A stretch of 64,000 nucleotides of DNA from Flavobacteriales bacterium (GTDB taxonomy: Bacteria > Bacteroidota > Bacteroidia > Flavobacteriales_C > GCA-002722245): positions 99,109 through 163,108 of the forward strand of contig PBLA01000003.1 in assembly GCA_002722245.1 (NCBI GenBank), written 5' to 3'. Below, one piece after another: positions 1 through 64,000 of this stretch. The notes below the pieces were generated by a model, which worked only from the letters and a program-made list of their open reading frames with translations, was not told the origin of the DNA and did no database searches. The translations under genes were made by a program, and so were the position numbers. The first letter of the stretch is position 1; every line of letters begins with the position of its first letter.

Positions 1-1145
1 CCTGCATTCTTTGGATCATCCCATAAGTTTTTTTCACTGTTATACTCAGAATACCAAATATCCCATCCTCCAAGAGACTTCTCTTCTCGATTACTCACAA
101 AGTATAAAACCGATATTTCTTCCTCACCATCCCCTAGTGATCCTAGGGTGGGTTGTGTAGAATGAAATCCTTTGAGATTAATTTTATCGTTGAGCTTAAT
201 AGGCTCACTCCAAAAATCTCCTTCTTCTCGACTGGCATAATATAGATGAAAGGTAAGCTCTCCATTAATATTTCGTAATCCTCTTGAAAAATAAAACTGT
301 GAGCTGTCCCTATTAAAACATCCATTTCCATTCTCGGTATCCTTCAGGTTAAACCAACCTTCAGCATACTCACCTTGAGATACCCATGTAGAATCATTGC
401 GTTTTTTAGCCGTATAAAACTTTCTTCTTGGTATAAGTGATAGACTATCGTCTTGATTTACATATATGTTTGTGTCCGATCGCAACGAAGAATATAACAA
501 AATAGAATCGTTTAATGGAACTGGAGACAACTCTACCTGAACTTTATTCACAGAGGTGTCAGGATGAAAGATTTTCACCTTCAATTGCTCTTTGATAATT
601 TCTGGAGCAGCTTCGCATGAGGCAATGTAAAGATCAACCTCTTTTTTATCAATTTTGGTAGAACTCAGCACCTCCTTAAATTGTGTGAAATGTTCTAACG
701 CTTTATCATATTTACCATTAATCAATTCCATCTGAGCAAGATAAAACTGTGCCTCTGGATACTTCTTGGGCTTGGCTTGAAAAACCAAAAAGTAGTTTAA
801 TTCCGCATTCACATAATCACGAGAAAGCCGATAAGCCTCAGCTAACTTGTACTGATACTTAACATAAAGCGAAGCTATTCGGGCTGGCATAATTTCATCT
901 TCACCACTATATAAGGAGTCGCTGTTTCTTAAAAACTTATTGTAATAGGCTGCTGCTCCATATATATCACCTAATTTATAGCTCTTATCACCTGTTTTTC
1001 GCACAGTCCTGTGACGATTGCTATTAAACTTAACACTATCAACTTCAGCAATTGACTCTTCATCATTGGTTTGACCAAATAAGCAAAACCCACTAAAAAA
1101 AGCCGCTAGAAACACTATTTTCTTAATATCTATCACAAGGAACAT
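1..1145 (-). CDS. OmpA-family-like protein, N-terminal part (signal peptide, TPR region, start of a TolB/PD40-like region); C-terminus lies beyond the window start
   Basis: Minus-strand ATG at 1143-1145 gives MFLVIDIKKIVFLAAFFSGFCLFGQ... (signal peptide). TPR-like helices follow (YYNKFL, AEAYRLSRDYVNAELNYF, AQFYLAQMELINGKYDKALEHF). The frame stays open to position 1. Position directly downstream of a PorP/SprF gene matches the usual TPR-TolB-OmpA partner. Confidence 0.5.
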   Translation of the reverse strand, partial: MFLVIDIKKIVFLAAFFSGFCLFGQTNDEESIAEVDSVKFNSNRHRTVRKTGDKSYKLGDIYGAAAYYNKFLRNSDSLYSGEDEIMPARIASLYVKYQYKLAEAYRLSRDYVNAELNYFLVFQAKPKKYPEAQFYLAQMELINGKYDKALEHFTQFKEVLSSTKIDKKEVDLYIASCEAAPEIIKEQLKVKIFHPDTSVNKVQVELSPVPLNDSILLYSSLRSDTNIYVNQDDSLSLIPRRKFYTAKKRNDSTWVSQGEYAEGWFNLKDTENGNGCFNRDSSQFYFSRGLRNINGELTFHLYYASREEGDFWSEPIKLNDKINLKGFHSTQPTLGSLGDGEEEISVLYFVSNREEKSLGGWDIWYSEYNSEKNLWDDPKNA

Positions 1146-2139
1146 TGTAAATCTTTGGTTCGGTGCTTTGTGGAATATAAATGACTGACAATTCAAAAGC
1201 GCCTCTATAATGCGTGAGCGAAGATAAACTAGAGACATTAACGTCATAGCTCAATCCAACCTGCCATTCTTCTCTACGCGCACCCATGATCAGATTAAGC
1301 GCATCATAATTTCTATTAAATCCTGCTCTCATATTTGCTCCTCCAAACACTTCATTCACTTTTGCTTTTTTCTCTTTAATTTTCATAAAGAGTAGCGCAC
1401 CTACTACAACTTCTTGTGCATTGTTTTGATGCATCCATAAAACATTGGGTGAGAAGGAATATTTTTCGTTAATCGTGTAATTCAACTTGGCGTTGTACAC
1501 TTGTCGCAATGAAAAACTTGCAGAATCATTTAAAAAACTTTCCTCTGGGGTATTTAAATGAAAAAAAGCTGCACCCAGTTCAGGAAAAAATTTATCATTA
1601 ACTTTTCTAGCCCATCCCACGCCAATATTCACATCCATTGAATAATCATTAAATTTTGTGAAACTTTCCATATTGGAAAGCCCTCCCTGACCGTTAAATT
1701 CTCCAATCGAGTTATCCCATTGATTAGGATACGAAAATTCATTCGGATCCAAGCCCTTATGCAACATTCCTGCCTGAACACCTATACTGTAATAGTTTTT
1801 CTTCACCTGTTTTTTGCTCCCTAACGAAAACATCAATTTATTTTGCATTAAGTTCCCGATTGACGATCGATCATTATTAAATTGAAGACCTGCACTGAGC
1901 GATTTACCATAGATCGAAAAGTTCTGATCGTAGCTCATTCCAAATGTTTTGTACTGCTTTTCCATGACAGCCCCCCACTGGGAACGATAATTTCCCACCA
2001 CGCGATAATCACCTTCATAAGCCCCTGTTTCCCCAGGGTTCAAGTTTAAAGGAGAAAACATCCATTGACTAAAATGAATATCTTGAGCTTTAGCAACCGA
2101 AGAAATCACTAAAAATACAATGACTAGTCTTTTTACCAT
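1123..2139 (-). CDS. PorP/SprF-family type IX secretion membrane protein
   Basis: Signal peptide then the family-typical N-terminus AQDIHFSQWMFSPLNLNPGETG. Beta-barrel-like composition and ~340 aa length fit. Overlaps the upstream gene by 7 nt (ATGGTAA). Confidence 0.8.
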   Translation of the reverse strand: MVKRLVIVFLVISSVAKAQDIHFSQWMFSPLNLNPGETGAYEGDYRVVGNYRSQWGAVMEKQYKTFGMSYDQNFSIYGKSLSAGLQFNNDRSSIGNLMQNKLMFSLGSKKQVKKNYYSIGVQAGMLHKGLDPNEFSYPNQWDNSIGEFNGQGGLSNMESFTKFNDYSMDVNIGVGWARKVNDKFFPELGAAFFHLNTPEESFLNDSASFSLRQVYNAKLNYTINEKYSFSPNVLWMHQNNAQEVVVGALLFMKIKEKKAKVNEVFGGANMRAGFNRNYDALNLIMGARREEWQVGLSYDVNVSSLSSLTHYRGAFELSVIYIPQSTEPKIYNVPCDRY

Positions 2140-2960
2140 AAATACTTTCTTCCTGTTTTCATGATGTACAACATCCGATTAAACTGTTCTCTTGTAAAGC
2201 GCATTTCACATCCACTTTCAGGATATTTACTCATTAAATTACAGATAGGCACTTCATAGGTTAGACCTGTCTCGGTTTGCTGAGATTGTTGATTCATCAC
2301 AATCTGACAATTTTCTATGTTCCCATTCGATCCACTCGGTTCGTCTGCAGGGGTGTCGCAAATTAAATCTCCAGCGGTAGCACAATTGGATCCATCCACT
2401 AATTCGATACCATTGGCAATTGTTTCATACGTTGGAAATAATCCAAAATACGATCCCAACACATGAGATAATGTACGCGCGCTAAAGCACCCCTTTGCTA
2501 AGAACAAGGCATCCCTTAAGTTTGTGTCCGGCAAAGCAGAAGAGTCTCCTCGAATAGCATAACCACAATAGCCTGGCTCTGGACTTCGATCAACCACAGA
2601 TGTTGCGATATATAAATTAATGACATTCTTTTTTCTGTAAAGCGCAGCTATTTCCTCATCGTGAATTCCGCGTACTAGAATATCCTGACGATGATTAGGA
2701 AGCTCCGTATATTGACAAAGCTTAAAATCTACGCAAATGTCCGAAAAGTCCTCACTTACTTCACTCAACGCATCTTCAACAATCTCTTGTGTAATTGGCA
2801 ATGCTAAATCCATCGTGTCAGTTAATACCCAAGCCACTACGCTAAACGTTTTTTTATAACATTGATTTGAAGAACCAAAATCAGAATTATACTGAGCAAA
2901 ACTCACACTACACCATAAAATGGCGATTGCGAATAAATGAATAGGGTTTTTTCTGGCCAT
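2133..2960 (-). CDS. M43 (pappalysin/ulilysin-like) metallopeptidase homologue with apparently degenerate zinc site (pseudo-peptidase candidate)
   Basis: Signal peptide MARKNPIHLFAIAILWCSVSFAQ. Segment RTLSHVLGSYFGLFPTY aligns to the M43 consensus RTLTHEVGHWLGLYHTF, and the downstream AGDLICDTPADE matches the M43 GDxVxDTPA motif. Confidence 0.55.
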   Translation of the reverse strand: MARKNPIHLFAIAILWCSVSFAQYNSDFGSSNQCYKKTFSVVAWVLTDTMDLALPITQEIVEDALSEVSEDFSDICVDFKLCQYTELPNHRQDILVRGIHDEEIAALYRKKNVINLYIATSVVDRSPEPGYCGYAIRGDSSALPDTNLRDALFLAKGCFSARTLSHVLGSYFGLFPTYETIANGIELVDGSNCATAGDLICDTPADEPSGSNGNIENCQIVMNQQSQQTETGLTYEVPICNLMSKYPESGCEMRFTREQFNRMLYIMKTGRKYLW

Positions 2961-3063
2961 AACTTTAAGGAAGTCAAATATAGAATTTAAATTATAATTT
3001 TTAACTAAATCTTAACGAGTTGCCTAAAAATGTTACATTTGTTCAAGCCAAAAATATTTTATT

Positions 3064-6000
3064 TTGAAAAAAATATTACTTATCCTCTTAACATATACTG
3101 CCGGTTGCTTAATGGTCAATGCACAAATTACGGCAGACAAGGTGTCGGGTTGTGCCCCCCTCACTGGTGTTCAATTTAGTAGTCCTGTCGCGGGTTCATG
3201 GGATTTTGGTGATGGAGGAACAGGGACAGGAACCAACCCCCAAGCCAGTTTTAGTTCACCAGGAATTTATAACGTGGTTTTTACACCTGATGGTGGAGGA
3301 GCGCAAGAAAATTTAGAAATCTCCGTATTTGGCAAACCAAGTGCGGCATTCACATTAAACGAAACAACAGGATGTCCAAATTTTTCGGCTACGTTTACAG
3401 ATGCATCCACACCGTATGAAGGTTCAACCATTACTGACTGGACATGGGATTTTGGTGACGGATCTATTGGAAACGGACAAAATCCAAGCCATACCTACAC
3501 AGCCACAGGAGCTTATTCTGTTACACTTACCATAACCGACGACAACACCTGCGATACCGCTATAGTGGCAGTAGATGTTATTGAACTAAAATCACCCCCT
3601 ACCGCATCTTTTACTGCTTCGCCCACAACCTCGTGTACCGCACCATTAAATGTGGCAATAACCAATAATTCTACCAATGGATCTGGAGGAACGGATAATC
3701 TATCCTACACATGGGATTTTGGAGATGGTGGTTTTTCGTCATCCGCAAACCCAGGGTCCCGCACCTATAACTCAGAAGGAGTTTATGCGCTTAAACTGAC
3801 TGTTAGTGAAGATGGGGGTTGTGATCGAGAACTTTCCCGAAGTATATCCATCGGAAATCCTGAGGCAATAATTGATGTTCCCGACACCATCTGTTTTGGG
3901 GTTCAAACCAAATTTCAACACAGTTCAACTGGTGGAAGTAGTTTTAGATGGAATTTTGATGATGGTGGAACCACCACAAATCCAAGTCCAAATTACAGTT
4001 TCTCTACTCCTGGAAATCATACTGTAGAGTTAATTGCAAGTGCAAGTGGATGTTCCGACACTACTGAAAAATCATTGTTTGTTCAACAAATCACCCCAAC
4101 TATTTCAGCGGAACCAACCTATCAATGTGGCAAACCTTACTGCGTTCAGTTTACAGGAGGCGGAGAAAACATCACCTCATGGAACTACAGTTTCAATCAG
4201 GGAGGCTCTTCAAATGAACAAAACCCATTGCACTGCTATAGCTATTTTAGTGATGACCCTTATGCCGTTAATTACGAAAATGCAAGTTTTCCTAACACCA
4301 CTTCACTCAGAGGGATTTCGGTTCATGGATGTTATGGAGACGTTTCAATTACAGACACTATTCACCCTTTAAAACCAAACTTTGCACCCAACATTACACA
4401 AGGTTGTGTGCCACTTGAAGTTGTTTTTTCAGATTCCACCAATACAGGTTCACCAATTGTGTCTTATCAATATGATTTTGGAGACGGAAGCGTTTCCAGT
4501 GATGAAAATCCTACGCATACATTTACAACTCCAGGAGAGTATATCGTAACGTTGGATGTTGAAAACGCAAACGGGTGTGCCGATACCTCCTTTCCGATAA
4601 CAATATATGTTGGAGATACCGTAAATATTGATTTAACAGTATCCCCAACTGAAGTTTGTATTGGAGACACTGTCACCATTACGGATGCAACCGGAAATCC
4701 GAATATTGATCGTTATCACTTCTCAACCGATGAAAACAGAGGCTCAGAGGCATGTCCGAGCGATTCAATACAGCAATGGTCTTTCTTTCATACAACTGGA
4801 TTACACGATGTTACATTTTTTGCCGATTACAATGGTTGTATTTCTGAAAAGGTTTTCTCCGATGCGATAACTGTAAAAGGACCTTCCTCCGAATTTAATT
4901 GGTCGGGGAATTGTGAAAATCCAACAAATATCACTTTTACAGCGACCACAAGTGAAATAGACAGTTTATACTGGTATTTTGGAGATGATGTGGATAGTGT
5001 ATTGTTTTCCGATAATTTAAACGACACAGTCGCAATTCATAATTATGATACTACGGGCAATTACACAGTAACTCTTATCACTACTAACTCAACATCAGGC
5101 TGTCCTAATGATACCTCATCAAAAATTGTAAATGTGCGGATGTTGGAAGCTATAATTGACGCTCCTACAATTGTTTGTACGGGTCCATTCATTCCCTCTG
5201 GTGCGAATTCAAAAGATGTTTATGGTTTCTGTGATAATGCCTATCGGTGGGATTTTGGTGATGGCTCGCCTATTTACCTTTCAAACAATCCTACCTTCCC
5301 AAATGTTTTCTCTGACACAGGGTCCTACACAGTACGCTTAATGGTTTATGACATCAATGGCTGTAGAGATACAACAGAACATCAATTTAGTGTTACCGAT
5401 CTTTATGCAGGTTTTGATCAAGACACCACAACAGGTTGTATTCCTTTAACCATCAACTTTGAAGATACCTCATGGAGTTCATCAAAAATCATTAATTGGG
5501 AATGGCAATTTGGAAATGATAGTGTTGATTCATCAGGAGCTATTGTTTCCAACACCTATGAAAACTATGACCTAAGCCAATACAATGTGCTTTTAATTGT
5601 GCAAGACTCTTTGGGGTGTATAGATACTGCCACAGGAACGATCAACCCAATTATTCCAGATTCCACATTTAGTGTTAACGATCGAACCATTTGTGAAGGA
5701 GACGAAGTAACGTTCACCTTAAACAATCCCAATTCGATACAATCAGCCGACTGGACTTTTGATAATCAGGGTACAGCAGATAGCTTAACGCCAAGATTCA
5801 TATTTGCTAATGAAGGTAATTACGCGATCACGGTGGAAGTAACTGACACCAATGGTTGTGTGGCACAAAATACCGTTTCTAGCTATGTTTTAGTGGATGC
5901 CTATCCGGATGCGTTTTTAACAATTGATAAAAATATAGGGGAAGAATATTGTGCGCCACAAACCTTTCGATTTACAGATTCTACCGAATTTAATAGCATT

Positions 6001-7458
6001 ACTACTTATGGTTCGCGAACTTGGAATCTAGATAACGGCAACAGCAGCATTGTAAATAAAAACCCTGTTGGAGGAACATACTCAACTCCTGGTATTTATA
6101 ACCCTCAATTAATTGTGCAGTCCAGCAATGGCTGTAGAGACACATCAAGTATTTCTATTACAATCATTGGTCCTGAGGGGGATTTTGATATGGATAAAAG
6201 TATTGTTTGTTTGGGGGATTCTGTGGAATTTACCATAAAAGATACTGTAAACATCAGTTCCTTTACCTGGGATTTCAATGATGGTCGAACAGTTGCATCA
6301 ACCTCTCCAGTAAGTCATGCGTTTACCACATTTCCAAGTGGAGCAGTGCAAACCATCTCATTGGATTTAATAGGTCAAAAAAGCGGATGTCCGATTAGCG
6401 TAGAAAAAACGTTAAACATCCATCAAGTTCATGCTGACTTTTCATTTGCAGATTCTACGGTATGTTTAAATACGGATGTTGAATTCACAAGCTTATCCGC
6501 CTCCACAACAAATACCACTTTTTATTGGGATTTTGGCAATGGTACTAATTTTTCAGCCGAGGACCCTGCACCACAATCCTACTCCAATATGGACCCAGGA
6601 ACGTATGTGGTTACATTAATTGTTGAAGACGCCAACATAGGGTGTAAAGATACCATTAGTAAAAATCTTGAAATATTAGCTTTACCTTCTGTGGAATCAA
6701 ATGACACCGTGGTTTGCGATGGTGAAAGTACCGTAATTTACGCTTCAGGAGCGGATTCTTATTCCTGGGATAATTCAGTGTTGTTGGAATCCCCTGACAG
6801 CGCGGTTACTGTTGTAAATATTACCGAAGACACTTCGTTCACGGTTACGGGAACACAACCTGTAATTACTGTTGATACGAGTTTTTGTTCAAACACCTCT
6901 ACAAGCATGGTATCAATTGTGCGAGAAATTGATGCTGAAGATGTGAAAGTCAATTGTGTCATCATTGGACAATCCCTTTCTTTTGGTCCAGATTCTCTTC
7001 CTGGTGGGTACACTTACGACTGGAGTAAAGGACCAACTGATTATTTAAAATGTTTAGATTGTGCAAGGCAAAACTTAATTATTAATGATGGCGTGGATTC
7101 TCTTGTATATAAAGTAGAGGTTTCTGATCCCTCAAATTGTTTCCCAAAAATCAGCAGTTATCAAATTTGTGTCCGAGAAAACTACACGTTGGATGTTCCA
7201 TCCGCTTTTACTCCTAATGGGACTGAGCCCAATGATGTGGTATTCATTAACGGGCATGGAATTGATCGTTTAGTCTTTTTCCGAATTTACAACAGATGGG
7301 GTGAAATGGTTTTTGAAACACAAGACATTAATGTTGGTTGGGATGGAACATACAAAGGCGATGCGCAAGATATGGAAACCTATATTTACCAAGCACGAGC
7401 AATCATGTTAGACGGCAATACGCTCGAAACAGGTGGAGAAATTGTACTAATCCGTTAA
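3064..7458 (+). CDS. Large cell-surface protein with about a dozen PKD-like repeats and a T9SS type-B (gliding-motility-associated) C-terminal sorting domain
   Basis: Signal peptide MKKILLILLTYTAGCLMVNAQ with a TTG start. Repeated W(D/N)FGDG / WDFNDG PKD signatures throughout. C-terminus SAFTPNGTEPNDVVFING...IYNRWGEMVF...GWDGTYKG...GGEIVLIR matches the type-B CTD. Confidence 0.8.
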   Translation: MKKILLILLTYTAGCLMVNAQITADKVSGCAPLTGVQFSSPVAGSWDFGDGGTGTGTNPQASFSSPGIYNVVFTPDGGGAQENLEISVFGKPSAAFTLNETTGCPNFSATFTDASTPYEGSTITDWTWDFGDGSIGNGQNPSHTYTATGAYSVTLTITDDNTCDTAIVAVDVIELKSPPTASFTASPTTSCTAPLNVAITNNSTNGSGGTDNLSYTWDFGDGGFSSSANPGSRTYNSEGVYALKLTVSEDGGCDRELSRSISIGNPEAIIDVPDTICFGVQTKFQHSSTGGSSFRWNFDDGGTTTNPSPNYSFSTPGNHTVELIASASGCSDTTEKSLFVQQITPTISAEPTYQCGKPYCVQFTGGGENITSWNYSFNQGGSSNEQNPLHCYSYFSDDPYAVNYENASFPNTTSLRGISVHGCYGDVSITDTIHPLKPNFAPNITQGCVPLEVVFSDSTNTGSPIVSYQYDFGDGSVSSDENPTHTFTTPGEYIVTLDVENANGCADTSFPITIYVGDTVNIDLTVSPTEVCIGDTVTITDATGNPNIDRYHFSTDENRGSEACPSDSIQQWSFFHTTGLHDVTFFADYNGCISEKVFSDAITVKGPSSEFNWSGNCENPTNITFTATTSEIDSLYWYFGDDVDSVLFSDNLNDTVAIHNYDTTGNYTVTLITTNSTSGCPNDTSSKIVNVRMLEAIIDAPTIVCTGPFIPSGANSKDVYGFCDNAYRWDFGDGSPIYLSNNPTFPNVFSDTGSYTVRLMVYDINGCRDTTEHQFSVTDLYAGFDQDTTTGCIPLTINFEDTSWSSSKIINWEWQFGNDSVDSSGAIVSNTYENYDLSQYNVLLIVQDSLGCIDTATGTINPIIPDSTFSVNDRTICEGDEVTFTLNNPNSIQSADWTFDNQGTADSLTPRFIFANEGNYAITVEVTDTNGCVAQNTVSSYVLVDAYPDAFLTIDKNIGEEYCAPQTFRFTDSTEFNSITTYGSRTWNLDNGNSSIVNKNPVGGTYSTPGIYNPQLIVQSSNGCRDTSSISITIIGPEGDFDMDKSIVCLGDSVEFTIKDTVNISSFTWDFNDGRTVASTSPVSHAFTTFPSGAVQTISLDLIGQKSGCPISVEKTLNIHQVHADFSFADSTVCLNTDVEFTSLSASTTNTTFYWDFGNGTNFSAEDPAPQSYSNMDPGTYVVTLIVEDANIGCKDTISKNLEILALPSVESNDTVVCDGESTVIYASGADSYSWDNSVLLESPDSAVTVVNITEDTSFTVTGTQPVITVDTSFCSNTSTSMVSIVREIDAEDVKVNCVIIGQSLSFGPDSLPGGYTYDWSKGPTDYLKCLDCARQNLIINDGVDSLVYKVEVSDPSNCFPKISSYQICVRENYTLDVPSAFTPNGTEPNDVVFINGHGIDRLVFFRIYNRWGEMVFETQDINVGWDGTYKGDAQDMETYIYQARAIMLDGNTLETGGEIVLIR

Positions 7459-7501
7459 AAGTACCCTTGAAAATTCTTTTTATTTAACTCAAAACTATAC
7501 T

Positions 7502-7924
7502 ATGAAACCAATTCAATTTTTTTCATCCCTTTTGTGCACAGTAAGTTTACTTTCGGCATGTGATCCCGCTGAAAACATTACTGAATGTGATATCGATGGC
7601 GTAATTTGCACAGAAGAATTCAGAACTGTAGAAATGTCATTAACGCAATCTTCCGGTGAGCCTGCTACTTTAGATAGCGTTGTGGTTACTAAGGATGGAG
7701 AAACTCTTTTTACGGCTAGTACAGACACCGTTACCACGGGTGTATTTCCTGTTATAACAGATGCTGAAATGAATGATATAATTAAAGAAGGATCACAAGT
7801 TGTGTTCAAGGGGTATGAATCAGGCGCTGTGATAGTAAATGAAAATTACAAGGTAGGTCATGACTGCTGCCATGTGGTTTTTATTCAAGGAACACAAGAC
7901 GTCGTACTTACATCAGAGAATTAA
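7502..7924 (+). CDS. Small hypothetical lipoprotein
   Basis: Signal peptide with lipobox LLSAC|D; 140 aa; no recognisable domain. Its 3' end overlaps the convergent SDR gene by ~17 nt. Confidence 0.4.
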   Translation: MKPIQFFSSLLCTVSLLSACDPAENITECDIDGVICTEEFRTVEMSLTQSSGEPATLDSVVVTKDGETLFTASTDTVTTGVFPVITDAEMNDIIKEGSQVVFKGYESGAVIVNENYKVGHDCCHVVFIQGTQDVVLTSEN

Positions 7925-8924
7925 TCATATCTTCTATTGTTGATACAATGGGAGTATATTCTATGCCCATTTCTTTTTTACTTTTCTCGTTGCTAAAGGC
8001 AATGGGATAACCCACGTTTCGTCGAATAAATTTTCGAGTAACCCCAAAAACGGGACCTATCGCTATCATTATCCATTTTGGTGTTTCTGATCGAGGAAAT
8101 TTGAACCGAGCGCCAAATAACCGAGCAGCAATTTTTGTAAGCTGAAACATACTTAACGTTTCATTTACTAGAATATGCCTCCCTTGAAGCGTATTATTCT
8201 CTGCGGCCAACAGATGGGCTCTGGCGACGTCTCGAACATCAACACAACCGAAATTAAGTGAAGGCACTCCAAAGGCGAACTTACCCCTTAAAATATCATT
8301 CATTAATGTAATTGATTCCGATTGAGAATGTTTATGAATAACAGGGCCCCAAACAAGTCCTGGATTAATCACTACCATACTCCACCTCTTTTGTTCCTTA
8401 TTGATCTTCCAGGCCGATTGCTCAGCACATACTTTTGAAAAGGAATAGGGTTGATGCATCAAGGAACTTGTTGAGTTGTAATACTGTTCATCAAATTGTT
8501 CCAACCCTTGATCACGCATATCGGCGTTATCACCATAAATAGCAGCCACACTGCTTGTGAGGACAACTCGTTTAACAGAGTCTGTCTTGTTCACCGATTG
8601 AAGAACATTGTTTGTTCCGTTTAATGCAGGATCTAACAAGTCTCTTTTAGGATCCTTTACTTTAATGGAAAAAGGGGAAGCAATATGGAATACAACTTCA
8701 CACCCTTTCATGGGCTGATCATATGACCCTTCTTGAAGTAAATCAGCCTCCCAAACGGTAAGATTCCCATTGGAACGTTGTGCAATTTCTTTAAGCGCTG
8801 CATGCTTTTTACTGTTGTTGGGGTTTCGACCTGCTAATTGAACATCATAACCTGCCTCCAATAAAAACCTTGTCACCCAACTACCCACATATCCCGTTCC
8901 ACCTGTTACTAAAACCTTTTTCAT
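7908..8924 (-). CDS. NAD-dependent epimerase/dehydratase (extended SDR, cinnamoyl-CoA/dihydroflavonol-reductase-like)
   Basis: N-terminal Rossmann motif VLVTGGTGYVGSWV and catalytic YxxxK (YSFSK). Confidence 0.75.
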   Translation of the reverse strand: MKKVLVTGGTGYVGSWVTRFLLEAGYDVQLAGRNPNNSKKHAALKEIAQRSNGNLTVWEADLLQEGSYDQPMKGCEVVFHIASPFSIKVKDPKRDLLDPALNGTNNVLQSVNKTDSVKRVVLTSSVAAIYGDNADMRDQGLEQFDEQYYNSTSSLMHQPYSFSKVCAEQSAWKINKEQKRWSMVVINPGLVWGPVIHKHSQSESITLMNDILRGKFAFGVPSLNFGCVDVRDVARAHLLAAENNTLQGRHILVNETLSMFQLTKIAARLFGARFKFPRSETPKWIMIAIGPVFGVTRKFIRRNVGYPIAFSNEKSKKEMGIEYTPIVSTIEDMINSLM

Positions 8925-9028
8925 TTAAATTTGTTAATACCCTTCAAGGTAGCAACCTAGTAGGTTTTTTAAAAGTATAATGTGATAAATGGCAATTAAA
9001 AGTGTCCAATTACAAATAACGTTTTTAT

Positions 9029-9895
9029 GTGATGCTGAATAATACGTTAATAAATCATTTGTCTGATCAAATAAGTCAGACCATCACGAGTCACAATCCT
9101 TTACAAGGAGGTGACATTAATGATGTGTATTTAATTAAAACAACTGAAGATCAATTTATTTTAAAGGTTAACTCGGCGAAACAGTTTCCGGGAATGTTTG
9201 AAGCGGAAGAAAAAGGCCTTACCGAATTAAGTATACACTCATCAATGGCTGTAGCAAAATCAACAAAAGTCGGCGCTTTAGATGACCACGCTTATTTGAT
9301 GTTAAATTATATCAACAAAGGGCAATCAACACTTGAATTTTGGGAAACTTTTGGACACCAATTAAATCGTCTCCATCAAGCCACACAATCAAAATTTGGC
9401 TACACCTCTAAAAATTATATTGGCAGCTTACCTCAATACAATTCTAATTGCGATACCTGGGCCGAATTTTATACTACTCAACGATTGGAGCCTCAACTCA
9501 AATTGCTCGTTCAAAAAGGCCATTTAAAAGGAAGCATATCAAAATTTGAGAAATTATATAATAAATTGGAAAAATGGTTTCCTGTTGAACCCCCAGCACT
9601 TTTACATGGCGATTTATGGAGTGGAAACTTTATTATTGGAGAAAATAATAAACCATGGTTAATTGACCCTGCGGTTTATTATGGACATCGAGAAATGGAC
9701 ATTGGAATGACCTTGTTATTTGGAGGATTTAACGAACGATTTTATGAAGCATATAATTTTAACTATCCGCTTGAATCAGACTGGTCCTCACGAGTTCCTC
9801 TTACTCAACTTTATCCGTTAATGGTCCATGCGAATTTATTTGAAGGTGGAGGCTATCTAAAATCAGTAGAATCAATTCTCAACAATTTTGTTTAA
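9029..9895 (+). CDS. Fructosamine/ketosamine kinase family protein
   Basis: Kinase-like fold with the family motif LLHGDLWSGNF and DPAVYYGHREMD; ~290 aa. Confidence 0.75.
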   Translation: MMLNNTLINHLSDQISQTITSHNPLQGGDINDVYLIKTTEDQFILKVNSAKQFPGMFEAEEKGLTELSIHSSMAVAKSTKVGALDDHAYLMLNYINKGQSTLEFWETFGHQLNRLHQATQSKFGYTSKNYIGSLPQYNSNCDTWAEFYTTQRLEPQLKLLVQKGHLKGSISKFEKLYNKLEKWFPVEPPALLHGDLWSGNFIIGENNKPWLIDPAVYYGHREMDIGMTLLFGGFNERFYEAYNFNYPLESDWSSRVPLTQLYPLMVHANLFEGGGYLKSVESILNNFV

Positions 9896-9940
9896 GCATT
9901 TCATTTATTAGGTTGGAGGAGAGTTTCTTATTTTAGTAAC

Positions 9941-11692
9941 ATGTCTCATCCTATTCTTGAAATAAAAAATCTAAAAGTAGAATTTACGAGTGAAAATAGT
10001 TCAACAAAAGCGGTTGATGATATTTGCCTTTCTGTCCATCAAGGGGAAATTGTAGGTGTAGTAGGTGAATCCGGCTCAGGAAAATCGGTTACTAGCCTAA
10101 GTGCTATGGGATTAATCCCGCAGCCACCTGGAAAAATAATAAGTGGAGAGATTCTTTTCACCAAAAAGAATGGAGAAATTGTCAACACTGTAAATGCACC
10201 TTCCAAATTGATGCAGTCAATTCGAGGCAATGAGATGAGTATGATTTTTCAGGAACCAATGACTTCATTGAATCCTGTGTTTACTTGTGGAGATCAAGTA
10301 ACAGAGGCCTTGATTCTTCACAAAGGCATGACTAAAAAACAAGCCTATCACGAAACAATCGAATTGTTTCGAAAAGTTGAGCTGCCTCGTCCAGAAATTA
10401 TTTTTGACCAATATCCTCACCAAATTTCCGGAGGACAAAAGCAACGTGTAATGATTGCAATGGCAATCTGTTGCGCACCTCAACTCTTAATTGCTGATGA
10501 GCCAACAACAGCGTTAGATGTTACTGTACAAAAAACCATATTGGAATTAATTAAGTCCATCCAGAAAAAAACCAAAATGGGCGTGCTTTTTATAACACAC
10601 GATTTAGGAGTAATCTCGGAATTGGCAGACTCAATAGTTGTGATGTATAAGGGCAAAATTGTTGAGCAAGGCCCTGTTCAACAAATTTTCAACCAACCAC
10701 AGCACCCCTATACAAAAGGCCTTATTGCCTGTAGACCTCCATTAGACGTTAGGTATACAAAACTTCCTACAGTGCCTGACTTTATGGCGATAAATGAACA
10801 CAATGAAATTTATTCGAAAATAAACTCGATACCCGAATACCTAACACAGATCACATTAACAAATGACCATCGTATAAATCGGCATAAAAAAATATATAAT
10901 CAACGTCCGTTATTAGAGATAAATAACTTGAAGACATTTTATCCCATTAAAAAAAATATTTTGGGAAAAACAACGCAATGGGTTAAGGCTGTAAACGATG
11001 TAAGCTTCAAAGTATTTCCTGGTGAGACGTTAGGATTAATTGGTGAAAGCGGATGCGGAAAAACAACAACAGGGAAATCTATTGTCCAATTATCACCTGT
11101 CACTTCTGGTGAAATAATGTATAAAGGAAAAGATGTTTTAACAATGGATAAACAAGAACTTCAAGCCTATAGAAAAGAAGTTCAAATTATTTTCCAAGAT
11201 CCGTATTCATCTCTTAATCCAAGAATGACTATTGGCAAAGCCATTATGGAGCCAATGAAGGTTCATGGTCTGCTGAATTCTGAGGATGAACGAAAAAAAA
11301 GGGCCATTTCTCTCCTAAAAAAAGTAGGGCTAACCCCTAATCAGTTTAACAACTACCCTCACCAATTTAGTGGAGGCCAGCGCCAACGAGTATGTATTGC
11401 AAGAACTCTAGCCATGGAGCCAAAATTCATCATTTGTGATGAAAGTGTCTCCGCCTTAGACGTATCTGTTCAGGCACAAGTCCTTAACCTATTAAACGAA
11501 CTCAAAGAAGAGTTTGGCTTAACCTATATTTTTATCTCGCATGACCTGTCCGTTATCAAATATATGTGTGACAAAATGGTTGTTATGAATCAACAAGGTA
11601 AAATTGAACGTTATGGCGAATGCGATGAGATTTATGAAGATCCTCAAACCAATTATACGAAAAGCTTAATTGAAGCTATTCCGAAAATTTAG
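9941..11692 (+). CDS. ABC transporter ATP-binding protein with two fused nucleotide-binding domains (Dpp/Opp-type, GsiA-like)
   Basis: Two Walker A motifs (GESGSGKS, GESGCGKTT), two signature motifs (ISGGQKQRV, FSGGQRQRV) and two Walker B motifs (LLIADEPT, FIICDES). Each NBD is followed by the oligopeptide-transporter C-terminal motif (QHPYTKGL / TNYTKSL). Confidence 0.8.
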   Translation: MSHPILEIKNLKVEFTSENSSTKAVDDICLSVHQGEIVGVVGESGSGKSVTSLSAMGLIPQPPGKIISGEILFTKKNGEIVNTVNAPSKLMQSIRGNEMSMIFQEPMTSLNPVFTCGDQVTEALILHKGMTKKQAYHETIELFRKVELPRPEIIFDQYPHQISGGQKQRVMIAMAICCAPQLLIADEPTTALDVTVQKTILELIKSIQKKTKMGVLFITHDLGVISELADSIVVMYKGKIVEQGPVQQIFNQPQHPYTKGLIACRPPLDVRYTKLPTVPDFMAINEHNEIYSKINSIPEYLTQITLTNDHRINRHKKIYNQRPLLEINNLKTFYPIKKNILGKTTQWVKAVNDVSFKVFPGETLGLIGESGCGKTTTGKSIVQLSPVTSGEIMYKGKDVLTMDKQELQAYRKEVQIIFQDPYSSLNPRMTIGKAIMEPMKVHGLLNSEDERKKRAISLLKKVGLTPNQFNNYPHQFSGGQRQRVCIARTLAMEPKFIICDESVSALDVSVQAQVLNLLNELKEEFGLTYIFISHDLSVIKYMCDKMVVMNQQGKIERYGECDEIYEDPQTNYTKSLIEAIPKI

Positions 11693-11758
11693 CTATTAAG
11701 AAACTTCCTGAGCTTCACAATGATTTGACTAAGGACAAATTCAGAAAAGCATACTGCT

Positions 11759-12319
11759 TTATATTTCCCAACTCAAGTAGACAGAAGGTATAATTAAGAA
11801 GGGTGTTAACGCATAAGCCCCATTGTCTCCGCCAATTTTATGGCGTCCTGCTAAAGCAACGTAAGGATTAATATAGAAACGCGAATGAGTAAATGGAAAC
11901 CATTTGTAATTCAACCGAGCAATATACTCCAATTGCTGATAATGGAAAGTTGTTCTATTTTGCACAACTGTTTGATTGAGGTGTACAACACCCAATCCCG
12001 CCCATAGCCCGCTTTTTCCTGCACCTAACTTTTTATCGGCATAAAAAGCTACTCCAAGGTTCACTCTTTCCTCCCACCCCAAATTTGAGTTTTTTGCGTT
12101 TAAATTGACTACCGCAGTTGGAATCGTCATAGAAAAACCCTCTAACGCAAACTCAGTGCGCGGTTTTTTTTTCGGAAGTATACCTAATTTGATGGACCCT
12201 CCTGAAAAAGCATAAGGAGAAACATCCGCTGCGATTGACCACTTAGTTTTCAGTGAATCTTGAGCAGAAAGATTCATTGCTATAATCGCTAGAAATAGAA
12301 TGAGAAAGCCTTGTTTCAT
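11759..12319 (-). CDS. Hypothetical secreted protein (possible small outer-membrane beta-barrel)
   Basis: Signal peptide MKQGFLILFLAIIAMNLSAQ; alternating-hydrophobic beta-strand-like composition; no family recognised. Confidence 0.4.
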   Translation of the reverse strand: MKQGFLILFLAIIAMNLSAQDSLKTKWSIAADVSPYAFSGGSIKLGILPKKKPRTEFALEGFSMTIPTAVVNLNAKNSNLGWEERVNLGVAFYADKKLGAGKSGLWAGLGVVHLNQTVVQNRTTFHYQQLEYIARLNYKWFPFTHSRFYINPYVALAGRHKIGGDNGAYALTPFLIIPSVYLSWEI

Positions 12320-12349
12320 AATTTCTTTAAATGTACTCTCTTTTTAAAA

Positions 12350-13051
12350 TTACACAACTTTCATCTTTTTTTGCTTGCACACTTGTCGAATTGAAAAGAT
12401 ATGCATCCAAACCGCTAAAGGCATATATAGCGTGGCTATAGAGAGCGCGGGCATTTTCATCATTTCATTACTCATCATGGGTGCTTCTTTTCCCCAAAAT
12501 GTGTCCCAAGCAATGGAAGCGGTGAAGAAAATCCCTACAATAAATCCAAGCATGATTAATCCAATGAGATTCCATACTAAAAGAATTTTTCCACTCAGTT
12601 TTTTCTTCCACATTAAATACCCCATAATTAAGGCTGTAATACCAAAATAAAACTCATAATTATACCCGATCATGGTTGCTTCCTTTGGTCCCCAACCTAG
12701 TAAATATATTAAGTAAATAAACAATTCAACAAGAATGCGAAAGCTTTGAAACATTACAGGTAAATGCAAGGGTAAATAATTGCACAGTTGATTACCAATT
12801 TTAGAAAAACTAAACACCGCTAAAAGCACAAAGGAGGGTAATATACCAGCGTAAACTAATCGGGGTGGCATTGCGAGATTAGTATAAAATTCAAATTCGC
12901 CCAAAATAAAAACACCTAATTGAAATAAAACCATTGTTAGAGGAAACCACCAAATCATTTGTTTTAAACCAGGTAAAGTGTGCTTCCATGCGAAAAAACT
13001 GACTTCAGTTAATAGTATCGCAGAAAAAACATAAAACAAAATAGAGATCAT
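12350..13051 (-). CDS. Hypothetical polytopic membrane protein
   Basis: Six or more hydrophobic helices; 30 bp upstream of 11759-12319 on the same strand, so a likely operon. Confidence 0.4.
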   Translation of the reverse strand: MISILFYVFSAILLTEVSFFAWKHTLPGLKQMIWWFPLTMVLFQLGVFILGEFEFYTNLAMPPRLVYAGILPSFVLLAVFSFSKIGNQLCNYLPLHLPVMFQSFRILVELFIYLIYLLGWGPKEATMIGYNYEFYFGITALIMGYLMWKKKLSGKILLVWNLIGLIMLGFIVGIFFTASIAWDTFWGKEAPMMSNEMMKMPALSIATLYMPLAVWMHIFSIRQVCKQKKMKVV

Positions 13052-13195
13052 TTATTTACCTGATTTTAATTTTAAAGATACGAACAAGACTTTTTAAAGA
13101 AATGGAATTAGATTTAAAAGAGCTGAATACTTAAATCTTTTCCCCATCCCTTAAACAACCTGATTTTAAAATTATGCTTCATTATCTTTATAAAG

Positions 13196-15325
13196 ATGAA
13201 TCGTTTAAAAGAGCTCCTCCATTGTTATCGATTTCCCATTATTTTATCAATTGTGATAACACTTGTTATCTGGCCAATTTCTTTCCACCTCTTTTCTCCT
13301 AAATGGGACAATATTGATTGCTTTTTGCCCTATCGGTATTTTTTGTCCTCATACATTAATCAAGGAGAGTGGCCATGGTGGAACCCTTTTCAGAGTTTGG
13401 GTTATCCTGGGTATGCTGATTTACAAAGCGGGGCCTGGAACCCCATTACCTGGACCATGATTGGTCTTTTTGGTGACTATACAATACACGCTCTTTCCAC
13501 AGAGCTTACGCTTTATTTTTTGTTAGGTGGTTTAGGGATGTATAAATTTTCTATCTGCATATCCAAGGATAGTTATATAAGAATGTTTTGTGGATTTTCA
13601 TTCGCATTGTGTGGGTTTATGGTGGGCACAACTCAAATCATGGTTTTTTTAATTGGTATTGTATGGCTTCCTTGGATTTTGCATGCAATTAGGGCATTAG
13701 CACATGAAACAAAACTTAAACATGCCTGTTATTTAGGCTTGTATATCGCATTAGAAACAACTTCTGCAAGCCCGGCTTTTACGATTATCTTAATTTATAT
13801 TCTGTTAGGAGCAGTGGTGTTTTACACGCTAAAAAGTGGTAAACAAAAGCTTAAAGTATTTAGGTTATATTGTTTCGCTGGGTTAATCGCTATACTACTG
13901 TGTTTACCATTGGTTAGTTCGTTTAATGACTTTTCTCCATATTTTGGCAGGGTAGGTAAGTTAGAATATTTGCCGTGGGTTTACGCAGGGTCTTTTGATT
14001 TTGCAGAATATATTTCTTTAATATTCCCCATGACAATTCTAAGTAAGGGTGATGTGTGGGGGTCAACTGATTTAACCTTAAGAAACGGTTATTTTGGCCT
14101 TTTTGGTTTAATTATAAGTGTATATGCTCTTGTAAAATGTTGGAAATTAAAAAACACAAAAATATTAGCTATTTTAGGATTAGTTGCATTACTCTTAGCG
14201 GCAGGTGATTATACACCTATTTTCAAAATGGCATACAATCTTCCAGGGTTTGGGAGGTTTCGCCACCCTAGCTTTTTTAGGTCATATTTTATTTTTTTCA
14301 TGATTTTATTATCAGGTATTGGACTAAATGAAATTAAACACAAACAGCATGCTTTTTCTTCATGGATAATTGTCGTTCTAATTGTTACTTTCGGGATACT
14401 ACTATCAGTGTATAGTAACAGCATAGGTTTCGTTACTGATCTGCTAAGTGACTTGTTAACGTTTAAGGAAAAACCTGATTATTTTGCTGAACCCTTTTTA
14501 TTTATTAACTCTACAATAGTCATTCTCCTATTGTTAACCTACCTTTTGTTGTCCAAAAAAGTAAAAAACAAACTTCAATTAATTCTATACTTAGGAGTGT
14601 TTGATTTGGTTTTACAAACGCAAATAACTGCTGCCACAACAATGGTTTTTCCTCAAAAAACCACAGAGCAATTTAGCGAATTTTATGATCTATTGCCTTC
14701 TGAAATTGATCAGGATCCAACCGAGAAACCATTAAAAGATTTTAACGGTTATCGCAAAGGCTGCGATCCATATCCAATTTGGAGAAATGTTGGAACCTTT
14801 ACCAAACAAATTTCTTTAAACGGACATAATCCAACAATGATGAGCAGCTTTAATGTTTTAGAAAAAAATGGTGGGTTGAATAATATAGGTTTAAACCCTG
14901 TTTTCTTTGCTTCAAAACATATTGTGGATAGTGCTCAACTAGCCACCCAGCCAAATACAGTTTGGGGGACCTCAATTTCAAATGACGAAATAAGGCTAGA
15001 TCAAAAAAAGATTGAGCACAATGGGTTTTTCATGGAAGTTACAAACCCTTCAAAAGATACTGGTTTAATCGTGATTAATCAGAACTTTCACCATTTATGG
15101 CAAGCAACGTTGAATAAGAACTCTACTGAAATAAAACGTGTAAACGATGGTTTAATGGGGATTGAAATCCCTCCACAAACAAATGCTCGTGTCCAAATGA
15201 TTTATGATGCTCCAACAACTCGACTATGTTTTTGGTTTTCAGTTGTTTCCTATCTAATTTTATTTCTTTACCTCATTCAAAATATCCTTTACCCTCATAA
15301 ACCACAATTAAAAAAGTCAGCCTAA
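13196..15325 (+). CDS. Large polytopic membrane protein, YfhO-family-like
   Basis: 709 aa with many TM helices in the N-terminal two-thirds and a C-terminal soluble region. N-terminal motifs (WDNIDCFLPYRYF, WPWWNPFQSLGYPGYADLQSGAWNP) resemble YfhO/glycosyltransferase-39-like membrane proteins. Assigned from memory only. Confidence 0.45.
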   Translation: MNRLKELLHCYRFPIILSIVITLVIWPISFHLFSPKWDNIDCFLPYRYFLSSYINQGEWPWWNPFQSLGYPGYADLQSGAWNPITWTMIGLFGDYTIHALSTELTLYFLLGGLGMYKFSICISKDSYIRMFCGFSFALCGFMVGTTQIMVFLIGIVWLPWILHAIRALAHETKLKHACYLGLYIALETTSASPAFTIILIYILLGAVVFYTLKSGKQKLKVFRLYCFAGLIAILLCLPLVSSFNDFSPYFGRVGKLEYLPWVYAGSFDFAEYISLIFPMTILSKGDVWGSTDLTLRNGYFGLFGLIISVYALVKCWKLKNTKILAILGLVALLLAAGDYTPIFKMAYNLPGFGRFRHPSFFRSYFIFFMILLSGIGLNEIKHKQHAFSSWIIVVLIVTFGILLSVYSNSIGFVTDLLSDLLTFKEKPDYFAEPFLFINSTIVILLLLTYLLLSKKVKNKLQLILYLGVFDLVLQTQITAATTMVFPQKTTEQFSEFYDLLPSEIDQDPTEKPLKDFNGYRKGCDPYPIWRNVGTFTKQISLNGHNPTMMSSFNVLEKNGGLNNIGLNPVFFASKHIVDSAQLATQPNTVWGTSISNDEIRLDQKKIEHNGFFMEVTNPSKDTGLIVINQNFHHLWQATLNKNSTEIKRVNDGLMGIEIPPQTNARVQMIYDAPTTRLCFWFSVVSYLILFLYLIQNILYPHKPQLKKSA

Positions 15326-15326
15326 T

Positions 15327-16670
15327 TTATTTTTTCTTTCTTCTAAGATTCTGATTTTTATCCCCACGAGTTCGAGATTTTTTGTGTTTTTTTTTCAATT
15401 CTCGCTTGTATTTTCCTCCAAGGTTAACCTTACTGTTTTTGGCTGATTTTTCATGGAATGCCGCTCCAACTTCACGTTTTGTTTCTCGGTTTTTGGATTG
15501 ACGAAGGAATGGTCGTTCTTTTTCTTCAGCTAATAACTGTTGGCTTTCTTCAACATCATTTGGAAAGTCAATTTCTGGAATTTCAAAATTCATTAGCTGC
15601 TCAATTTCCAGTTTATTTTCTTCTTCTTTGTCCGTATAGAAAAGTATTGAATTTCCTTTTTCCTGTGCCCTACCCGATCGTCCTATTCTGTGTATATAGT
15701 TTTCTGGGAATGATGGTACATCAAAGTTGATAACGTGAGTTACTTTATGGAAGTCCAAACCTCTTGCAATAATATCCGTTGCAATTAAGATTCTGTACTC
15801 TCCCTCATCAAATAGCTCAATGGTTTCTATTCTTGCATTCTGCGATTTATTAGAGTGGATTATGCCTACTCCATTTATCGCTATTAAATCGTAAAGTCTA
15901 TCTGCTAACTTTTTGCTAGATACGAAAACTACCACCTTAGTAAAGACTTTTTTATCCCTAAGGATATACTTTAGTAAATTGATTTTAGTAAAGAAATTCT
16001 TTACTGAATAACATGTTTGATTAATATTTTTCAAAGGTTCTCCGCTAACAGCAATAGCAATTCTTTTAGGTGACTTAAAGAAGGTGTCTATAAGCTCATC
16101 CACCTCATCTGTCATTGTTGCTGAAAACATAATGTTTTGTCGTGCCTCCGATAATATATCAAAGATGTTTTTCAGTTGTGTTCTAAATCCAAGGTCCAAC
16201 ATAACATCTACCTCATCAATAACTAGTTTCCTTACGTCTTTTAATGGAATAGCATAACTCACGGCTAAGTCGTATAATCTTCCTGGAGTAGCAACTACCA
16301 CATCAATTCCGTCAACCACCTCTTGCTTTTGTGTGTTTATGTTTACTCCTCCATAGGCTCCATAAACTCGGATTCCCATGAATTTTGTTAATTGTTCTAC
16401 TGCCTCAACAACTTGAACAACTAGCTCACGAGTTGGAACCAAAACAAGCACTCGAGGGGTAATTTGTTTAGAAAACTTTAAATCTTGGAGAATTGGTAAA
16501 AGATAGGCCAAAGTTTTTCCTGTACCGGTTTGTGATATTCCTACAACATCTGAACCCGACCGTATAACAGGATAAGCCTCTTTTTGAATTGGAGTTGGAT
16601 GTGTTAACCCCAACTCGTGAAGCCCTTTTGCTAAAAACTTTTGAAGGTTTATATCATCGAATTGCTCCAT
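15327..16670 (-). CDS. DEAD-box ATP-dependent RNA helicase with basic C-terminal tail
   Basis: Q-motif/motif I (PTPIQKEAYP...SQTGTGKT), motif II (VIDEVDVM), SAT motif and HRIGRSGRAQ. Lys/Arg-rich tail at the C-terminus. Confidence 0.85.
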   Translation of the reverse strand: MEQFDDINLQKFLAKGLHELGLTHPTPIQKEAYPVIRSGSDVVGISQTGTGKTLAYLLPILQDLKFSKQITPRVLVLVPTRELVVQVVEAVEQLTKFMGIRVYGAYGGVNINTQKQEVVDGIDVVVATPGRLYDLAVSYAIPLKDVRKLVIDEVDVMLDLGFRTQLKNIFDILSEARQNIMFSATMTDEVDELIDTFFKSPKRIAIAVSGEPLKNINQTCYSVKNFFTKINLLKYILRDKKVFTKVVVFVSSKKLADRLYDLIAINGVGIIHSNKSQNARIETIELFDEGEYRILIATDIIARGLDFHKVTHVINFDVPSFPENYIHRIGRSGRAQEKGNSILFYTDKEEENKLEIEQLMNFEIPEIDFPNDVEESQQLLAEEKERPFLRQSKNRETKREVGAAFHEKSAKNSKVNLGGKYKRELKKKHKKSRTRGDKNQNLRRKKK

Positions 16671-16823
16671 AAAACAAACTTACGGATTATAATTTTCGTT
16701 TCAACATTTCAGTTTTTAAGTAAATTACTGTCTTGGTTCCTACAATATCACCTGTTTTTCACTCTATATCGAACTCTATTTTCACTCGCTTACAACAACA
16801 AACTGCTTATGTAAAATATCTAT

Positions 16824-17195
16824 TCAATGGAAATTAAGTATTCCACTAAACGCATCCTCATAATGAGTAAGACATGAACTATCCTCGTTTAAAACTATGG
16901 CAATAATATCAAATCGAACAGGAACCTCAATATTCAAACGTTCTAAATACACGTCCGCGACCGTAATTAAATCCTTTTCCTTTTGTTCATCAACAGATTT
17001 TTCAGGAGCTCCAAATTCATCTGAAGATCGTGTTTTAACCTCAACAAAAACAACTTCTTCTCCATTATCTGCAATAATATCAACCTCCAAATGGCCCATT
17101 CTCCAATTGGAGTGATGAATTAGATAGTTTTTACTTTTTAGATACTGAATGGCGATTTTCTCTCCCTCCTCGCCAAGTAAGTTGTGCTCTGCCAT
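16824..17195 (-). CDS. yraN: YraN-family (UPF0102) endonuclease
   Basis: GEEGEKIAIQYL...GHLEVDIIA...VVFVEVKTRS pattern typical of YraN; 123 aa. Confidence 0.8.
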   Translation of the reverse strand: MAEHNLLGEEGEKIAIQYLKSKNYLIHHSNWRMGHLEVDIIADNGEEVVFVEVKTRSSDEFGAPEKSVDEQKEKDLITVADVYLERLNIEVPVRFDIIAIVLNEDSSCLTHYEDAFSGILNFH

Positions 17196-17198
17196 ACA

Positions 17199-18314
17199 TC
17201 AAGCCTTTAATTGGTAATTATTTCCTGGTAAAGCCTTTATTTTTCCACTCAGTTCTAAAGAAAATAACATGCTCGAAACTTTGTGGATAGGCTGGTTTAA
17301 CTGAAGCGCGATTTGATCCTTATTTGAAATACCGGTTTGTTGAATAATTTCTAAAATATTCTTTTCATCACCAACTTCGTTATCAAAACAAGTGAGTTGT
17401 TTAACCGTGTTTTTATTGGTGGTTTTGATCCAATTTAACGCTTTTAAAACATCCTCTCCAGACTCTACCAACGCAGCTTTATTTGATTTAATTAATTGAT
17501 TGCAACCCGCCGAAAAAACATCAATACTCCTACCAGGAACCGCTAAAACATCACGACCATATGAATGCGCAATATTTGCTGTAATAAGCGCTCCTCCTTT
17601 TTTTGTCGCCTCTACAATTAGGGTGGCGTCTGCCATTCCTGCAACAATTCTATTGCGCTTAGGGAAATTTTCGCGATCTGGATTACTTCCACTTAAAAAC
17701 TCAGTTAGCAATCCACCGTTTTGTACCATCCTTCTCGCAAGTTCTCTGTTTTTTTGAGGATAAAGCTTGTCCAGTCCATGTGCTAACACTCCTATTGTAG
17801 ACATATTGTTATCCAACGAAAATTTATGCGCATAGGCGTCAATGCCGTAAGCTAAACCACTGACTATGATGATCTTGTGATCTGCGAGATCTTCTATAAT
17901 TCTGCGCGTCACATCTTCGCCGTAAGCAGTCGCTTTTCGAGTACCCACAACAGCAAGAATTTTATTTTTATTCAAAAAGGGAGTTCCTTTAAAATACAAT
18001 ATATATGGACTATCGTTACACGACTTTAATTGCTCAGGATAGTGCTCGTCATCATAAAACCAAATCGCTATGTTATGTTTTTGAGTAAACTTAAACTCTT
18101 GATGCGCTCTTTTCAAAGCCGCCCTTTTTAATGTGGAATTACACAACGTAGAAAGCAATACTTTTCCAACCCCAGGTATGCATTCAAGGTCCTTCTCTGA
18201 TGCTTGAAATAATGCCTTAGCGCCTTTAAAATATTCCGTTAAAAGTTTTGCATATAAATGCCCTATACCGGGTAACTGAATTAATGCAATTCGATAAAAT
18301 CCTTCCTGATTCAT
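17199..18314 (-). CDS. dprA: DNA-processing protein DprA (Smf)
   Basis: Rossmann-like DprA core (VVGTRKATAYGE, SGLAYGIDAYAHKFSL, GGALITANIA). Length 371 aa. Conserved yraN adjacency. Confidence 0.85.
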   Translation of the reverse strand: MNQEGFYRIALIQLPGIGHLYAKLLTEYFKGAKALFQASEKDLECIPGVGKVLLSTLCNSTLKRAALKRAHQEFKFTQKHNIAIWFYDDEHYPEQLKSCNDSPYILYFKGTPFLNKNKILAVVGTRKATAYGEDVTRRIIEDLADHKIIIVSGLAYGIDAYAHKFSLDNNMSTIGVLAHGLDKLYPQKNRELARRMVQNGGLLTEFLSGSNPDRENFPKRNRIVAGMADATLIVEATKKGGALITANIAHSYGRDVLAVPGRSIDVFSAGCNQLIKSNKAALVESGEDVLKALNWIKTTNKNTVKQLTCFDNEVGDEKNILEIIQQTGISNKDQIALQLNQPIHKVSSMLFSLELSGKIKALPGNNYQLKA

Positions 18315-18370
18315 AACATTGGAAATTGTACGAATCTCGATTAAATCACAAATAAGAACACTTATGGCAC

Positions 18371-18401
18371 AAAAAAAGCCATTCTAACATAATGGCTTTT
18401 T
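18371..18401 (-). terminator. Rho-independent terminator downstream of thiL
   Basis: GCCATT-7 nt loop-AATGGC hairpin flanked by an A-run on + and a T-run on -, so it reads as a terminator on the minus strand after the thiL stop. Confidence 0.6.
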
Positions 18402-18432
18402 AATGCTTTGGTCATATTACTAAAAAAAATAA

Positions 18433-19473
18433 TTAATCTTTTAGCGCGTTCCAGCCTTGAGCCTCCAAAGGATGCGTAGTACCATCTTTTGCTGTTAAGT
18501 TATAACCATCTGATTCAACAACAAAGTGGCCAATGATTGTAAACATTGGATGATTTTTAATCTTTTCGTAATCTCCTAAGTCTATTGCAAAGACTAATTC
18601 ATAATCTTCACCACCATTCAATGCACACATCGTTGGATCCAAGTGGTGATCTCTAGCTCGATCAAACGTTTGTTGATCAATGGGTAATTTCTCTTCATAA
18701 ATTGACACACCTACTCCAGACTGCTTGCATAAATGAATCACTTCTGAAGACAAGCCATCGGAAATATCCATCATGGCATTGGGTTTGACACCAAGTGTTT
18801 CAAACTCTCGAATGATGTCTAAACGAGCCTCTGGCTTCAATTGTCTTTCCAAAATATAATCACAGTCCGATAAGTCGGGCTGTACGTTTGGACTCTCCTC
18901 ATATATTTGTTTCTCGCGCTCCAAAATTTGAAGCCCCATATAGGCGCCTCCCAAATCACCAGAAACAACTAGTAAGTTGGACTCTTTCACGCCGTTTCGA
19001 TAAACTAACTTTTCTTCTTTCGCTTCTCCAATGGCAGTCACAGAAATGGTTAGTCCCGAAATAGAAGATGTAGTATCACCACCAATTAAATCTACTTTAT
19101 ATAACTCACAAGCAAGATTTATTCCATCATAAATTTCTTCAACAGCCTCCAATGAAAACCGATTGGATAAGGATAGGGAAACTGTTATTTGTCGAGGCAC
19201 TGCATTCATAGCTATTATATCCGATATATTCACCATTACAGCCTTGTAGCCAAGATGTTTAAGCGGAACATAACTCAAATCAAAATGAACCCCTTCAACC
19301 AACAAATCTGTTGAAATTACAGTATGTGAATCTGAATCATATTTTAGCACAGCCGCATCATCACCAATTCCTTTTATGGTAGAAGCATTTCGAATTTGAA
19401 CCTTTTTTTTGATTAAATCAATTAGTCCAAATTCTCCTAAATCTGATAGCTCTGTTCTGTTGTCCTCACTCAT
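18433..19473 (-). CDS. thiL: Thiamine-monophosphate kinase ThiL
   Basis: AIR-synthase-related/PurM-like fold with GEFGLIDLI, GDDAAV. Start placed at the internal MSEDNRTELS rather than the longer ORF, to avoid overlapping the upstream small ORF. Confidence 0.8.
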   Translation of the reverse strand: MSEDNRTELSDLGEFGLIDLIKKKVQIRNASTIKGIGDDAAVLKYDSDSHTVISTDLLVEGVHFDLSYVPLKHLGYKAVMVNISDIIAMNAVPRQITVSLSLSNRFSLEAVEEIYDGINLACELYKVDLIGGDTTSSISGLTISVTAIGEAKEEKLVYRNGVKESNLLVVSGDLGGAYMGLQILEREKQIYEESPNVQPDLSDCDYILERQLKPEARLDIIREFETLGVKPNAMMDISDGLSSEVIHLCKQSGVGVSIYEEKLPIDQQTFDRARDHHLDPTMCALNGGEDYELVFAIDLGDYEKIKNHPMFTIIGHFVVESDGYNLTAKDGTTHPLEAQGWNALKD

Positions 19474-19489
19474 AATTATAAAATTTGAC

Positions 19490-19864
19490 TCAATGTCGAG
19501 TTTGTCGTTGCACCTGTGTTTTTTCCTCAAAAAATGCGTAATTGGGGCATGAATTGGTAAGAATATTTTGAACTTTAATTAAAATACTACCACGAATTCC
19601 CAATTTATCCAAATCCTCTTCTCTTCTTTTTTCTGTTTCAAAATTCTTGTTGATAGCCTCTTGATTTTTGACAATCGCTTTACTCAAACATTGCATTTTT
19701 AGTCCAGTTAGTGCAGTTTTGATTGTGTTTGTATCGATCATACTCAAACAAACACAAGCTGTATCTGCTACCTGTTGCTCAATGGTGTTTTGATTTTCTT
19801 TTTGAGCTTGTAGTGTAACAGCCCACAAAAAAAATCCAAGGAAGATATAGCACACTTTATACAT
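19490..19864 (-). CDS. Small hypothetical secreted protein (124 aa, 4 Cys)
   Basis: Clear signal peptide MYKVCYIFLGFFLWAVTLQAQ; no recognisable domain. Could be spurious. Confidence 0.35.
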   Translation of the reverse strand: MYKVCYIFLGFFLWAVTLQAQKENQNTIEQQVADTACVCLSMIDTNTIKTALTGLKMQCLSKAIVKNQEAINKNFETEKRREEDLDKLGIRGSILIKVQNILTNSCPNYAFFEEKTQVQRQTRH

Positions 19865-19907
19865 ACTTATAAAGTTAAACTATTTTTACACGGTAATCAT
19901 TTACAGC

Positions 19908-20531
19908 ATGGAAAACATTAAGAACATCATATTAGATTTAGGAGGAGTGCTCATAAACCTTGATTATGACAAAGTAAACGATGAACTTGGAAAATTAGGT
20001 CTTGCCAATGCATTTACAAAATCAAATCAGATCGATTTATTCGACAATTATGAAGAAGGAAAAATTAGCGAAAAAACTTTTTTAAATCGCTTCAATCAAC
20101 TAGCTGCTGTTGATCATTCCCACAATAAGATTATTCAGGCATGGAATTCAATTCTTCTCGATTTCCCGGCTGATCGATTAACTATGATAAATCAACTACG
20201 CGATAAATACAAGGTTTTTCTATACAGCAATACCAATTTTACACACATGAAGGCAGTAAATAGTATTCTCCAAAGAGAGCATAGTTTAGAAAATCTTAAT
20301 GGATATTTTGACAAGGTTTATCTTTCTCATGAACTTGGTATCAGAAAGCCAAAACCACAAGGCTTTAAACATATCCTAAAAACAAATAATTTAGTTCCTA
20401 AAGAGACCTTATTTATTGATGATAGCCCACAACATATTGAGGGAGCTATGCAAGCAGGAATTTATGCGGAATGGTTAGATTTAGAAAAAGAAGATCTTAA
20501 AGATGCATTAACTCGATTATCTCTAATTTAG
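19908..20531 (+). CDS. HAD-superfamily hydrolase, subfamily IA (YihX-like)
   Basis: Motif I IILDLGGVLINLDY (YihX-type DxG variant), motif III lysine and C-terminal FIDDS motif. Confidence 0.7.
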   Translation: MENIKNIILDLGGVLINLDYDKVNDELGKLGLANAFTKSNQIDLFDNYEEGKISEKTFLNRFNQLAAVDHSHNKIIQAWNSILLDFPADRLTMINQLRDKYKVFLYSNTNFTHMKAVNSILQREHSLENLNGYFDKVYLSHELGIRKPKPQGFKHILKTNNLVPKETLFIDDSPQHIEGAMQAGIYAEWLDLEKEDLKDALTRLSLI

Positions 20532-20535
20532 TAAT

Positions 20536-21207
20536 ATGAATTCCGTAATTATAGTAGCAGGAGGTAAAGGATTAAGAATGGGAACTAAAACTCCAAAGCA
20601 GTTTTTAGTATTAAGGTCCGAACCTGTGCTTATGCATACCATTCGTGCTTTTTACAATTGGGACAACAGTTGTGAAATTATTTTAGTACTCCCTGCGAGC
20701 CAGCAGTCTTATTGGCAAATACTACTCAATGAATATGATTTTGACATCCCTGTAAAAATCACCTCCGGAGGAGAAACAAGATTTCACTCTGTAAAAAACG
20801 GTCTTCGTCATGCATCAGGAGAACTTATTGGAATTCATGACGGTGTAAGGCCTCTGGTAAGTGAGGAAACAATTAAAAACTGTTTTAATGTTGCTAAAAA
20901 GGAAGGGAATGCAATTCCATGTCTTCCGATAAATGATTCATTAAGGGTGGTGGAAAACTCACTGAATAAGCGAGCTGATCGGTCAAAATACTTTAGAGTT
21001 CAAACGCCACAAGTTTTTAAACGAGAACTCATAATGAAAGGGTTTGAGCAAGAATTTACGGATGAATTTACGGACGATGCCTCTGTTGTTGAAAAACTAG
21101 GTGAACGAATTCAACTGGTAGAGGGAAATGAGGAAAACATTAAAATAACCCGAGCCTTCGATTTAAAAATTGCAGAGATATTTTTGGAAGAACTTCATTC
21201 TGTTTAA
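20536..21207 (+). CDS. ispD: 2-C-methyl-D-erythritol 4-phosphate cytidylyltransferase IspD
   Basis: VIIVAGGKGLRMGTKTPKQFL N-terminal nucleotidyltransferase motif; 223 aa. Confidence 0.85.
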   Translation: MNSVIIVAGGKGLRMGTKTPKQFLVLRSEPVLMHTIRAFYNWDNSCEIILVLPASQQSYWQILLNEYDFDIPVKITSGGETRFHSVKNGLRHASGELIGIHDGVRPLVSEETIKNCFNVAKKEGNAIPCLPINDSLRVVENSLNKRADRSKYFRVQTPQVFKRELIMKGFEQEFTDEFTDDASVVEKLGERIQLVEGNEENIKITRAFDLKIAEIFLEELHSV

Positions 21208-21255
21208 ATGATTTCTTTCCTTTGTTTTGTCGATAAAACATTCCCGTATAAAACC

Positions 21256-21282
21256 TAAAAAGCCCCTTCTTGGGGCTTTTTT
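21256..21282. terminator. Bidirectional rho-independent terminator between convergent ispD and asd
   Basis: AAAAA-AGCCCC-TTCTT-GGGGCT-TTTTT: a GC-rich 6-bp stem flanked by A-run and T-run. Confidence 0.7.
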
Positions 21283-21303
21283 AAGTATATTATTTCGTAC
21301 GAT

Positions 21304-22317
21304 TTACGCACTTACTTTTTGCGAAATTAAATACTCAGCAATTTGAACAGCATTTAGTGCTGCTCCTTTTCTTATCTGATCCGACACACACCAAAAAGTA
21401 ATACCATTTGGATTCGCCAAATCTTCTCTAATTCTACCCACATATACATCATCCTTACCCGCTAAGTCGTAAGGCATTGGGTATCCCAAGTTTGGTAAAT
21501 CGTCCACTACAGTGATTCCTTCTGCTGCTTCACAAGCGGCTCTGAATTCAGCTGGAGTAACTGGAGATTCTGTTTCGCACCAAATCGCTTCTGAATGAGC
21601 TCTCATTACTGGAACTCTTACACAAGTTGCTGATACCTCAACATCCGAAGACATGATCTTCTTTGTTTCGTTATACATTTTCATTTCCTCTTTAGTATAT
21701 CCATTTTCTTGGAATACATCAATATGAGGAATAACATTAAAAAGTAATTGATGGGCAAAAGCCTCAACCGTTAAATCCTTATTGTCTACAAATTGTTTCA
21801 CTTGTTCTTCTAATTCCGCCATTCCTGAAGCTCCTGCTCCAGATGCTGACTGATATGATGAAACGTGAACTCTTTTTATGTGCGATATTCCTTCTAATGC
21901 TTTTAAAGCAACAACCATTTGAATGGTTGTACAGTTTGGATTCGCAATAATGTTTCTTGGTCTATCATTTGCTGCTTCAGCATTTACTTCAGGAACAACC
22001 AATGGCACATCCTGATCCATACGAAATGCGCTTGAGTTATCAATCATGATCGCACCGTGCTTTGTAATTGTATCAGCATACTCTTTTGAAATCCCACCTC
22101 CAGCAGAAACTAATGCAATATCAATATCTTGAAAGTCATCGTTGTGTTTAAGTTCCTTTACAACTAATGTTTTTCCATTGTAGTTATATTCTTTGCCAGC
22201 ACTTCTAGCTGATCCAAATAAAACTAATTCGTCCATACCTTGTAAAGGTCTTTCAGAAAGAATGCTCAAGAACTCTTGTCCTACTGCACCGCTTGCTCCT
22301 ACGATTGCTACTTTCAT
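21304..22317 (-). CDS. asd: Aspartate-semialdehyde dehydrogenase
   Basis: [16 protein letters not shown] Rossmann N-terminus, catalytic Cys region ([10 protein letters not shown]), 337 aa. Confidence 0.9.
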
Positions 22318-22466
22318 AACTTAAAAAATAAAATTTGGAGGGCAAAAATAGTTCTTTTTATTCTGATTCACATGGATTTAACCAAGTTTTCGTTTTTTAG
22401 GAATGACTTGTTAGAAATTAAATGAAACTCCATCATAATTTTTTAATTCAAAATATTTTGGTGCTT

Positions 22467-24068
22467 ATGCGATTTATACAGCCAAAAATTCGTTTTAATC
22501 AACTTCCATGGAAGATATTGCCTTTGCTCATTTTGTTATTCTCCGACTCTTTAAACGGACAGACGATTAATCAATTTGATGTCCTTATCACTGAAGTCAT
22601 GTTTGACCCTATACCAGAGGTTGGTTTGCCAAATGATGAATACATTGAAATTTTTAATAACTCTAATCGTTCCATTTCGTTATCTGAACTTCAAATTTGT
22701 GTTGGAAAAAAACAAATTACTCCACAAGCCTATGACCTGCCTCCTGATTCGTTCTATGTCTTCTGGGACCCCATTATTCCGGCACTAAAAAATAGTGGAG
22801 ATTCAATTCGGATACTTCACAAAAACTCGTTGATTCACCGATTGGATTACAAGCCATCTATGCATTTATCAACATTTAAGTCTAACGGGGGCTGGAGTAT
22901 CGAACTGGTTGATTTTACAAAACCTTGTTTAACGAGCGGTAATTGGTTATCCAGTGAACATGATTCTGGTGGCACTCCTGGATTTACGAATAGTATGGCC
23001 TTTGAACTAAGTGTTCCTCAAGTAAAAGTAGACTCATATTTTCCTATTTCCGACACCACGCTTCTCGTTAATTTTAATGTCCCACTAACCCCATATGCAT
23101 CTGATAACATTTACCCTATTGATAAACTGGATTCCTCCTCGCTTGACTCCCTGTCAATTCATTCCATTAAAACCTGTTTCAAAAGCAACTTTAACCCTCA
23201 AACGCTTATTTATGGCCTTCCTCATATTCCCGATTCTGGAGATTTAGTTATTAATGAAATTCTATTCAATCCAGACGAATATGGTCATGACTTTATAGAA
23301 GTCTACAATACCTCTGAACATTCTTTTGACCTATCAAAATTATATTTTTCATCCAAAGATGTGAATGGTGCACTTGAAAAACCATTTGTACTTTCCACAT
23401 CTCCTCGATTAATATTACCAAGATCCTATCAGGTCTTCTGCAAAAACATAAGCTGGTTATCGGCTGTTTTTCCTCATTCTAAAAACCATATTCAAACCAA
23501 TCTACCTGCAATGAATAATGCAGGAGGCTCAGTCCTTATCGTAAATCAATCAGGTAAAGTGATTGATGAATTAAACTACAGAGAAGACTGGCACTATAAG
23601 GAACTTATTGATAATGAAAATGTTAGTTTGGAAAAAATTATTCCTACGCATTCTAACGTGCCTTCGAACTGGACATCCTGCTCATCAACAGAAAATTACG
23701 CAACCCCCGGATATGAAAACACAAATCTCCAAGCTGCATTAAAACCCGTTTCCAATTTTAACCTCGCATATGAGATTATAACACCAAATGGTGACGGATA
23801 CCAAGATCAACTGATTTTACACTATCGTTTTAACACAACTGGATGGACGGGACAAATTGACGTGCTTAATTATTCAGGGGTAACCATTCACTCACTTACG
23901 CCAAACACGCTATTTGGTCAAAATGGAAGCATCTCATGGGATGGTTTCTTTGATGATCAAACTAAAATTCCACCCGGTATCTATGCACTTTGGATCAATG
24001 CTTATCATTATCAAAATCAAGAATCTAAAAGAAAGAAAATCGTTTTTTACATTAATGGAACATTATAA
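22467..24068 (+). CDS. Lamin-tail-domain (LTD) protein with T9SS C-terminal sorting domain (type-B/CHU_C-like)
   Basis: Two LTD-like segments (DVLITEVMFDP...DEYIEIFN and LVINEILFNPDEYGHDFIEVYNTS). C-terminus ITPNGDGYQDQL...SWDG...GIYALWI resembles the type-B/CHU_C sorting domain. Start set at the internal MRFIQPK, which gives a signal peptide. Confidence 0.6.
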   Translation: MRFIQPKIRFNQLPWKILPLLILLFSDSLNGQTINQFDVLITEVMFDPIPEVGLPNDEYIEIFNNSNRSISLSELQICVGKKQITPQAYDLPPDSFYVFWDPIIPALKNSGDSIRILHKNSLIHRLDYKPSMHLSTFKSNGGWSIELVDFTKPCLTSGNWLSSEHDSGGTPGFTNSMAFELSVPQVKVDSYFPISDTTLLVNFNVPLTPYASDNIYPIDKLDSSSLDSLSIHSIKTCFKSNFNPQTLIYGLPHIPDSGDLVINEILFNPDEYGHDFIEVYNTSEHSFDLSKLYFSSKDVNGALEKPFVLSTSPRLILPRSYQVFCKNISWLSAVFPHSKNHIQTNLPAMNNAGGSVLIVNQSGKVIDELNYREDWHYKELIDNENVSLEKIIPTHSNVPSNWTSCSSTENYATPGYENTNLQAALKPVSNFNLAYEIITPNGDGYQDQLILHYRFNTTGWTGQIDVLNYSGVTIHSLTPNTLFGQNGSISWDGFFDDQTKIPPGIYALWINAYHYQNQESKRKKIVFYINGTL

Positions 24069-24248
24069 GTTTAAAGAACAGATATCATTTAAACTGATTA
24101 TTCGATCATTTCAGAGTTCTTTTCAATCAGTTGGTCAGTAATTTATTCAAAAACTCTAAATTCTTCAATAACATTGTTGCAGGTAATAAGGTAGTTTCTT
24201 ATAGTTAAGGGTTTTTAAAGGTCAAGTTTTACTTGGCCTTTATTCGTT

Positions 24249-25295
24249 TTAAGACGCCAAATAATAAGGATTCAGCGTAACGTTTGTTTTTAACTCTTCT
24301 GTTATTTTTTGTCCATTTTTAAGATTAGCTCTAAACATTAAAAACCATTGAATCTCAACGTTATCTTGCTCAAATGAACCAGGTGCATCAGTTAAGTTAA
24401 TTTGTGTTTTAAATGTATTTTTCTGCTGAACATCCCTTATTCTTCGGTATTTGGTTCGCCCTATTACTTTGTCATATACAACCCTATCGCTCCCTCTTCC
24501 ATCTGTCACCCACTCCCTTACTTCATAGTAGCAATCTAAAGAAGATATCTTACTCCAGTTTTTTTTGAGTTTTATTTTTACTTCTTGCTGATTATTTTCA
24601 ATTGATTGAGAAGAAATGTCAATTGTACCAAACGTTTTTATATCCCATTTCATGTAGGAACTGTACCCAAAGATTCCAAAAGAGAAAAAGCCAAAAACAT
24701 AAACAAAAATAGAACCCAGTAATAACCCAAAGTTCCACATTAAATAACCTATTCCAAACATCACAAGCGGGATTAATAATAACCACCAACTTAAAGATGC
24801 TTTTATTGTCTTTTTAATCGAGCTAGGAACATAGGTATACGTTTTTGGAAAAACCTTGAACCTTAATTTTCTGTCAAATTCTTGCTCGGGACTAAAGACT
24901 TTACTAACTGAAAGATTCTTTAAATACTGTTTTCTAATAAAGCTTTTAGATTTTGAAGTCAAGTCTGCATCTGTTTCTACATACCAAACAAACTGTACAT
25001 ATTTACCTTGGTAGCTTATCATATCCGAAGGGCAGAAATCAAATTCATACTCTAAAATATCACCTGCCATCCATGAATCTTTATCACTCAGCTTTTCCAG
25101 ATGAACAATCATAGGAGAGTAGTTTACAACTCCCCTAACCTCTACACATACCTTTGCATTCAGATAATTAATATCAAAATCATGTAAAATTTCTAAATAC
25201 AGTTTACACTTAACATTTGAACCATACTTATACTTATTATCAGCAGATGATAATGTTGCTTTTAAATTGATGAATTTCCCCTCTTTTTTTCCCAT
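24249..25295 (-). CDS. Hypothetical membrane protein: N-terminal soluble domain, central TM hairpin, C-terminal soluble domain
   Basis: 348 aa. Two adjacent hydrophobic helices (WWLLLIPLVMFGIGYLMWNFGLLLGSIFVYVFGFFSFGIFGY) flanked by charged soluble regions; no family recognised. Its start ATG overlaps the stop of the upstream P-loop gene. Confidence 0.5.
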   Translation of the reverse strand: MGKKEGKFINLKATLSSADNKYKYGSNVKCKLYLEILHDFDINYLNAKVCVEVRGVVNYSPMIVHLEKLSDKDSWMAGDILEYEFDFCPSDMISYQGKYVQFVWYVETDADLTSKSKSFIRKQYLKNLSVSKVFSPEQEFDRKLRFKVFPKTYTYVPSSIKKTIKASLSWWLLLIPLVMFGIGYLMWNFGLLLGSIFVYVFGFFSFGIFGYSSYMKWDIKTFGTIDISSQSIENNQQEVKIKLKKNWSKISSLDCYYEVREWVTDGRGSDRVVYDKVIGRTKYRRIRDVQQKNTFKTQINLTDAPGSFEQDNVEIQWFLMFRANLKNGQKITEELKTNVTLNPYYLAS

Positions 25296-25882
25296 TATAA
25301 TCTGAAGTATAGTTCATTTATTACACCTCGAGGATTACCTGAGTGTTTTTCACAAATTTTCATAATATTCTCATCGGAAAAAGACTCACCAAAATCACCT
25401 GTATTAAAATTCAATAAAGAAAGTTTACTATTTACTATCTCTTTTAATTCTAGAAAATTTTGTCGTCCTAGTTTTATTTTCGTTTTTGAACCTTTAAAAA
25501 TTTGTTCTAAACCATAAGTATCTATATGTGCAGAATAAATAATTATTTTACCTGATGTCCACAATTTCATTCTTTGATTTAACTTCAGGTTATACACACG
25601 ATCAATAATTAAAATTTTATAGTTTAAATTATGGGGTTCTACAACATCTCCTTTTTGGAAAGAAATATATTTACTATTATTCAGTTGAAAACTTAAAACT
25701 TGTAAAAGGGAAGTCTTCCCAACACCTTTTTTACCTTCAATACAATAAAATTGCTTTGTGTTTTTTCTAATTCCCGCTAAAAATTTAATCGTTTCCTCAT
25801 TCCAATGATAAGTCGCCGAAACTTCCTTGGGGGTTAAGTTTCCAAGAGGATTATATTCCAAATTAAATTTTCCCAATTTCAC
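25295..25882 (-). CDS. Minimal P-loop NTPase (Arch_ATPase/AAA-like), 195 aa
   Basis: Walker A GKKGVGKTS preceded by an NPxxxxTPKE-type N-terminal segment. Walker B-like YKILIIDR. Confidence 0.55.
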   Translation of the reverse strand: MKLGKFNLEYNPLGNLTPKEVSATYHWNEETIKFLAGIRKNTKQFYCIEGKKGVGKTSLLQVLSFQLNNSKYISFQKGDVVEPHNLNYKILIIDRVYNLKLNQRMKLWTSGKIIIYSAHIDTYGLEQIFKGSKTKIKLGRQNFLELKEIVNSKLSLLNFNTGDFGESFSDENIMKICEKHSGNPRGVINELYFRL

Positions 25883-25937
25883 TCTAAAATACGCAAAAAA
25901 ACAAAAATTAAACCCAAAATAAATTATTTACAAAACA

Positions 25938-27461
25938 CTAAGCTTTCAAATCCAAAATCTTTTCGGGATTCTCTTTGAGTCTTTTTAGGGTTTCATTCTT
26001 CCCTATTATTTCAGCAATCTCAAACAAAGATGGTCCTCCCCCTTTACCAGTAATGGATAGTCTTAGTGCTATCATTGCAATTCCAAAGCCTAATTCTTTT
26101 TCCTCTAAATATTTCTTGAAACTGGCCTCTAAATTATCCGCTCTAAAATCCACAATTTTATCAAAAACGGCAGCGATATCGGTAACAATTTCGGCCGAAT
26201 TATCCTTCCATTTTTTCTTTACTGTTTTGGGATCGAAAACAGTAGGTGATTCAAAAAAATATTGAGCAGATGAGTAGATATCCTTTACAAAAACAATCCT
26301 TTCCTTCATTTGCCTAACTACGCTCGATAAATTTATAGACGTTTCTATTCCACGCTTTGCTAAATCGGCACGAAGATCATGAACAATTTCATCATCAGAT
26401 TTTCTTACCAAATATTGTTGGTTATACCATTTTGCTTTATCGGGATCAAATTTAGCACCTGATTTATTTACTTTTTGAATATCAAATGTTTGAATCAGTT
26501 CACTCAAACTAAACATCTCTTGCTCAGTCCCGGGGTTCCAACCTAAAAATGCCATGATGTTCAGAAAAGCCTCTGGATAATAACCTTCCTCTCTATATCC
26601 TTTAGAAATATCACCCGTTTGTTGATCTTTCCATTCTAATGGAAAAACAGGAAACCCTCCTGCATCACCATCCCTTTTGCTTAACTTTCCTTTTCCCGTT
26701 GGCTTTAACAAAAGGGGTAAATGAGCAAATTTTGGGGAGTTCCAACCAAATGCCTCGTAAATAGCAACATGCAGTGGTGCTGATGGCAACCACTCTTCTC
26801 CTCTAATTACATGACTGATTTCCATTAAATGGTCATCAACAATGTTCGCTAAATGATAAGTAGGCATTCCATCACTTTTGAAAATGATTTTATCATCTAA
26901 TTCCGATGAATTAAAACGCACTTCTCCACGTACCATATCATCCACCACAATGATATTATCTGGTTCTATCTTAAAACGCACGGTATACGGTACATCTTTA
27001 TTTAGTAAATTTTGAACTTCATCATCAGAAAGTACAAGTGAATTTCGCATGGAATCGCGTGTAGAAAAATCGTATTTAAAATTCTTCTTTTCTTTTTCAA
27101 ACGCTACTCGTTTAACGTGTAATTCATCTGAGGTGTCAAATGCGTAATACGCTTTACCATCATCGATCAATTGTTGTGAATATTTTAAATAAATATCCTT
27201 TCTTTCTGATTGTTTGTAAGGACCAAAAGGCCCTCCCTTGTGAACGCCTTCATCAAAATCAAATCCACACCATTTTATACTTTCAATAATATATTGTTCT
27301 GCCCCTTCTACAAACCTTTTTTCATCAGTATCTTCAATTCTTAATACCACATCTCCTCCTAATTTCTTCGCAAATAAATAATTATACAAAGCTGTGCGGA
27401 TTCCTCCAACATGTTGAGGACCTGTTGGGCTTGGTGCATATCGAACTCTAACTTTTGACAT
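25938..27461 (-). CDS. gltX: Glutamate--tRNA ligase
   Basis: Class I HIGH region (RYAPSPTGPQHVGGIRTALYNY) and KMSKS-like KLSKR; 507 aa. Confidence 0.9.
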   Translation of the reverse strand: MSKVRVRYAPSPTGPQHVGGIRTALYNYLFAKKLGGDVVLRIEDTDEKRFVEGAEQYIIESIKWCGFDFDEGVHKGGPFGPYKQSERKDIYLKYSQQLIDDGKAYYAFDTSDELHVKRVAFEKEKKNFKYDFSTRDSMRNSLVLSDDEVQNLLNKDVPYTVRFKIEPDNIIVVDDMVRGEVRFNSSELDDKIIFKSDGMPTYHLANIVDDHLMEISHVIRGEEWLPSAPLHVAIYEAFGWNSPKFAHLPLLLKPTGKGKLSKRDGDAGGFPVFPLEWKDQQTGDISKGYREEGYYPEAFLNIMAFLGWNPGTEQEMFSLSELIQTFDIQKVNKSGAKFDPDKAKWYNQQYLVRKSDDEIVHDLRADLAKRGIETSINLSSVVRQMKERIVFVKDIYSSAQYFFESPTVFDPKTVKKKWKDNSAEIVTDIAAVFDKIVDFRADNLEASFKKYLEEKELGFGIAMIALRLSITGKGGGPSLFEIAEIIGKNETLKRLKENPEKILDLKA

Positions 27462-27603
27462 TTTAAACTCTTTTGAGCTACAAATATAATCTTAAACCTT
27501 AAAATGCCTGTAGCGTATGATTGTTTACTTAAATTTGTTTTTGATTAGCTTCATTATGCACAACATTTTATAAGTTAAAACGTTCTATCTCTTTTATTCG
27601 ATT

Positions 27604-28311
27604 ATGAAAAAATATTTAGTGGCTTTGTTCCTTTTTCAGTTTGCACTGTGTGGATTTTGTCAATATGATTTTGACAATACAGATGACTCTGATTACAACG
27701 ATGATTCCGATTTTGTGGATGATTTTGAAATCACCTACGATTCTAGCTATTCTGACCAATTAAATCAAGCTAATGAACTTAAGGGTTATGCTTTTGAAAT
27801 TTTAGGAACATCCTCATTTAATATACACCCTGATGGCATTTTTCCGTTTGTTGGATTAGGTCTTAATGTCCGTTACAATTATTATACACCAACGAACTTT
27901 GTGAGTCTATCCATTGGATCACCATTAAATATAGGTTTACAAATTTATTCAACTTCTTTTTCAGAACCTGAAACATGGTACTTTAACGATATTCCGCTGG
28001 AACTCTGTTTAAATTTAGGTGCAAGAGCAACAAAAGATGCTGATTATCTATTTGGAGCTTTTTTTGGCGGTGGTTTCAACTACAATTACTCATACATGAA
28101 GAATCCTGTTGGAAATGAGTTAAGTGCCCACACAGCTGGACCGCATATTTCATTTGGTATTCGATATAAATATTGGGGAAGACCTGTTGGTGTTAGAGTA
28201 AGTTACATGTGGGGTGTATTAAATAATTTTAAAGAAGATCCCTTTATTATTTATGAAAATTCTACCGCTCCTAAAATTTTAAATTTAAGTTTTTCTTACA
28301 GTGTTAATTAA
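27604..28311 (+). CDS. Hypothetical secreted protein (acidic N-terminal stretch, beta-rich; possible outer-membrane protein)
   Basis: Signal peptide MKKYLVALFLFQFALCGFC, D-rich N-terminus, Gly/aromatic-rich beta-like body. Its stop abuts the TTG start of the next gene. Confidence 0.4.
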   Translation: MKKYLVALFLFQFALCGFCQYDFDNTDDSDYNDDSDFVDDFEITYDSSYSDQLNQANELKGYAFEILGTSSFNIHPDGIFPFVGLGLNVRYNYYTPTNFVSLSIGSPLNIGLQIYSTSFSEPETWYFNDIPLELCLNLGARATKDADYLFGAFFGGGFNYNYSYMKNPVGNELSAHTAGPHISFGIRYKYWGRPVGVRVSYMWGVLNNFKEDPFIIYENSTAPKILNLSFSYSVN

Positions 28312-31300
28312 TTGAAAACAAACGATTTAAATAATATTCATTCAAATTTAAATGCCTTTATAAGAAGATATTATCTTCGTGATATATATAAAGGATTCAT
28401 AATCACTTTTAGTGGTGGGATTTCTTTACTTACTTTGTTTGCTGTTGCAGAATACTTTTTTCGATTCAGTTCAAACGCCCGTTTATTTTTACTGGTTTCA
28501 TTTACACTTATTTTCCTAATTTCATTTTTTCGATTTTTAGCGCTCCCTTTTCTTCGTTTTTTAGGCATCATTCATAAAATTTCTGAAGAACAGGCATCTA
28601 AACTAATTGGAAAGTATTTCACAGACGTAAATGATCAATTAACCAACCTTTTACAACTAGAGAAAAGCGAGTCAAATGAATTAACTCTTGCTAGTATTGA
28701 TCAAAAAGCAAAAAAAATAGCACCGTTTGAATTTAAAAAAGCGGTTTCCTTTCGAGATGTTTTTAAAATGGTCAAATGGTCTTTCATACCTCTTGCCGTT
28801 GTGATGATAATAAGCCTTTGGAATGCAAAAATAATTACTAAAGGAACAGAAAGAATCGTAAACTTTAATCAAACATTTGTTCCAGAAAACCCATACAAAT
28901 TTAAGATTGTAAACACTCATTTTTCCGTTTTACGTAACGATCAATATACCTTCCAAATTGAATTTACTGGAGAGAAAGTTCCACATGATGTTTACATTAT
29001 TGAAAATAATAAACAGTATAGATTTTCAAAGAAAAGCATGTCGGTTTTTGAATTTGTGTTTAGAAATGTTCAAAAGCCACTTCGTTTTCAAGTTAACACA
29101 GGAGGTTATTTAAGTAACTATTTTCAATTAAACCTTATTGAAAAACCTGCTATTTCTAATTTTAGTGTAGCGTTAAATTTTCCTGCTTACACAAAAAAGA
29201 AAAGAAAAGTACTTCACAATAATGGAGATCTTTTTATTCCAGAGGGAACAGAAATTAAATGGCTATTAAAATCTCATTTTGTTGACCAGGTCATATTTAC
29301 AATAAATGATTCTCTATCATCTCTATCACCTGTGGAAAATCGCATTATTTTTAAAACACAAGCTTTATCCTCTTTTAATTACAGCATAACACCAAAAAAT
29401 ACAGATGGAATACTAGGTGATAAAATGGATTATTCTGTGAACGTTATTAAAGATAATTATCCTCAAATAAAAGTGAAGAATATTCAAGACTCCATACATC
29501 CTTTCTTTCTTTTTCACTCTGGACTTATCGCTGATGATTATGGTTTTAAATCTTTACGTTTCTGTTTTCAAAATAATGACACAAGTGGTTTTATACCTAT
29601 TCCAGTTCCAACAACTGAATTTCAATACAGTTTTAATCATGGGATAAATATCAAAGAACTCGGATTTGAAGCTGGTAGCAATTTTTCTTATTATTTTGAA
29701 GTATTTGATAACGATGCTGTAAATGGTTCAAAATCAACTAAAAGTACATTACAATCATATGATATCCCGTCAAAAAAAGATATCGAAGAATTATTGGCAA
29801 ATAACCGTAAATCAATCAAAAATCAATTGGATCAAAATATGAACGAAGTACAAAATCTTCAAAAAGAATATGAAGATCTTCAAAAAATGATGTCCTCCAA
29901 GAAAAAGATGGACTGGCAAGACAAAGCGAGGCTTGAGCAATTTATGAACCATCAAAATCAATTAAAAAATCAATTAGAACAGCTGCAATTCGATCAAGAA
30001 AAAAATAACTATCAAAAAGATCAGCTCTCCCCACTGGAAGAGACTATTCTCAAAAAGCAGGAACAAATTAATAAGCTCTTTGAAGAATTAATGGACGAAG
30101 AAACAAAAAAGCTCTTCGAAGAATTAGAAAAATTATTAGAAAATTTTCAAGAAGAAAAAATTAAAGAAACTCTCGAAGAAATGAATCTAAGTAACGAGGC
30201 ATTAGAAAAAGAACTGGACAGAACGCTAGAAATGTTTAAACAATTGGAGTTCGATCAAAAACTTGAAGAAACGATTGAAAAACTTGATCAATTAGCTAAA
30301 AAGCAAGAAGAGGCCTCCGAAGAAACCCGTGAGAATAAAGAATTAACAAAAGAAGAACTTCAGGAAAAACAAAAAAACATCAATAAGGAATTTGAGGAAA
30401 TACAACATAATATTGAAGAACTGCAACAGCAAAATGAAGAGTTGGAATATAAACGCAATTTTGAACGTTCGCAAGATCAACAAGAAGAGATAAAACAAGA
30501 CCAACAAAAAAGTGAAGAAGAAATTCAAAACAACAACACAAAAAAGGCTTCCAAAAGTCAAAAAAACGCTGCAGAAAAAATGAAAAAATTATCTGAACAG
30601 ATGAAAAAAATGCAACAAGACCAAAAAATGGAACAGCAAATGGAGGACATGAATAGTTTACGACAAATACTTGAAAATCTTATCTCGCTCTCTGTTGAAC
30701 AAGAAGATTTAATGAAAAAAATAAAAACTACGAACAGATTTGATCCTCGTTTTCCAGTATTAGCAACCACACAAGGTAATTTAAAAGAAAGTGCTAAAAT
30801 TATAGAGGATTCACTGCTTGCTCTTTCTAAAAGACAAATTAGCCTCCAAACCATCGTGAACAAAGAAATACTAGATATTAAATACAATATGGATAAATCG
30901 ATTGACTTTTTAAGGGAAAGAAAAAATTATAATGCCGCTATGAAGCAACAATACGTTATGACAGCAGCCAATAATCTTGCCCTCTTATTAGATGAATCCC
31001 TCCAACAAATGCAAGAACAAATGCGAAAGCAACAAGGTGGTGGAAACTGCACTAAACCAGGAGGAGCTCAACCTAAACCAGGATCCATACAAAACATCAA
31101 ACAAATGCAAAAACAACTTTCTGAACAAATGCAAAAAATGATGAAAGAATTGCAAAATGGTAAAAAACCAGGTAAGCAAGGAAAAAATGGCAAAAATGGA
31201 TTAGCCAAATCACTTGCGCAAATGGCTGCACAGCAAAATGCCATAAAAGAACAACTAAAGAAGCTTCAGGAGGAAAATAAGAAACAAGGTGGAGGCCTTG

Positions 31301-31623
31301 GTGATTTAAAAAGTTTACTGGATCAGCTCGATCAAAACGAACGTGACATACTCAATAAAAATATTTCCAGAGAAACCATTTTACGTCAGCAAGAGATAAT
31401 GAGTAAACTCTTAAAAGCTGAAAATGCGCAAAGAGAAAGAGAATTAGATAAAAAAAGAATCTCGAAAAAAGGGATAAATACATTTAAACGTAACCCTGAA
31501 GATTTTTCATCGTATGAGACCTTCGAGTTAAAAGAAAAGGAAGCTATTAAAACTATTCCGTCATCTTTTAATTTGTATTATAAGAAGAAAATAAGCGAAT
31601 ATTTTAATAAATTTGACGAATAA
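28312..31623 (+). CDS. Large membrane-anchored protein with ~600-aa Q/E/K-rich coiled-coil region (DUF4175-like)
   Basis: Two N-terminal TM helices, a ~450-aa beta-rich region, then an extended low-complexity coiled coil (EELEKLLENFQEEKIKETLEEMN..., QQ/KK runs). TTG start. Confidence 0.5.
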   Translation: MKTNDLNNIHSNLNAFIRRYYLRDIYKGFIITFSGGISLLTLFAVAEYFFRFSSNARLFLLVSFTLIFLISFFRFLALPFLRFLGIIHKISEEQASKLIGKYFTDVNDQLTNLLQLEKSESNELTLASIDQKAKKIAPFEFKKAVSFRDVFKMVKWSFIPLAVVMIISLWNAKIITKGTERIVNFNQTFVPENPYKFKIVNTHFSVLRNDQYTFQIEFTGEKVPHDVYIIENNKQYRFSKKSMSVFEFVFRNVQKPLRFQVNTGGYLSNYFQLNLIEKPAISNFSVALNFPAYTKKKRKVLHNNGDLFIPEGTEIKWLLKSHFVDQVIFTINDSLSSLSPVENRIIFKTQALSSFNYSITPKNTDGILGDKMDYSVNVIKDNYPQIKVKNIQDSIHPFFLFHSGLIADDYGFKSLRFCFQNNDTSGFIPIPVPTTEFQYSFNHGINIKELGFEAGSNFSYYFEVFDNDAVNGSKSTKSTLQSYDIPSKKDIEELLANNRKSIKNQLDQNMNEVQNLQKEYEDLQKMMSSKKKMDWQDKARLEQFMNHQNQLKNQLEQLQFDQEKNNYQKDQLSPLEETILKKQEQINKLFEELMDEETKKLFEELEKLLENFQEEKIKETLEEMNLSNEALEKELDRTLEMFKQLEFDQKLEETIEKLDQLAKKQEEASEETRENKELTKEELQEKQKNINKEFEEIQHNIEELQQQNEELEYKRNFERSQDQQEEIKQDQQKSEEEIQNNNTKKASKSQKNAAEKMKKLSEQMKKMQQDQKMEQQMEDMNSLRQILENLISLSVEQEDLMKKIKTTNRFDPRFPVLATTQGNLKESAKIIEDSLLALSKRQISLQTIVNKEILDIKYNMDKSIDFLRERKNYNAAMKQQYVMTAANNLALLLDESLQQMQEQMRKQQGGGNCTKPGGAQPKPGSIQNIKQMQKQLSEQMQKMMKELQNGKKPGKQGKNGKNGLAKSLAQMAAQQNAIKEQLKKLQEENKKQGGGLGDLKSLLDQLDQNERDILNKNISRETILRQQEIMSKLLKAENAQRERELDKKRISKKGINTFKRNPEDFSSYETFELKEKEAIKTIPSSFNLYYKKKISEYFNKFDE

Positions 31624-31635
31624 CCGAATACAACA

Positions 31636-32079
31636 ATGGGGCAAAAACTATCTTTTCCTTCAAAGGCTGAAAACCTTAACCAAGTTGAAGTTTTAATAAA
31701 CAGTGTATGTGAAGACTTTGAGGTTAATGAGGATTACTACGGAAACATTTTAATTGCTTTAACAGAAGCGGTGAATAATGCAATACATCACGGTAATAAA
31801 TCAAATCCTGAGAAACAAGTCAAACTTAGTTTTGATGCAGCAGATACAATATTAAAATTTACAATTGAGGATGAAGGTGCAGGTTTTGATTTTAATAATC
31901 TACCTGATCCCACTGACCCTCAGAATATTGAAAAACCACATGGTAGAGGTGTTTTTTTAATGAGAAACCTCTGCGATGATCTAGAATTTGAAGAGGATGG
32001 TGCTAAGGTTATTATGAGTTTCAATATTAATGATGATTTATTAAAGCAAGTTCAAAAAGAAAAAGAAGAAGAAGTTTAA
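31636..32079 (+). CDS. GHKL-type ATP-binding protein, anti-sigma-factor/RsbW-like (HATPase_c_2)
   Basis: ALTEAVNNAIHHGN (N-box), IEDEGAGFDF (G1) and GRGVFLMRNLCDDLEF (G2-like); 147 aa. Confidence 0.65.
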   Translation: MGQKLSFPSKAENLNQVEVLINSVCEDFEVNEDYYGNILIALTEAVNNAIHHGNKSNPEKQVKLSFDAADTILKFTIEDEGAGFDFNNLPDPTDPQNIEKPHGRGVFLMRNLCDDLEFEEDGAKVIMSFNINDDLLKQVQKEKEEEV

Positions 32080-32516
32080 TGAAAACACCTCGTGAAGTCC
32101 ACTTCGATTTTCACAGCGAAGACATACAATTTAATTTAGATAAAAAGCCGGCGATCATTAGCTGGCTTTCTTTTTCCATAAACCAAGAAGGTAAATTACC
32201 TGGTGAACTATCTTACATATTTTGTTCCGATGATTTTTTACTTAACTTGAATAAAAAATACCTCAATCATCATACCTTGACTGATATTATTACATTTGAT
32301 TATTGTGAGAATAATATTATAAATGGTGAAATGTTTATTAGTATTGATCGCATAAGTGAAAACGCACATGAATTTGGCGTATCATTCATAGATGAACTTC
32401 ATCGAGTAATGGTTCATGGTGTTCTTCATCTATGTGGATTTAAAGATAAAACACCTGAGGACCAAAAAGTTATGAGCATGAAAGAGGATTTTTACCTAAA
32501 TTTGCGCAACTTTTAA
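32079..32516 (+). CDS. ybeY: rRNA maturation endoribonuclease YbeY
   Basis: HRVMVHGVLHLCGFKD zinc-site region; 145 aa; start overlaps the upstream stop (ATGA). Confidence 0.85.
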   Translation: MKTPREVHFDFHSEDIQFNLDKKPAIISWLSFSINQEGKLPGELSYIFCSDDFLLNLNKKYLNHHTLTDIITFDYCENNIINGEMFISIDRISENAHEFGVSFIDELHRVMVHGVLHLCGFKDKTPEDQKVMSMKEDFYLNLRNF

Positions 32517-32528
32517 TAAATATAATCA

Positions 32529-34400
32529 ATGGGATTTTTTAAAGAATATGATGTTATTGTCGTTGGTGCAGGTCATGCAGGCTGCGAAGCTGCACACGCT
32601 TCTGCAAAATTAGGCAGTAAAACATTACTCATTACTTTAAATATGAATAACATAGCTCAGATGAGCTGTAACCCAGCAGTTGGTGGTATTGCTAAAGGTC
32701 AAATTGTGCGCGAAATTGATGCATTAGGAGGAATGATGGGCATTGTAACAGATGAAACAATGATTCAATCTAAAATGCTCAACAGAAGTAAAGGACCTGC
32801 AATGTGGAGTCCTAGAGCACAGTCAGATCGTATGATGTTTGCTGCATCCTGGAGAACAAAATTAGAACAGAATGAAAATGTAGATTTCTGGCAAGATATG
32901 GTCACTGATGTACTCGTTAAAGGAGATACAATAACAGGAGTAAAAACACAACTCGGGTTAGAATTTGGAGGAAAAGCAGTGATTTTAACAAACGGTACTT
33001 TTCTAAATGGATTAATTCACATTGGTAATAAAAACTTCGGTGGAGGAAGAGCAGCAGAGCGAGCATCAACAGGACTTACAGCTTCACTTGAGCAAATCGG
33101 ATTTCAAAGTGGAAGAATGAAAACCGGTACACCTCCAAGAGTAGATGCAAGATCATTGGATTTTACAAAAATGGAGGAACAACCAGGTGACCCAACACCC
33201 CCTACATTTTCATATACAAACACTAAGCCTTTAAGTAAACAACGAAGTTGTTGGTTAACGTATACCAATTCTGAAGTTCATGATATACTTAAAACAGGAT
33301 TTGATCGCTCACCTATGTTTACTGGTAGAATCCAAGGTTTAGGTCCTCGATATTGTCCCTCTATTGAAGACAAAATTGATCGTTTTTCACAAAGAAATCG
33401 TCATCAAATTTTTGTTGAACCGGAGGGATGGAATACAGTAGAGGTATACGTAAATGGATTTTCAACATCCCTTCCAGAGGATGTTCAATATAAAGCACTA
33501 CAGAAAATAACAGGATTTGAACATGCAAAAATGTTTAGACCAGGTTACGCGATTGAATATGATTTCTTTCCACCTACACAATTAACACATACACTTGAAA
33601 CTAAACAAATAGAAGGTTTATTTTTCGCGGGGCAGATAAACGGAACAACAGGCTATGAAGAAGCTGGTGCACAGGGAATTATTTCTGGAATTAATGCCCA
33701 TTTAAAAGCACATAAAACAAAAGAAAGTTTCATTTTAGGAAGAGATCAAGCATACATTGGTGTTTTAATTGATGACCTTATTACTAAAGGAACAGAAGAA
33801 CCATATCGTATGTTTACTTCGCGCGCAGAATATAGAATTTTGTTAAGACAAGATAATGCGGATCATCGATTAACACCGCTAGGATATGACATCGGTTTAG
33901 CAGATAAATCAAGATATGAAAATGTACAAAAGAAGCATACTGATGTACAAACAATCATTAATGAATTTAAAAATACAAGCGTTCACCCCAACGTTATAAA
34001 TCCAATATTAAAAGAGAAAAAAAGCGCATTAATAAAACAAAAAATAAAAGCTTACGGTCTTGCATTACGACCGCAACTTACACTAAACGACTTAAGAAAA
34101 GATCCATTTATTGATAGAATTTTAATCAATCAAACTGACGAAGTGATTGAGCAAGCAGAAATACTCATGAAGTACGAGGGTTATATTTCAAAAGAACAGG
34201 ATATGGCTAATAAGTTAAAGAAGATTGACACAATCAAAATTAAATCGGATTTTAACTATAGTGTGATTAAAACGCTTTCTGCAGAAGCTATTCAAAAACT
34301 ATCTTCAATTCAACCAACTAATCTTGGTCAAGCAAGTAGAATATCTGGGGTAAGCCCCTCTGATATTTCAAACATTATGATTTATCTCGAAAAAAAATAA
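32529..34400 (+). CDS. mnmG: tRNA uridine 5-carboxymethylaminomethyl modification enzyme MnmG (GidA)
   Basis: FAD-binding YDVIVVGAGHAGCEAA N-terminus; 623 aa; conserved internal motifs (GPRYCPSIEDK). Confidence 0.9.
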   Translation: MGFFKEYDVIVVGAGHAGCEAAHASAKLGSKTLLITLNMNNIAQMSCNPAVGGIAKGQIVREIDALGGMMGIVTDETMIQSKMLNRSKGPAMWSPRAQSDRMMFAASWRTKLEQNENVDFWQDMVTDVLVKGDTITGVKTQLGLEFGGKAVILTNGTFLNGLIHIGNKNFGGGRAAERASTGLTASLEQIGFQSGRMKTGTPPRVDARSLDFTKMEEQPGDPTPPTFSYTNTKPLSKQRSCWLTYTNSEVHDILKTGFDRSPMFTGRIQGLGPRYCPSIEDKIDRFSQRNRHQIFVEPEGWNTVEVYVNGFSTSLPEDVQYKALQKITGFEHAKMFRPGYAIEYDFFPPTQLTHTLETKQIEGLFFAGQINGTTGYEEAGAQGIISGINAHLKAHKTKESFILGRDQAYIGVLIDDLITKGTEEPYRMFTSRAEYRILLRQDNADHRLTPLGYDIGLADKSRYENVQKKHTDVQTIINEFKNTSVHPNVINPILKEKKSALIKQKIKAYGLALRPQLTLNDLRKDPFIDRILINQTDEVIEQAEILMKYEGYISKEQDMANKLKKIDTIKIKSDFNYSVIKTLSAEAIQKLSSIQPTNLGQASRISGVSPSDISNIMIYLEKK

Positions 34401-34403
34401 TAT

Positions 34404-34448
34404 TGTTCCACGTGGAACATGTAAATTAATGATGTTCCACGTGGAACA
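34404..34448. promoter_or_regulatory. Two identical perfect 16-bp palindromes, 29 bp start-to-start, abutting the downstream start codon (putative operator pair)
   Basis: Each palindrome is its own reverse complement, which indicates a dimeric DNA-binding-protein site. Confidence 0.5.
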
Positions 34449-35453
34449 ATGAAAGTTATGGCAAACTATCTCGATATTCAAGAACGTATCTTAGAGGAAA
34501 TAAAAACAAAATCAGAAGGTAAACTTGTTGATGTACTTACTGAAACACTCGCTATAAGTTCTGATAGTGCATATCGTCGAATCCGATTAGAAAAAATTTT
34601 CACACTCGATGAACTCATCCGATTAAGTAATGCATTTAACATCTCAATAGATCAACACATATCTAGTAAATCGGCTGATTCTGTTTTATTTTCGTTTCCG
34701 TTTAAGTCTTCTCAATTTAATATGGAAGATTATTTCGAAAAAATACTTAATCACCTAACCAAAGTAAACAAGGCTAACGGAGTGATGTATTATTCATCTA
34801 AGGACATACCTATCTTTCACTTTTTCCAAGATCAAAAATTGCTAGCATTTAAACTACATTACTGGCTCAATACTATGAATAATACAACTCATGGATTAAA
34901 TACAGATTTTAATTACGATTTTGTCCCAGCATCACTCGCTCAATTAACAAAGAAAATATATACAGTATATTGTCAAATAGATACGCACGAAATATGGAAT
35001 TATGAAACATTAACACGAACATCTACACAAATAACTTATTACTATGAACTAGGAATCATAAATGAAGTTCAAGCAAACGAACTCCAAAATAGATTAATAG
35101 ATCTATGTACACATTTAGAAATTGAATGTGCAACGGGTAAAATGTTTTTTATGGATCATGAGTGTTTAACAAAGGATGAGAATTATCGTTTCTATTTTAA
35201 TGAAATAATAGCTGCAGATAATTCTATATATGCCGAATACAACGGCATAAAAGAATCATTTTTACCACATATTGTATTAAACTATATGACTACGGATAAT
35301 GAAGTGTATTCTAACTTTAATAAATCTGTATTTGATAATGTAATCAATAAATCTACCTTGATAACAAAGGTTAACGAAAAGGATAGAAAGAAATTTTTTA
35401 ATTACAATAAAAAATTCATTCAACAGCAAATTCAAAAAATAGAACTTATATAG
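34449..35453 (+). CDS. Putative HTH transcriptional regulator with uncharacterised ~250-aa C-terminal domain
   Basis: N-terminal helix-turn-helix-like segment (LVDVLTETLAISSDSAYRRIRLEK...LIRLSNAF); rest unrecognised. Immediately preceded by the tandem palindromes. Confidence 0.45.
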   Translation: MKVMANYLDIQERILEEIKTKSEGKLVDVLTETLAISSDSAYRRIRLEKIFTLDELIRLSNAFNISIDQHISSKSADSVLFSFPFKSSQFNMEDYFEKILNHLTKVNKANGVMYYSSKDIPIFHFFQDQKLLAFKLHYWLNTMNNTTHGLNTDFNYDFVPASLAQLTKKIYTVYCQIDTHEIWNYETLTRTSTQITYYYELGIINEVQANELQNRLIDLCTHLEIECATGKMFFMDHECLTKDENYRFYFNEIIAADNSIYAEYNGIKESFLPHIVLNYMTTDNEVYSNFNKSVFDNVINKSTLITKVNEKDRKKFFNYNKKFIQQQIQKIELI

Positions 35454-37244
35454 TCACTTTTTAAGATATTTCATAACAATACTAGCCTTGTAAACACCTA
35501 TAACACCCTGTATATCAGACATATCAGCCTTTTTTATCTTTTCTACACTCTTAAATTCTTTCAATAACTTTTGTCTTGTTTTTAGGCCTATCCCGGGAAT
35601 ATTATCAAGTTCAGATTCAATCATAGTTCGCTCTCTTCGTTTACGATGATGTTGAATTCCAAATCTATGGGCTTCATTACGCATAAATTGAATCAATTTA
35701 AGAGCTTCACTTTTCTTGTCAATATAGATAGGAAACTGGTCACCTGGAAAGAAAATTTCTTCTAAACGTTTGGCAATTCCAATAATAGGTATCTTATCCG
35801 ATAAATCAATAGCTTCTAACGCATTGATGGCTGCACTTAGTTGACCTTTACCACCATCAATTATAATTAAATCTGGCAAAGTACGATTTTCCTTAACCAA
35901 TCGTGTATAACGCCGATTAATCACTTCCCTCATAGAAGCATAATCATCAGGACCTTTAACTGTTTTAATTATAAAATGACGGTATTCAGATTTAGAAGGT
36001 TTTGCATCCTTAAACACAACACATGCACTCACGGGATTTGTTCCTTGAATGTTACTATTATCAAAACATTCAATATGCCTTGGGAGTTTGGATAAATGTA
36101 ATCTTTTTTTAAGTTCTTCTAATACGCGCTGATTTGGAATTTCTGGTGTGGTTTCCACCTTGCTTTTATCTAAACCATATAATTTAGCATTTCGGACAGA
36201 TAATTCAATAAGTTTCTTTTTATCACCAATTTTAGGTACAACAAAACGAAAATTAGTAAACTGATTTCCAATATGATAAGGTATTAATACTTCCCTACTT
36301 TGTGAATTATATTCAGCTCTTATACTGATAATATAATGCATAAGTACATCCTCTTTCGACTCATTAAGTTTGATTTTCGCCTCAGCTGTATGGCTTTGAA
36401 TAATAGCACCATCAATTACTTTAAAATAATTCACAAAGAATCTGTTTTTATACTCGAAAATACCAAATACATCAACATTTGAAATACTGGTTGAAACAAC
36501 GGTGGATTTACTTTGATATGACTCAATTTGTTGAAGTGAAACTTTTAATGCTTGAGCTTGCTCAAAGAAAAGCTGTTCCGACTGTTCAATCATTTTATGT
36601 TTTAACCATTGTTTTACACCATTTATATTTCCTTTTAAAATATTTTTAATCTGATCGATTTTTTCTGCATATATATCCACATTCTCCTCTCCTACACACG
36701 GACCTTTGCAATTACCTAAATGATATTCAAGACATACAGAGAATTTTTTAGCTTGAATATTTGTTGCGTTTAAATTTAAATTACAATTACGAAGAGGAAA
36801 CAATTGAGAAATTAAATCTAACAGTGTATTAACCATTTTAACGGATGTATAAGGTCCAAAATAAACTGAACCATCCCGAACTACATTACGTGTGCTAAAA
36901 ACCCTTGGAAATGGCTCTTTTTTTATACAAATCCAAGGATAAGACTTATCATCCTTTAATAAAATATTATAAGGAGGTTGAAATTCTTTGATTAAACTAT
37001 TCTCTAACAATAGTGCATCTTGCTCAGTTGGAACAACAATAAATTGAATATCAACAATCTTCTCCACTAAAAGTTTTGTCTTACCAGTATGTCTACCTGT
37101 AAAATAACTTCTAACTCGTTTCTTGAGTTGTTTAGCCTTTCCAACATAGATTAATTGATTCTTATGATCATAAAATCGATACACACCAGCCTGAAGAGGA
37201 AGAGCAGATAAAATCTTTTGAAGATGTAAAGAAATAGTAGCCAT
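35454..37244 (-). CDS. uvrC: Excinuclease ABC subunit C
   Basis: GIY-YIG N-terminus (GVYRFYDHKNQLIYVGKAKQLKKRVRSYF), UvrC central and C-terminal (HhH) regions; 596 aa. Confidence 0.9.
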   Translation of the reverse strand: MATISLHLQKILSALPLQAGVYRFYDHKNQLIYVGKAKQLKKRVRSYFTGRHTGKTKLLVEKIVDIQFIVVPTEQDALLLENSLIKEFQPPYNILLKDDKSYPWICIKKEPFPRVFSTRNVVRDGSVYFGPYTSVKMVNTLLDLISQLFPLRNCNLNLNATNIQAKKFSVCLEYHLGNCKGPCVGEENVDIYAEKIDQIKNILKGNINGVKQWLKHKMIEQSEQLFFEQAQALKVSLQQIESYQSKSTVVSTSISNVDVFGIFEYKNRFFVNYFKVIDGAIIQSHTAEAKIKLNESKEDVLMHYIISIRAEYNSQSREVLIPYHIGNQFTNFRFVVPKIGDKKKLIELSVRNAKLYGLDKSKVETTPEIPNQRVLEELKKRLHLSKLPRHIECFDNSNIQGTNPVSACVVFKDAKPSKSEYRHFIIKTVKGPDDYASMREVINRRYTRLVKENRTLPDLIIIDGGKGQLSAAINALEAIDLSDKIPIIGIAKRLEEIFFPGDQFPIYIDKKSEALKLIQFMRNEAHRFGIQHHRKRRERTMIESELDNIPGIGLKTRQKLLKEFKSVEKIKKADMSDIQGVIGVYKASIVMKYLKK

Positions 37245-37254
37245 TTACATAAAA

Positions 37255-38841
37255 TTAATCCAACCACCTATAGCCTGTTTGTTCATATTCTATATAATCA
37301 TCCATTTCATGGGCAGGATCAATGGAATATCCATTATAGCTTTTTTCTAATCCATTATTATATTCAACAACCATGAGCAGACTTCCCTTTTTAGAATAAT
37401 ATAACCATTCACCCTCTCGCCTTCCTGAAATGTACTCTCCTACACGTTTTAAATTGCCATTTTCATACCAGTAAAGATGTTTACCAACGGGAAGGCCATT
37501 TTGAAAATTTCCTTTGAATACAAGTTGTTTTTTATTGTAATAACTTTTCCATTCACCCGATTTTAAACCATCAATGTATGTCCCGTATTCCGTATGATCA
37601 CCAATATGATATAACCATTCCCCATCCTCATAATCTTCTATATAATTCCCTTGAATAACAATTACTCCCGAATCATTATAGGCTTTAAAAGTACCATCGT
37701 ATAAACCGTTTGAAAAGTGTGTTTCTTCACGTAACGTTCCATTTTCATTATATTCTTTCCATAATCCATCCTCTTTACCATCAGAACCATAAATACCTTC
37801 TGATTCTAAATATCCGTTTTTATAATAATAATTCCACTCACCATATTTTTTATTATTTCTATAAAAACCTTCAGAAAGTTTTTCTCCAGATGAGTAATAA
37901 TAAATCCAAAAACCATCTTTTTCTCCAGACTTTTTCACTATACCCTCACTTTCTAAAATACCATTTTTAAATACTTTTGATGATTCAACCTCACCTTTAT
38001 CGTTGAATACTCTATGTACCCCATGAGGTTGTCCTCTCTCATTAAATCCACCTGATTTATGAATAATTCCATTTTTAGAAAATGTCTTTTTTTGATCTAT
38101 TACTTTTATATTATTAACATCCGTTATTAACACACCTTTTTCATATTTATTAATTTGCTTTAAATCACCTTTTTTATTAAATATTTTCTCTACACCATGT
38201 TTAACCCCTCTTGAATACCCTACTTCCGTTTGAAGTATATTATCATGAAAAGTCATCCATTTTCCAGATCGTTTACCTTGTGCATCAAAACGATTTATTA
38301 CGTATTTCTCTGATTGATTATTCTTATAATTCCACCAAATTTTTTCTACCCCTGCTGTATCGAATTCAAAGGCATATCCATTTTTCTTACCATTTTTAAA
38401 AGGCAGAATATATTTAAGTTTACCATTTTGATGAAATTTTCTTAAACGTTGAAGAGTATCATTAAGAAATAATTCTTCTTTTATGATAATAGTATCATGA
38501 TTATACGATAAGCGATACCCATTCTTATATCCCTTTTTATAGTTCACAGTGCGAGTTAATGCACCAGATTGAGAGTAGAATTTCCACAACGAATCAAGTT
38601 GATGATTCTTCCTATTTCCTTCGGATTTTAATAATCCATTTTGGTAATAATTACGCCAATATCCCTCGGGTTCACCATTCAACATGAATCCACTACTCGA
38701 AATTGTTCCATCTGGATATTTAAAAATTACAGAATCAAGAAGCGTTTGTCCAAAACAGGAAAAATTTACAAAAAGAAATAAACCTATCAAACTATTATGT
38801 TTTTTAATCAAAAACCTTCTGTATATGATTTCCCAAGCCAC
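37255..38841 (-). CDS. MORN-variant (MORN_2/YwqK-like) repeat protein, secreted
   Basis: Signal peptide plus many tandem ~23-aa repeats of the form G.W..YY.NG.L...G.Y.NGKK.G.W; 2 nt downstream of nadA on the same strand. Confidence 0.65.
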   Translation of the reverse strand: MAWEIIYRRFLIKKHNSLIGLFLFVNFSCFGQTLLDSVIFKYPDGTISSSGFMLNGEPEGYWRNYYQNGLLKSEGNRKNHQLDSLWKFYSQSGALTRTVNYKKGYKNGYRLSYNHDTIIIKEELFLNDTLQRLRKFHQNGKLKYILPFKNGKKNGYAFEFDTAGVEKIWWNYKNNQSEKYVINRFDAQGKRSGKWMTFHDNILQTEVGYSRGVKHGVEKIFNKKGDLKQINKYEKGVLITDVNNIKVIDQKKTFSKNGIIHKSGGFNERGQPHGVHRVFNDKGEVESSKVFKNGILESEGIVKKSGEKDGFWIYYYSSGEKLSEGFYRNNKKYGEWNYYYKNGYLESEGIYGSDGKEDGLWKEYNENGTLREETHFSNGLYDGTFKAYNDSGVIVIQGNYIEDYEDGEWLYHIGDHTEYGTYIDGLKSGEWKSYYNKKQLVFKGNFQNGLPVGKHLYWYENGNLKRVGEYISGRREGEWLYYSKKGSLLMVVEYNNGLEKSYNGYSIDPAHEMDDYIEYEQTGYRWLD

Positions 38842-38843
38842 TG

Positions 38844-39845
38844 TTACAACCCTAAACGTTCACTGATTTCGAGCATTTTAACAATCGGTTGCTTTGCAGC
38901 CCCGATTAACTCTTCAGGTAAAATCATTTCTGGCAACTCATACTTCAAGCAATTATATAGCTTCTCAAGTGTATTTAAGCGCATATGCGGACAATCATTA
39001 CATGCGCAGGTATTATTTGGCGGAGCAGGAATAAAAGTCTTCTCAGGGGCCTCTTTTTGCATTTGATGAAGAATACCACTTTCTGTCGCAACGATAAACG
39101 TGGAGCATGAACTCTCTTTAGAATAGCGAAGTAAAGCTGCAGTTGATCCTATAAAGGCAGCATGTTCAAGTAATTCTGCTTCACATTCTGGATGAGCAAT
39201 AATCTGTGCATCAGGGTTTTCTGCTTTTAGATGAATAATTTTCTCCAATGAAAAAATTTCATGAACCATACAACTTCCATCCCAAATCGCCATCTCTCTT
39301 CCTGTTTTCTTTTCTAAGTAAGCACCTAAATTTCGATCTGGTCCAAAAATAATCTTCTGTTCTTGAGGTAAACTTTCAATAATTTGAACAGCATTAGAAG
39401 AGGTACATACAATATCGGTTAACGCTTTAACTTCTGCAGAGCAATTCACATAGGAAATAACTATATGATCGGGTCGATCTTCTTTAAAACGCGCAAATTC
39501 GTCTGCAGGACAACTTTCGGCTAAGGAGCAACCAGCATTTAAATCAGGTAATAATACTTTCTTTTGAGGGCTTAAAATTTTTGCTGTTTCAGCCATGAAC
39601 TCAACACCTGCAAATAGTATAATATCCGCATCCGTGTTTGCAGCTTTTTGGGCAAGTGCCAAACTATCACCTACAAAATCTGCTATATCTTGAATATCGC
39701 CTTCCTGATAATAATGAGCAAGGATAACTGCATTTTTCTCTTTTTTCAATTTTTCAATTTCTTCAAAAAGATCCATCGTAGGGTCAATGTCTCTTTCTAA
39801 GTATCCTTTTTTTTCTAATTCAATAAAATTATCTTGACTAATCAT
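38844..39845 (-). CDS. nadA: Quinolinate synthase
   Basis: NadA fold with conserved Cys ligand regions ([23 protein letters not shown]); 333 aa. Confidence 0.85.
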
Positions 39846-40311
39846 ATAATATATATTTCTTTTTTAAATAAAATATGTTGTTATTATTATTCGGTTGATA
39901 AGTTGGATTTCTTTTTTTGTTATTTCTTGTATAAACACATTATACAAATTTAATAACTGGTTATACACAATTTGTAAATTTTTAAATATTTGATAGTCAA
40001 AAAACTAATGTTTTATTAACAGATTGTATAGTGAACATAAATGTTGATTTAATTCATGATTTAAACAATGTTAAGAATGTTTAATCAATGTTAATAGCTT
40101 TTTGTAAATCCTTTTAATTAACTCTTGTATAAATGAAAAAAATGATCAGATGAATCTTTTTATTGTTAATTACAAGTAAAACTTATAAAATATATTCACT
40201 TTTAAAGTGGCGTTTTGCACAACTCACATGTGTAAAACTACCACAATAAACTACCTGATTATTACTATTTTATAATTTATTTAACAATATGGAATCAATG
40301 ATGTTGATATC
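39846..40311. promoter_or_regulatory. 466-bp AT-rich intergenic region with iterated short motifs upstream of the lipoprotein-DUF389-recO-TBDR operon and divergent from nadA
   Basis: Five AATGTT repeats within 40008-40094, three of them phased as AATGTT(A/T)A at 40068/40077/40088. Three TTGTATA copies, two TTATACA copies and an imperfect inverted repeat GTTTTGCACA...TGTGTAAAAC near 40212-40238. Confidence 0.35.
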
Positions 40312-40836
40312 GTGCGTTTAATAAGCTTTAACTTATTTTTTATTCTTTTATTATTTGGGTGTGATGTTTCTCAAAATCCAATTCAAAATAAGGATTTATT
40401 ATTTTCGTATAAATCTCTAATTCAGGACTTAACCTTACAGAAGGTAAAGTTGATAAAATATATAACGTATCAAAATAAAGTTGATACCATTATCATTTCA
40501 GAGGAACAACTTAATTTAAAAAAAGAGCTTCAACTTTTTGAAGAGGCGATTATTATAAAACGGCCTCAATCTTCTTACGAAATGAAAAACATAAAGGAAG
40601 GGTGCTCAAAAAAGTATGATGCTATTGACCAAAATCAAATTATTAGGCGTTTAGAATTTAATACATGCAACAACGATTTTTCTATTCAGATAAATATGAA
40701 TAAATCAAGCCCGCTTTTTGCTTTTAACTATACCTTAAATTTAGATAAAAGCGGATATGTGATCCAAGTGGATTCTAAGGTAGATTTGGTTTATCAATCA
40801 ATTTACACAATTGAAGGCACCTTTTTAAAACAGTGA
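40312..40836 (+). CDS. Hypothetical lipoprotein
   Basis: GTG start; signal peptide with lipobox LLFGC|D; 174 aa; no recognisable domain. Confidence 0.4.
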   Translation: MRLISFNLFFILLLFGCDVSQNPIQNKDLLFSYKSLIQDLTLQKVKLIKYITYQNKVDTIIISEEQLNLKKELQLFEEAIIIKRPQSSYEMKNIKEGCSKKYDAIDQNQIIRRLEFNTCNNDFSIQINMNKSSPLFAFNYTLNLDKSGYVIQVDSKVDLVYQSIYTIEGTFLKQ

Positions 40837-40839
40837 AAG

Positions 40840-42294
40840 ATGGAAGAACATCAACATATAAATGATGATAATCAGCAGGATAAGAACAAGATAACGGATG
40901 AAATACCTACGGAGGATAATACCTTAAATGATAGTTTTAAAGATTTCATTTCTAAACTTTGGAATTTTACACGTGGTACGCTGAGTTTTGCACATGAAGT
41001 GGATAGACAAGCCACAATAAAGATGATAAAAAATGAAATTCAGTTTAAAGGATTTAATATATGGATTCTCATTTTTTCTATAATTATTGCAAGTATCGGA
41101 TTAAATACCAATTCCACTGCTGTGATTATAGGGGCCATGTTAATTTCACCATTAATGGGACCTATTATGGGAATAGGATTGTCTTTAGGAACAAACGATT
41201 GGGGAACACTTGTACAATCTTTTCGATCATTAATGATTACAGTAGGTGTTAGTTTAGTAACAAGTACTGTTTATTTTTGGATTACACCTTTTGGTGAAGC
41301 GGGAGATGAACTTTTAGGTCGTACTCACCCCGAATTACGCGATGTTTTTATTGCAATATTTGGAGGATTAGCGGGGATAATGGCAAATACGCGAAATAAG
41401 GCGACGAATGTTATTCCAGGAGTTGCTATTGCAACAGCTTTAATGCCTCCATTGTGTACAGCTGGATATGGTATAGCAACATTAAATTGGAAGTTCTTCT
41501 CAGGAGCTTTTTATCTTTTTCTGATTAACAGTGTTTACATAGCTTTAACCACATTTATTGTAATCAGATATTTAAAATTTCCACTTGTTCATTTGATGGA
41601 TGAAGTAAAGGAGAAACGTTTTAGAAAATATATTCTGGGTTTTTCGTTATTATTAATAATACCAAGTATTTGGACACTTTATAAATCCTATTTAAAAAAT
41701 AATTTTGAAACGAATGCAAAAGAATTTGTGGAGTATTATTTTAAAGCCAGAGAGCGTCATCATTCTTTGGTTGATTATAATGATGGGATGCCTATTATTG
41801 ATATTAGTTTAATTGGAAAGTCAAAATTAACTCGTGAGGAGTATCAAACAGAAATGGAACGATTTGATCTCGATCCGTCTAGAATTAATTTTACGATTTC
41901 AGAGGATAAAAGAATAGATGAAGTTTTAGATAAAATAAACAATCAAAAATATGAAGGCCCTCAATTTTTTGAAGATATGTACAGTGTGAATTTACAGCAA
42001 ATTAAAATACTGCAACGACAAAACGATTCTTTAAAAAGTAATATTTCAATAATGATTGCAGATACTATTCCTTTTCATTCTATTTCACAAGAACTTAAAA
42101 TCAATTATCCTGAGGTAGAGCGTTTTGAATATGGTGTGTATAAAACAACTGATTTTTATCAAACAAAGGAAATTCCAACATTTCATTTGAGTTGGCAGAA
42201 AAAATCATATCAAACGAAGAAAATGGAAAAGAAAATTCAAGAATGGCTTAAACATAGGCTTAAGCTTAATGAAGTTAGGGTGGTAAGTTTTTAA
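40840..42294 (+). CDS. DUF389-family membrane protein with C-terminal soluble extension
   Basis: Conserved DUF389 hydrophobic-domain motifs (IIGAMLISPLMGPIMGIGL, ATALMPPLCTAGYGIA). ~210-aa non-membrane C-terminal region. Confidence 0.7.
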   Translation: MEEHQHINDDNQQDKNKITDEIPTEDNTLNDSFKDFISKLWNFTRGTLSFAHEVDRQATIKMIKNEIQFKGFNIWILIFSIIIASIGLNTNSTAVIIGAMLISPLMGPIMGIGLSLGTNDWGTLVQSFRSLMITVGVSLVTSTVYFWITPFGEAGDELLGRTHPELRDVFIAIFGGLAGIMANTRNKATNVIPGVAIATALMPPLCTAGYGIATLNWKFFSGAFYLFLINSVYIALTTFIVIRYLKFPLVHLMDEVKEKRFRKYILGFSLLLIIPSIWTLYKSYLKNNFETNAKEFVEYYFKARERHHSLVDYNDGMPIIDISLIGKSKLTREEYQTEMERFDLDPSRINFTISEDKRIDEVLDKINNQKYEGPQFFEDMYSVNLQQIKILQRQNDSLKSNISIMIADTIPFHSISQELKINYPEVERFEYGVYKTTDFYQTKEIPTFHLSWQKKSYQTKKMEKKIQEWLKHRLKLNEVRVVSF

Positions 42295-42296
42295 CT

Positions 42297-43013
42297 ATGC
42301 ATATTGTAGATTCTGCTATCATTATTAGAACTTTTCCTGTAAAAAGCAATCAGAATGTAGTTAAATTACTCACCCGTTCACATGGTATACAAACGGCTTA
42401 TTTATCAGCTGGAACAAAGAAAAAATCGGTTAAAAATGCTGTTCTTCAGCCTCTTAGTTTGTGTCAGGTAACGTTGAAGAAAAATAAAAATTCATCTTTA
42501 CTTAATTTAAAAGAGGCGCGCATAGATATTCCGTTTATAAATATTCAACTGGATATTGTAAAGAGCACAATTGTCTTGTTTCTTGCCGATTTTTTGGACC
42601 ACGTACTTTTGGAGGATCACGAAGAAGTAGGTTTTGATTTTTTACAAAAAGCGTTACAAATTCTCAATGAAATAGAATTGGGTAAGTCGGTATATCATTT
42701 AGCTTTTTTGGTTAAAATGATGCAGTGGTTGGGGATTCAACCCAGTTTAAAAAAAGATAAAAATCATTATTTAAATATAAAGGAAGGTGTTTTTGAGTCT
42801 TCTTCACCTAATCATCCCTATTATTTCTCAAAATCAGAAACCCAATTATTTGCTTATTTTGTACAATCCGAATGGACTCAACTTAGTGAAGTTCGATTAA
42901 CAAAAGAGGAGCGAGGAAGTTTTTTAAACAATATTATTCTTTATTACACATTTCATATACCTGGATTTAAAAAACCACAATCATTAAGTATTTTAGAAGA
43001 GGTGTTTAGTTAA
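42297..43013 (+). CDS. recO: DNA repair protein RecO
   Basis: N-terminal OB-fold pattern (AIIIRTFPVKSNQNVVKLLTRSHGIQTAYLSAG...LQPLSL) typical of RecO; 238 aa. Confidence 0.7.
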   Translation: MHIVDSAIIIRTFPVKSNQNVVKLLTRSHGIQTAYLSAGTKKKSVKNAVLQPLSLCQVTLKKNKNSSLLNLKEARIDIPFINIQLDIVKSTIVLFLADFLDHVLLEDHEEVGFDFLQKALQILNEIELGKSVYHLAFLVKMMQWLGIQPSLKKDKNHYLNIKEGVFESSSPNHPYYFSKSETQLFAYFVQSEWTQLSEVRLTKEERGSFLNNIILYYTFHIPGFKKPQSLSILEEVFS

Positions 43014-45410
43014 ATGAGAATCACGTTGTTCATTTATTTTTTTAGTTTGGGCAGTATGCTTAAAGCCCAACAGATCCAAGTTTTTAATTTGGATTCTATG
43101 CCAATTCGTAATGTTCTTATTGCCAATATAACAATGGATGAAACGGTATTTACGAATAGAAAAGGAGAGGCGGACTTAACTATTTTTCAGGATGAAGATG
43201 AATTATTACAACTTACTCATAAGTCATACCAAACAATACTCTTATCAAAAAAAGAGCTCACCCAGATGGGTAAGCTTTTTTTATTTAAACGTTCCAATGA
43301 AATCGCACCTGTTCAAGTTGCTATAACATCTAAAACAAAAGAGTCTACATATGAATTAATTACTCAGACGAAAACCATTTCATCGGAGGTTATTCAACAA
43401 CAGGCTCCTGCTACCACTGCAGATTTAATTGAAGGGACAGGAGAGGTGCAAGTTCAAAAAACACAATTAGGAGGAGGGAGTCCAATTTTAAGAGGTTTTG
43501 AAGCAAGTAGAGTATTATTAATTGTAGATGGCGTTCGAATGAATAATGCAATTTACCGCAGTGGTCATTTACATAATTCCATTTCTATTGATCCTAATAT
43601 GTTAGAAGGAGTAGAAATTATTTTTGGTCCAAATTCACTTATGTATGGCAGCGATGCATTAGGAGGAGTTATACATTTTAAATCTAAAGAACCTCAATTT
43701 AAAACCGATTCATCGAGTGTAGAGTTCATTAATGGAACAGTAAGGTATCAGTCTGCAATGAACGGAAAAACAATGCGGTTTAGTTATCAAAATGGAAACA
43801 GGCGTTTTGCCTACTTAATTGGAGGGACTCAAAATAAATTTGGTGATTTAAGGATGGGAAATAAACGTTTTCATGGATTTGATGATTTTGGTAAAATTGA
43901 TTTTTTTATTGATCAAGTAAATGGTCAAGACAGTATTGTAGAAAATGAGGATAAAAACCGATTAAAACGATCAGGATATAGTCAAAATGATATTTTATGG
44001 AAAGGGTGTTATAAGTATAACCCATATACCGTTTATAAAATCAATTTTCAATATTCTTTTGCTGATTTTATTCCAAGATTAGATAAGTTATACGAAGAGA
44101 ATAATGGTCAATTGAAATATGCCGAATGGAATTACACGGATAATAAAAGAGCATTATTCTCTGTGGTGAAAGAGACAAAAAAACGCACAAAACTGTATGA
44201 TTACAACTCGTTTATTCTTGCCCATCAAAAAATTATTGAAAACAGGATGAATCGTGAGTATCAATCATTAATACATTGGAAAAATCTTGAAGATGTTTCG
44301 GTTTATTCTTTTAATGCTGATTTTATAAAATATCTTGACTCATTTAAAACAACAAAAATTAATTTTGGTGCTGAAGGTGTTTTTAATTTTGTAGCCTCTG
44401 ATGCGTTTGGAGAACATCGTGATGAAGAAGAATACTACCCATTAATTACCAGATATCCAGGAAAAGGATCTGAGTATCATTCAGGAGCTGCATATTTAGC
44501 GGTTCAAAAAAAAATTAAACAGCACCTTATTAAAGGTGGGATGCGGTATACCTATACGCATCTTGAATCTCGTTTTGATACGAATTTAATCACAAATGCT
44601 CTTGACTTAACAAACGAAAAAACACAAAATAATGCATTTACATCTTCTATTGGATACATTTTTAAAAAAGGGAACGATAAATTCTATAGTTCTTTATCAA
44701 CAGCATTCAAATCACCAAATATTGATGATTTTGGTAAGGTCTTTGAAAAGTCGGGTAATTTGACAATACCAAATACTGAATTAAGACCAGAAACGTCTAT
44801 TAATTTCGAGATAGGAACAAACTTAATTCATCATTATATAGATTTTGAACTTGCAGCCTACTGCACAAAAGTATTTAATTTGATGACGAAACTTCCAACA
44901 GAGATCAATGGAACATCTACGTTTAATTTGGCTAATAATGATGTTCAGTTGGTTAGTTTACAAAATAGTGGTTCAGCAAATATTTATGGCTTGCACACAG
45001 CCTTTCGGTTAAAGTTCAATAATCTGTTGAATTGGACAACAACAACAACATTTACTAAAGGAGTCTATGATAATCCAGATCAACCTGTAGGTCATATTCC
45101 ACCTATTTATGGCAAAAGTGAATTGTCCTATAAATTAAGAAAGTATAAATTTTCTTTATACACGAGGTTTAATAGTAGAAAAAAATGGAAAAATTTTAAC
45201 ACATTAAGTGATAATCCTAATCAAGCTGTTTTAAATTTTGGGACTCCAGCATGGATGACCCTCAATACTTCTGCTTTTGTTTATGCACATCCTCGACTAA
45301 AATTGCAAATGGCGTTTGAAAATATTTTAGACGCCCATTACAAAACATTCGCTTCTGCAATCAGCGCTCCAGGAAGAAATATTATTTTAACGGCCTATTT
45401 TAAATTTTAG
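43014..45410 (+). CDS. TonB-dependent outer-membrane receptor
   Basis: Signal peptide, N-terminal carboxypeptidase-regulatory-like segment, plug-domain motifs (GGSPILRGFEASRVLLIVDGVRMNNA, GPNSLMYGSDALGGVIHF), C-terminal terminal-Phe barrel ending YFKF. Start ATG directly abuts the recO stop. Confidence 0.8.
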   Translation: MRITLFIYFFSLGSMLKAQQIQVFNLDSMPIRNVLIANITMDETVFTNRKGEADLTIFQDEDELLQLTHKSYQTILLSKKELTQMGKLFLFKRSNEIAPVQVAITSKTKESTYELITQTKTISSEVIQQQAPATTADLIEGTGEVQVQKTQLGGGSPILRGFEASRVLLIVDGVRMNNAIYRSGHLHNSISIDPNMLEGVEIIFGPNSLMYGSDALGGVIHFKSKEPQFKTDSSSVEFINGTVRYQSAMNGKTMRFSYQNGNRRFAYLIGGTQNKFGDLRMGNKRFHGFDDFGKIDFFIDQVNGQDSIVENEDKNRLKRSGYSQNDILWKGCYKYNPYTVYKINFQYSFADFIPRLDKLYEENNGQLKYAEWNYTDNKRALFSVVKETKKRTKLYDYNSFILAHQKIIENRMNREYQSLIHWKNLEDVSVYSFNADFIKYLDSFKTTKINFGAEGVFNFVASDAFGEHRDEEEYYPLITRYPGKGSEYHSGAAYLAVQKKIKQHLIKGGMRYTYTHLESRFDTNLITNALDLTNEKTQNNAFTSSIGYIFKKGNDKFYSSLSTAFKSPNIDDFGKVFEKSGNLTIPNTELRPETSINFEIGTNLIHHYIDFELAAYCTKVFNLMTKLPTEINGTSTFNLANNDVQLVSLQNSGSANIYGLHTAFRLKFNNLLNWTTTTTFTKGVYDNPDQPVGHIPPIYGKSELSYKLRKYKFSLYTRFNSRKKWKNFNTLSDNPNQAVLNFGTPAWMTLNTSAFVYAHPRLKLQMAFENILDAHYKTFASAISAPGRNIILTAYFKF

Positions 45411-45556
45411 TCTTAGAAAATAGCCGATTAAGTATCGTGATGTAATATTTTAACAAACAATAACAACAAATAATCTCAAAATAGGGATTCAAATTGTTTA
45501 GAGGTAATACCTTTCTAAATATTTCGGGCTAAATTAGAGCACATATAAAATCTCAC

Positions 45557-48500
45557 ATGAAAAATATTCTTTCTTTATTAGCTATTTCTTTCTGCTCATT
45601 CTTATTTGCACAAACAGATTATTCCTTTACCTCTTCTGGTGAACGTTTTAAAAAAGCCTATGAGCACTTACTTAAAGAGGAGTATTCAGCCGCATTCGAG
45701 TACTTTGACCAGGTTAACCCCAGTGATACATTGTATGACTTAGTGAGGTTTAATAAACTGGTATATCAATATAATGGTAATTTCTATAAGGATGTTGTGG
45801 AAACAGGGAAAGGAATTATTGAAGATGAATCGATTTATACTCCTGAAGCTTATTTTTATATGATAAAGGCATTAATCGATTTAAGGGATTATGAAAAGGC
45901 AAAAGAAGGAATTCAAAAAGCGAAAAAACGCTTTCCACTTTTCTTTAAGTATGATTTTTTGGACGCTCTAATGAGTAAGGATAAAGGTGAATTTGAAAAA
46001 GCGAAAAAACAATTTCAAACAATTTTAAGAAAACATCCTAAACATTCACAATCTCATTATGAGTTAGCGAAAATAATGGCCGATGAGGCAGCAGAAACAG
46101 AGGCTATATTAGGGTTTCAAATGGCTATAATGTCAAATAGAAATTCCGTTGTGTTACAAAAATCCTTTGTAGGAATGGAGGATGTTATGCAAAATAATTT
46201 TGAAGTAACGCGATCCAAAGACGACAATAAACTTTATAAACAAATCAATGGTTTTATTGCCTCTGAGATTGGACTTAAACAAGGCTATAAGGCCGACATT
46301 AGCTTAAAGTATTTTTCGAATAATGTCACGGATTTACTTTTTAAGCAATTCACATTTAAAGAAAACACCGATGATTTTACGATGAATTATTATGGTCGGT
46401 TTTTTAATGAGGTTAAAAAGAATAACCTCACCAAGGGTTATATTCTTTATTTACTTGGTGTGATTAATAATCCAGTTGTTCAAAAACACGTAACTACCTT
46501 TAAGTCCGACATTGAAGCGTTCGAAAAATTTCAGAAAAAATATTGGAAGCAATTAGCAAATGAAAATAAAACCGCTATAAATGGAAAACTATATAAAAGA
46601 GAGTATCAGTATGATGAAACAGGATTAATAACAGCCGTTGGAAAATTAAATGACAAAGATAAAAGAGTAGGACCTTGGGTTTATTTTTATCCCTCTGGTG
46701 ATATCGCTGCAAAAACAAATTACAACGAAGAGGGTCTTTTACAGGGTGAAAATATTTGGTTTGCAAGAGACGGTTATATTAAAGAGTCTGCAGATTATGA
46801 GGCAGGAAAAATAACGGGTCATGCGTTTTTTACAAGAGACAATGGATCACCTTTATATGAAGGATCTTTTGAGGAAAATAAGGCCGAAGGAGAACTAACA
46901 TTTTATACAAATACAGGTATTCTTAGTGCTAAAAAAGGATTTAAGTCCAATGAGTTAGAGGGAGAGGTTAAAGAATATTATACCAATGGAATGCTTGCTT
47001 CAAAAGTAATGATTAAAAATGGCAAAAATCAAGGGTTGCAGGTGGTTCTATATCCCACAGGAGATACAATCAGTACAAAGGAGTTTGACAAAGGAAAGGC
47101 GGTTGGAAAATATGAGAGTCGTCATACCAATGGCAAAATAGCTTCTCGTGGTCAATATAAATCTGGCAAAAGAATTGGGAAGTGGGTGGATTATTACTAT
47201 GACGGGACAGTCAAGTACAAATACCAGTATAAAAATGGAAATTTCCATGGAGCGTATTTAAAATTTGATACTAACGGAGATACACTGGTATATGGTCAAT
47301 ATGCCAATAGCTTACTTCAGGGGCCTTACAAGGATTATTCAAATAATAAAGTTCTCTGGCAACATGATTACAAAAAGGGGAAGTTAAAAAAGTATTACAA
47401 TTATTCTCCAAGTGGAACTTTGATTAATAAGGGTAAAAAGAACTATAACTTAAATGATAAGTTTGGATTTAAATACATTGAAGGAACTAAAAAAGGCAAT
47501 GATTTTCATGGGGATTATATTATATACTGGAAAAATGGAAAAGTAAAAGAAAAGCGAGTCTATGAAAAAGGTGTTCGACAAGGAGAACATAAAGAATATT
47601 ATGCTTGGGGAGAACTAGAGGTAGAAACCAATTATAAAGATGATGAGCTTCATGGGCTTTATAAAGCATACTACGATAATGGTGAGTTATATTGCGAAGG
47701 ACATTATTTTGAAGGGGAAGAAATCGGATTATGGAAGTTTTACCATCCAAATGGAAACCTAAAAAAGACCTATTATTATAGTGATGGAGAGTCTATAGGA
47801 CACCATATTTACTATTCTATATCGGGAGAAAAAAAGGCAGATTATTTTTATAAAGATGAAATATTGTACAACACAAAAGTATTTAATAGCCAAGGAGAAG
47901 TTGTGTGTAACATCAAAACACCGCAAGGAAAAGGGGTTTACCATTTTACAAATGTAGAGGGGTATAAAATATTAAAATCAAATTTGGATGGAGGAAAGCA
48001 CCACGGAAAAAAGCAATTTTTTTACCCTAATGGTCAACTCATGGAATCTGTTGAAAAGAAACATGGTGAAAGTCATGGTAAATTTCAATCCTTTTATCCC
48101 AACGGTCAACTTAAAGAGGAAGGAGTATATGTTTTTGGTGCAAAGCAGGGAGAGTGGAAAAGTTATCACCACAATGGGAAGCTATCTAGGAAAGCGCGTT
48201 ATGTGGATAATTATGTTAGAGATTCCATAGTGGAGTATTTTATAACAGGTGAGGTAGATGAAATCACATATTACGATGCTAATGGAAATCAAACACAGGT
48301 GCACTATATGCATCCTTCGGGAAAAACAAACAGTGTTGTAACTTTTGATGATGGTTTTATTCAAGGAAATTACAGTAACTATGACGGTTTAGGACAGCTT
48401 GTAATTAATAGAACCTATAATGGAGGAGAAAACATTACATACAGCTATGAAAAAAATGGCAAGCTTATTGAACCAATAAGCATCACTAATGATAAACCAA

Positions 48501-48868
48501 TTCAAACCTATTACAATAATGGGCAACTCGCGTCAGAGTATCAGTATGTTGATGGTTTATTTGAGGGAGCATATAAAAGAAATCATAGCAATGGAAATCC
48601 CTGGATTGTTGCAAACTATCTTCATGATGATGTTCATGGAACTTATCGGGCTTATTACGTTGATGGAACTCTTAGGTATGAAGGAGAGTATGATAATGGG
48701 CGACTTAATGGTAAAATGAAGAAATATGCAAAAAATGGGCAGTTGCTAATGGATGTTTCATACGTTTTTGGTGTTAAGGAAGGGCTTGCTCATTTTTATA
48801 ATAATAACGGAAAATTACTTTATACATTGACATATAAAGACGATGTGGTGGTTAAGGTGAATAAATAG
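45557..48868 (+). CDS. Secreted giant protein: N-terminal TPR-like region plus >20 MORN-variant (MORN_2) repeats
   Basis: Signal peptide; TPR-like helices in the first ~200 aa; a long array of G.W..YY.NG...EG.Y.NGK..G.WK.Y repeats; 1103 aa. Confidence 0.65.
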   Translation: MKNILSLLAISFCSFLFAQTDYSFTSSGERFKKAYEHLLKEEYSAAFEYFDQVNPSDTLYDLVRFNKLVYQYNGNFYKDVVETGKGIIEDESIYTPEAYFYMIKALIDLRDYEKAKEGIQKAKKRFPLFFKYDFLDALMSKDKGEFEKAKKQFQTILRKHPKHSQSHYELAKIMADEAAETEAILGFQMAIMSNRNSVVLQKSFVGMEDVMQNNFEVTRSKDDNKLYKQINGFIASEIGLKQGYKADISLKYFSNNVTDLLFKQFTFKENTDDFTMNYYGRFFNEVKKNNLTKGYILYLLGVINNPVVQKHVTTFKSDIEAFEKFQKKYWKQLANENKTAINGKLYKREYQYDETGLITAVGKLNDKDKRVGPWVYFYPSGDIAAKTNYNEEGLLQGENIWFARDGYIKESADYEAGKITGHAFFTRDNGSPLYEGSFEENKAEGELTFYTNTGILSAKKGFKSNELEGEVKEYYTNGMLASKVMIKNGKNQGLQVVLYPTGDTISTKEFDKGKAVGKYESRHTNGKIASRGQYKSGKRIGKWVDYYYDGTVKYKYQYKNGNFHGAYLKFDTNGDTLVYGQYANSLLQGPYKDYSNNKVLWQHDYKKGKLKKYYNYSPSGTLINKGKKNYNLNDKFGFKYIEGTKKGNDFHGDYIIYWKNGKVKEKRVYEKGVRQGEHKEYYAWGELEVETNYKDDELHGLYKAYYDNGELYCEGHYFEGEEIGLWKFYHPNGNLKKTYYYSDGESIGHHIYYSISGEKKADYFYKDEILYNTKVFNSQGEVVCNIKTPQGKGVYHFTNVEGYKILKSNLDGGKHHGKKQFFYPNGQLMESVEKKHGESHGKFQSFYPNGQLKEEGVYVFGAKQGEWKSYHHNGKLSRKARYVDNYVRDSIVEYFITGEVDEITYYDANGNQTQVHYMHPSGKTNSVVTFDDGFIQGNYSNYDGLGQLVINRTYNGGENITYSYEKNGKLIEPISITNDKPIQTYYNNGQLASEYQYVDGLFEGAYKRNHSNGNPWIVANYLHDDVHGTYRAYYVDGTLRYEGEYDNGRLNGKMKKYAKNGQLLMDVSYVFGVKEGLAHFYNNNGKLLYTLTYKDDVVVKVNK

Positions 48869-50841
48869 TGGTAACAACAAGTAAAATTATTATGAATAAA
48901 ATATTCCTTAGTGTATTTTCTTTATTTAGCCTATTTGTATGGGCTGGAGAAAACAGTATACAACTTGCTGAGCTCCAAGAAAAATACAGTGATGAATATG
49001 CTGTTTTTTTGTCTAAAAATGAACACATTCACATAAAGACGAAAGGAAACTCGTATGAAATTTACAACGACATAAGTTGGGAAATGCTTTATTTAAGCGA
49101 TAAAGCCAAAGCTTTTGCCAATCAAACTGTTCAATTCTCTGATTTTATAGAAATTCAAAATTTGAAAGCGTATTCCTTCATGCCTGTTGGCGGAAATCCT
49201 GATCATTTAAAAAAGGTTAAGGTCAATGAATTTACTACAGAGGATGTTTACAGTGGGAGCTATTTTTTTCATGATAACAAACAAATAGCGTTTCAATACC
49301 CCGGATCTGAAGCAGGGACAAAGATTAAATGTTCCTATCGAGAAAATATTAAAGATCCTAAATTCTTGGGAAGTAGTTTTTTGATGAGTTATTTACCCAC
49401 CCTTCATTCCCAGTATAGTATCTCATTCCCCTCAAATGTTGATGTAAAGTTTAAACTGTTTAATACAGAGGATTTTGAATTTGAACATACAAAAATTACC
49501 AAAGGAGGTATAACAACGCTATCTTGGAAGGCAGAAAATAAAGAAGCGTATGAGCGGGTATCCGGAGGGCCAAGTTTAAGGTATTACACCCCTCATTTAG
49601 TGATGTATATTGGTGAAATTAGATTGAAGGATACTACGGAAACAGTATTGCCCAATTTAGATGGATTATATAATTGGTATTACTCTCTTATTAAAGATGT
49701 GAACAGTGAGGAAGACTCTTCTTTAAAAGCAATTACACTTGACTTAGTTCGTTCGATTCAAGGAAGGGATGAAAAAGCCAGAGTGATTTTTAACTGGGTA
49801 CAAGATAACATTAAGTATGTGGCTTTTGAAGATGGAATGGGGGGATTCATTCCACGCACTGCTGCTAGTGTTTGTCACAAAAGGTATGGAGACTGCAAAG
49901 ATATGGCAAGTATTATTACGGACATGCTCCGATATGCTGGAATAGAGGGGAATATAACTTGGGTAGGTAGCGATGAGTTGCCTTACGATTATACCGAAAT
50001 TGCTACCCCTATCGTTGATAATCATATGATTGCTTCTTACCGAAATGAGCAAAATGAGGTTGTTATTTTGGATGCTGTAGGTACATATACTCCTGTTGGA
50101 TACCCAACAGAATTTATTCAAGGTAAACAGGCTTTAATTAGTAAAGGTCAAGGGGATTATGAAGTTTATAGAATACCTGTGGTTCCAAAAGAAAAAAATA
50201 AAGAAGTGGATTTTGTTTCGATGAAATTGGAGGGCGATAAGCTCATTGGTACAGGTCAGATTGAAGCATTGGGGTATACGAAGTTTAATTACGTGTATAA
50301 ATTGGCCAACATGAGTAATAATGATGACCAGCGCAATTACATTGAATCGTACCTGGAGAAGGGGAGTAATAAATTTAGAGTAGATGAGTCTCAGTTTTTT
50401 GGTCTTAAGAACAGAGACACCTCCTTGATTATAGATTATAAGTTTAATTTGGAAGACTACAGTAAGACCGTAGATAGCGAAACATATGTAAACCTGAATT
50501 TAGACCGTGATTTTAAAAACAGTAAATTAGATATTGAGGAAAGAAAAGGAGTAGGGCGGAAGTTCGATCACACAACTGATAATTATTACGAGGTAGAGTT
50601 TAAAATTCCTAAAGGTTCAAAGGTTACTTATGTACCTGATAACGCTATGTTTGAAAACGAGCAATTTGGATTCTCGATTAAATATGAACAAACTGCCGAA
50701 AAGATCACATTGAAAAAAAATATCTATGTTGATACTCTCATGGTAGAAGAGGCTCTTTTTGAGGAATGGAACAAAATGGTTAAAAAGCTTAAAAATGCAT
50801 ATAAAGAAGTGATTATCATTAAAAAAAATAAAAATGAATGA
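48868..50841 (+). CDS. DUF3857-like protein with transglutaminase-like cysteine-protease core
   Basis: Transglutaminase-like core RYGDCKDMASIITDMLRYAGIEG with downstream His/Asp (DNHMIASY...ILDAVG). Start overlaps the upstream stop. Confidence 0.65.
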   Translation: MVTTSKIIMNKIFLSVFSLFSLFVWAGENSIQLAELQEKYSDEYAVFLSKNEHIHIKTKGNSYEIYNDISWEMLYLSDKAKAFANQTVQFSDFIEIQNLKAYSFMPVGGNPDHLKKVKVNEFTTEDVYSGSYFFHDNKQIAFQYPGSEAGTKIKCSYRENIKDPKFLGSSFLMSYLPTLHSQYSISFPSNVDVKFKLFNTEDFEFEHTKITKGGITTLSWKAENKEAYERVSGGPSLRYYTPHLVMYIGEIRLKDTTETVLPNLDGLYNWYYSLIKDVNSEEDSSLKAITLDLVRSIQGRDEKARVIFNWVQDNIKYVAFEDGMGGFIPRTAASVCHKRYGDCKDMASIITDMLRYAGIEGNITWVGSDELPYDYTEIATPIVDNHMIASYRNEQNEVVILDAVGTYTPVGYPTEFIQGKQALISKGQGDYEVYRIPVVPKEKNKEVDFVSMKLEGDKLIGTGQIEALGYTKFNYVYKLANMSNNDDQRNYIESYLEKGSNKFRVDESQFFGLKNRDTSLIIDYKFNLEDYSKTVDSETYVNLNLDRDFKNSKLDIEERKGVGRKFDHTTDNYYEVEFKIPKGSKVTYVPDNAMFENEQFGFSIKYEQTAEKITLKKNIYVDTLMVEEALFEEWNKMVKKLKNAYKEVIIIKKNKNE

Positions 50842-50862
50842 TCATACGTTAATCCAGAGATA

Positions 50863-52890
50863 ATGAGAAAAGAAATAATTGCAATTTGGAGTTTAGTTAC
50901 ATTTTCTGTGTTTACAAATGCTCAAAAAGAGGGAGTTACGGAAGCGTTTAACGAAAATTTTTGGGCAGAACAACCTACCCTTACAACTCTTACGGAAGAA
51001 GAAAAAAAGAGTAACGCGGTATTTTTGGCCGATTACAATGTAACAACGTATGAATATGGATCTTTTAAAGACCCTGCTTCAGGGAGAATAATTGAAGATA
51101 TTTTGTTGGAGAAGGATTTAAATTACAAACGTGTAAGGTTAAATAATGACCAGGCGATTGAAAGCTTTAACAAGGTATATATTTCAATGTCTAACAATCG
51201 AAAAGTGACCAATTTAAAGGCGCGTGCTATTACAAAAGATGGTAAAGTTATCGAGTTTGATGATTCAAATAAAAAAGAGGTTGAAAATTACGAAAATTAT
51301 GGACCTTTCACCATTTTTGCTTTGGAAGGTATTGAGGTGGGTAGTGAAATAGAATATACTTATTCCACAGAGGAGCCTGCGTATGGATTTTATTATTCAT
51401 TAAATGTTCAAGGGAAATACCCCAAACGAGATTTTCACTATGAGATTATTTCAGAGGAGAATCTTTTATTCAAAATGAAAAGTTATAACGGGGTTCCAGA
51501 TATGATTAATGATACATCGTATACTAAAGAGAAAAACAGATATGTTCTTCATTTAGAAAAGGTGGCCAAATTCAAGGATGAAGATTATTCTTTAAGCAAT
51601 GCGTTAAAACAAAGAGTTGAAATAAAGCTTTTTGAGAACACAGCCAGTAAAAAGAGAAACTTTTACAGCTTTAGTGAGGCAACTAACAAAAGATCCAAAG
51701 CGCTATATGACAATCCAAATGAAAAAGAAGGAAAAAAGGAATTGAAAGCGGTTACTAAATTGATTAAAAAGCAAAAATGGGACAAGATACCTGATCAAAG
51801 GGATCAGATTATCGCTATAGAGCATTACCTGAAAAAGGAATTTGATTTTCAAAACGCGCGAGTGTTTTATGCTACTGAACAAATTGAGAATAAGACATAT
51901 ACTGAAAAAGGATGCTTAAGAGTGTATGCTAAAATTTTTGATGCATTAAATATTCAACATCAACTTGTTATCACATGTAATCGTTTTGATAAAACCTTTG
52001 ATGAGGATTTTGAAACATACAACTATTTAGAGTCTTATTTGTTTTACTTTCCAAAGTATGATCAATTTATGGCTCCAAATAACGAGTTTATGCGTTATGG
52101 CCTTATTCCAAGTGTCTTAGCTTACAATAAAGGGTTGTTTTTGAAAACAGTTGAAGTAGGAGGAGTGAAATCTGCTTATCCAGAAACCAGAACTATAGGA
52201 GGGACCAATAGTGATGTAAATTTTGATAACATGGTGGCTGATATTGAGTTCGATGAGGATTTTGAAAAAGTAAAAGCCCATGTTAAACACAAGGCCAATG
52301 GATATAGTGCAGCGTATTTAAGACCATATATGACCTATATTGATAATGACGAGAAAAAAGATGAATTACTCGAGGAGCGCTTAAAGTCATTTGCTGATGA
52401 TGCTGAAATCAGTAATATTCGAATGAAAAATGAACAGCTCGAAGGTTATATGCTTGCCATACCTTTTGAATATGAGGGTGATGCAGAATCAAGTTCTTTA
52501 ATTGAGAAAGCAGGGAATAAATACTTATTTAAACTTGGATTGGTTATTGGGACACAAGTAGAAATGTATCAAGATACCGCACGAAAATTCCCTGTTGAAA
52601 ATTCATATAATCATGGGTACAACAGAGTACTTAATGTAAAGATTCCGGAGGGATATAAAATCACAAATTTACAAGACATTAATATGGATTTTTCATCCTC
52701 AAAGGATGGAAAGAAAACCATGGAATTTACAAGTAATTATAAAATAAAAGATGACATTTTAACGGTTACATGTAACGAATATTATGATGAAATTTCCGTG
52801 CCCTTAGAGCGATATGAAGAATTTAGAACAGTAATTAATGCCGCTGCGGATTTTAATAAGATTACTCTTGTTTTTGAGAAAAAGAAGTAA
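50863..52890 (+). CDS. Paralogous DUF3857/transglutaminase-like protein (more divergent core)
   Basis: Same overall size and architecture as the preceding gene. Candidate core Cys in EKGCLRVYAKIFDALNI; signal peptide present. Confidence 0.5.
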   Translation: MRKEIIAIWSLVTFSVFTNAQKEGVTEAFNENFWAEQPTLTTLTEEEKKSNAVFLADYNVTTYEYGSFKDPASGRIIEDILLEKDLNYKRVRLNNDQAIESFNKVYISMSNNRKVTNLKARAITKDGKVIEFDDSNKKEVENYENYGPFTIFALEGIEVGSEIEYTYSTEEPAYGFYYSLNVQGKYPKRDFHYEIISEENLLFKMKSYNGVPDMINDTSYTKEKNRYVLHLEKVAKFKDEDYSLSNALKQRVEIKLFENTASKKRNFYSFSEATNKRSKALYDNPNEKEGKKELKAVTKLIKKQKWDKIPDQRDQIIAIEHYLKKEFDFQNARVFYATEQIENKTYTEKGCLRVYAKIFDALNIQHQLVITCNRFDKTFDEDFETYNYLESYLFYFPKYDQFMAPNNEFMRYGLIPSVLAYNKGLFLKTVEVGGVKSAYPETRTIGGTNSDVNFDNMVADIEFDEDFEKVKAHVKHKANGYSAAYLRPYMTYIDNDEKKDELLEERLKSFADDAEISNIRMKNEQLEGYMLAIPFEYEGDAESSSLIEKAGNKYLFKLGLVIGTQVEMYQDTARKFPVENSYNHGYNRVLNVKIPEGYKITNLQDINMDFSSSKDGKKTMEFTSNYKIKDDILTVTCNEYYDEISVPLERYEEFRTVINAAADFNKITLVFEKKK

Positions 52891-52893
52891 AAT

Positions 52894-53811
52894 TTAATAT
52901 TCTAAAACTCTCGCCTTATGGTAGAGTAATCTTGTATTTGATTTGTCTAACGTATCCTGCCAACCTATATAATATTTATTCATTGGCGATAGCATCAGCT
53001 TATCAATATTTTTATGGGTAATACGCATAATTTCATCGGGATAAATAGCCTTTATTTCTTCAAAATTGAAATTTGGAAACTCAGGATTTGGGTATAAGTC
53101 TATAGCGCCAAAGAGGTGTAGAAATTCATGGGCAATCGTGGCTGGGTTTTTCTCTGTTAAAACGCAGTATTCTGGTCTTAAGCCGTTATATCCTGAATGA
53201 TAAGTAACTGATGGCAGTGACTGGAAAAATCCATTTACAAAGATCATCACAGCGATATTGTCTGTTTTGTATTTATCCTGTAATGTAAGGATAAGGTGTT
53301 CAATGGAGTTTACTTTAAATCTAGAGCCTGTTTTAGCAGTGTTGGGCCGTGTTCGTTTACCCACATACTTGGCGACATGATCAGCCCAATGATTTAATCG
53401 GTTATATTCTTTTTTTCTTGTCCGGTGATTTTTACTAAATGTAAAATTTTGATTGAGGTTGAAATGTGCCCTTGTTTTTCGTTCTTCAAAAGATATTTTA
53501 TTGCCATCAATATGATGAATGGTTTTTATTTTCAATTGAATTCCATTCATTTTTGCCTCTTTAGAAATCCAATCTGTAGCTCTTTTAATAGAGTCTAAGG
53601 TTGAGTTTACTGCAAATTCTGTCCATGGATAAAAATTCTTGGCATCTACAAAAACAGCAAACACAACTGCGGAGTCTTTAAGTTGTTTACAGACGTTTAA
53701 ATCTTTTGATTGTGCCATAAAGTCAACGTAATTGGTCTGAACGTTATAATATTTCAACCTACACGAATACATTCCTGTTAACAGGGTTAGAATAACAATA
53801 AGCTTTTTCAT
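52894..53811 (-). CDS. Putative zinc metallopeptidase lipoprotein (HEFxH motif, possibly M64-related)
   Basis: Lipobox LLTGMYSC; single HExxH-containing segment ATIAHEFLHLFGAIDLYPNPE, reminiscent of the M64 HEFGHSFAGLADEY motif. Family assignment uncertain. Confidence 0.45.
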   Translation of the reverse strand: MKKLIVILTLLTGMYSCRLKYYNVQTNYVDFMAQSKDLNVCKQLKDSAVVFAVFVDAKNFYPWTEFAVNSTLDSIKRATDWISKEAKMNGIQLKIKTIHHIDGNKISFEERKTRAHFNLNQNFTFSKNHRTRKKEYNRLNHWADHVAKYVGKRTRPNTAKTGSRFKVNSIEHLILTLQDKYKTDNIAVMIFVNGFFQSLPSVTYHSGYNGLRPEYCVLTEKNPATIAHEFLHLFGAIDLYPNPEFPNFNFEEIKAIYPDEIMRITHKNIDKLMLSPMNKYYIGWQDTLDKSNTRLLYHKARVLEY

Positions 53812-53873
53812 GATCTCTTTTCAAGTGTAATGCAGAATCTTGAAAAAGTAACTTAACCAGCACACCTTTTTGG

Positions 53874-54413
53874 TTATTTATTTCGTTTAATCACAAGAAA
53901 ATTTACCCATATTAAGCAGAGTAAAATGCTGATTTTTTGAAGAATAGGCCAACCTGTTTCAAAAAAATTGAGGTAGAAAATAATATTGTAAAAAGAGAGA
54001 AGACCTAGGGCTAATAACCCTAATGCGGGAGCGTTGTTTTTCCATTGTTTACTAATTTCAATTGCAACGAAAATTACAGGAAATACTCCCACTATGGAAG
54101 CGATTAAAAGTAATTCATCATGAAATTTTGAAAAAATACCAACGGTTAAACTTGCCGTGACAACCCCAGTAATTTTGACTGCGTATTTTTTTTTCTCGCT
54201 CCATAAAGTTTGATTTGCAAACCAAATAAAAAATGACGCAATCGTAATAGAAACTGCGATTAAGGCAACAATAGCAAAAAATCGCGTAATAAAGCTGTGG
54301 TGAAATAGGTCACAAAAAAAGTTTTCTGTGGGAACAAAAAGAACATGAATACACGCTGCTAAAACGTAAAATAACACAAAACTTACAGAGGATATTCTTA
54401 CAATTAAGCCCAT
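53874..54413 (-). CDS. Hypothetical small polytopic membrane protein
   Basis: 179 aa with 5 predicted TM helices; no motif recognised. Confidence 0.4.
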   Translation of the reverse strand: MGLIVRISSVSFVLFYVLAACIHVLFVPTENFFCDLFHHSFITRFFAIVALIAVSITIASFFIWFANQTLWSEKKKYAVKITGVVTASLTVGIFSKFHDELLLIASIVGVFPVIFVAIEISKQWKNNAPALGLLALGLLSFYNIIFYLNFFETGWPILQKISILLCLIWVNFLVIKRNK

Positions 54414-54458
54414 GAACAGCCGAATTTATTTTGCCGCAAATTTAAATAGTTATTTGCT

Positions 54459-54492
54459 AATTAGTCAAGTTGAATGAATTCCTTGACTAATT
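54459..54492. other. Perfect 11-bp inverted repeat (AATTAGTCAAG / CTTGACTAATT) with 12-nt loop, overlapping the leuS stop codon
   Basis: Exact reverse-complement arms; hairpin-forming; no strong T-run. Confidence 0.4.
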
Positions 54493-57253
54493 ATAGCACA
54501 ATATTTATGATTCGTTTAGGGACAACAATCACTTTTTTAGGGTTTTGTCCGTTTAGCCATTTTTGAGCATCTTCATGCTGCAGAACAACTTCCTCAATCT
54601 CCTTTTTATTCATACTAACTGGCAACTCCAGCTTAAATCTCATTTTTCCGTTAAAGGAAACAGGATAAATATGCGAGTCTTCTACCAAAAAAGAAGCATT
54701 AAGCTCAGGGAAAGAAGCGTGTGTAACACTTCCTTTTTCACCCATTAATGACCAAAGCTCTTCGGTAATAAAAGGAGCATATGAAGAAACAACAATTGCC
54801 AAATCCTTTAGAACAGCCCTTTTGTTGCATTTTAATTTTTGAAGTTCATTTACACAAACCATGAATGCAGAAACAGAGGTGTTGAATGAAAAGTTTTCAA
54901 TATCCTCTTGTACTTTTTTAATTAAGGTATGAAGTACTTTCAATTCTTCCTTTGATGGTTTTTCATCGATAATGTTGAATACTCCTTCGGAATTGTGATA
55001 CAAGTTCCAGAATTTTCTGATAAATCGACTAACACCGTCAATTCCTTTTGTGCTCCATGGTTTAGCTTGTTCTAAAGGCCCTAAGAACATTTCATACAAT
55101 CTTAACACATCTGCACCATGCTCTAAAACAATATCATCAGGGTTAACTACATTAAACCAACGCTTTGACATTTTCTCTACTTCTTCATCACACAGGAATT
55201 TTCCATCCTCTACTTCAAATTCAGCATCAACAAATTCGGGTCTCCACGCTTTAAAAGCTTCTAAGTCTAATTCATCATTCTTTACAAGGTTAACATCAAC
55301 ATGGATTGGGGTAGTTTGGTATTTATCTTTCAACCCTTTGGATACAAACTTGTTTGTGTCATTTACTCTGTATGCAATAGCAGATGTTCCCAGAATCATT
55401 CCCTGATTGATTAATTTTTTGAAGGGTTCATCAAAACTAATATGGCCTAAATCGAATAAGACTTTACACCAGAATCTAGCGTAAAGTAAATGACCGGTTG
55501 CATGTTCTGTACCTCCGATGTAAAGATCCACCTGATTCCAATAGTCTGTTGCCTCTCTAGATGCAAAAGTACCATCATTCTTTGGATCCATATACCGCAG
55601 ATAATACCATGAGGAACCGGCCCATCCAGGCATTGTACTCAGCTCATAATGGTCCCCGTTTTCAGGTTTCCAATCTTTTGCTCTTCCTAATGGAGGATCA
55701 CCGTCTTCAGTGGGTAAGTATTCGTCAACCTCTGGAAGGGTTAATGGATATTTTGATTCATCCAGCAACCTCGGGATCCCGTTTTCGAAAAACATTGGAA
55801 TAGGTTCTCCCCAGTATCGTTGTCTTCCAAAAATAGCATCCCTTAAACGGTAATTTGTTTTTCCTTCCCCAAGGCCTTCGGTTTCAATTTTCCAAATAGC
55901 AGTTTTCACAGCTTGTTTTACCTTTAATCCATTTAAGAAATCAGAATTAATCACTTTTCCAGATTTGGTTTCGTAAGCTTCTTTTTCGATATTTCCGCCT
56001 TCAATTACAGGAAGAATTGGTAAATTGAATTGTTTTGCAAAAGCGTAATCACGCGAATCGTGCGCAGCCACAGCCATTACGGCACCAGTACCGTACCCGG
56101 CCAATACGTAATCTCCAATCCAAATGGGCAATTCTTTTCCTGTAAACGGATGAATTGCATAAGCTCCAGTGAAAACACCCGTGACGTTTTTAACGTCTGC
56201 CATTCGTTCTCTTTCACTTTTGTTTTTTGCTGCCAATACATATTTCTCAACAGCAGCTTTTTGTTCATCTGAAGTTAACTGTTCAACATACTCATGTTCT
56301 GGTGCAATTACCATGAATGAAACACCGAACACAGTATCAGGTCGGGTTGTAAAGACCTCAAGGTTTAATGTTGAATGCTTGATATTAAATTTTAAACTGG
56401 CTCCAGTTGATTTTCCAATCCAGTTTCTCTGCATTTCTTTAAGGGAATCAGTCCAGTCTATTTCCTCCAGGCCTTGAAGTAATCGCTCTGCATACGCGGA
56501 TATCCTGAGGCTCCATTGGAGCATTAATTTTCTTTCTACAGGATGCCCTCCGCGTTCAGAAAGTCCATTAATTACCTCGTCGTTTGCGAGCACAGTACCT
56601 AATCCAGGACACCAGTTAACCATTGATTCACTCAAGTAGGCCAGTCGATAATTCAAAAGGATATCCGACTGTTCTTTTTCGGATTTAGACGACCATTCTT
56701 GAGCAGAAAAAATTGGCGTTTCTGCACAGGCTGCATCAACACTTGCGTTACCCTCATTTTCAAAGATCATAATCAAGTGGTCAATACTTTCTGCTTTTTG
56801 ACTTTGATTGTTAAACCACGATTTAAAAAGTTGAGCGAAAATCCATTGTGTCCACTTATAATAATTAGGATCACATGTTCTAACCTCTCTATCCCAATCA
56901 AAAGAAAACCCTATTTTATCCAATTGTTCCCTGTAGCGTTCTAGGTTTTCATCGGTTGTCACTTTTGGGTGCTGACCAGTTTGTATAGCATATTGTTCAG
57001 CAGGCAAACCGAAGGCATCATACCCCATGGGATGTAGGACGTTATAGCCTTTTAACTTTTTAAAACGAGCATAAATATCTGACGCGATATACCCTAGTGG
57101 GTGTCCAACGTGAAGTCCTGCACCCGATGGATATGGGAACATGTCTAAAACATAACATTTCGGTTGGTCTAACTTAATAGAAGTTTGGTAGGTTTTATTT
57201 TCCGCCCATTCTTTTCGCCATTTTTTTTCAACTTCAACAAAATTGTAATCCAT
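54491..57253 (-). CDS. leuS: Leucine--tRNA ligase
   Basis: HIGH motif ([16 protein letters not shown]) and KMSKS ([10 protein letters not shown]); bacterial-type LeuS. Start placed at MDYNF, the internal Met of the longer ORF. Confidence 0.9.
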
Positions 57254-57317
57254 AATATTCTTGTTCTGCATGGCAAAAATACTCATTTGGATAATTACCT
57301 TTGTAAAAAATACGATT

Positions 57318-58031
57318 ATGAGAGTGATATTAATGGTTTTACTAACAATAGCATTGTCTTCTTGTGCAGAACTCTTTCATGTTGTGAATGAAGTCGCTAA
57401 CGCTCAAGAACAAGTAGTGACCGATTTTGATATTGCAAATGGATTAAAAGCCGCATTAAATAAGGGCGTGGAGAAGGAGGTTAAAAAATTAACCCTGGAG
57501 GATGGGTTTTTAGCAAATACGATGGTAAAAATATTGCTGCCTAATGAGTTTAGTGAAGCTGAAGCTAAACTGCGTAAAATTGGTTTAGGAGCATTACCAG
57601 ATCAAGGACTAAAGTTAATGAATAGGGCGGCAGAGGATGCTGTTAAAGAAGCAACATCAATTTTTATAGATGCAATTAGTAATATGAGCTTTTCTGATGC
57701 GCGTAAAATATTAATGAGCCACGATAGTTCGGCAACAAAGTACTTGGAGAAAGTAACAAGAGATTCATTATATGCCGAGTTTTACCCTGTGATGGAGCAA
57801 TCTTTTGGAAAAGTGGGCGCAGATCAAGCCTGGACAGCTATGGTTTCTAAATACAATAAGCTTCCGTTTGTAAAAAAGGTGAATCCAAATATTAAGGATT
57901 ATGTTACGAATCAGGCGCTAAATGGAGTTTTTAAGATGATTAAAATTGAAGAAAATAAAATCAGAACCAACCTTGGTGAACGAACAAGTGATTTACTAAA
58001 GCGAGTTTTTGCCTTGCAAGACAATCAGTGA
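57318..58031 (+). CDS. DUF4197-like lipoprotein
   Basis: Start chosen at [16 protein letters not shown]| (lipobox). ~238 aa, helical; resembles the DUF4197 family from memory. Confidence 0.45.
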
Positions 58032-58033
58032 GG

Positions 58034-58849
58034 TTAATTATTTTTTAATATTCTTTTTATATAAGACTTCCCAAACAGTTTAAAAGCTAATCGAGTTGGG
58101 TTGACCCACCAAGGCTTAAAATTGTACCCTTTTTTAAGTATGCTTTTTGCTATAATTTCAGTTGCTTGATGAGGTTCCATGACGGGCGCTTTGTCAAATT
58201 TTTTGGTAGGGGCAATCATTCTGGTTCTCACTAAGGGTAAATAGATATTGCTACAAGTAACGCCTCTTTTGTTTAACTCTGGCTGGATGGATTTAAGCCA
58301 CGTATGAAAAGCTCCTTTTGAGGCCTGATAGGCAGACCAAAAAGGCATTGCAGGAAGCAATACAAGAAATGAAGAAATATTAATGATTTGACCATTCCGC
58401 TTAGAGATTTCTGGTAAAAGTTTTAATACCAACTCAATTGGCGCATAGTAATTTAAGTTCATAGTTCTTGTAAAGTCGTGAAACCTATCAAGAGAACTGT
58501 AAATTGATCTTCGAATGGATTTGCCAGCATTATTCACAAAAACATCAACTCCTACGTCCTTGGATTTTAAATATTTAAACACATCATCAATTGTTGATTG
58601 ATCCCGAAGATCTCCAGGAATATATGAGGCGTTGCCTCCATTTTTTTTTATGATTTCACAAACCTCTTTTAGTTTTTCAGAGGTTCTTCCCATCAGGACA
58701 AGATTGGTGTTTTTAAACGCGAGTTTTTCAGCAAGTAGTCTTCCAATACCAAATGAAGCACCTGTAATAAGGACTGTCTTATTGTACAATTTTTGCTCAA
58801 GATGTTTTTGGGAAACACTAAATTTTGGATACAAAATTCTATGAAGCAT
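58034..58849 (-). CDS. SDR-family short-chain oxidoreductase
   Basis: TGASFGIGRLLAEKLA NAD(P)-binding motif; catalytic YxxxK (YQASK); 271 aa. Confidence 0.8.
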   Translation of the reverse strand: MLHRILYPKFSVSQKHLEQKLYNKTVLITGASFGIGRLLAEKLAFKNTNLVLMGRTSEKLKEVCEIIKKNGGNASYIPGDLRDQSTIDDVFKYLKSKDVGVDVFVNNAGKSIRRSIYSSLDRFHDFTRTMNLNYYAPIELVLKLLPEISKRNGQIINISSFLVLLPAMPFWSAYQASKGAFHTWLKSIQPELNKRGVTCSNIYLPLVRTRMIAPTKKFDKAPVMEPHQATEIIAKSILKKGYNFKPWWVNPTRLAFKLFGKSYIKRILKNN

Positions 58850-59122
58850 TATTGTAATGAGTTTAAAGTTTGACGAAATTAGGAAAGGAAATGGCTATAA
58901 CCACAAAAAACATGTATTTAATAATAAAAATCGACTATTGAATATGAATGTTTTAAATAGGGGAGTCGTATTAGGTCTTGCTATGTGAGATAAAAAACAC
59001 TTAAAAAGGAAAATTTAATGATAAATGTAACTTTATGAGTGATTTAGCGTTATAATTTATAGTGTTACTTAAAAATGAGTCTTCTATTAAATCCTGACAG
59101 ATAAATTGAAGATAAAAATATT

Positions 59123-59152
59123 AGGCCGGCTTGATTACCCGGCCTTTATTTT
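59123..59152. terminator. Rho-independent terminator at the end of the polysaccharide gene block
   Basis: AGGCCGG-9 nt loop-CCGGCCT hairpin followed by TTATTTTT on +; also AT/T-rich on the minus strand immediately downstream of the glycosyltransferase gene. Confidence 0.6.
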
Positions 59153-59179
59153 TACTCAAATGTCAATAGCTGAGGCAAT

Positions 59180-60349
59180 TTAAAATTTAATGGCTTTTTT
59201 TGATATCTCTGAATAAGAAAAATGTTTTGGACCCATTTTAATTGCTGTACTTTTCATACTATCGAAAAGGTGTTTATTTTTGAAAACTTCACAAAAGGTA
59301 TCCATTATTTCTTCTTCAGTTCCATTATATAGCCATTTGCAATTTCCTCCTAAGTCTATGTGATCTATGCCATGCCATTTTCTAAAAATTCCGGGAATAC
59401 CAAGCCCTATAGATTCTTCCCATAAAACAGAATGGGTGCCAGGAAATATTGTTAAATCAGCAGCTAATAGAGTATATTTTATTTTGTTTGCTTTAATCCA
59501 TTCAAAATAAATTATATCTGATCCCTGTAATAAAGAAGATATTTCTTGTTCCATTTCGGGGACAGGTTGACCAAATAAAATAAATCTTATAGACTTGAAT
59601 AGAGGGTCTTTTTTTAATTTATTATAGCACTTAATGAGTAAATGAATGTTTTTTCTATCATCGAGTTTACCACCAGATATTATAACAAACTCGTTATTTT
59701 TTATATTAAGTTCTTTTCTAGCATTTTCTCTTAATTTTTGATAGTCATGTAAGTTTAAGTCACTATCATCAACACCAAAAGGCAAAAAATGAATTTTTTC
59801 TTCTCTTATTTTATACACATCCACAAAAAAATCTTTTCTTGTAGGTAATGTTGCAAAATATTTTTGAATGCCATGATCGGCTTTCCTAATTAAATAACCA
59901 TATAACCCTTTGTGTAATAAGTTTTTTGAAATCCAAGTTTTTGCACTGTTGAAATAATCAGTGTGAGAATCCGCAAAAACCTTAATGTTTTTGTTTTTTG
60001 CATATCTTACAACCTTAATAAGGTCCCAAAACTGGCAACCATGAATAAAAATAAGATCAGGATTGAAATTTTTTACTTCTTCAAGTGTTCCTTCATATTT
60101 TCTGACTTTTTTACCGAGGAAAGAGGGTAAATATTTTGAGTAAGCTATTCTTACAATTGGAATGTCGTCCTTCGTTCGATATTTACTTGGTTTAACATAT
60201 CCTAATTGTTTATTTGGCAAATAGGTTTCGGTTGAGGCTAGGATCTTTACTTGATGACCATGAAGTTGATGAAATTTTGTGAGTATGTTCTCTTGATACC
60301 CATAGTCATCAATATAAAAGTTGGCCAAACAACAATGTAAAATCCTCAT
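59180..60349 (-). CDS. Glycosyltransferase (GT4/GT1-like)
   Basis: 389 aa with a two-Rossmann GT-B-like layout and a C-terminal EESIGLGIPG-type segment; sits in the polysaccharide locus. Confidence 0.65.
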   Translation of the reverse strand: MRILHCCLANFYIDDYGYQENILTKFHQLHGHQVKILASTETYLPNKQLGYVKPSKYRTKDDIPIVRIAYSKYLPSFLGKKVRKYEGTLEEVKNFNPDLIFIHGCQFWDLIKVVRYAKNKNIKVFADSHTDYFNSAKTWISKNLLHKGLYGYLIRKADHGIQKYFATLPTRKDFFVDVYKIREEKIHFLPFGVDDSDLNLHDYQKLRENARKELNIKNNEFVIISGGKLDDRKNIHLLIKCYNKLKKDPLFKSIRFILFGQPVPEMEQEISSLLQGSDIIYFEWIKANKIKYTLLAADLTIFPGTHSVLWEESIGLGIPGIFRKWHGIDHIDLGGNCKWLYNGTEEEIMDTFCEVFKNKHLFDSMKSTAIKMGPKHFSYSEISKKAIKF

Positions 60350-60394
60350 AGAGTATTTTTTAATTTTATCGGCATGTTACGAACTATTATGTGC

Positions 60395-61792
60395 TTATTT
60401 CTTTTTTTCAAATATGGGATTTTCATTAAGAAATACATGTAGAATAGTATACATAAATATAGAGAAAAATATTCCTACGATTACATTTACAGTAAATAAA
60501 TCAAAGCCAAATCCCCGGTAGAATCCAAGGATGTAAGTAAAGGCAAAAACAAGACCTGGCATAATTGGAGAGAACTTGTTTTGTATTATGGATTCATACA
60601 TTCGCCTGAATAAAAAGTTTAGTACTAAAAGAATAAAACCGATGACAATTATTCCTGCAAAATGGAAATTCCAAAATGACTCGGCGTATACATTAATAGG
60701 CAAAGACCCTCCAATTCCATAAAATCCAGGATCTTCAATTTTTGTAAATACAGATGTCATATTTAATGGTTTCTCATCAAATAGAGACCTGGGTATTGGT
60801 ACGAAAAGAAGTTTAAAATAAGAAGCGCCATAACTTATTAATGAAGAATCGTGTTGAGCAAGAGACATTGCCTTGATGGAAACATAGGTTGTTGTAGGAG
60901 CTTCAGAAACAGTAAATAAGAGGCTTCCAACATTAAAGTCTTTTAATAGGTCATCGACATATTTATATGCCAAAAGAGGGTTGGAGATATCATATCCTCC
61001 AAAACCTCTCAAAATAGTCATAATGAGGAGGGAGTATATTAATATAATGATTGAAAGTAATGAAACTAAAATTTTTTTAAGAGAGAAATTAAATGTTTTG
61101 TAATTTTCAAATACGTTCTCAAATAAGATTATAGGTATAATCATAAATACGGCTTCTCTTTTTGATTCATAATTGGTTGCAACAAAAAGAAGAAGAATTA
61201 TGACATAGATTAGGAATCGTAGTTTTACTTTGTGCTTAGCTAACTCATAAAAAATGATAATTGATGCAATAGATTTTGGGATTGTTGAGAAATCCCCGTT
61301 TCCTCCAATTATAGCAAGATCAACCTTTAAAATGGAGAAGAGTAAAATAAGTAAAAAACAAAAAGATATTTTTTTAAAATTAAAACTAGTTTGTTTTTTA
61401 GGTTCAATAGGTTGGATACTTTGTGAAGGTAATATTAACATTGAAATGAATGAGCAGAGCGCGATATAGGCGTATGGAATATTAATGTCTTTGAGCAATT
61501 TATAGGATGTTGATCGATACTGGTAAACCTCTAAAAGAAGATTGTTATTCAAGGAATAGGCGCCCATAAAAATGTTTAGATTAACATAAAAAACCAAGAG
61601 AAAGCTTGGAGATAAAAAAAACATCCATTTTTTTTCAAAATCTTTTGAAATTTTAACAGCAAAAACAAGCTGTCCAAGAAACAATATGTGCGCCCATTTA
61701 AATGTAAATTGATCAGAGACAAAAAGCAAAACAATGATCAATAAAACAGAATAAATACTGTATAAAATTCTATTTAAAGAAAAGTGATTCAT
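60395..61792 (-). CDS. Polytopic membrane protein, O-antigen/oligosaccharide repeat-unit polymerase (Wzy)-like
   Basis: ~11 TM helices with a larger extracytoplasmic loop near the C-terminal third; placed between Wzx and a glycosyltransferase. Confidence 0.5.
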   Translation of the reverse strand: MNHFSLNRILYSIYSVLLIIVLLFVSDQFTFKWAHILFLGQLVFAVKISKDFEKKWMFFLSPSFLLVFYVNLNIFMGAYSLNNNLLLEVYQYRSTSYKLLKDINIPYAYIALCSFISMLILPSQSIQPIEPKKQTSFNFKKISFCFLLILLFSILKVDLAIIGGNGDFSTIPKSIASIIIFYELAKHKVKLRFLIYVIILLLFVATNYESKREAVFMIIPIILFENVFENYKTFNFSLKKILVSLLSIIILIYSLLIMTILRGFGGYDISNPLLAYKYVDDLLKDFNVGSLLFTVSEAPTTTYVSIKAMSLAQHDSSLISYGASYFKLLFVPIPRSLFDEKPLNMTSVFTKIEDPGFYGIGGSLPINVYAESFWNFHFAGIIVIGFILLVLNFLFRRMYESIIQNKFSPIMPGLVFAFTYILGFYRGFGFDLFTVNVIVGIFFSIFMYTILHVFLNENPIFEKKK

Positions 61793-63132
61793 TCGCTCTC
61801 AATGGATATTCTTTTTAGTTTAAAGAATGAATATAAACCCAATAATATGGTAAATAAGATGTAGAGAATAATTTGGTTAATGAACACAAGCAGTAAAGTG
61901 ATAATTGAAATTACAGAACATAGAATAATTATTTCTTGGCCTTTAAATTTTGCAATTACTGTAATAGTAAATGCTAAAAATAGCATAGAACTAAAAAAAG
62001 CAAAAGCGCCTGACTCATACCCCATGTATTGTAAAAAAAGTAGAATAAATGCAACATTCATGATAGCTGAAATAATGGACACCTTAGCAACAGAAAAGGT
62101 TTTTTTTTCTGCTACTAGTGAGTAGTTGGAAGAATAATAAAAGGGGAGGAAAATATGTGCGATTGCAATAATTGGAATTATTGAAAGTGAGCTAGAATAT
62201 TTCTGGAAGTATTCTAAAATTACATATTCTGCAAAAAGATTAAGCATTATAAATCCGAAGCATCCACAAATTAATGTAAAATAGATATAGTACCGTAGTT
62301 TTTTAGTTTTATCATCTGCGCTTTTAGCTTTATAAATTTGCGGTTCTAGATAAACGTTTGCTCCTTGAAAAGCAAAACTTAAACTGCTTGCAACCGAGAA
62401 ACCAAAAGTATATATCCCAACATCTTCGAGGGTTAAATATTTCTCAAAGATAAATCGGTCTACGTTTCCTAAAAGGTTATTTGCAATGGTATGAAAAACG
62501 AAGGGCCAACAAAATAAAATTAAAAATTTAAATGTCTTAGAATTGAATCTGAAATTTATAAGGGATTTAAATTCATTTATATTAATCAAAACCGTTATGA
62601 TTAAGGCGAAAAAAACACCCAATAAGTAGCTTAGGTTATTTTTTAATAGTAATGCAAGTCCAATTACAATTATAAATTTTAAGATTTGAAAAACCACTTT
62701 GAGTTTTAAGTAGTTTTTATGTTTTTCTGAGGTTCTTTGAATATTAAGAAGCAATTGCATTAAGTTTATAATCGATATATTAAAATGTAGAATAAAAAAG
62801 TTTGGGAATATTGGTATACCAAATAGTTCATTCACTCCAATTAATTTGAAAACAATTAATACGAAGAAAATAAGTACTTGAAGAGCAATGACTGAACTTA
62901 TTATGGTTTCAAGGAAGTTTTCATATTTTTCTTTCTCATGATAAAACCGAAGGATTGCTCTATCGAAGCCCAACATTGAAAACATTGGAAAAATTAATTC
63001 AGAGGCGACAAGTAATCCAATTGTTCCAAATTCGGAAACAGGAAGAAAAAGTGGTAGTAATAAAATTAATGCTCTATTTAGACCTTTTGCAACAGCTTCA
63101 ATCCCACCATATTTTAGAATGTTTTTAAGCAT
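61789..63132 (-). CDS. wzx: Polysaccharide flippase (Wzx/MOP family)
   Basis: 12-14 TM helices; N-terminal GGIEAVAKGLNRALILLLPLFL typical of Wzx/RfbX flippases. 4-nt overlap with Wzy-like gene. Confidence 0.7.
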   Translation of the reverse strand: MLKNILKYGGIEAVAKGLNRALILLLPLFLPVSEFGTIGLLVASELIFPMFSMLGFDRAILRFYHEKEKYENFLETIISSVIALQVLIFFVLIVFKLIGVNELFGIPIFPNFFILHFNISIINLMQLLLNIQRTSEKHKNYLKLKVVFQILKFIIVIGLALLLKNNLSYLLGVFFALIITVLININEFKSLINFRFNSKTFKFLILFCWPFVFHTIANNLLGNVDRFIFEKYLTLEDVGIYTFGFSVASSLSFAFQGANVYLEPQIYKAKSADDKTKKLRYYIYFTLICGCFGFIMLNLFAEYVILEYFQKYSSSLSIIPIIAIAHIFLPFYYSSNYSLVAEKKTFSVAKVSIISAIMNVAFILLFLQYMGYESGAFAFFSSMLFLAFTITVIAKFKGQEIIILCSVISIITLLLVFINQIILYILFTILLGLYSFFKLKRISIESE

Positions 63133-64000
63133 TAATTTGATCTAGCTTTTTTAAATCATTCTTAAGCTTAGAGGAGATTAATAAAAATGTGAGGATAATT
63201 ATAAAGAACAATGTTCCACCTATACCTCCGTAAATTATCGGATTAGCTGACTTTTCTTCTAATGGCAGCATAGGTCTATCAAGGACATTAAGTACATCGT
63301 TTGTTTCTTGGTGAGTAAATTTCGCTATTTCAAGATTTTTGATGTTAATTGCATACATTGTGTTTAATATTTCAATTTCTCGTGCTAACCTAAGTTCATC
63401 CAAACGATATTTTTTTCGCACAACAAAGTTGTTTTGATCGGATAGTGAAGCTAATTGTTCTTCTTTAACAAGTAAGATTGATTTGATGGAATCACTCTTG
63501 TTTGTTAAGATTGAAATGATAGAAAGTTTTTTTTCAGATGTTCTCTTTTCATAAAAGCTTTTTACAGCGTTTATAAAAAGTCTTGAAAATTGATAGGTCA
63601 CTTCTTCATTATTCATCGATACATTGTGTTTAATCACAGATGTTTTATTTGAAATATCAACACTTAACCTTTTTCTTTTTATTTCAAGATAAATCTCATT
63701 AATTAATTTGGATTCATATAGGGATAAAGAATCTTCATTATTTGATACGATACGAAAGGTCTCATTGTAAATTTCTTTTGGTTCTAGCTGAGGCAAACCG
63801 ATCGAATCCAGGTACAAATTAACATACAACTTGTTTATACCGTCATCATTAACCTGAGAGAACAAGGTTTTGTAGATTATTTTTTTTGAAACAGCTAACT
63901 CAGCTATGTTTTCAGGAGTCATTGAGCCTCCTCCTCCTCCCAAATCAAATCCAAATGACTCTGCTAAACCTAAATATTGATTTAATCCCGAACCACTTCC
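63125..64000 (-). CDS. Polysaccharide chain-length-determinant (Wzz-like) protein, C-terminal part; N-terminus beyond window end
   Basis: Frame open to the window edge. C-terminal TM helix (IIYGGIGGTLFFIIILTFLLISS) preceded by a coiled-coil-like periplasmic region. 8-nt overlap with wzx. Confidence 0.45.
   Translation of the reverse strand, partial: GSGSGLNQYLGLAESFGFDLGGGGGSMTPENIAELAVSKKIIYKTLFSQVNDDGINKLYVNLYLDSIGLPQLEPKEIYNETFRIVSNNEDSLSLYESKLINEIYLEIKRKRLSVDISNKTSVIKHNVSMNNEEVTYQFSRLFINAVKSFYEKRTSEKKLSIISILTNKSDSIKSILLVKEEQLASLSDQNNFVVRKKYRLDELRLAREIEILNTMYAINIKNLEIAKFTHQETNDVLNVLDRPMLPLEEKSANPIIYGGIGGTLFFIIILTFLLISSKLKNDLKKLDQINA

What the first reader, a model, noticed from the sequence alone, without database searches (positions are those of the whole stretch)
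2133..2960. M43 metallopeptidase homologue in the PorP/SprF operon has apparently lost its zinc-binding residues
Seen in sequence: RTLSHVLGSYFGLFPTY aligns residue-for-residue with the M43 (ulilysin/pappalysin) zinc motif RTLTHEVGHWLGLYHTF as I recall it. Only the first His is kept; the catalytic Glu becomes Val and the second and third His ligands become Ser and Pro. The family-specific downstream motif is conserved (AGDLICDTPADE versus GDxVxDTPA), which argues for true homology rather than chance. The gene is signal-peptide-bearing and translationally coupled (7-nt overlap) to the PorP/SprF gene. Inference: a catalytically dead pseudo-peptidase retained as a T9SS-associated binding or scaffold protein.
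Basis: partly seen in the sequence, partly recalled or inferred. Interest (0 to 1): 0.55.

Follow-up and report, generated by a model that had tools for sequence, protein, structure and literature searches.

The report
Inactive M43 protease beside T9SS cargo
A small secreted protein with the fold of a zinc protease (family M43) has lost its catalytic glutamate and two of its three zinc-binding histidines yet is still kept by selection, and it belongs to a four-gene type IX secretion cargo/anchor cluster, conserved across Bacteroidota, in which this protein family has lost its active site many separate times.

Summary
ORF 2133..2960 (-) encodes a 275-aa M43/pappalysin-fold protein. HExxHxxGxxH has become HVxxSxxGxxP, while the Met-turn, the GDxxCDTPAD motif and the cysteine framework are kept. 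No other HExxH exists.

It is not a decaying pseudogene. Six related sequences form one dead clade (97-100% bootstrap) with dN/dS of 0.07-0.20. Evolutionary rate relative to the adjacent PorP gene matches that of the active sisters.

Two new points:
- The gene is part of a conserved module: a ~1,460-aa PKD-rich type-B-CTD cargo (divergent), the M43-like gene, a PorP/SprF-like gene and a PorE-like (TPR...OmpA_C) gene. The module reaches Cytophaga hutchinsonii. Linkage to the cargo (48/52 loci) is tighter than to PorP (24/52).
- Active-site loss recurs family-wide. It needs about 18 independent events, and 37% of 150 cluster representatives lack the Glu or a ligand. Met-turn Met is invariant.

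Most likely it is a non-catalytic periplasmic partner (binder or chaperone) of the cargo/PorP/PorE assembly. That role is inferred, not shown. I found no paper describing an M43-like fourth gene in these modules.

It is a new variant of a known kind, of moderate interest.

The parts
2133..2960 (-). M43-like (pappalysin-fold) pseudo-peptidase gene, 275 aa
   Evidence: ORF. Homologues carry PF05572. Family profile hits ulilysin, pappalysin and mirolysin. AF2 model pLDDT 82.9 with Foldseek best hits PAPP-A and mirolysin.
2895..2960 (-). Signal peptide (residues 1-22), predicted signal peptidase I site SFA|Q; Gln at +1
   Evidence: Read from the sequence. Model helix 6-22. Q23 column is Gln in 134/193 family members. 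No dedicated signal-peptide predictor was run.
2433..2465 (-). Degenerate zinc-binding motif HVLGSYFGLFP (residues 166-176), in place of HExxHxxGxxH
   Evidence: Active sisters have HELGHYFGLYH.
2343..2372 (-). Conserved family motif GDLICDTPAD (residues 197-206)
   Evidence: Nearly invariant in the family. Aligns to ulilysin SDEVDDTP..AD.
2232..2234 (-). Met-turn methionine (M243)
   Evidence: Met in 193/193 family members and in 151/151 sequences (150 representatives plus the window protein). Aligns to the ulilysin Met-turn.
2133..2139 (-). 7-nt overlap ATGGTAA between the M43-like stop codon and the PorP/SprF start codon
   Evidence: The same overlap occurs in L001-L003, L020, L081, L083 and L086-L089.
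1123..2139 (-). PorP/SprF-like T9SS outer-membrane protein gene, 338 aa
   Evidence: PF11751 E 3.7e-30; TIGR03519 E 1e-41.
1..1145 (-). 5' part of a PorE-like gene (TPR N-terminus), overlapping the PorP gene by 23 nt and running off the window's left end
   Evidence: Translation. TPR_2 hit. The full-length orthologue in L081 (715 aa) has TPR plus OmpA_C, and its best informative PDB match is 6top.
3064..7458 (+). Divergently transcribed cargo gene: 1464 aa, signal peptide, about 12 PKD domains, type-B T9SS C-terminal domain
   Evidence: PKD_4 E 5e-119, CHU_C E 1.5e-11, TIGR04131 E 7e-11. Aligns end to end at 32% identity with the 1466-aa C. hutchinsonii orthologue.
2961..3063 (.). 103-bp divergent intergenic region, presumed to carry the promoters of both transcription units
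   Evidence: Position only. Three TAnnTTTG matches lie here (2975-2982 -, 3034-3041 +, 3049-3056 -), but the motif is not enriched in the window as a whole.

Best explanation
The gene encodes an exported, disulfide-rich protein with a metzincin (M43/pappalysin) fold. It can no longer bind the catalytic zinc or activate water: Glu->Val, and two of three His ligands ->Ser and Pro. It is kept because it has a non-catalytic job inside a conserved T9SS cargo module.

The module consists of a ~1,460-aa PKD-repeat surface protein with a type-B C-terminal sorting domain, this M43-like protein, a cognate PorP/SprF-like outer-membrane shuttle/anchor, and a PorE-like peptidoglycan-binding protein.

Proposed mechanism (inferred). 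After Sec export and signal peptidase I cleavage, the protein stays in the periplasm, since it has no T9SS CTD. There it uses the remnant substrate-binding cleft or another conserved surface to bind the cargo, and possibly its PorP/PorE-like anchor. It would act as a dedicated holder, chaperone or adaptor during delivery or anchoring. In relatives with an intact site a proteolytic step (maturation or quality control) is added, but it is dispensable, which would explain why the site has been lost many times.

Shown here: homology, fold, loss of catalytic residues, purifying selection, conserved synteny and recurrent loss. Inferred: localisation, binding partner and role.
For: Homology and fold.

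Loss of E167, H170 and H176, with no alternative HExxH and no compensating ligand set.

Retention:
- An identical protein occurs on 9 contigs.
- The six-member dead clade is monophyletic in 97-100% of bootstraps.
- dN/dS is 0.10, 0.13, 0.20 and 0.07 for the least saturated pairs.
- dN(M43-like)/dN(PorP) is 1.65 in dead-dead pairs against 1.49 in active-active pairs.
- 93 of 123 positions conserved in the active sisters are kept. The 19 changed positions cluster on the zinc helix, the PCGYAP rim strand and the Tyr after the Met-turn.
- All conserved Cys are kept.

Module:
- The cargo is adjacent in 48/52 fully flanked loci, PorP in 24/52 and PorE-like in 18/52.
- Pfam-labelled four-gene clusters are seen in dead-clade contigs, in an active sister and in C. 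hutchinsonii.
- Gene order is rearranged but the linkage is kept in Saprospiraceae and Aureispira.
- The cargo is orthologous across orders.

Recurrent loss:
- 36 of 193 non-redundant members lack the Glu or a ligand, requiring about 18 events on a tree built without the motif columns.
- 55 of 150 50%-identity representatives are dead, while the Met-turn Met is invariant.
- Independent dead lineages keep the module (L090; L075).

The type-B CTD cargo + PorP-like + PorE-like complex is established in the literature (PMC9143113, PMC12618676).
Against: - Nothing here shows binding to any partner, and periplasmic localisation is only deduced from a signal peptide without a CTD.
- 61% of family representatives keep an intact site, so proteolysis matters in many lineages, and the non-catalytic role could be secondary rather than ancestral.
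- PorP and PorE-like genes are adjacent in only about half and a third of loci, so the link to the anchor is looser than the link to the cargo.
- No fusion proteins joining the M43-like domain to cargo, PorP or PorE were found.
- The papers read on the characterised P. gingivalis and F. johnsoniae modules do not mention such a protein, so it may be irrelevant to the core mechanism.
- dS is saturated for most pairs, the dN/dS values are pairwise NG86 estimates, and the tree is neighbour-joining.
Confidence: 0.6

Rival explanations
1. It is still a hydrolase. It uses a non-canonical metal site or catalytic residues recruited elsewhere, so it is not a pseudoenzyme.
For: H166, the Met-turn, the Gly of the zinc motif and the cleft-forming scaffold are kept. 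Some metzincins tolerate Asp as the third ligand, and HExxH..D variants exist in this family.
Against: The general base Glu is Val, and two of three ligands are Ser and Pro, which cannot coordinate zinc in the usual geometry. The mature protein has only three His. No new His/Cys/Asp/Glu set is shared by the dead clade near the site; only D71, D224 and E230 are new, in loops elsewhere. Sister P0006/7 has lost H166 as well. The substrate-binding rim strand and the post-Met-turn Tyr have also drifted.
Confidence: 0.05
2. It is a gene on its way to being lost: an inactivated protease that has not yet accumulated stop codons.
For: Catalytic residues are gone, and the cleft-lining positions have diverged.
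Against: The reading frame is intact in six diverged members (59-89% identity). dN/dS is 0.07-0.20, and the rate relative to PorP is the same as in the active sisters. 93/123 conserved positions and all structural Cys are kept. The translational overlap with PorP is conserved. At least two other dead lineages also keep full-length genes in the module.
Confidence: 0.03
3. It acts as a regulator or decoy of proteolysis rather than a cargo partner. A dead protease could compete for substrates of, or bind an inhibitor or activator of, an active M43 enzyme encoded elsewhere in the genome. It could also protect the cargo from cleavage.
For: Natural E->Q/L/V variants that keep all three ligands are frequent (31/150 representatives) and resemble substrate-trap mutants. 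Close relatives are real secreted M43 T9SS cargo proteases with type-A CTDs.
Against: No second M43 gene lies in the 64-kb window; the rest of the genome could not be examined. The near-universal adjacency to one particular cargo orthologue points to that cargo as the partner.
Confidence: 0.15
4. The synteny is historical only. The protein has a periplasmic or envelope function unrelated to T9SS and merely shares an operon.
For: No direct functional data exist. PorP and PorE-like genes are absent from the neighbourhood in about half of the loci.
Against: Adjacency to the cargo survives across Flavobacteriales, Cytophagales and Chitinophagales/Saprospiraceae, and through a rearrangement of gene order and orientation. 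This is hard to explain without a functional link. The start/stop overlap with PorP is also kept.
Confidence: 0.1

Closest known systems
Peptidase family M43 (pappalysins): ulilysin, mirolysin (Tannerella forsythia), PAPP-A
   Same: Same fold and sequence family. The family profile hits only these among PDB sequences, and the Foldseek best hits are PAPP-A, PAPP-A2 and mirolysin. Shared features are the zinc-helix scaffold (G..FGL..T), GDxxxDTP, the Met-turn N.M, and FTxGQ in the C-terminal helix.
   Different: The catalytic Glu and two zinc ligands are replaced. There is no pro-segment or extra domains, and no T9SS CTD, whereas mirolysin is itself a T9SS cargo (own knowledge) and the longer relatives P0245 and P0250 carry a type-A CTD. 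It is encoded inside a type-B cargo module.
Type-B CTD cargo / PorP-like / PorE-like modules (P. gingivalis PG1035-PorP-PorE; F. johnsoniae Fjoh_3952-3951-3950 and similar operons)
   Same: The window has a TIGR04131/CHU_C cargo, a PorP/SprF-family gene and a TPR...OmpA_C PorE-like gene in one cluster. This is the arrangement described in PMC9143113 and PMC12618676.
   Different: Those descriptions list three components. Here a fourth, M43-like gene sits between the cargo and PorP and is the component most tightly linked to this cargo orthologue. I found no paper mentioning it.
Catalytically dead metzincins used as binding proteins, e.g. ADAM22/ADAM23/ADAM11 (own knowledge; ADAM22-LGI1 structures appear among the fold hits)
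   Same: A metzincin catalytic-domain fold retained without a functional zinc site and used for protein-protein interaction.
   Different: Those are eukaryotic, multidomain membrane receptors, with no evolutionary or functional connection to T9SS.
Bacterial envelope pseudo-metallopeptidases and dual protease/chaperones: degenerate LytM factors EnvC/NlpD (M23) and BepA (M48) (own knowledge)
   Same: Periplasmic metallopeptidase folds whose main role is binding, activating or chaperoning an envelope partner. In BepA the chaperone-like role does not need proteolysis. This is a working analogy for how the M43-like protein could act on its cargo.
   Different: Different peptidase clans and partners. 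The analogy concerns mechanism only and was not tested here.

Membership tests
Peptidase family M43 (Pfam PF05572, pappalysin/ulilysin) | Zinc-binding consensus HExxHxxGxxH (three His ligands plus the general-base Glu) | tested here: not met
   HVLGSYFGLFP at residues 166-176, so only the first His and the Gly remain. No other HExxH in the protein.
Peptidase family M43 (Pfam PF05572, pappalysin/ulilysin) | Conserved Met-turn below the metal site | tested here: met
   M243 in CNLMS aligns to ulilysin MNYMDY. Met is invariant in 193/193 family members and 151/151 sequences.
Peptidase family M43 (Pfam PF05572, pappalysin/ulilysin) | Score above Pfam's gathering threshold for PF05572 | tested here: not met
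   16.8 bits against a cut-off of 23, E 0.0066. 26 of 35 aligned relatives hit the model at E<=1e-3, best 6.9e-12.
Peptidase family M43 (Pfam PF05572, pappalysin/ulilysin) | Homology to bona fide M43 enzymes by profile and by fold | tested here: met
   Profile A1 against PDB sequences: ulilysin 2.2e-8, pappalysin-2 2.7e-7, mirolysin 3e-6, and no other family. Foldseek: PAPP-A 1.8e-8, mirolysin 4.7e-6. 57-62% identity to intact-motif members.
Peptidase family M43 (Pfam PF05572, pappalysin/ulilysin) | Zinc-dependent endopeptidase activity | not testable with these tools
   Needs biochemistry. The sequence predicts no activity.
T9SS type-B CTD cargo / PorP-like / PorE-like anchoring module | Cargo with a type-B C-terminal domain (TIGR04131 / PF13585) | tested here: met
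   ORF 3064..7458: CHU_C E 1.5e-11 and TIGR04131 E 7e-11, both above their cut-offs.
T9SS type-B CTD cargo / PorP-like / PorE-like anchoring module | Adjacent PorP/SprF-family gene | tested here: met
   ORF 1123..2139: PF11751 105.8 bits; TIGR03519 143.3 bits.
T9SS type-B CTD cargo / PorP-like / PorE-like anchoring module | PorE-like gene (TPR ... OmpA_C-like peptidoglycan-binding domain) | tested here: met
   The window holds only the TPR-containing N-terminal 381 codons. The full-length orthologues (710-715 aa) in L081, L083, L085, L089 and L090 have the OmpA domain. The best informative PDB match is 6top, listed as 'OmpA family protein'; its identification as the PorE C-terminal domain is from memory.
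T9SS type-B CTD cargo / PorP-like / PorE-like anchoring module | Physical complex of cargo, PorP-like and PorE-like proteins (and whether the M43-like protein joins it) | not testable with these tools
   Needs pull-downs or complex modelling. Only synteny is available.
T9SS cargo protein (the M43-like protein itself) | C-terminal type-A or type-B sorting domain | tested here: not met
   There is no CTD hit in Pfam or NCBIfam. The protein ends in the metzincin C-terminal helix (H257-268) followed by ...YLW. Longer relatives with Por_Secre_tail exist, but they are a different architecture.
Pseudogene | Disrupted frame or neutral evolution | tested here: not met
   The ORF is intact in six diverged clade members. 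dN/dS is 0.07-0.20, and the rate relative to PorP is unchanged.

The most novel reading that the evidence does not exclude
The short, CTD-less M43-like proteins are an undescribed, widely conserved fourth component of one particular T9SS type-B cargo module (PKD-rich ~1,460-aa cargo, PorP-like, PorE-like) across Flavobacteriales, Cytophagales and Chitinophagales. Their core function would be non-catalytic recognition or chaperoning of the cargo in the periplasm. Proteolysis would be an optional extra that has been discarded about 18 or more times. That would make them a natural series of 'substrate-trap' and fully dead metzincins acting as a dedicated secretion or anchoring accessory factor.
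Probability: 0.4. Interest if true: 0.65.

Novelty: new variant of a known kind. Interest (0 to 1): 0.5.

Why it matters
How type-B CTD cargoes are recognised, delivered to their cognate PorP/SprF-like shuttle and fixed to the cell wall through PorE-like proteins is an open question in T9SS biology. Published models have three parts.

A fourth gene that is almost always next to one widespread cargo orthologue, and that repeatedly gives up catalysis while staying under selection, is a concrete candidate accessory factor. It is directly testable in Cytophaga hutchinsonii, which carries the module with an intact motif.

The family also offers a natural experiment for pseudoenzyme evolution. It contains dozens of independent transitions from active metzincin to Glu-less 'trap' to ligand-less scaffold within one conserved genomic context.

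If the protein turns out to be irrelevant to secretion, the result is still a well-documented bacterial pseudo-metzincin, which is of modest interest.

Tried and rejected
- Single-sequence searches were uninformative. phmmer against PDB sequences gave only chance hits. NCBIfam gave nothing significant. Pfam M43 was sub-threshold. Homology had to be established through relatives and a profile.
- PorP identities (L083 to active L001 83%, to the window 67%) suggested that P0006/7 and the window group lost the site independently. I rejected this: a bootstrapped tree of the M43-like gene, with the 20 changed columns removed, keeps all six together in 97% of replicates. The identity pattern fits a faster-evolving window lineage.
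- I looked for Rosetta-stone fusions among long relatives. P0245 and P0250 are ordinary M43 proteases with PPC/CARDB or PKD domains and a type-A CTD, not fusions to PorP, PorE or the cargo.
- I looked for a second, intact M43 paralogue in the window and found none.
- I looked for compensating metal ligands in the dead clade and found none near the site.
- Kulkarni et al. 2019 (J Bacteriol), which maps the F. johnsoniae operons, is not held in the library. So I could not check whether any F. johnsoniae operon has an M43-like gene.
- The Bacteroidetes -7 box TAnnTTTG occurs three times in the 103-bp intergenic region but is not enriched window-wide (74 matches against 97.5 expected). It remains only a lead.
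- I considered a lipoprotein and rejected it. The Cys in the signal peptide (C17) is not conserved, and the conserved feature is A|Q.
Full report
**1. The observation.**

The window has an ATG-initiated ORF of 275 codons at 2133..2960 on the minus strand. Its product contains RTLSHVLGSYFGLFPTY, with the motif at nt 2433-2465.

Alone it only grazes Pfam's Peptidase_M43 model (16.8 bits against a gathering score of 23, E 0.0066). It finds nothing in NCBIfam or among PDB sequences.

A search of the large protein collection gave 279 relatives:
- An identical protein from a marine Flavobacteriales MAG, seen on 9 contigs.
- A handful of relatives at 59-72% identity with no Pfam call.
- Many relatives at 52-62% identity and below that carry PF05572.

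In the alignment (A1) the window's LSHVLGSYFGLFPTY sits column for column on LAHELGHYFGLYHTF of the 60%-identical proteins.

A profile of that alignment matches only M43 enzymes among all PDB sequences: ulilysin 2.2e-8, pappalysin-2, pappalysin-1 and mirolysin. The printed alignment places:
- the family's aHElGHyFGLlHTf on ulilysin THEIGHWLNLYHIW;
- GDliCDTp on SDEVDDTP;
- cNiMsy on the Met-turn MNYMDY.

An AlphaFold2 model (pLDDT 82.9, pTM 0.79) puts residues 161-171 in a high-confidence helix. Its best structural matches are PAPP-A, PAPP-A2 and mirolysin, followed by ADAMs.

The 7-nt overlap ATGGTAA with the downstream PorP/SprF gene is real.

**2. Dead but maintained.**

The window protein and five relatives form one clade in 97-100% of bootstrap replicates, even after the 20 changed columns are removed. 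Their motif states are:
- P0002 and P0004: HLxxA..P
- P0003: HMxxS..P
- P0006 and P0007: VLxxT..P

This indicates one loss followed by further decay, with H166 lost in P0006/7.

I fetched the DNA of these genes and of four intact-motif sisters. Pairwise NG86 dN/dS within the dead clade is:

| Pair | dN/dS |
|---|---|
| L081-L086 | 0.10 |
| L081-L087 | 0.13 |
| L086-L087 | 0.20 |
| L083-L088 | 0.07 |

dS is saturated in most other pairs. As an internal control I divided dN of the M43-like gene by dN of the adjacent PorP gene for the same genome pairs. The mean is 1.65 for dead-dead pairs and 1.49 for active-active pairs. There is thus no sign of general relaxation.

Of 123 positions at least 90% conserved among 21 close active sisters, 93 are kept in at least 5 of 6 dead members. 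The 19 positions that changed in at least 4 of 6 cluster on:
- the zinc helix (163, 167, 170, 175, 176, 178);
- the PCGYAP rim strand (131, 135, 136);
- the surroundings of the Met-turn, including the following Tyr (237, 239, 242, 245).

The structural Cys framework is intact. C132 and C158 are lost together in P0002-4, which suggests a disulfide pair. This is the signature of a pseudoenzyme, not of a pseudogene.

**3. The genomic setting is a conserved four-gene module.**

The gene divergent from the M43-like gene (3064..7458, +) encodes a 1,464-aa protein with about 12 PKD domains and a type-B T9SS C-terminal domain (CHU_C / TIGR04131).

Downstream of PorP, overlapping it by 23 nt and running off the window's left end, is the TPR-containing start of a gene. 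Its full-length orthologues (710-715 aa) end in an OmpA_C-like domain. Their best informative PDB match is 6top, which I recall to be the PorE C-terminal domain, so the architecture is PorE-like.

The same four genes, Pfam-labelled, occur in the contigs of:
- the dead-clade members (L081-L084, L086);
- an intact sister (L089);
- an independent dead lineage with YAxxR..Y (L090);
- Cytophaga hutchinsonii (L085), whose 1,466-aa cargo aligns end to end with the window's at 32% identity.

Among 80 loci recovered from species-representative genomes, 52 have at least 5 kb upstream and at least 4 kb downstream of the M43-like gene:

| Adjacent gene | Loci (of 52) |
|---|---|
| Cargo | 48 (three of the remaining four show a split cargo ORF) |
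| PorP/SprF | 24 |
| PorE-like | 18 |

In several Saprospiraceae and Aureispira genomes the order is PorP, M43-like, cargo, all on one strand. So the linkage survived a rearrangement. The M43-like gene is thus tied first of all to this cargo orthologue.

**4. Active-site loss is a property of the whole subfamily.**

In 193 non-redundant members, motif states were:

| State | Count |
|---|---|
| Intact HExxH...H/D | 151 |
| Asn at the third ligand | 6 |
| Glu lost only (HQ, HL, HH, HV, HI) | 14 |
| One or more ligands lost (many states, including YAxxR..Y, RLxxK..P, NSxxT..P) | 22 |

On a neighbour-joining tree built without the motif columns the root is intact. Parsimony needs about 18 changes to a dead state, about 10 of them involving ligands.

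An exhaustive HMM search of 1.84 billion 50%-identity representatives found 1,420 proteins at E<=1e-30. Among the best 150:

| State | Count |
|---|---|
| Intact | 91 |
| Glu lost only | 31 |
| Ligand(s) lost | 24 |
| Asn at the third ligand | 4 |

The Met-turn Met is invariant (151/151, counting the window protein), and the C-terminal residue is Trp in 121/150.

Two caveats apply. The query profile itself contained about nine dead members, which could slightly favour dead sequences. The event count rests on a distance tree.

Slightly more distant relatives are ordinary secreted M43 proteases with PPC/CARDB or PKD domains and a type-A T9SS CTD. So the short, CTD-less, module-associated proteins are a distinct subfamily next to genuine T9SS cargo proteases.

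**5. How it most likely works.**

Established from the literature: type-B CTD cargoes need a cognate PorP/SprF-like protein, remain associated with it at the surface, and in 'static' cases are thought to be tied to peptidoglycan through a PorE-like protein. Examples are PG1035-PorP-PorE and Fjoh_3952/3951/3950, plus several similar F. johnsoniae operons (PMC9143113, PMC12618676).

Shown here: the M43-like gene is a conserved extra member of one such module. In the window it is catalytically disabled, and it is still under selection.

Inferred:
- The protein is exported by Sec. It has a signal peptide and a conserved A|Q site, which fits the Bacteroidetes preference for Gln at +1 (own knowledge).
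- It lacks a CTD and therefore probably stays in the periplasm.
- It acts by binding the cargo, and possibly the PorP/PorE-like pair, as a holder, chaperone or adaptor.

In intact relatives a proteolytic step such as maturation or quality control is probably added. Its repeated loss argues that it is dispensable. The frequent natural E->Q/L/V variants that keep all ligands look like substrate traps and fit a binding role.

The nearest functional analogies are dead ADAMs used as receptors, and envelope factors such as EnvC/NlpD or BepA (own knowledge). These are analogies of mechanism only.

**6. Rivals.**

- A non-canonical enzyme is unlikely, given no ligands, no base, and drift of the cleft.
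- A decaying pseudogene is contradicted.
- A decoy or regulator of another M43 protease cannot be excluded, because only 64 kb of the genome is visible.
- Pure operon hitch-hiking is hard to reconcile with linkage that persists across three orders and a rearrangement.

**7. Novelty and literature.**

Full-text searches for M43, metalloprotease or pseudoprotease together with PorP/SprF, type-B CTD or T9SS found no description of this gene family in these modules. The key F. johnsoniae operon paper is not in the library, so an earlier mention cannot be ruled out.

Non-peptidase homologues of metallopeptidases are a well-known phenomenon, and the module is known. New here are the fourth component, its tight link to one cargo orthologue, and the scale of recurrent inactivation. 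I rate it a new variant of a known kind, with interest of about 0.5.

**8. Limits.**

There are no binding, localisation, metal or activity data. dS saturation limits the dN/dS estimates. Trees are distance-based. Most related loci are MAG contigs. Model coordinates could not be inspected, so the state of the cleft is judged from sequence and secondary structure only.

Noticed in passing
window 7502..7924 (+): A 140-aa ORF with a lipoprotein-like N-terminus (..LLSAC) and no Pfam hit lies directly downstream of the cargo gene. A 141-aa gene with no Pfam hit occupies the same position in L081/L082, but not in C. hutchinsonii (L085) or L090. It may be a clade-specific extra member of the module.
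   Followed up: partly
L091:2589-7000 (contig carrying P0045, a dead RLxxK..P variant): The cargo gene there is only 531 aa (PKD + CHU_C). About 2.8 kb with only tiny ORFs separates it from the M43-like gene. This is either a disrupted cargo gene or an assembly problem.
   Followed up: no
window 2133..2960 (-), residues C132 and C158: These two Cys are present together (window, P0006, P0007, most active sisters) or replaced together (F/Q in P0002-4). They are probably a disulfide pair next to the former active-site cleft that became dispensable after inactivation.
   Followed up: partly
window 2133..2141 (-), C-terminal ...YLW: The C-terminal residue is Trp in 181/193 family members and 121/150 representatives. 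This includes loci where the stop codon does not overlap a PorP start, so it is conserved at the protein level. It could be a docking motif, for example for the TPR domain of the PorE-like protein, but this was not tested.
   Followed up: partly
third zinc-ligand position (residue 176 of the window protein), seen in P0045/P0128, P0115, P0146, P0165, P0210, P0217, P0249 and P0262: Pro at the position of the third His recurs in several separate dead lineages. This may be a preferred way of stabilising the turn once the metal is gone.
   Followed up: no
window 2961..3063: Three matches to the Bacteroidetes -7 promoter box TAnnTTTG lie in the 103-bp divergent intergenic region (2975-2982 -, 3034-3041 +, 3049-3056 -). 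About 0.1 would be expected from the window-wide density, but the motif is not enriched in the window overall (74 found, 97.5 expected from shuffles).
   Followed up: partly
L005, L006, L009, L028 (Bacteroidota MAGs), about 30-40 nt downstream of the M43-like gene: In these loci the gene after the M43-like gene is a ~910-aa ORF that matched neither the PorP query nor the cargo C-terminal-domain query. It was not characterised.
   Followed up: no
window 13196..15325 (+), 28312..31623 (+), 24249..25295 (-), 34449..35453 (+), 60395..61792 (-): Sizeable ORFs (709, 1103, 348, 334 and 465 aa) with no Pfam family at the thresholds used. The rest of the window is ordinary chromosomal housekeeping: tRNA synthetases, MnmG, UvrC, NadA, DprA, a TonB-dependent receptor, MORN-repeat and DUF3857/transglutaminase proteins, and polysaccharide synthesis genes.
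   Followed up: no
P0245 (856 aa), P0250 (772 aa): These relatives just outside the short subfamily are multidomain M43 proteases with intact motifs and type-A T9SS CTDs (Por_Secre_tail). The CTD-less module-associated proteins and classical secreted M43 cargo proteases are therefore close neighbours in sequence space.
   Followed up: partly

What the first reader, a model, noticed from the sequence alone, without database searches (positions are those of the whole stretch)
24249..25882. Compact AT-rich two-gene island: minimal P-loop NTPase translationally coupled to a TM-hairpin membrane protein (candidate undescribed defence/abortive-infection-like module)
Seen in sequence: two minus-strand genes share an ATG/TAA junction at 25295, so they are translationally coupled. 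They sit between the housekeeping gene gltX and a T9SS cargo gene. Both look clearly more AT-rich by eye than flanking asd/gltX (roughly 30% versus high-30s % GC on sampled stretches; not computed). The first gene encodes a 195-aa P-loop protein with Walker A GKKGVGKTS and Walker B-like KILIIDR, where an Arg follows the Asp instead of a catalytic Glu. Its N-terminal NPxG...TPKE lead-in resembles archaeal-type/AAA_14-16 ATPases, but it lacks the usual C-terminal extensions. The second gene encodes a 348-aa protein with a ~185-aa soluble N-domain, two tightly packed TM helices and a ~115-aa soluble C-domain; neither domain is recognisable to me. Inference: a small NTPase sensor or switch paired with a membrane-inserting partner, in a compositionally atypical island with no flanking integrase. 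This is the general architecture of many phage-defence or abortive-infection pairs, but I cannot place it in any named system.
Basis: partly seen in the sequence, partly recalled or inferred. Interest (0 to 1): 0.7.

Follow-up and report, generated by a model that had tools for sequence, protein, structure and literature searches.

The report
Membrane-anchored bacterial arrestin with ATPase partner
The two overlapping genes are a real, previously undescribed operon of marine Bacteroidota that pairs a stripped-down AAA+-type ATPase with a membrane-tethered two-lobed arrestin-like protein; it is inherited vertically among housekeeping genes and shows no sign of being a mobile island or a phage-defence system.

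Summary
The two minus-strand ORFs, their TAATG overlap, the Walker A and Walker B-like motifs and the central TM hairpin are all present as described. The "AT-rich island" is not. The membrane-protein gene has ordinary GC (0.321, rank 14 of 47 genes). The NTPase gene is the lowest (0.279) but only z = -1.8. There are no tRNAs, flanking repeats or integrases. The "unrecognisable" soluble domains are arrestin-fold lobes: family members hit Pfam Arrestin_N, Vps26 and Arrestin_C, the family profile hits TXNIP and Vps26 structures, and the two lobes are homologous to each other. The inter-lobe hinge is replaced by a poorly conserved TM hairpin. The NTPase is a minimal AAA+-like module (base plus lid) whose Walker B never carries the catalytic Glu. 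The pair is strictly linked in 34 of 34 testable loci across Bacteroidota, usually with overlapping stop and start codons. It keeps a fixed position within each lineage, surrounded by housekeeping genes. Only 1 of 23 neighbourhoods holds a known defence gene, and there are no phage, plasmid or viral-contig copies. Best reading: a nucleotide-gated, membrane-anchored arrestin-type adaptor. The module is shown to be real, but this function is inferred. Defence remains a minority possibility.

The parts
25295..25882 (-). Gene 1: 195-aa minimal AAA+-like P-loop NTPase (ATPase base plus four-helix lid, no other domain)
25838..25852 (-). Conserved N-terminal motif NPLGN (family consensus [FY]NP[FL]xG)
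   Evidence: N11 and P12 are invariant in 22 sequences.
25712..25735 (-). Walker A GKKGVGKT (residues 50-57)
25598..25615 (-). Walker B-like ILIIDR (residues 90-95). The Asp is invariant. The next residue is Arg in this clade and Ser elsewhere, never Glu.
   Evidence: alignment; for the invariant D94.
25325..25339 (-). GNPRG (residues 182-186; family GDxYRG): a sensor-2-like invariant Arg at the start of the last lid helix
   Evidence: R185 is invariant. The resemblance to the sensor 2 of Cdc6, RFC, DnaA and RuvB is from established knowledge. One member hits the Pfam Cdc6-ORC-like lid at 1.2e-3.
25293..25297 (-). TAATG stop/start overlap, indicating translational coupling
   Evidence: In the scorable loci the junction is ATGA in 14 and TAATG in 8.
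24249..25295 (-). Gene 2: 348-aa two-lobed arrestin-fold protein with a TM hairpin in place of the inter-lobe hinge
24801..25295 (-). N-lobe (residues 1 to about 165), arrestin-N/Vps26-like beta-sandwich with motifs E52-x-R54-G55 and S-Y95-x-G97
   Evidence: 16 of 71 members hit Arrestin_N and 16 of 71 hit Vps26. The family profile matches TXNIP at 8.8e-7 and Vps26 at 3e-6.
24651..24794 (-). TM helical hairpin (about residues 168-215); very short connecting loop; least conserved region of the protein
   Evidence: AF2 helices 170-188 and 192-215.
24261..24644 (-). C-lobe (about residues 218-345), arrestin-C-like beta-sandwich
   Evidence: 4 of 71 members hit Arrestin_C. ARRDC3 matches at 0.02 on profile positions 282-334. 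hhalign of N-lobe against C-lobe gives E = 1.1e-5.
24486..24515 (-). Family signature E-x-V-x-D-x-R-G-T-S (here E261 W V T D265 G R267 G268 S D): a beta-hairpin turn in the C-lobe
   Evidence: E261 is 99%, D265 94%, R267 92% and G268 93% conserved in 71 sequences. The motif is retained in nearly all loci.
24216..24242 (.). 12-bp stem hairpin just after the stop codon, between convergent genes; a likely (bidirectional) terminator of the operon
   Evidence: z = -2.4.

Best explanation
SHOWN. The locus is a conserved, vertically inherited, chromosomal two-gene operon restricted, as far as sampled, to Bacteroidota (Flavobacteriales and Saprospiraceae lineages). Gene 1 encodes a minimal AAA+-like NTPase made only of a nucleotide-binding base and a helical lid. 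It has an intact Walker A, a Walker B Asp that is never followed by the catalytic Glu, and invariant Arg104, His119 and lid Arg185. Gene 2 encodes a two-lobed arrestin-clan protein whose inter-lobe hinge has been replaced by a transmembrane helical hairpin. INFERRED. There is no signal peptide and the inter-helix loop is very short. Both arrestin lobes should therefore sit on the cytoplasmic face of the inner membrane, in the same compartment as the NTPase. The most likely working model is a nucleotide-gated, membrane-anchored adaptor. The NTPase would act as a slowly hydrolysing ATP switch or loader, as in the ORC/Cdc6, DnaC, clamp-loader and MuB type rather than an unfoldase. It would bind the cytoplasmic lobes of its stoichiometrically co-translated partner and control their conformation or oligomeric state. 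That in turn would control binding of a client, probably the cytoplasmic part of a membrane protein, as arrestin, alpha-arrestin and Vps26 proteins do in eukaryotes. The invariant E-x-V-x-D-x-RGTS hairpin of the C-lobe, and the matching E-x-RG of the N-lobe, are the best candidates for the interface with the NTPase or the client, or for a polar-core-like inter-lobe latch. The client and the physiological role are unknown.
Against: There is no experimental or expression evidence and no client has been identified. No third gene recurs in the neighbourhoods. Both AF2 models have low confidence (pLDDT 61.6 and 50.1), so the lobe packing, the interface and even the AAA+ clade are not resolved. The NTPase passes no curated family threshold. 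The family is rare and fast-evolving: 116 clusters at 50% identity, many of them singletons, with 15-25% identity between branches. It also shows repeated tandem duplication of gene 2. These traits also fit conflict systems. Cytoplasmic topology is inferred, not shown.
Confidence: 0.45

Rival explanations
1. This is the first reader's reading: a two-gene abortive-infection or phage-defence system. The NTPase senses infection and triggers the TM-hairpin protein to oligomerise and damage the membrane.
For: The architecture, a small NTPase plus a membrane protein with tight coupling, is common among defence pairs. The family is rare, patchy and fast-evolving, and gene 2 is tandemly duplicated in L004/L028, L010, L012 and L022. 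Defence databases are incomplete. A variable gene stretch lies just upstream of the pair in Tenacibaculum, and one locus (L024) has a PifA-like gene 1.9 kb away.
Against: Only 1 of 23 neighbourhoods (148 proteins) has a convincing defence hit; the rest are housekeeping or metabolic genes. There are no integrases or transposases and no tRNA. There are no copies in phages, plasmids or 2.9 M viral contigs. The pair keeps a fixed syntenic position within lineages, and composition is normal. The presumed effector part, the TM hairpin, is the least conserved region, while the cytoplasmic lobes carry the invariant motif. PADLOC matches of both proteins are at P-loop noise level or absent.
Confidence: 0.15
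2. The pair is a membrane-protein quality-control or regulated-proteolysis adaptor. The anchored arrestin would present clients to a membrane protease such as FtsH, and the NTPase would act as a chaperone or release factor. This is a specific sub-case of the adaptor model.
For: Arrestin-clan proteins generally act as adaptors for membrane proteins. The bacterial arrestin-clan protein Spo0M has been linked to cell-division proteins (PMC5325327). From my own knowledge, not checked here, Spo0M has also been linked to FtsH. Both lobes of the protein are inferred to be cytoplasmic.
Against: There is no protease gene or other recurrent partner in 23 neighbourhoods. The NTPase lacks the N-domains and the Walker B Glu expected of an unfoldase. 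The family is closer in sequence to alpha-arrestin and Vps26 than to Spo0M.
Confidence: 0.12
3. The pair is a housekeeping accessory functionally tied to gltX or translation, because it is co-transcribed with glutamyl-tRNA synthetase.
For: In the window's clade the pair always follows gltX on the same strand, with a gap of 5-100 nt and no terminator-like site between them.
Against: gltX is not adjacent in any of the 20 genome-derived loci of other lineages checked (L008-L027). The neighbours there differ from lineage to lineage. The family is far too rare to be a general housekeeping factor.
Confidence: 0.04
4. The pair is a toxin-antitoxin or addiction-type selfish module, with a P-loop kinase-like toxin and a membrane partner.
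For: The pair is a small two-gene cassette with overlapping genes. There is a weak profile hit to the zeta toxin PezT (E = 0.0024).
Against: The PezT hit is at noise level. There is no mobility signal, and inheritance is stable and syntenic. Each protein is 195-348 aa with conserved multi-domain architecture, unlike typical TA pairs.
Confidence: 0.03

Closest known systems
Eukaryotic alpha-arrestins (TXNIP, ARRDC3, yeast ARTs) and Vps26 (retromer/retriever)
   Same: Both have two homologous beta-sandwich lobes. These are the best sequence-profile matches of the family (TXNIP 8.8e-7; Vps26A/B 3e-6 to 3e-4; ARRDC3 with the C-lobe). Both are expected to act at the cytoplasmic face of a membrane.
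   Different: The eukaryotic proteins are soluble, have a short flexible hinge and are recruited to membranes. Here the hinge is a TM hairpin, so the protein is permanently anchored. No PY motifs, clathrin or AP2 motifs, or Vps35-binding features were examined or are evident. The dedicated co-translated AAA+-like partner has no counterpart. The C-lobe signature ExVxDxRGTS is family-specific.
Spo0M (Pfam PF07070), the only described prokaryotic arrestin-clan family (PMC2515105; structure 5cl2)
   Different: Spo0M is soluble, and Bacteroidota is not among the phyla in which it was reported. From my own knowledge, not checked here, it also has a single arrestin-like domain plus an extension. No family member hits the Spo0M Pfam model at E <= 0.01. 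Spo0M has no TM hairpin, and no linked NTPase is known for it.
Switch or loader-type AAA+ ATPases (Orc1/Cdc6, DnaA/Hda, DnaC/IstB, RFC clamp-loader subunits, MuB/TnsC, RuvB)
   Different: The protein has no DNA-binding or other accessory domain and is only 195 aa. Walker B is D-[S/R] rather than D-E. All matches fall below curated thresholds. The partner is a membrane protein, not DNA or a clamp.
STAND or NACHT-type and other defence NTPases (Avs, PifA, PtuA, KAP)
   Different: There are no winged-helix, helical-arm or sensor repeat domains and no effector domain. The protein ends right after the lid. There is no defence-island context.

Membership tests
Arrestin clan (Pfam CL0135: Arrestin_N, Arrestin_C, Vps26, Spo0M) | Significant sequence-profile similarity to arrestin-clan models | tested here: met
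   16 of 71 members hit Arrestin_N (best 7.4e-7), 16 of 71 hit Vps26 (7.6e-7) and 4 of 71 hit Arrestin_C (3.3e-5). The family profile matches TXNIP at 8.8e-7 and Vps26 at 3e-6. The window protein alone gives no hit.
Arrestin clan (Pfam CL0135: Arrestin_N, Arrestin_C, Vps26, Spo0M) | Two tandem beta-sandwich lobes related by internal duplication | tested here: met
   An all-beta N-part and an all-beta C-part are predicted. hhalign of the N-lobe against the C-lobe gives probability 82% and E = 1.1e-5, with the RG and aromatic motifs in register.
Arrestin clan (Pfam CL0135: Arrestin_N, Arrestin_C, Vps26, Spo0M) | Arrestin three-dimensional fold | tested here: inconclusive
Arrestin clan (Pfam CL0135: Arrestin_N, Arrestin_C, Vps26, Spo0M) | Soluble protein with a short flexible inter-lobe hinge | tested here: not met
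   A hydrophobic two-helix hairpin of about 48 residues replaces the hinge in nearly all members.
Arrestin clan (Pfam CL0135: Arrestin_N, Arrestin_C, Vps26, Spo0M) | Buried polar core or phosphate sensor between the lobes | not testable with these tools
   Conserved E52-x-R54-G55 in the N-lobe and E261, D265 and R267 in the C-lobe are candidates. The model is too poor to place them.
Spo0M family (PF07070) | Match to the Spo0M model or structure | tested here: not met
   No member matches the Spo0M Pfam model at E <= 0.01. PDB 5cl2 matches only at E = 0.066.
AAA+ ATPases | Walker A GxxxxGK[ST] | tested here: met
   GKKGVGKT is present, and G53, G55 and K56 are invariant.
AAA+ ATPases | Walker B hhhhDE with a catalytic Glu | tested here: not met
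   The motif is hhhhD-R in the window's clade and hhhhD-S in all others. D94 is invariant and there is no Glu.
AAA+ ATPases | Alpha/beta base followed by a helical lid carrying a sensor-2 Arg | tested here: inconclusive
AAA+ ATPases | Passing a curated family threshold (Pfam or NCBIfam) | tested here: not met
   All hits are below the gathering score.
STAND NTPases | NTPase followed by helical or winged-helix arm domains and a C-terminal sensor or repeat region | tested here: not met
   The protein ends at residue 195, directly after the lid.
Known anti-phage defence systems (PADLOC-DB 2.0) | Match of either protein to a defence-protein model | tested here: not met
   The arrestin-TM protein has no hit. 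The NTPase family has only P-loop-level hits, with E >= 8.5e-6 in single members and no consistent family.
Known anti-phage defence systems (PADLOC-DB 2.0) | Enrichment next to known defence genes (defence-island criterion) | tested here: not met
   148 neighbours within +/-4 kb in 23 loci were scanned. All strong hits belong to one PifA-like protein in L024. The recurrent Pfam families are metabolic or housekeeping. The sample is small.
Genomic island / mobile element | Atypical composition, tRNA or repeat boundaries, integrase, and variable presence at the site | tested here: not met
   GC and GC3 lie within the window distribution. There is no tRNA, there are only chance AT-rich repeats, and the pair is present at the same site in all four related long contigs.

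The most novel reading that the evidence does not exclude
This may be the first bacterial two-lobed, permanently membrane-anchored arrestin that works with its own dedicated AAA+ nucleotide switch. That would make it a prokaryotic, ATP-gated adaptor for membrane proteins and a new type of system. In sequence it is nearer to eukaryotic alpha-arrestins and Vps26 than to Spo0M, so it would bear on where the eukaryotic arrestin/Vps26 adaptors came from. The invariant ExVxDxRGTS hairpin might even supply residues in trans to the Glu-less ATPase site, acting as a built-in activator.
Probability: 0.25. Interest if true: 0.8.

Novelty: new variant of a known kind. Interest (0 to 1): 0.55.

Why it matters
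Arrestin-fold proteins are central adaptors of eukaryotic membrane-protein traffic and signalling. In prokaryotes only the soluble, poorly understood Spo0M family has been described. This locus defines a second bacterial arrestin-clan family with three unusual features. It has two lobes, as true arrestins and Vps26 do. It is wired into the membrane by a hairpin that replaces the hinge. It is obligately coupled to a minimal AAA+-like switch. If the adaptor model holds, it offers a simple two-protein bacterial system for studying how nucleotide state can gate an arrestin-type scaffold, and it adds a data point for the evolutionary origin of the clan. For genome annotation, it gives names and diagnostic motifs to two families now labelled "hypothetical". 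It also shows that the pattern "small ATPase plus TM protein plus low GC" is not enough to call a defence island.

Tried and rejected
(1) Direct Pfam, NCBIfam and PADLOC scans of the two window proteins gave only sub-threshold P-loop hits for gene 1 and nothing for gene 2.

(2) Word-indexed homologue searches returned only 5-6 close relatives each. Repeating the search with the 71-sequence alignment added only P0090.

(3) The search for related loci with the full alignment A3 failed because it had no conserved stretch. The sub-alignment A4 solved this.

(4) The AF2 models were built from shallow alignments, since only 5-6 sequences were permitted. They have low confidence, so no interface or lobe-packing conclusions were drawn. 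The AFDB50 library was unavailable.

(5) The listing of cluster members gave no organism names; the clusters are singletons from metagenomes.

(6) Profile searches of the NTPase against PDB gave only Walker-A-centred matches: mS29/DAP3 at 0.011, ABC-F, FtsY and PezT. These were rejected as P-loop noise.

(7) The following readings were considered and rejected. Genomic island. Phage- or plasmid-borne. STAND NTPase, because no C-terminal domains are present. Functional link to gltX, because the adjacency is lineage-specific. Bacteroidetes-type promoter in the 55-nt gltX-NTPase gap: inspection by eye found no clean TAnnTTTG, and the sigma-70 scan was not above the shuffled expectation.

(8) A mirror-tree or co-evolution test was not run because shared phylogeny would confound it.
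Full report
**1. The observation**

The ORF listing and the raw sequence confirm two minus-strand ORFs.
- ORF 25295..25882 is 195 aa with a GTG start. ORF 24249..25295 is 348 aa.
- They share base 25295 in a TAATG stop/start overlap.
- Gene 1 carries GKKGVGKTS (Walker A) and ILIIDR (Walker B-like).
- Gene 2 is predicted as an all-beta domain, then two long helices (170-188 and 192-215), then an all-beta domain.
- gltX lies 55 nt upstream on the same strand. An LTD/CHU_C-type protein gene converges downstream.
- A 12-bp hairpin (24216-24242) follows the stop codon. No terminator-like site separates gltX from gene 1.

**2. The "AT-rich island" does not hold up**

I computed composition gene by gene over 47 ORFs of the window.
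- The membrane-protein gene is ordinary: GC 0.321, rank 14 of 47, and GC3 0.292 against a mean of 0.273.
- The NTPase gene is the lowest (GC 0.279, GC3 0.199). It is only 1.8 sd below the mean, and other genes sit at 0.282-0.287.
- No tRNA lies within 10 kb on either side.
- There are no meaningful flanking repeats and no integrase.

**3. Homologues and synteny**

Word-indexed searches found only 5-6 relatives per protein, all from marine metagenomes or a Flavobacteriales MAG.

Their contigs (L001, L004, L006, L007) all show the same order: gidA, ybeY, a 147-aa HATPase-like gene, a 1101-aa gene, a 229-aa gene, then gltX, NTPase, arrestin-TM, then LTD/CHU_C, asd, ispD and HAD.

Identity to the window proteins varies by gene:

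| Protein | Identity to window |
|---|---|
| asd | 92-94% |
| gltX | 77-79% |
| ispD | 71-75% |
| 1103-aa protein | 58-70% |
| LTD/CHU_C | 50-54% |
| NTPase | 53-59% |
| Arrestin-TM | 52-54% (70% for one L004 paralogue) |

The pair is therefore inherited vertically at this site. It evolves at the pace of other non-housekeeping genes in the region.

**4. Gene 2 is an arrestin-clan protein**

An exhaustive profile search found 116 clusters at 50% identity, almost all 320-355 aa and matching end to end. I aligned 71 of them (A3). Several lines of evidence agree:
- Scanned one by one against Pfam, 16 members hit Arrestin_N (best 7.4e-7), 16 hit Vps26 (7.6e-7) and 4 hit Arrestin_C.
- The family profile against PDB sequences hits the alpha-arrestin TXNIP (8.8e-7) and Vps26A/B (3e-6 to 3e-4). 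It hits ARRDC3 through the C-lobe (0.02) and Spo0M weakly (0.066).
- The N- and C-lobe sub-alignments match each other (hhalign E = 1.1e-5). The N-lobe RG...SYxGxN...W lies in register with the C-lobe RGTS...P.S...I.W, which is the internal duplication typical of arrestins.

Other features of the family:
- The hydrophobic hairpin is present in 68 of 71 members. Its connecting loop has a median length of 7 aa.
- There is no N-terminal signal peptide.
- The hairpin is the least conserved region, with mean column identity 0.20 against 0.31 and 0.37 for the lobes.
- I infer that both lobes are cytoplasmic and that the hairpin is an anchor replacing the arrestin hinge.
- A signature Y-x-[IV]-x-E-x-V-x-D-x-R-G-T-S in the C-lobe is nearly invariant: E261 99%, D265 94%, R267 92% and G268 93%. 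The window protein has E-W-V-T-D-G-R-G-S-D.
- The N-lobe has a matching E-x-R-G.

**5. Gene 1 is a minimal AAA+-like NTPase**

I aligned 22 family members from the loci (A5).
- Invariant residues are N11 and P12 (motif [FY]NP[FL]xG), G53, G55 and K56 (Walker A), D94 (Walker B), R104, H119 (end of the sensor-1-like strand IYTTH/IYSAH) and R185 (GDxYRG/GNPRG).
- The residue after the Walker B Asp is Ser, or Arg in the window's clade. It is never Glu.
- AF2 (pLDDT 61.6) gives a beta-alpha-beta core followed by four C-terminal helices.
- Foldseek hits are almost all AAA+ proteins aligned over the whole length: RFC1, MuB, RuvB, ClpC, Mg-chelatase and spastin, at E about 1e-3 and TM about 0.35.
- Pfam hits of members are weak and mixed: AAA_22, AAA_16, NACHT, AAA_14, ORC-CDC6-like, nSTAND3 and one Cdc6 lid.
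- PDB sequence hits are P-loop noise.

I read the G-[ND]-x-R motif at the start of the last helix as a sensor-2 equivalent. That rests on established knowledge of the Cdc6, RFC, DnaA and RuvB lids. I read the missing Glu as a sign of slow hydrolysis, meaning a switch rather than a motor. Both readings are inferences.

**6. The pair is obligate and ancient**

- A scan of the 185,579 GTDB species genomes with sub-alignment A4 returned 20 loci. They come from Saprospiraceae, Lewinella, Dokdonia, Kordia, Tenacibaculum (including a complete genome) and unclassified Bacteroidota.
- Local HMM searches found the NTPase directly upstream on the same strand in every locus that has upstream DNA.
- The reverse test was seeded with the NTPase alignment on metagenome contigs. 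It returned 11 loci, and all 10 with downstream DNA carry the arrestin-TM gene next.
- Junctions are ATGA overlaps in 14 loci and TAATG overlaps in 8. Almost all the others lie within 20 nt.
- Tandem duplicates of gene 2 occur in L004/L028, L010, L012 and L022. Two diverged paralogues have lost the signature motif.
- There is no second copy in the window.

**7. Context**

The pair keeps a fixed position within each lineage, but the position differs between lineages.
- Five Tenacibaculum species share downstream cyclase and HemN-like genes and upstream YjbR and DUF4230 genes. A variable stretch lies between the DUF4230 gene and the pair.
- Two Dokdonia species share both flanks.

Pfam annotation of 30 individual neighbours and of 148 pooled neighbours from 23 loci shows metabolic and housekeeping functions. 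These include radical SAM/HemN, cyclase, M20 peptidase, AraC regulators, LigA, a MiaB-like enzyme, glutamate dehydrogenase, RuvC, thiolase, YaaA, 7TM-HD and E1 dehydrogenase. No third family recurs beyond lineage-level synteny.

PADLOC on the same 148 proteins gave strong hits for only one protein, a PifA-like NTPase in L024. It sits beyond the conserved cyclase and HemN-like genes. No homologue exists in 50,697 phage records, 72,556 plasmids or 2.9 M viral contigs.

**8. Rarity**

- The genome-scan pattern matches 21 of 71 family representatives, and it found 20 species genomes.
- By rough extrapolation, which is an inference, the family occurs in only tens to low hundreds of sequenced species.
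- Many clusters are singletons among 15 billion proteins.
- The module is therefore accessory, not core, even though it is stably inherited where present.

**9. Interpretation**

What is shown is a new, obligately coupled operon of a minimal AAA+-like NTPase and a hairpin-anchored two-lobed arrestin-clan protein. It is chromosomal and vertically inherited in Bacteroidota.

What is inferred is the following:
- The lobes are cytoplasmic.
- The NTPase works as a switch.
- The pair acts as an adaptor: the NTPase gates the conformation or assembly of the anchored arrestin, and so its binding of an unknown client.

Three observations favour this over the defence or Abi reading:
- Conservation is concentrated in the cytoplasmic lobes rather than in the membrane segment.
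- The context is non-mobile and non-defence.
- Arrestin-clan proteins in general act as membrane-proximal adaptors.

Defence is not excluded. Rarity, fast divergence and paralogue expansion fit it, and I give it about 0.15.

**10. Literature**

- Alvarez 2008 (PMC2515105) lists Spo0M as the prokaryotic branch of the arrestin clan. It reports Spo0M in Firmicutes, Actinobacteria, Cyanobacteria, Proteobacteria and haloarchaea, and Bacteroidota is not listed.
- Spo0M function remains unclear (PMC5325327).
- Full-text searches found no paper describing bacterial membrane-anchored arrestins, arrestin-ATPase operons, or arrestin-like proteins in phage defence.
- A 2026 structural survey reported no prokaryotic proteins similar to VPS26C (PMC13392464).
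- Within the searchable library the module is undescribed. Subscription-only literature was not covered.

**11. Verdict**

The finding is real and more interesting in a different way than proposed. It is not an AT-rich defence island. It is a new arrestin-clan architecture with a dedicated ATPase partner. I classify it as a new variant of a known kind, with interest 0.55.

Noticed in passing
window 27604-28311 (+) and 28312-31623 (+): This is another conserved gene pair without any Pfam hit. It comprises a 235-aa protein and a 1103-aa protein with N-terminal hydrophobic segments and a very long K/E/Q-rich coiled-coil region (AT skew up to 0.48). It lies divergent from gltX, is syntenic in L001, L004, L006 and L007 at 45-70% identity, and is followed by a 147-aa HATPase_c_2-like gene, ybeY and gidA.
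   Followed up: no
L004 6976-9032; L028 1283-3339; L010 4828-7005; L012 5944-8081; L022 5905-7909: These loci carry tandem duplications of the arrestin-TM gene behind a single NTPase gene. The extra copies in L010 (4828-5934) and L012 (7008-8081) have lost the ExVxDxRGTS signature.
   Followed up: partly
L035 4980-5569; L036 1184-1762: The NTPase reading frame is split (L035) or truncated (L036) while the downstream arrestin-TM gene is intact. This could be a frameshift or pseudogene, or an assembly error.
   Followed up: no
L024 8809-10914 (-): A 702-aa PifA-like NTPase (PADLOC 6.6e-65) is inserted next to the conserved HemN-like gene in one Tenacibaculum species. It is absent at the same site in L017, L019 and L026. 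It is the only defence-type neighbour seen in 23 loci.
   Followed up: partly
L017, L019, L022, L024, L026, between the DUF4230 gene and the NTPase gene: This is a variable gene stretch in Tenacibaculum, ranging from no gene to four genes. It includes an M20 peptidase, a YARHG protein, an AraC regulator, a PEBP protein, and several ORFs without any Pfam hit in L022 and L026.
   Followed up: partly
window 24216-24242: A 12-bp-stem hairpin lies between the convergent arrestin-TM and LTD/CHU_C genes and is a likely bidirectional terminator. It is T-rich on the + strand side only.
   Followed up: partly
window 22422-24068 (+): A 548-aa protein with an N-terminal signal-like segment. Its relatives carry LTD and weak CHU_C (T9SS type-B sorting) Pfam hits. 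It evolves fast (50-54% identity) and is split into two ORFs in L001.
   Followed up: no
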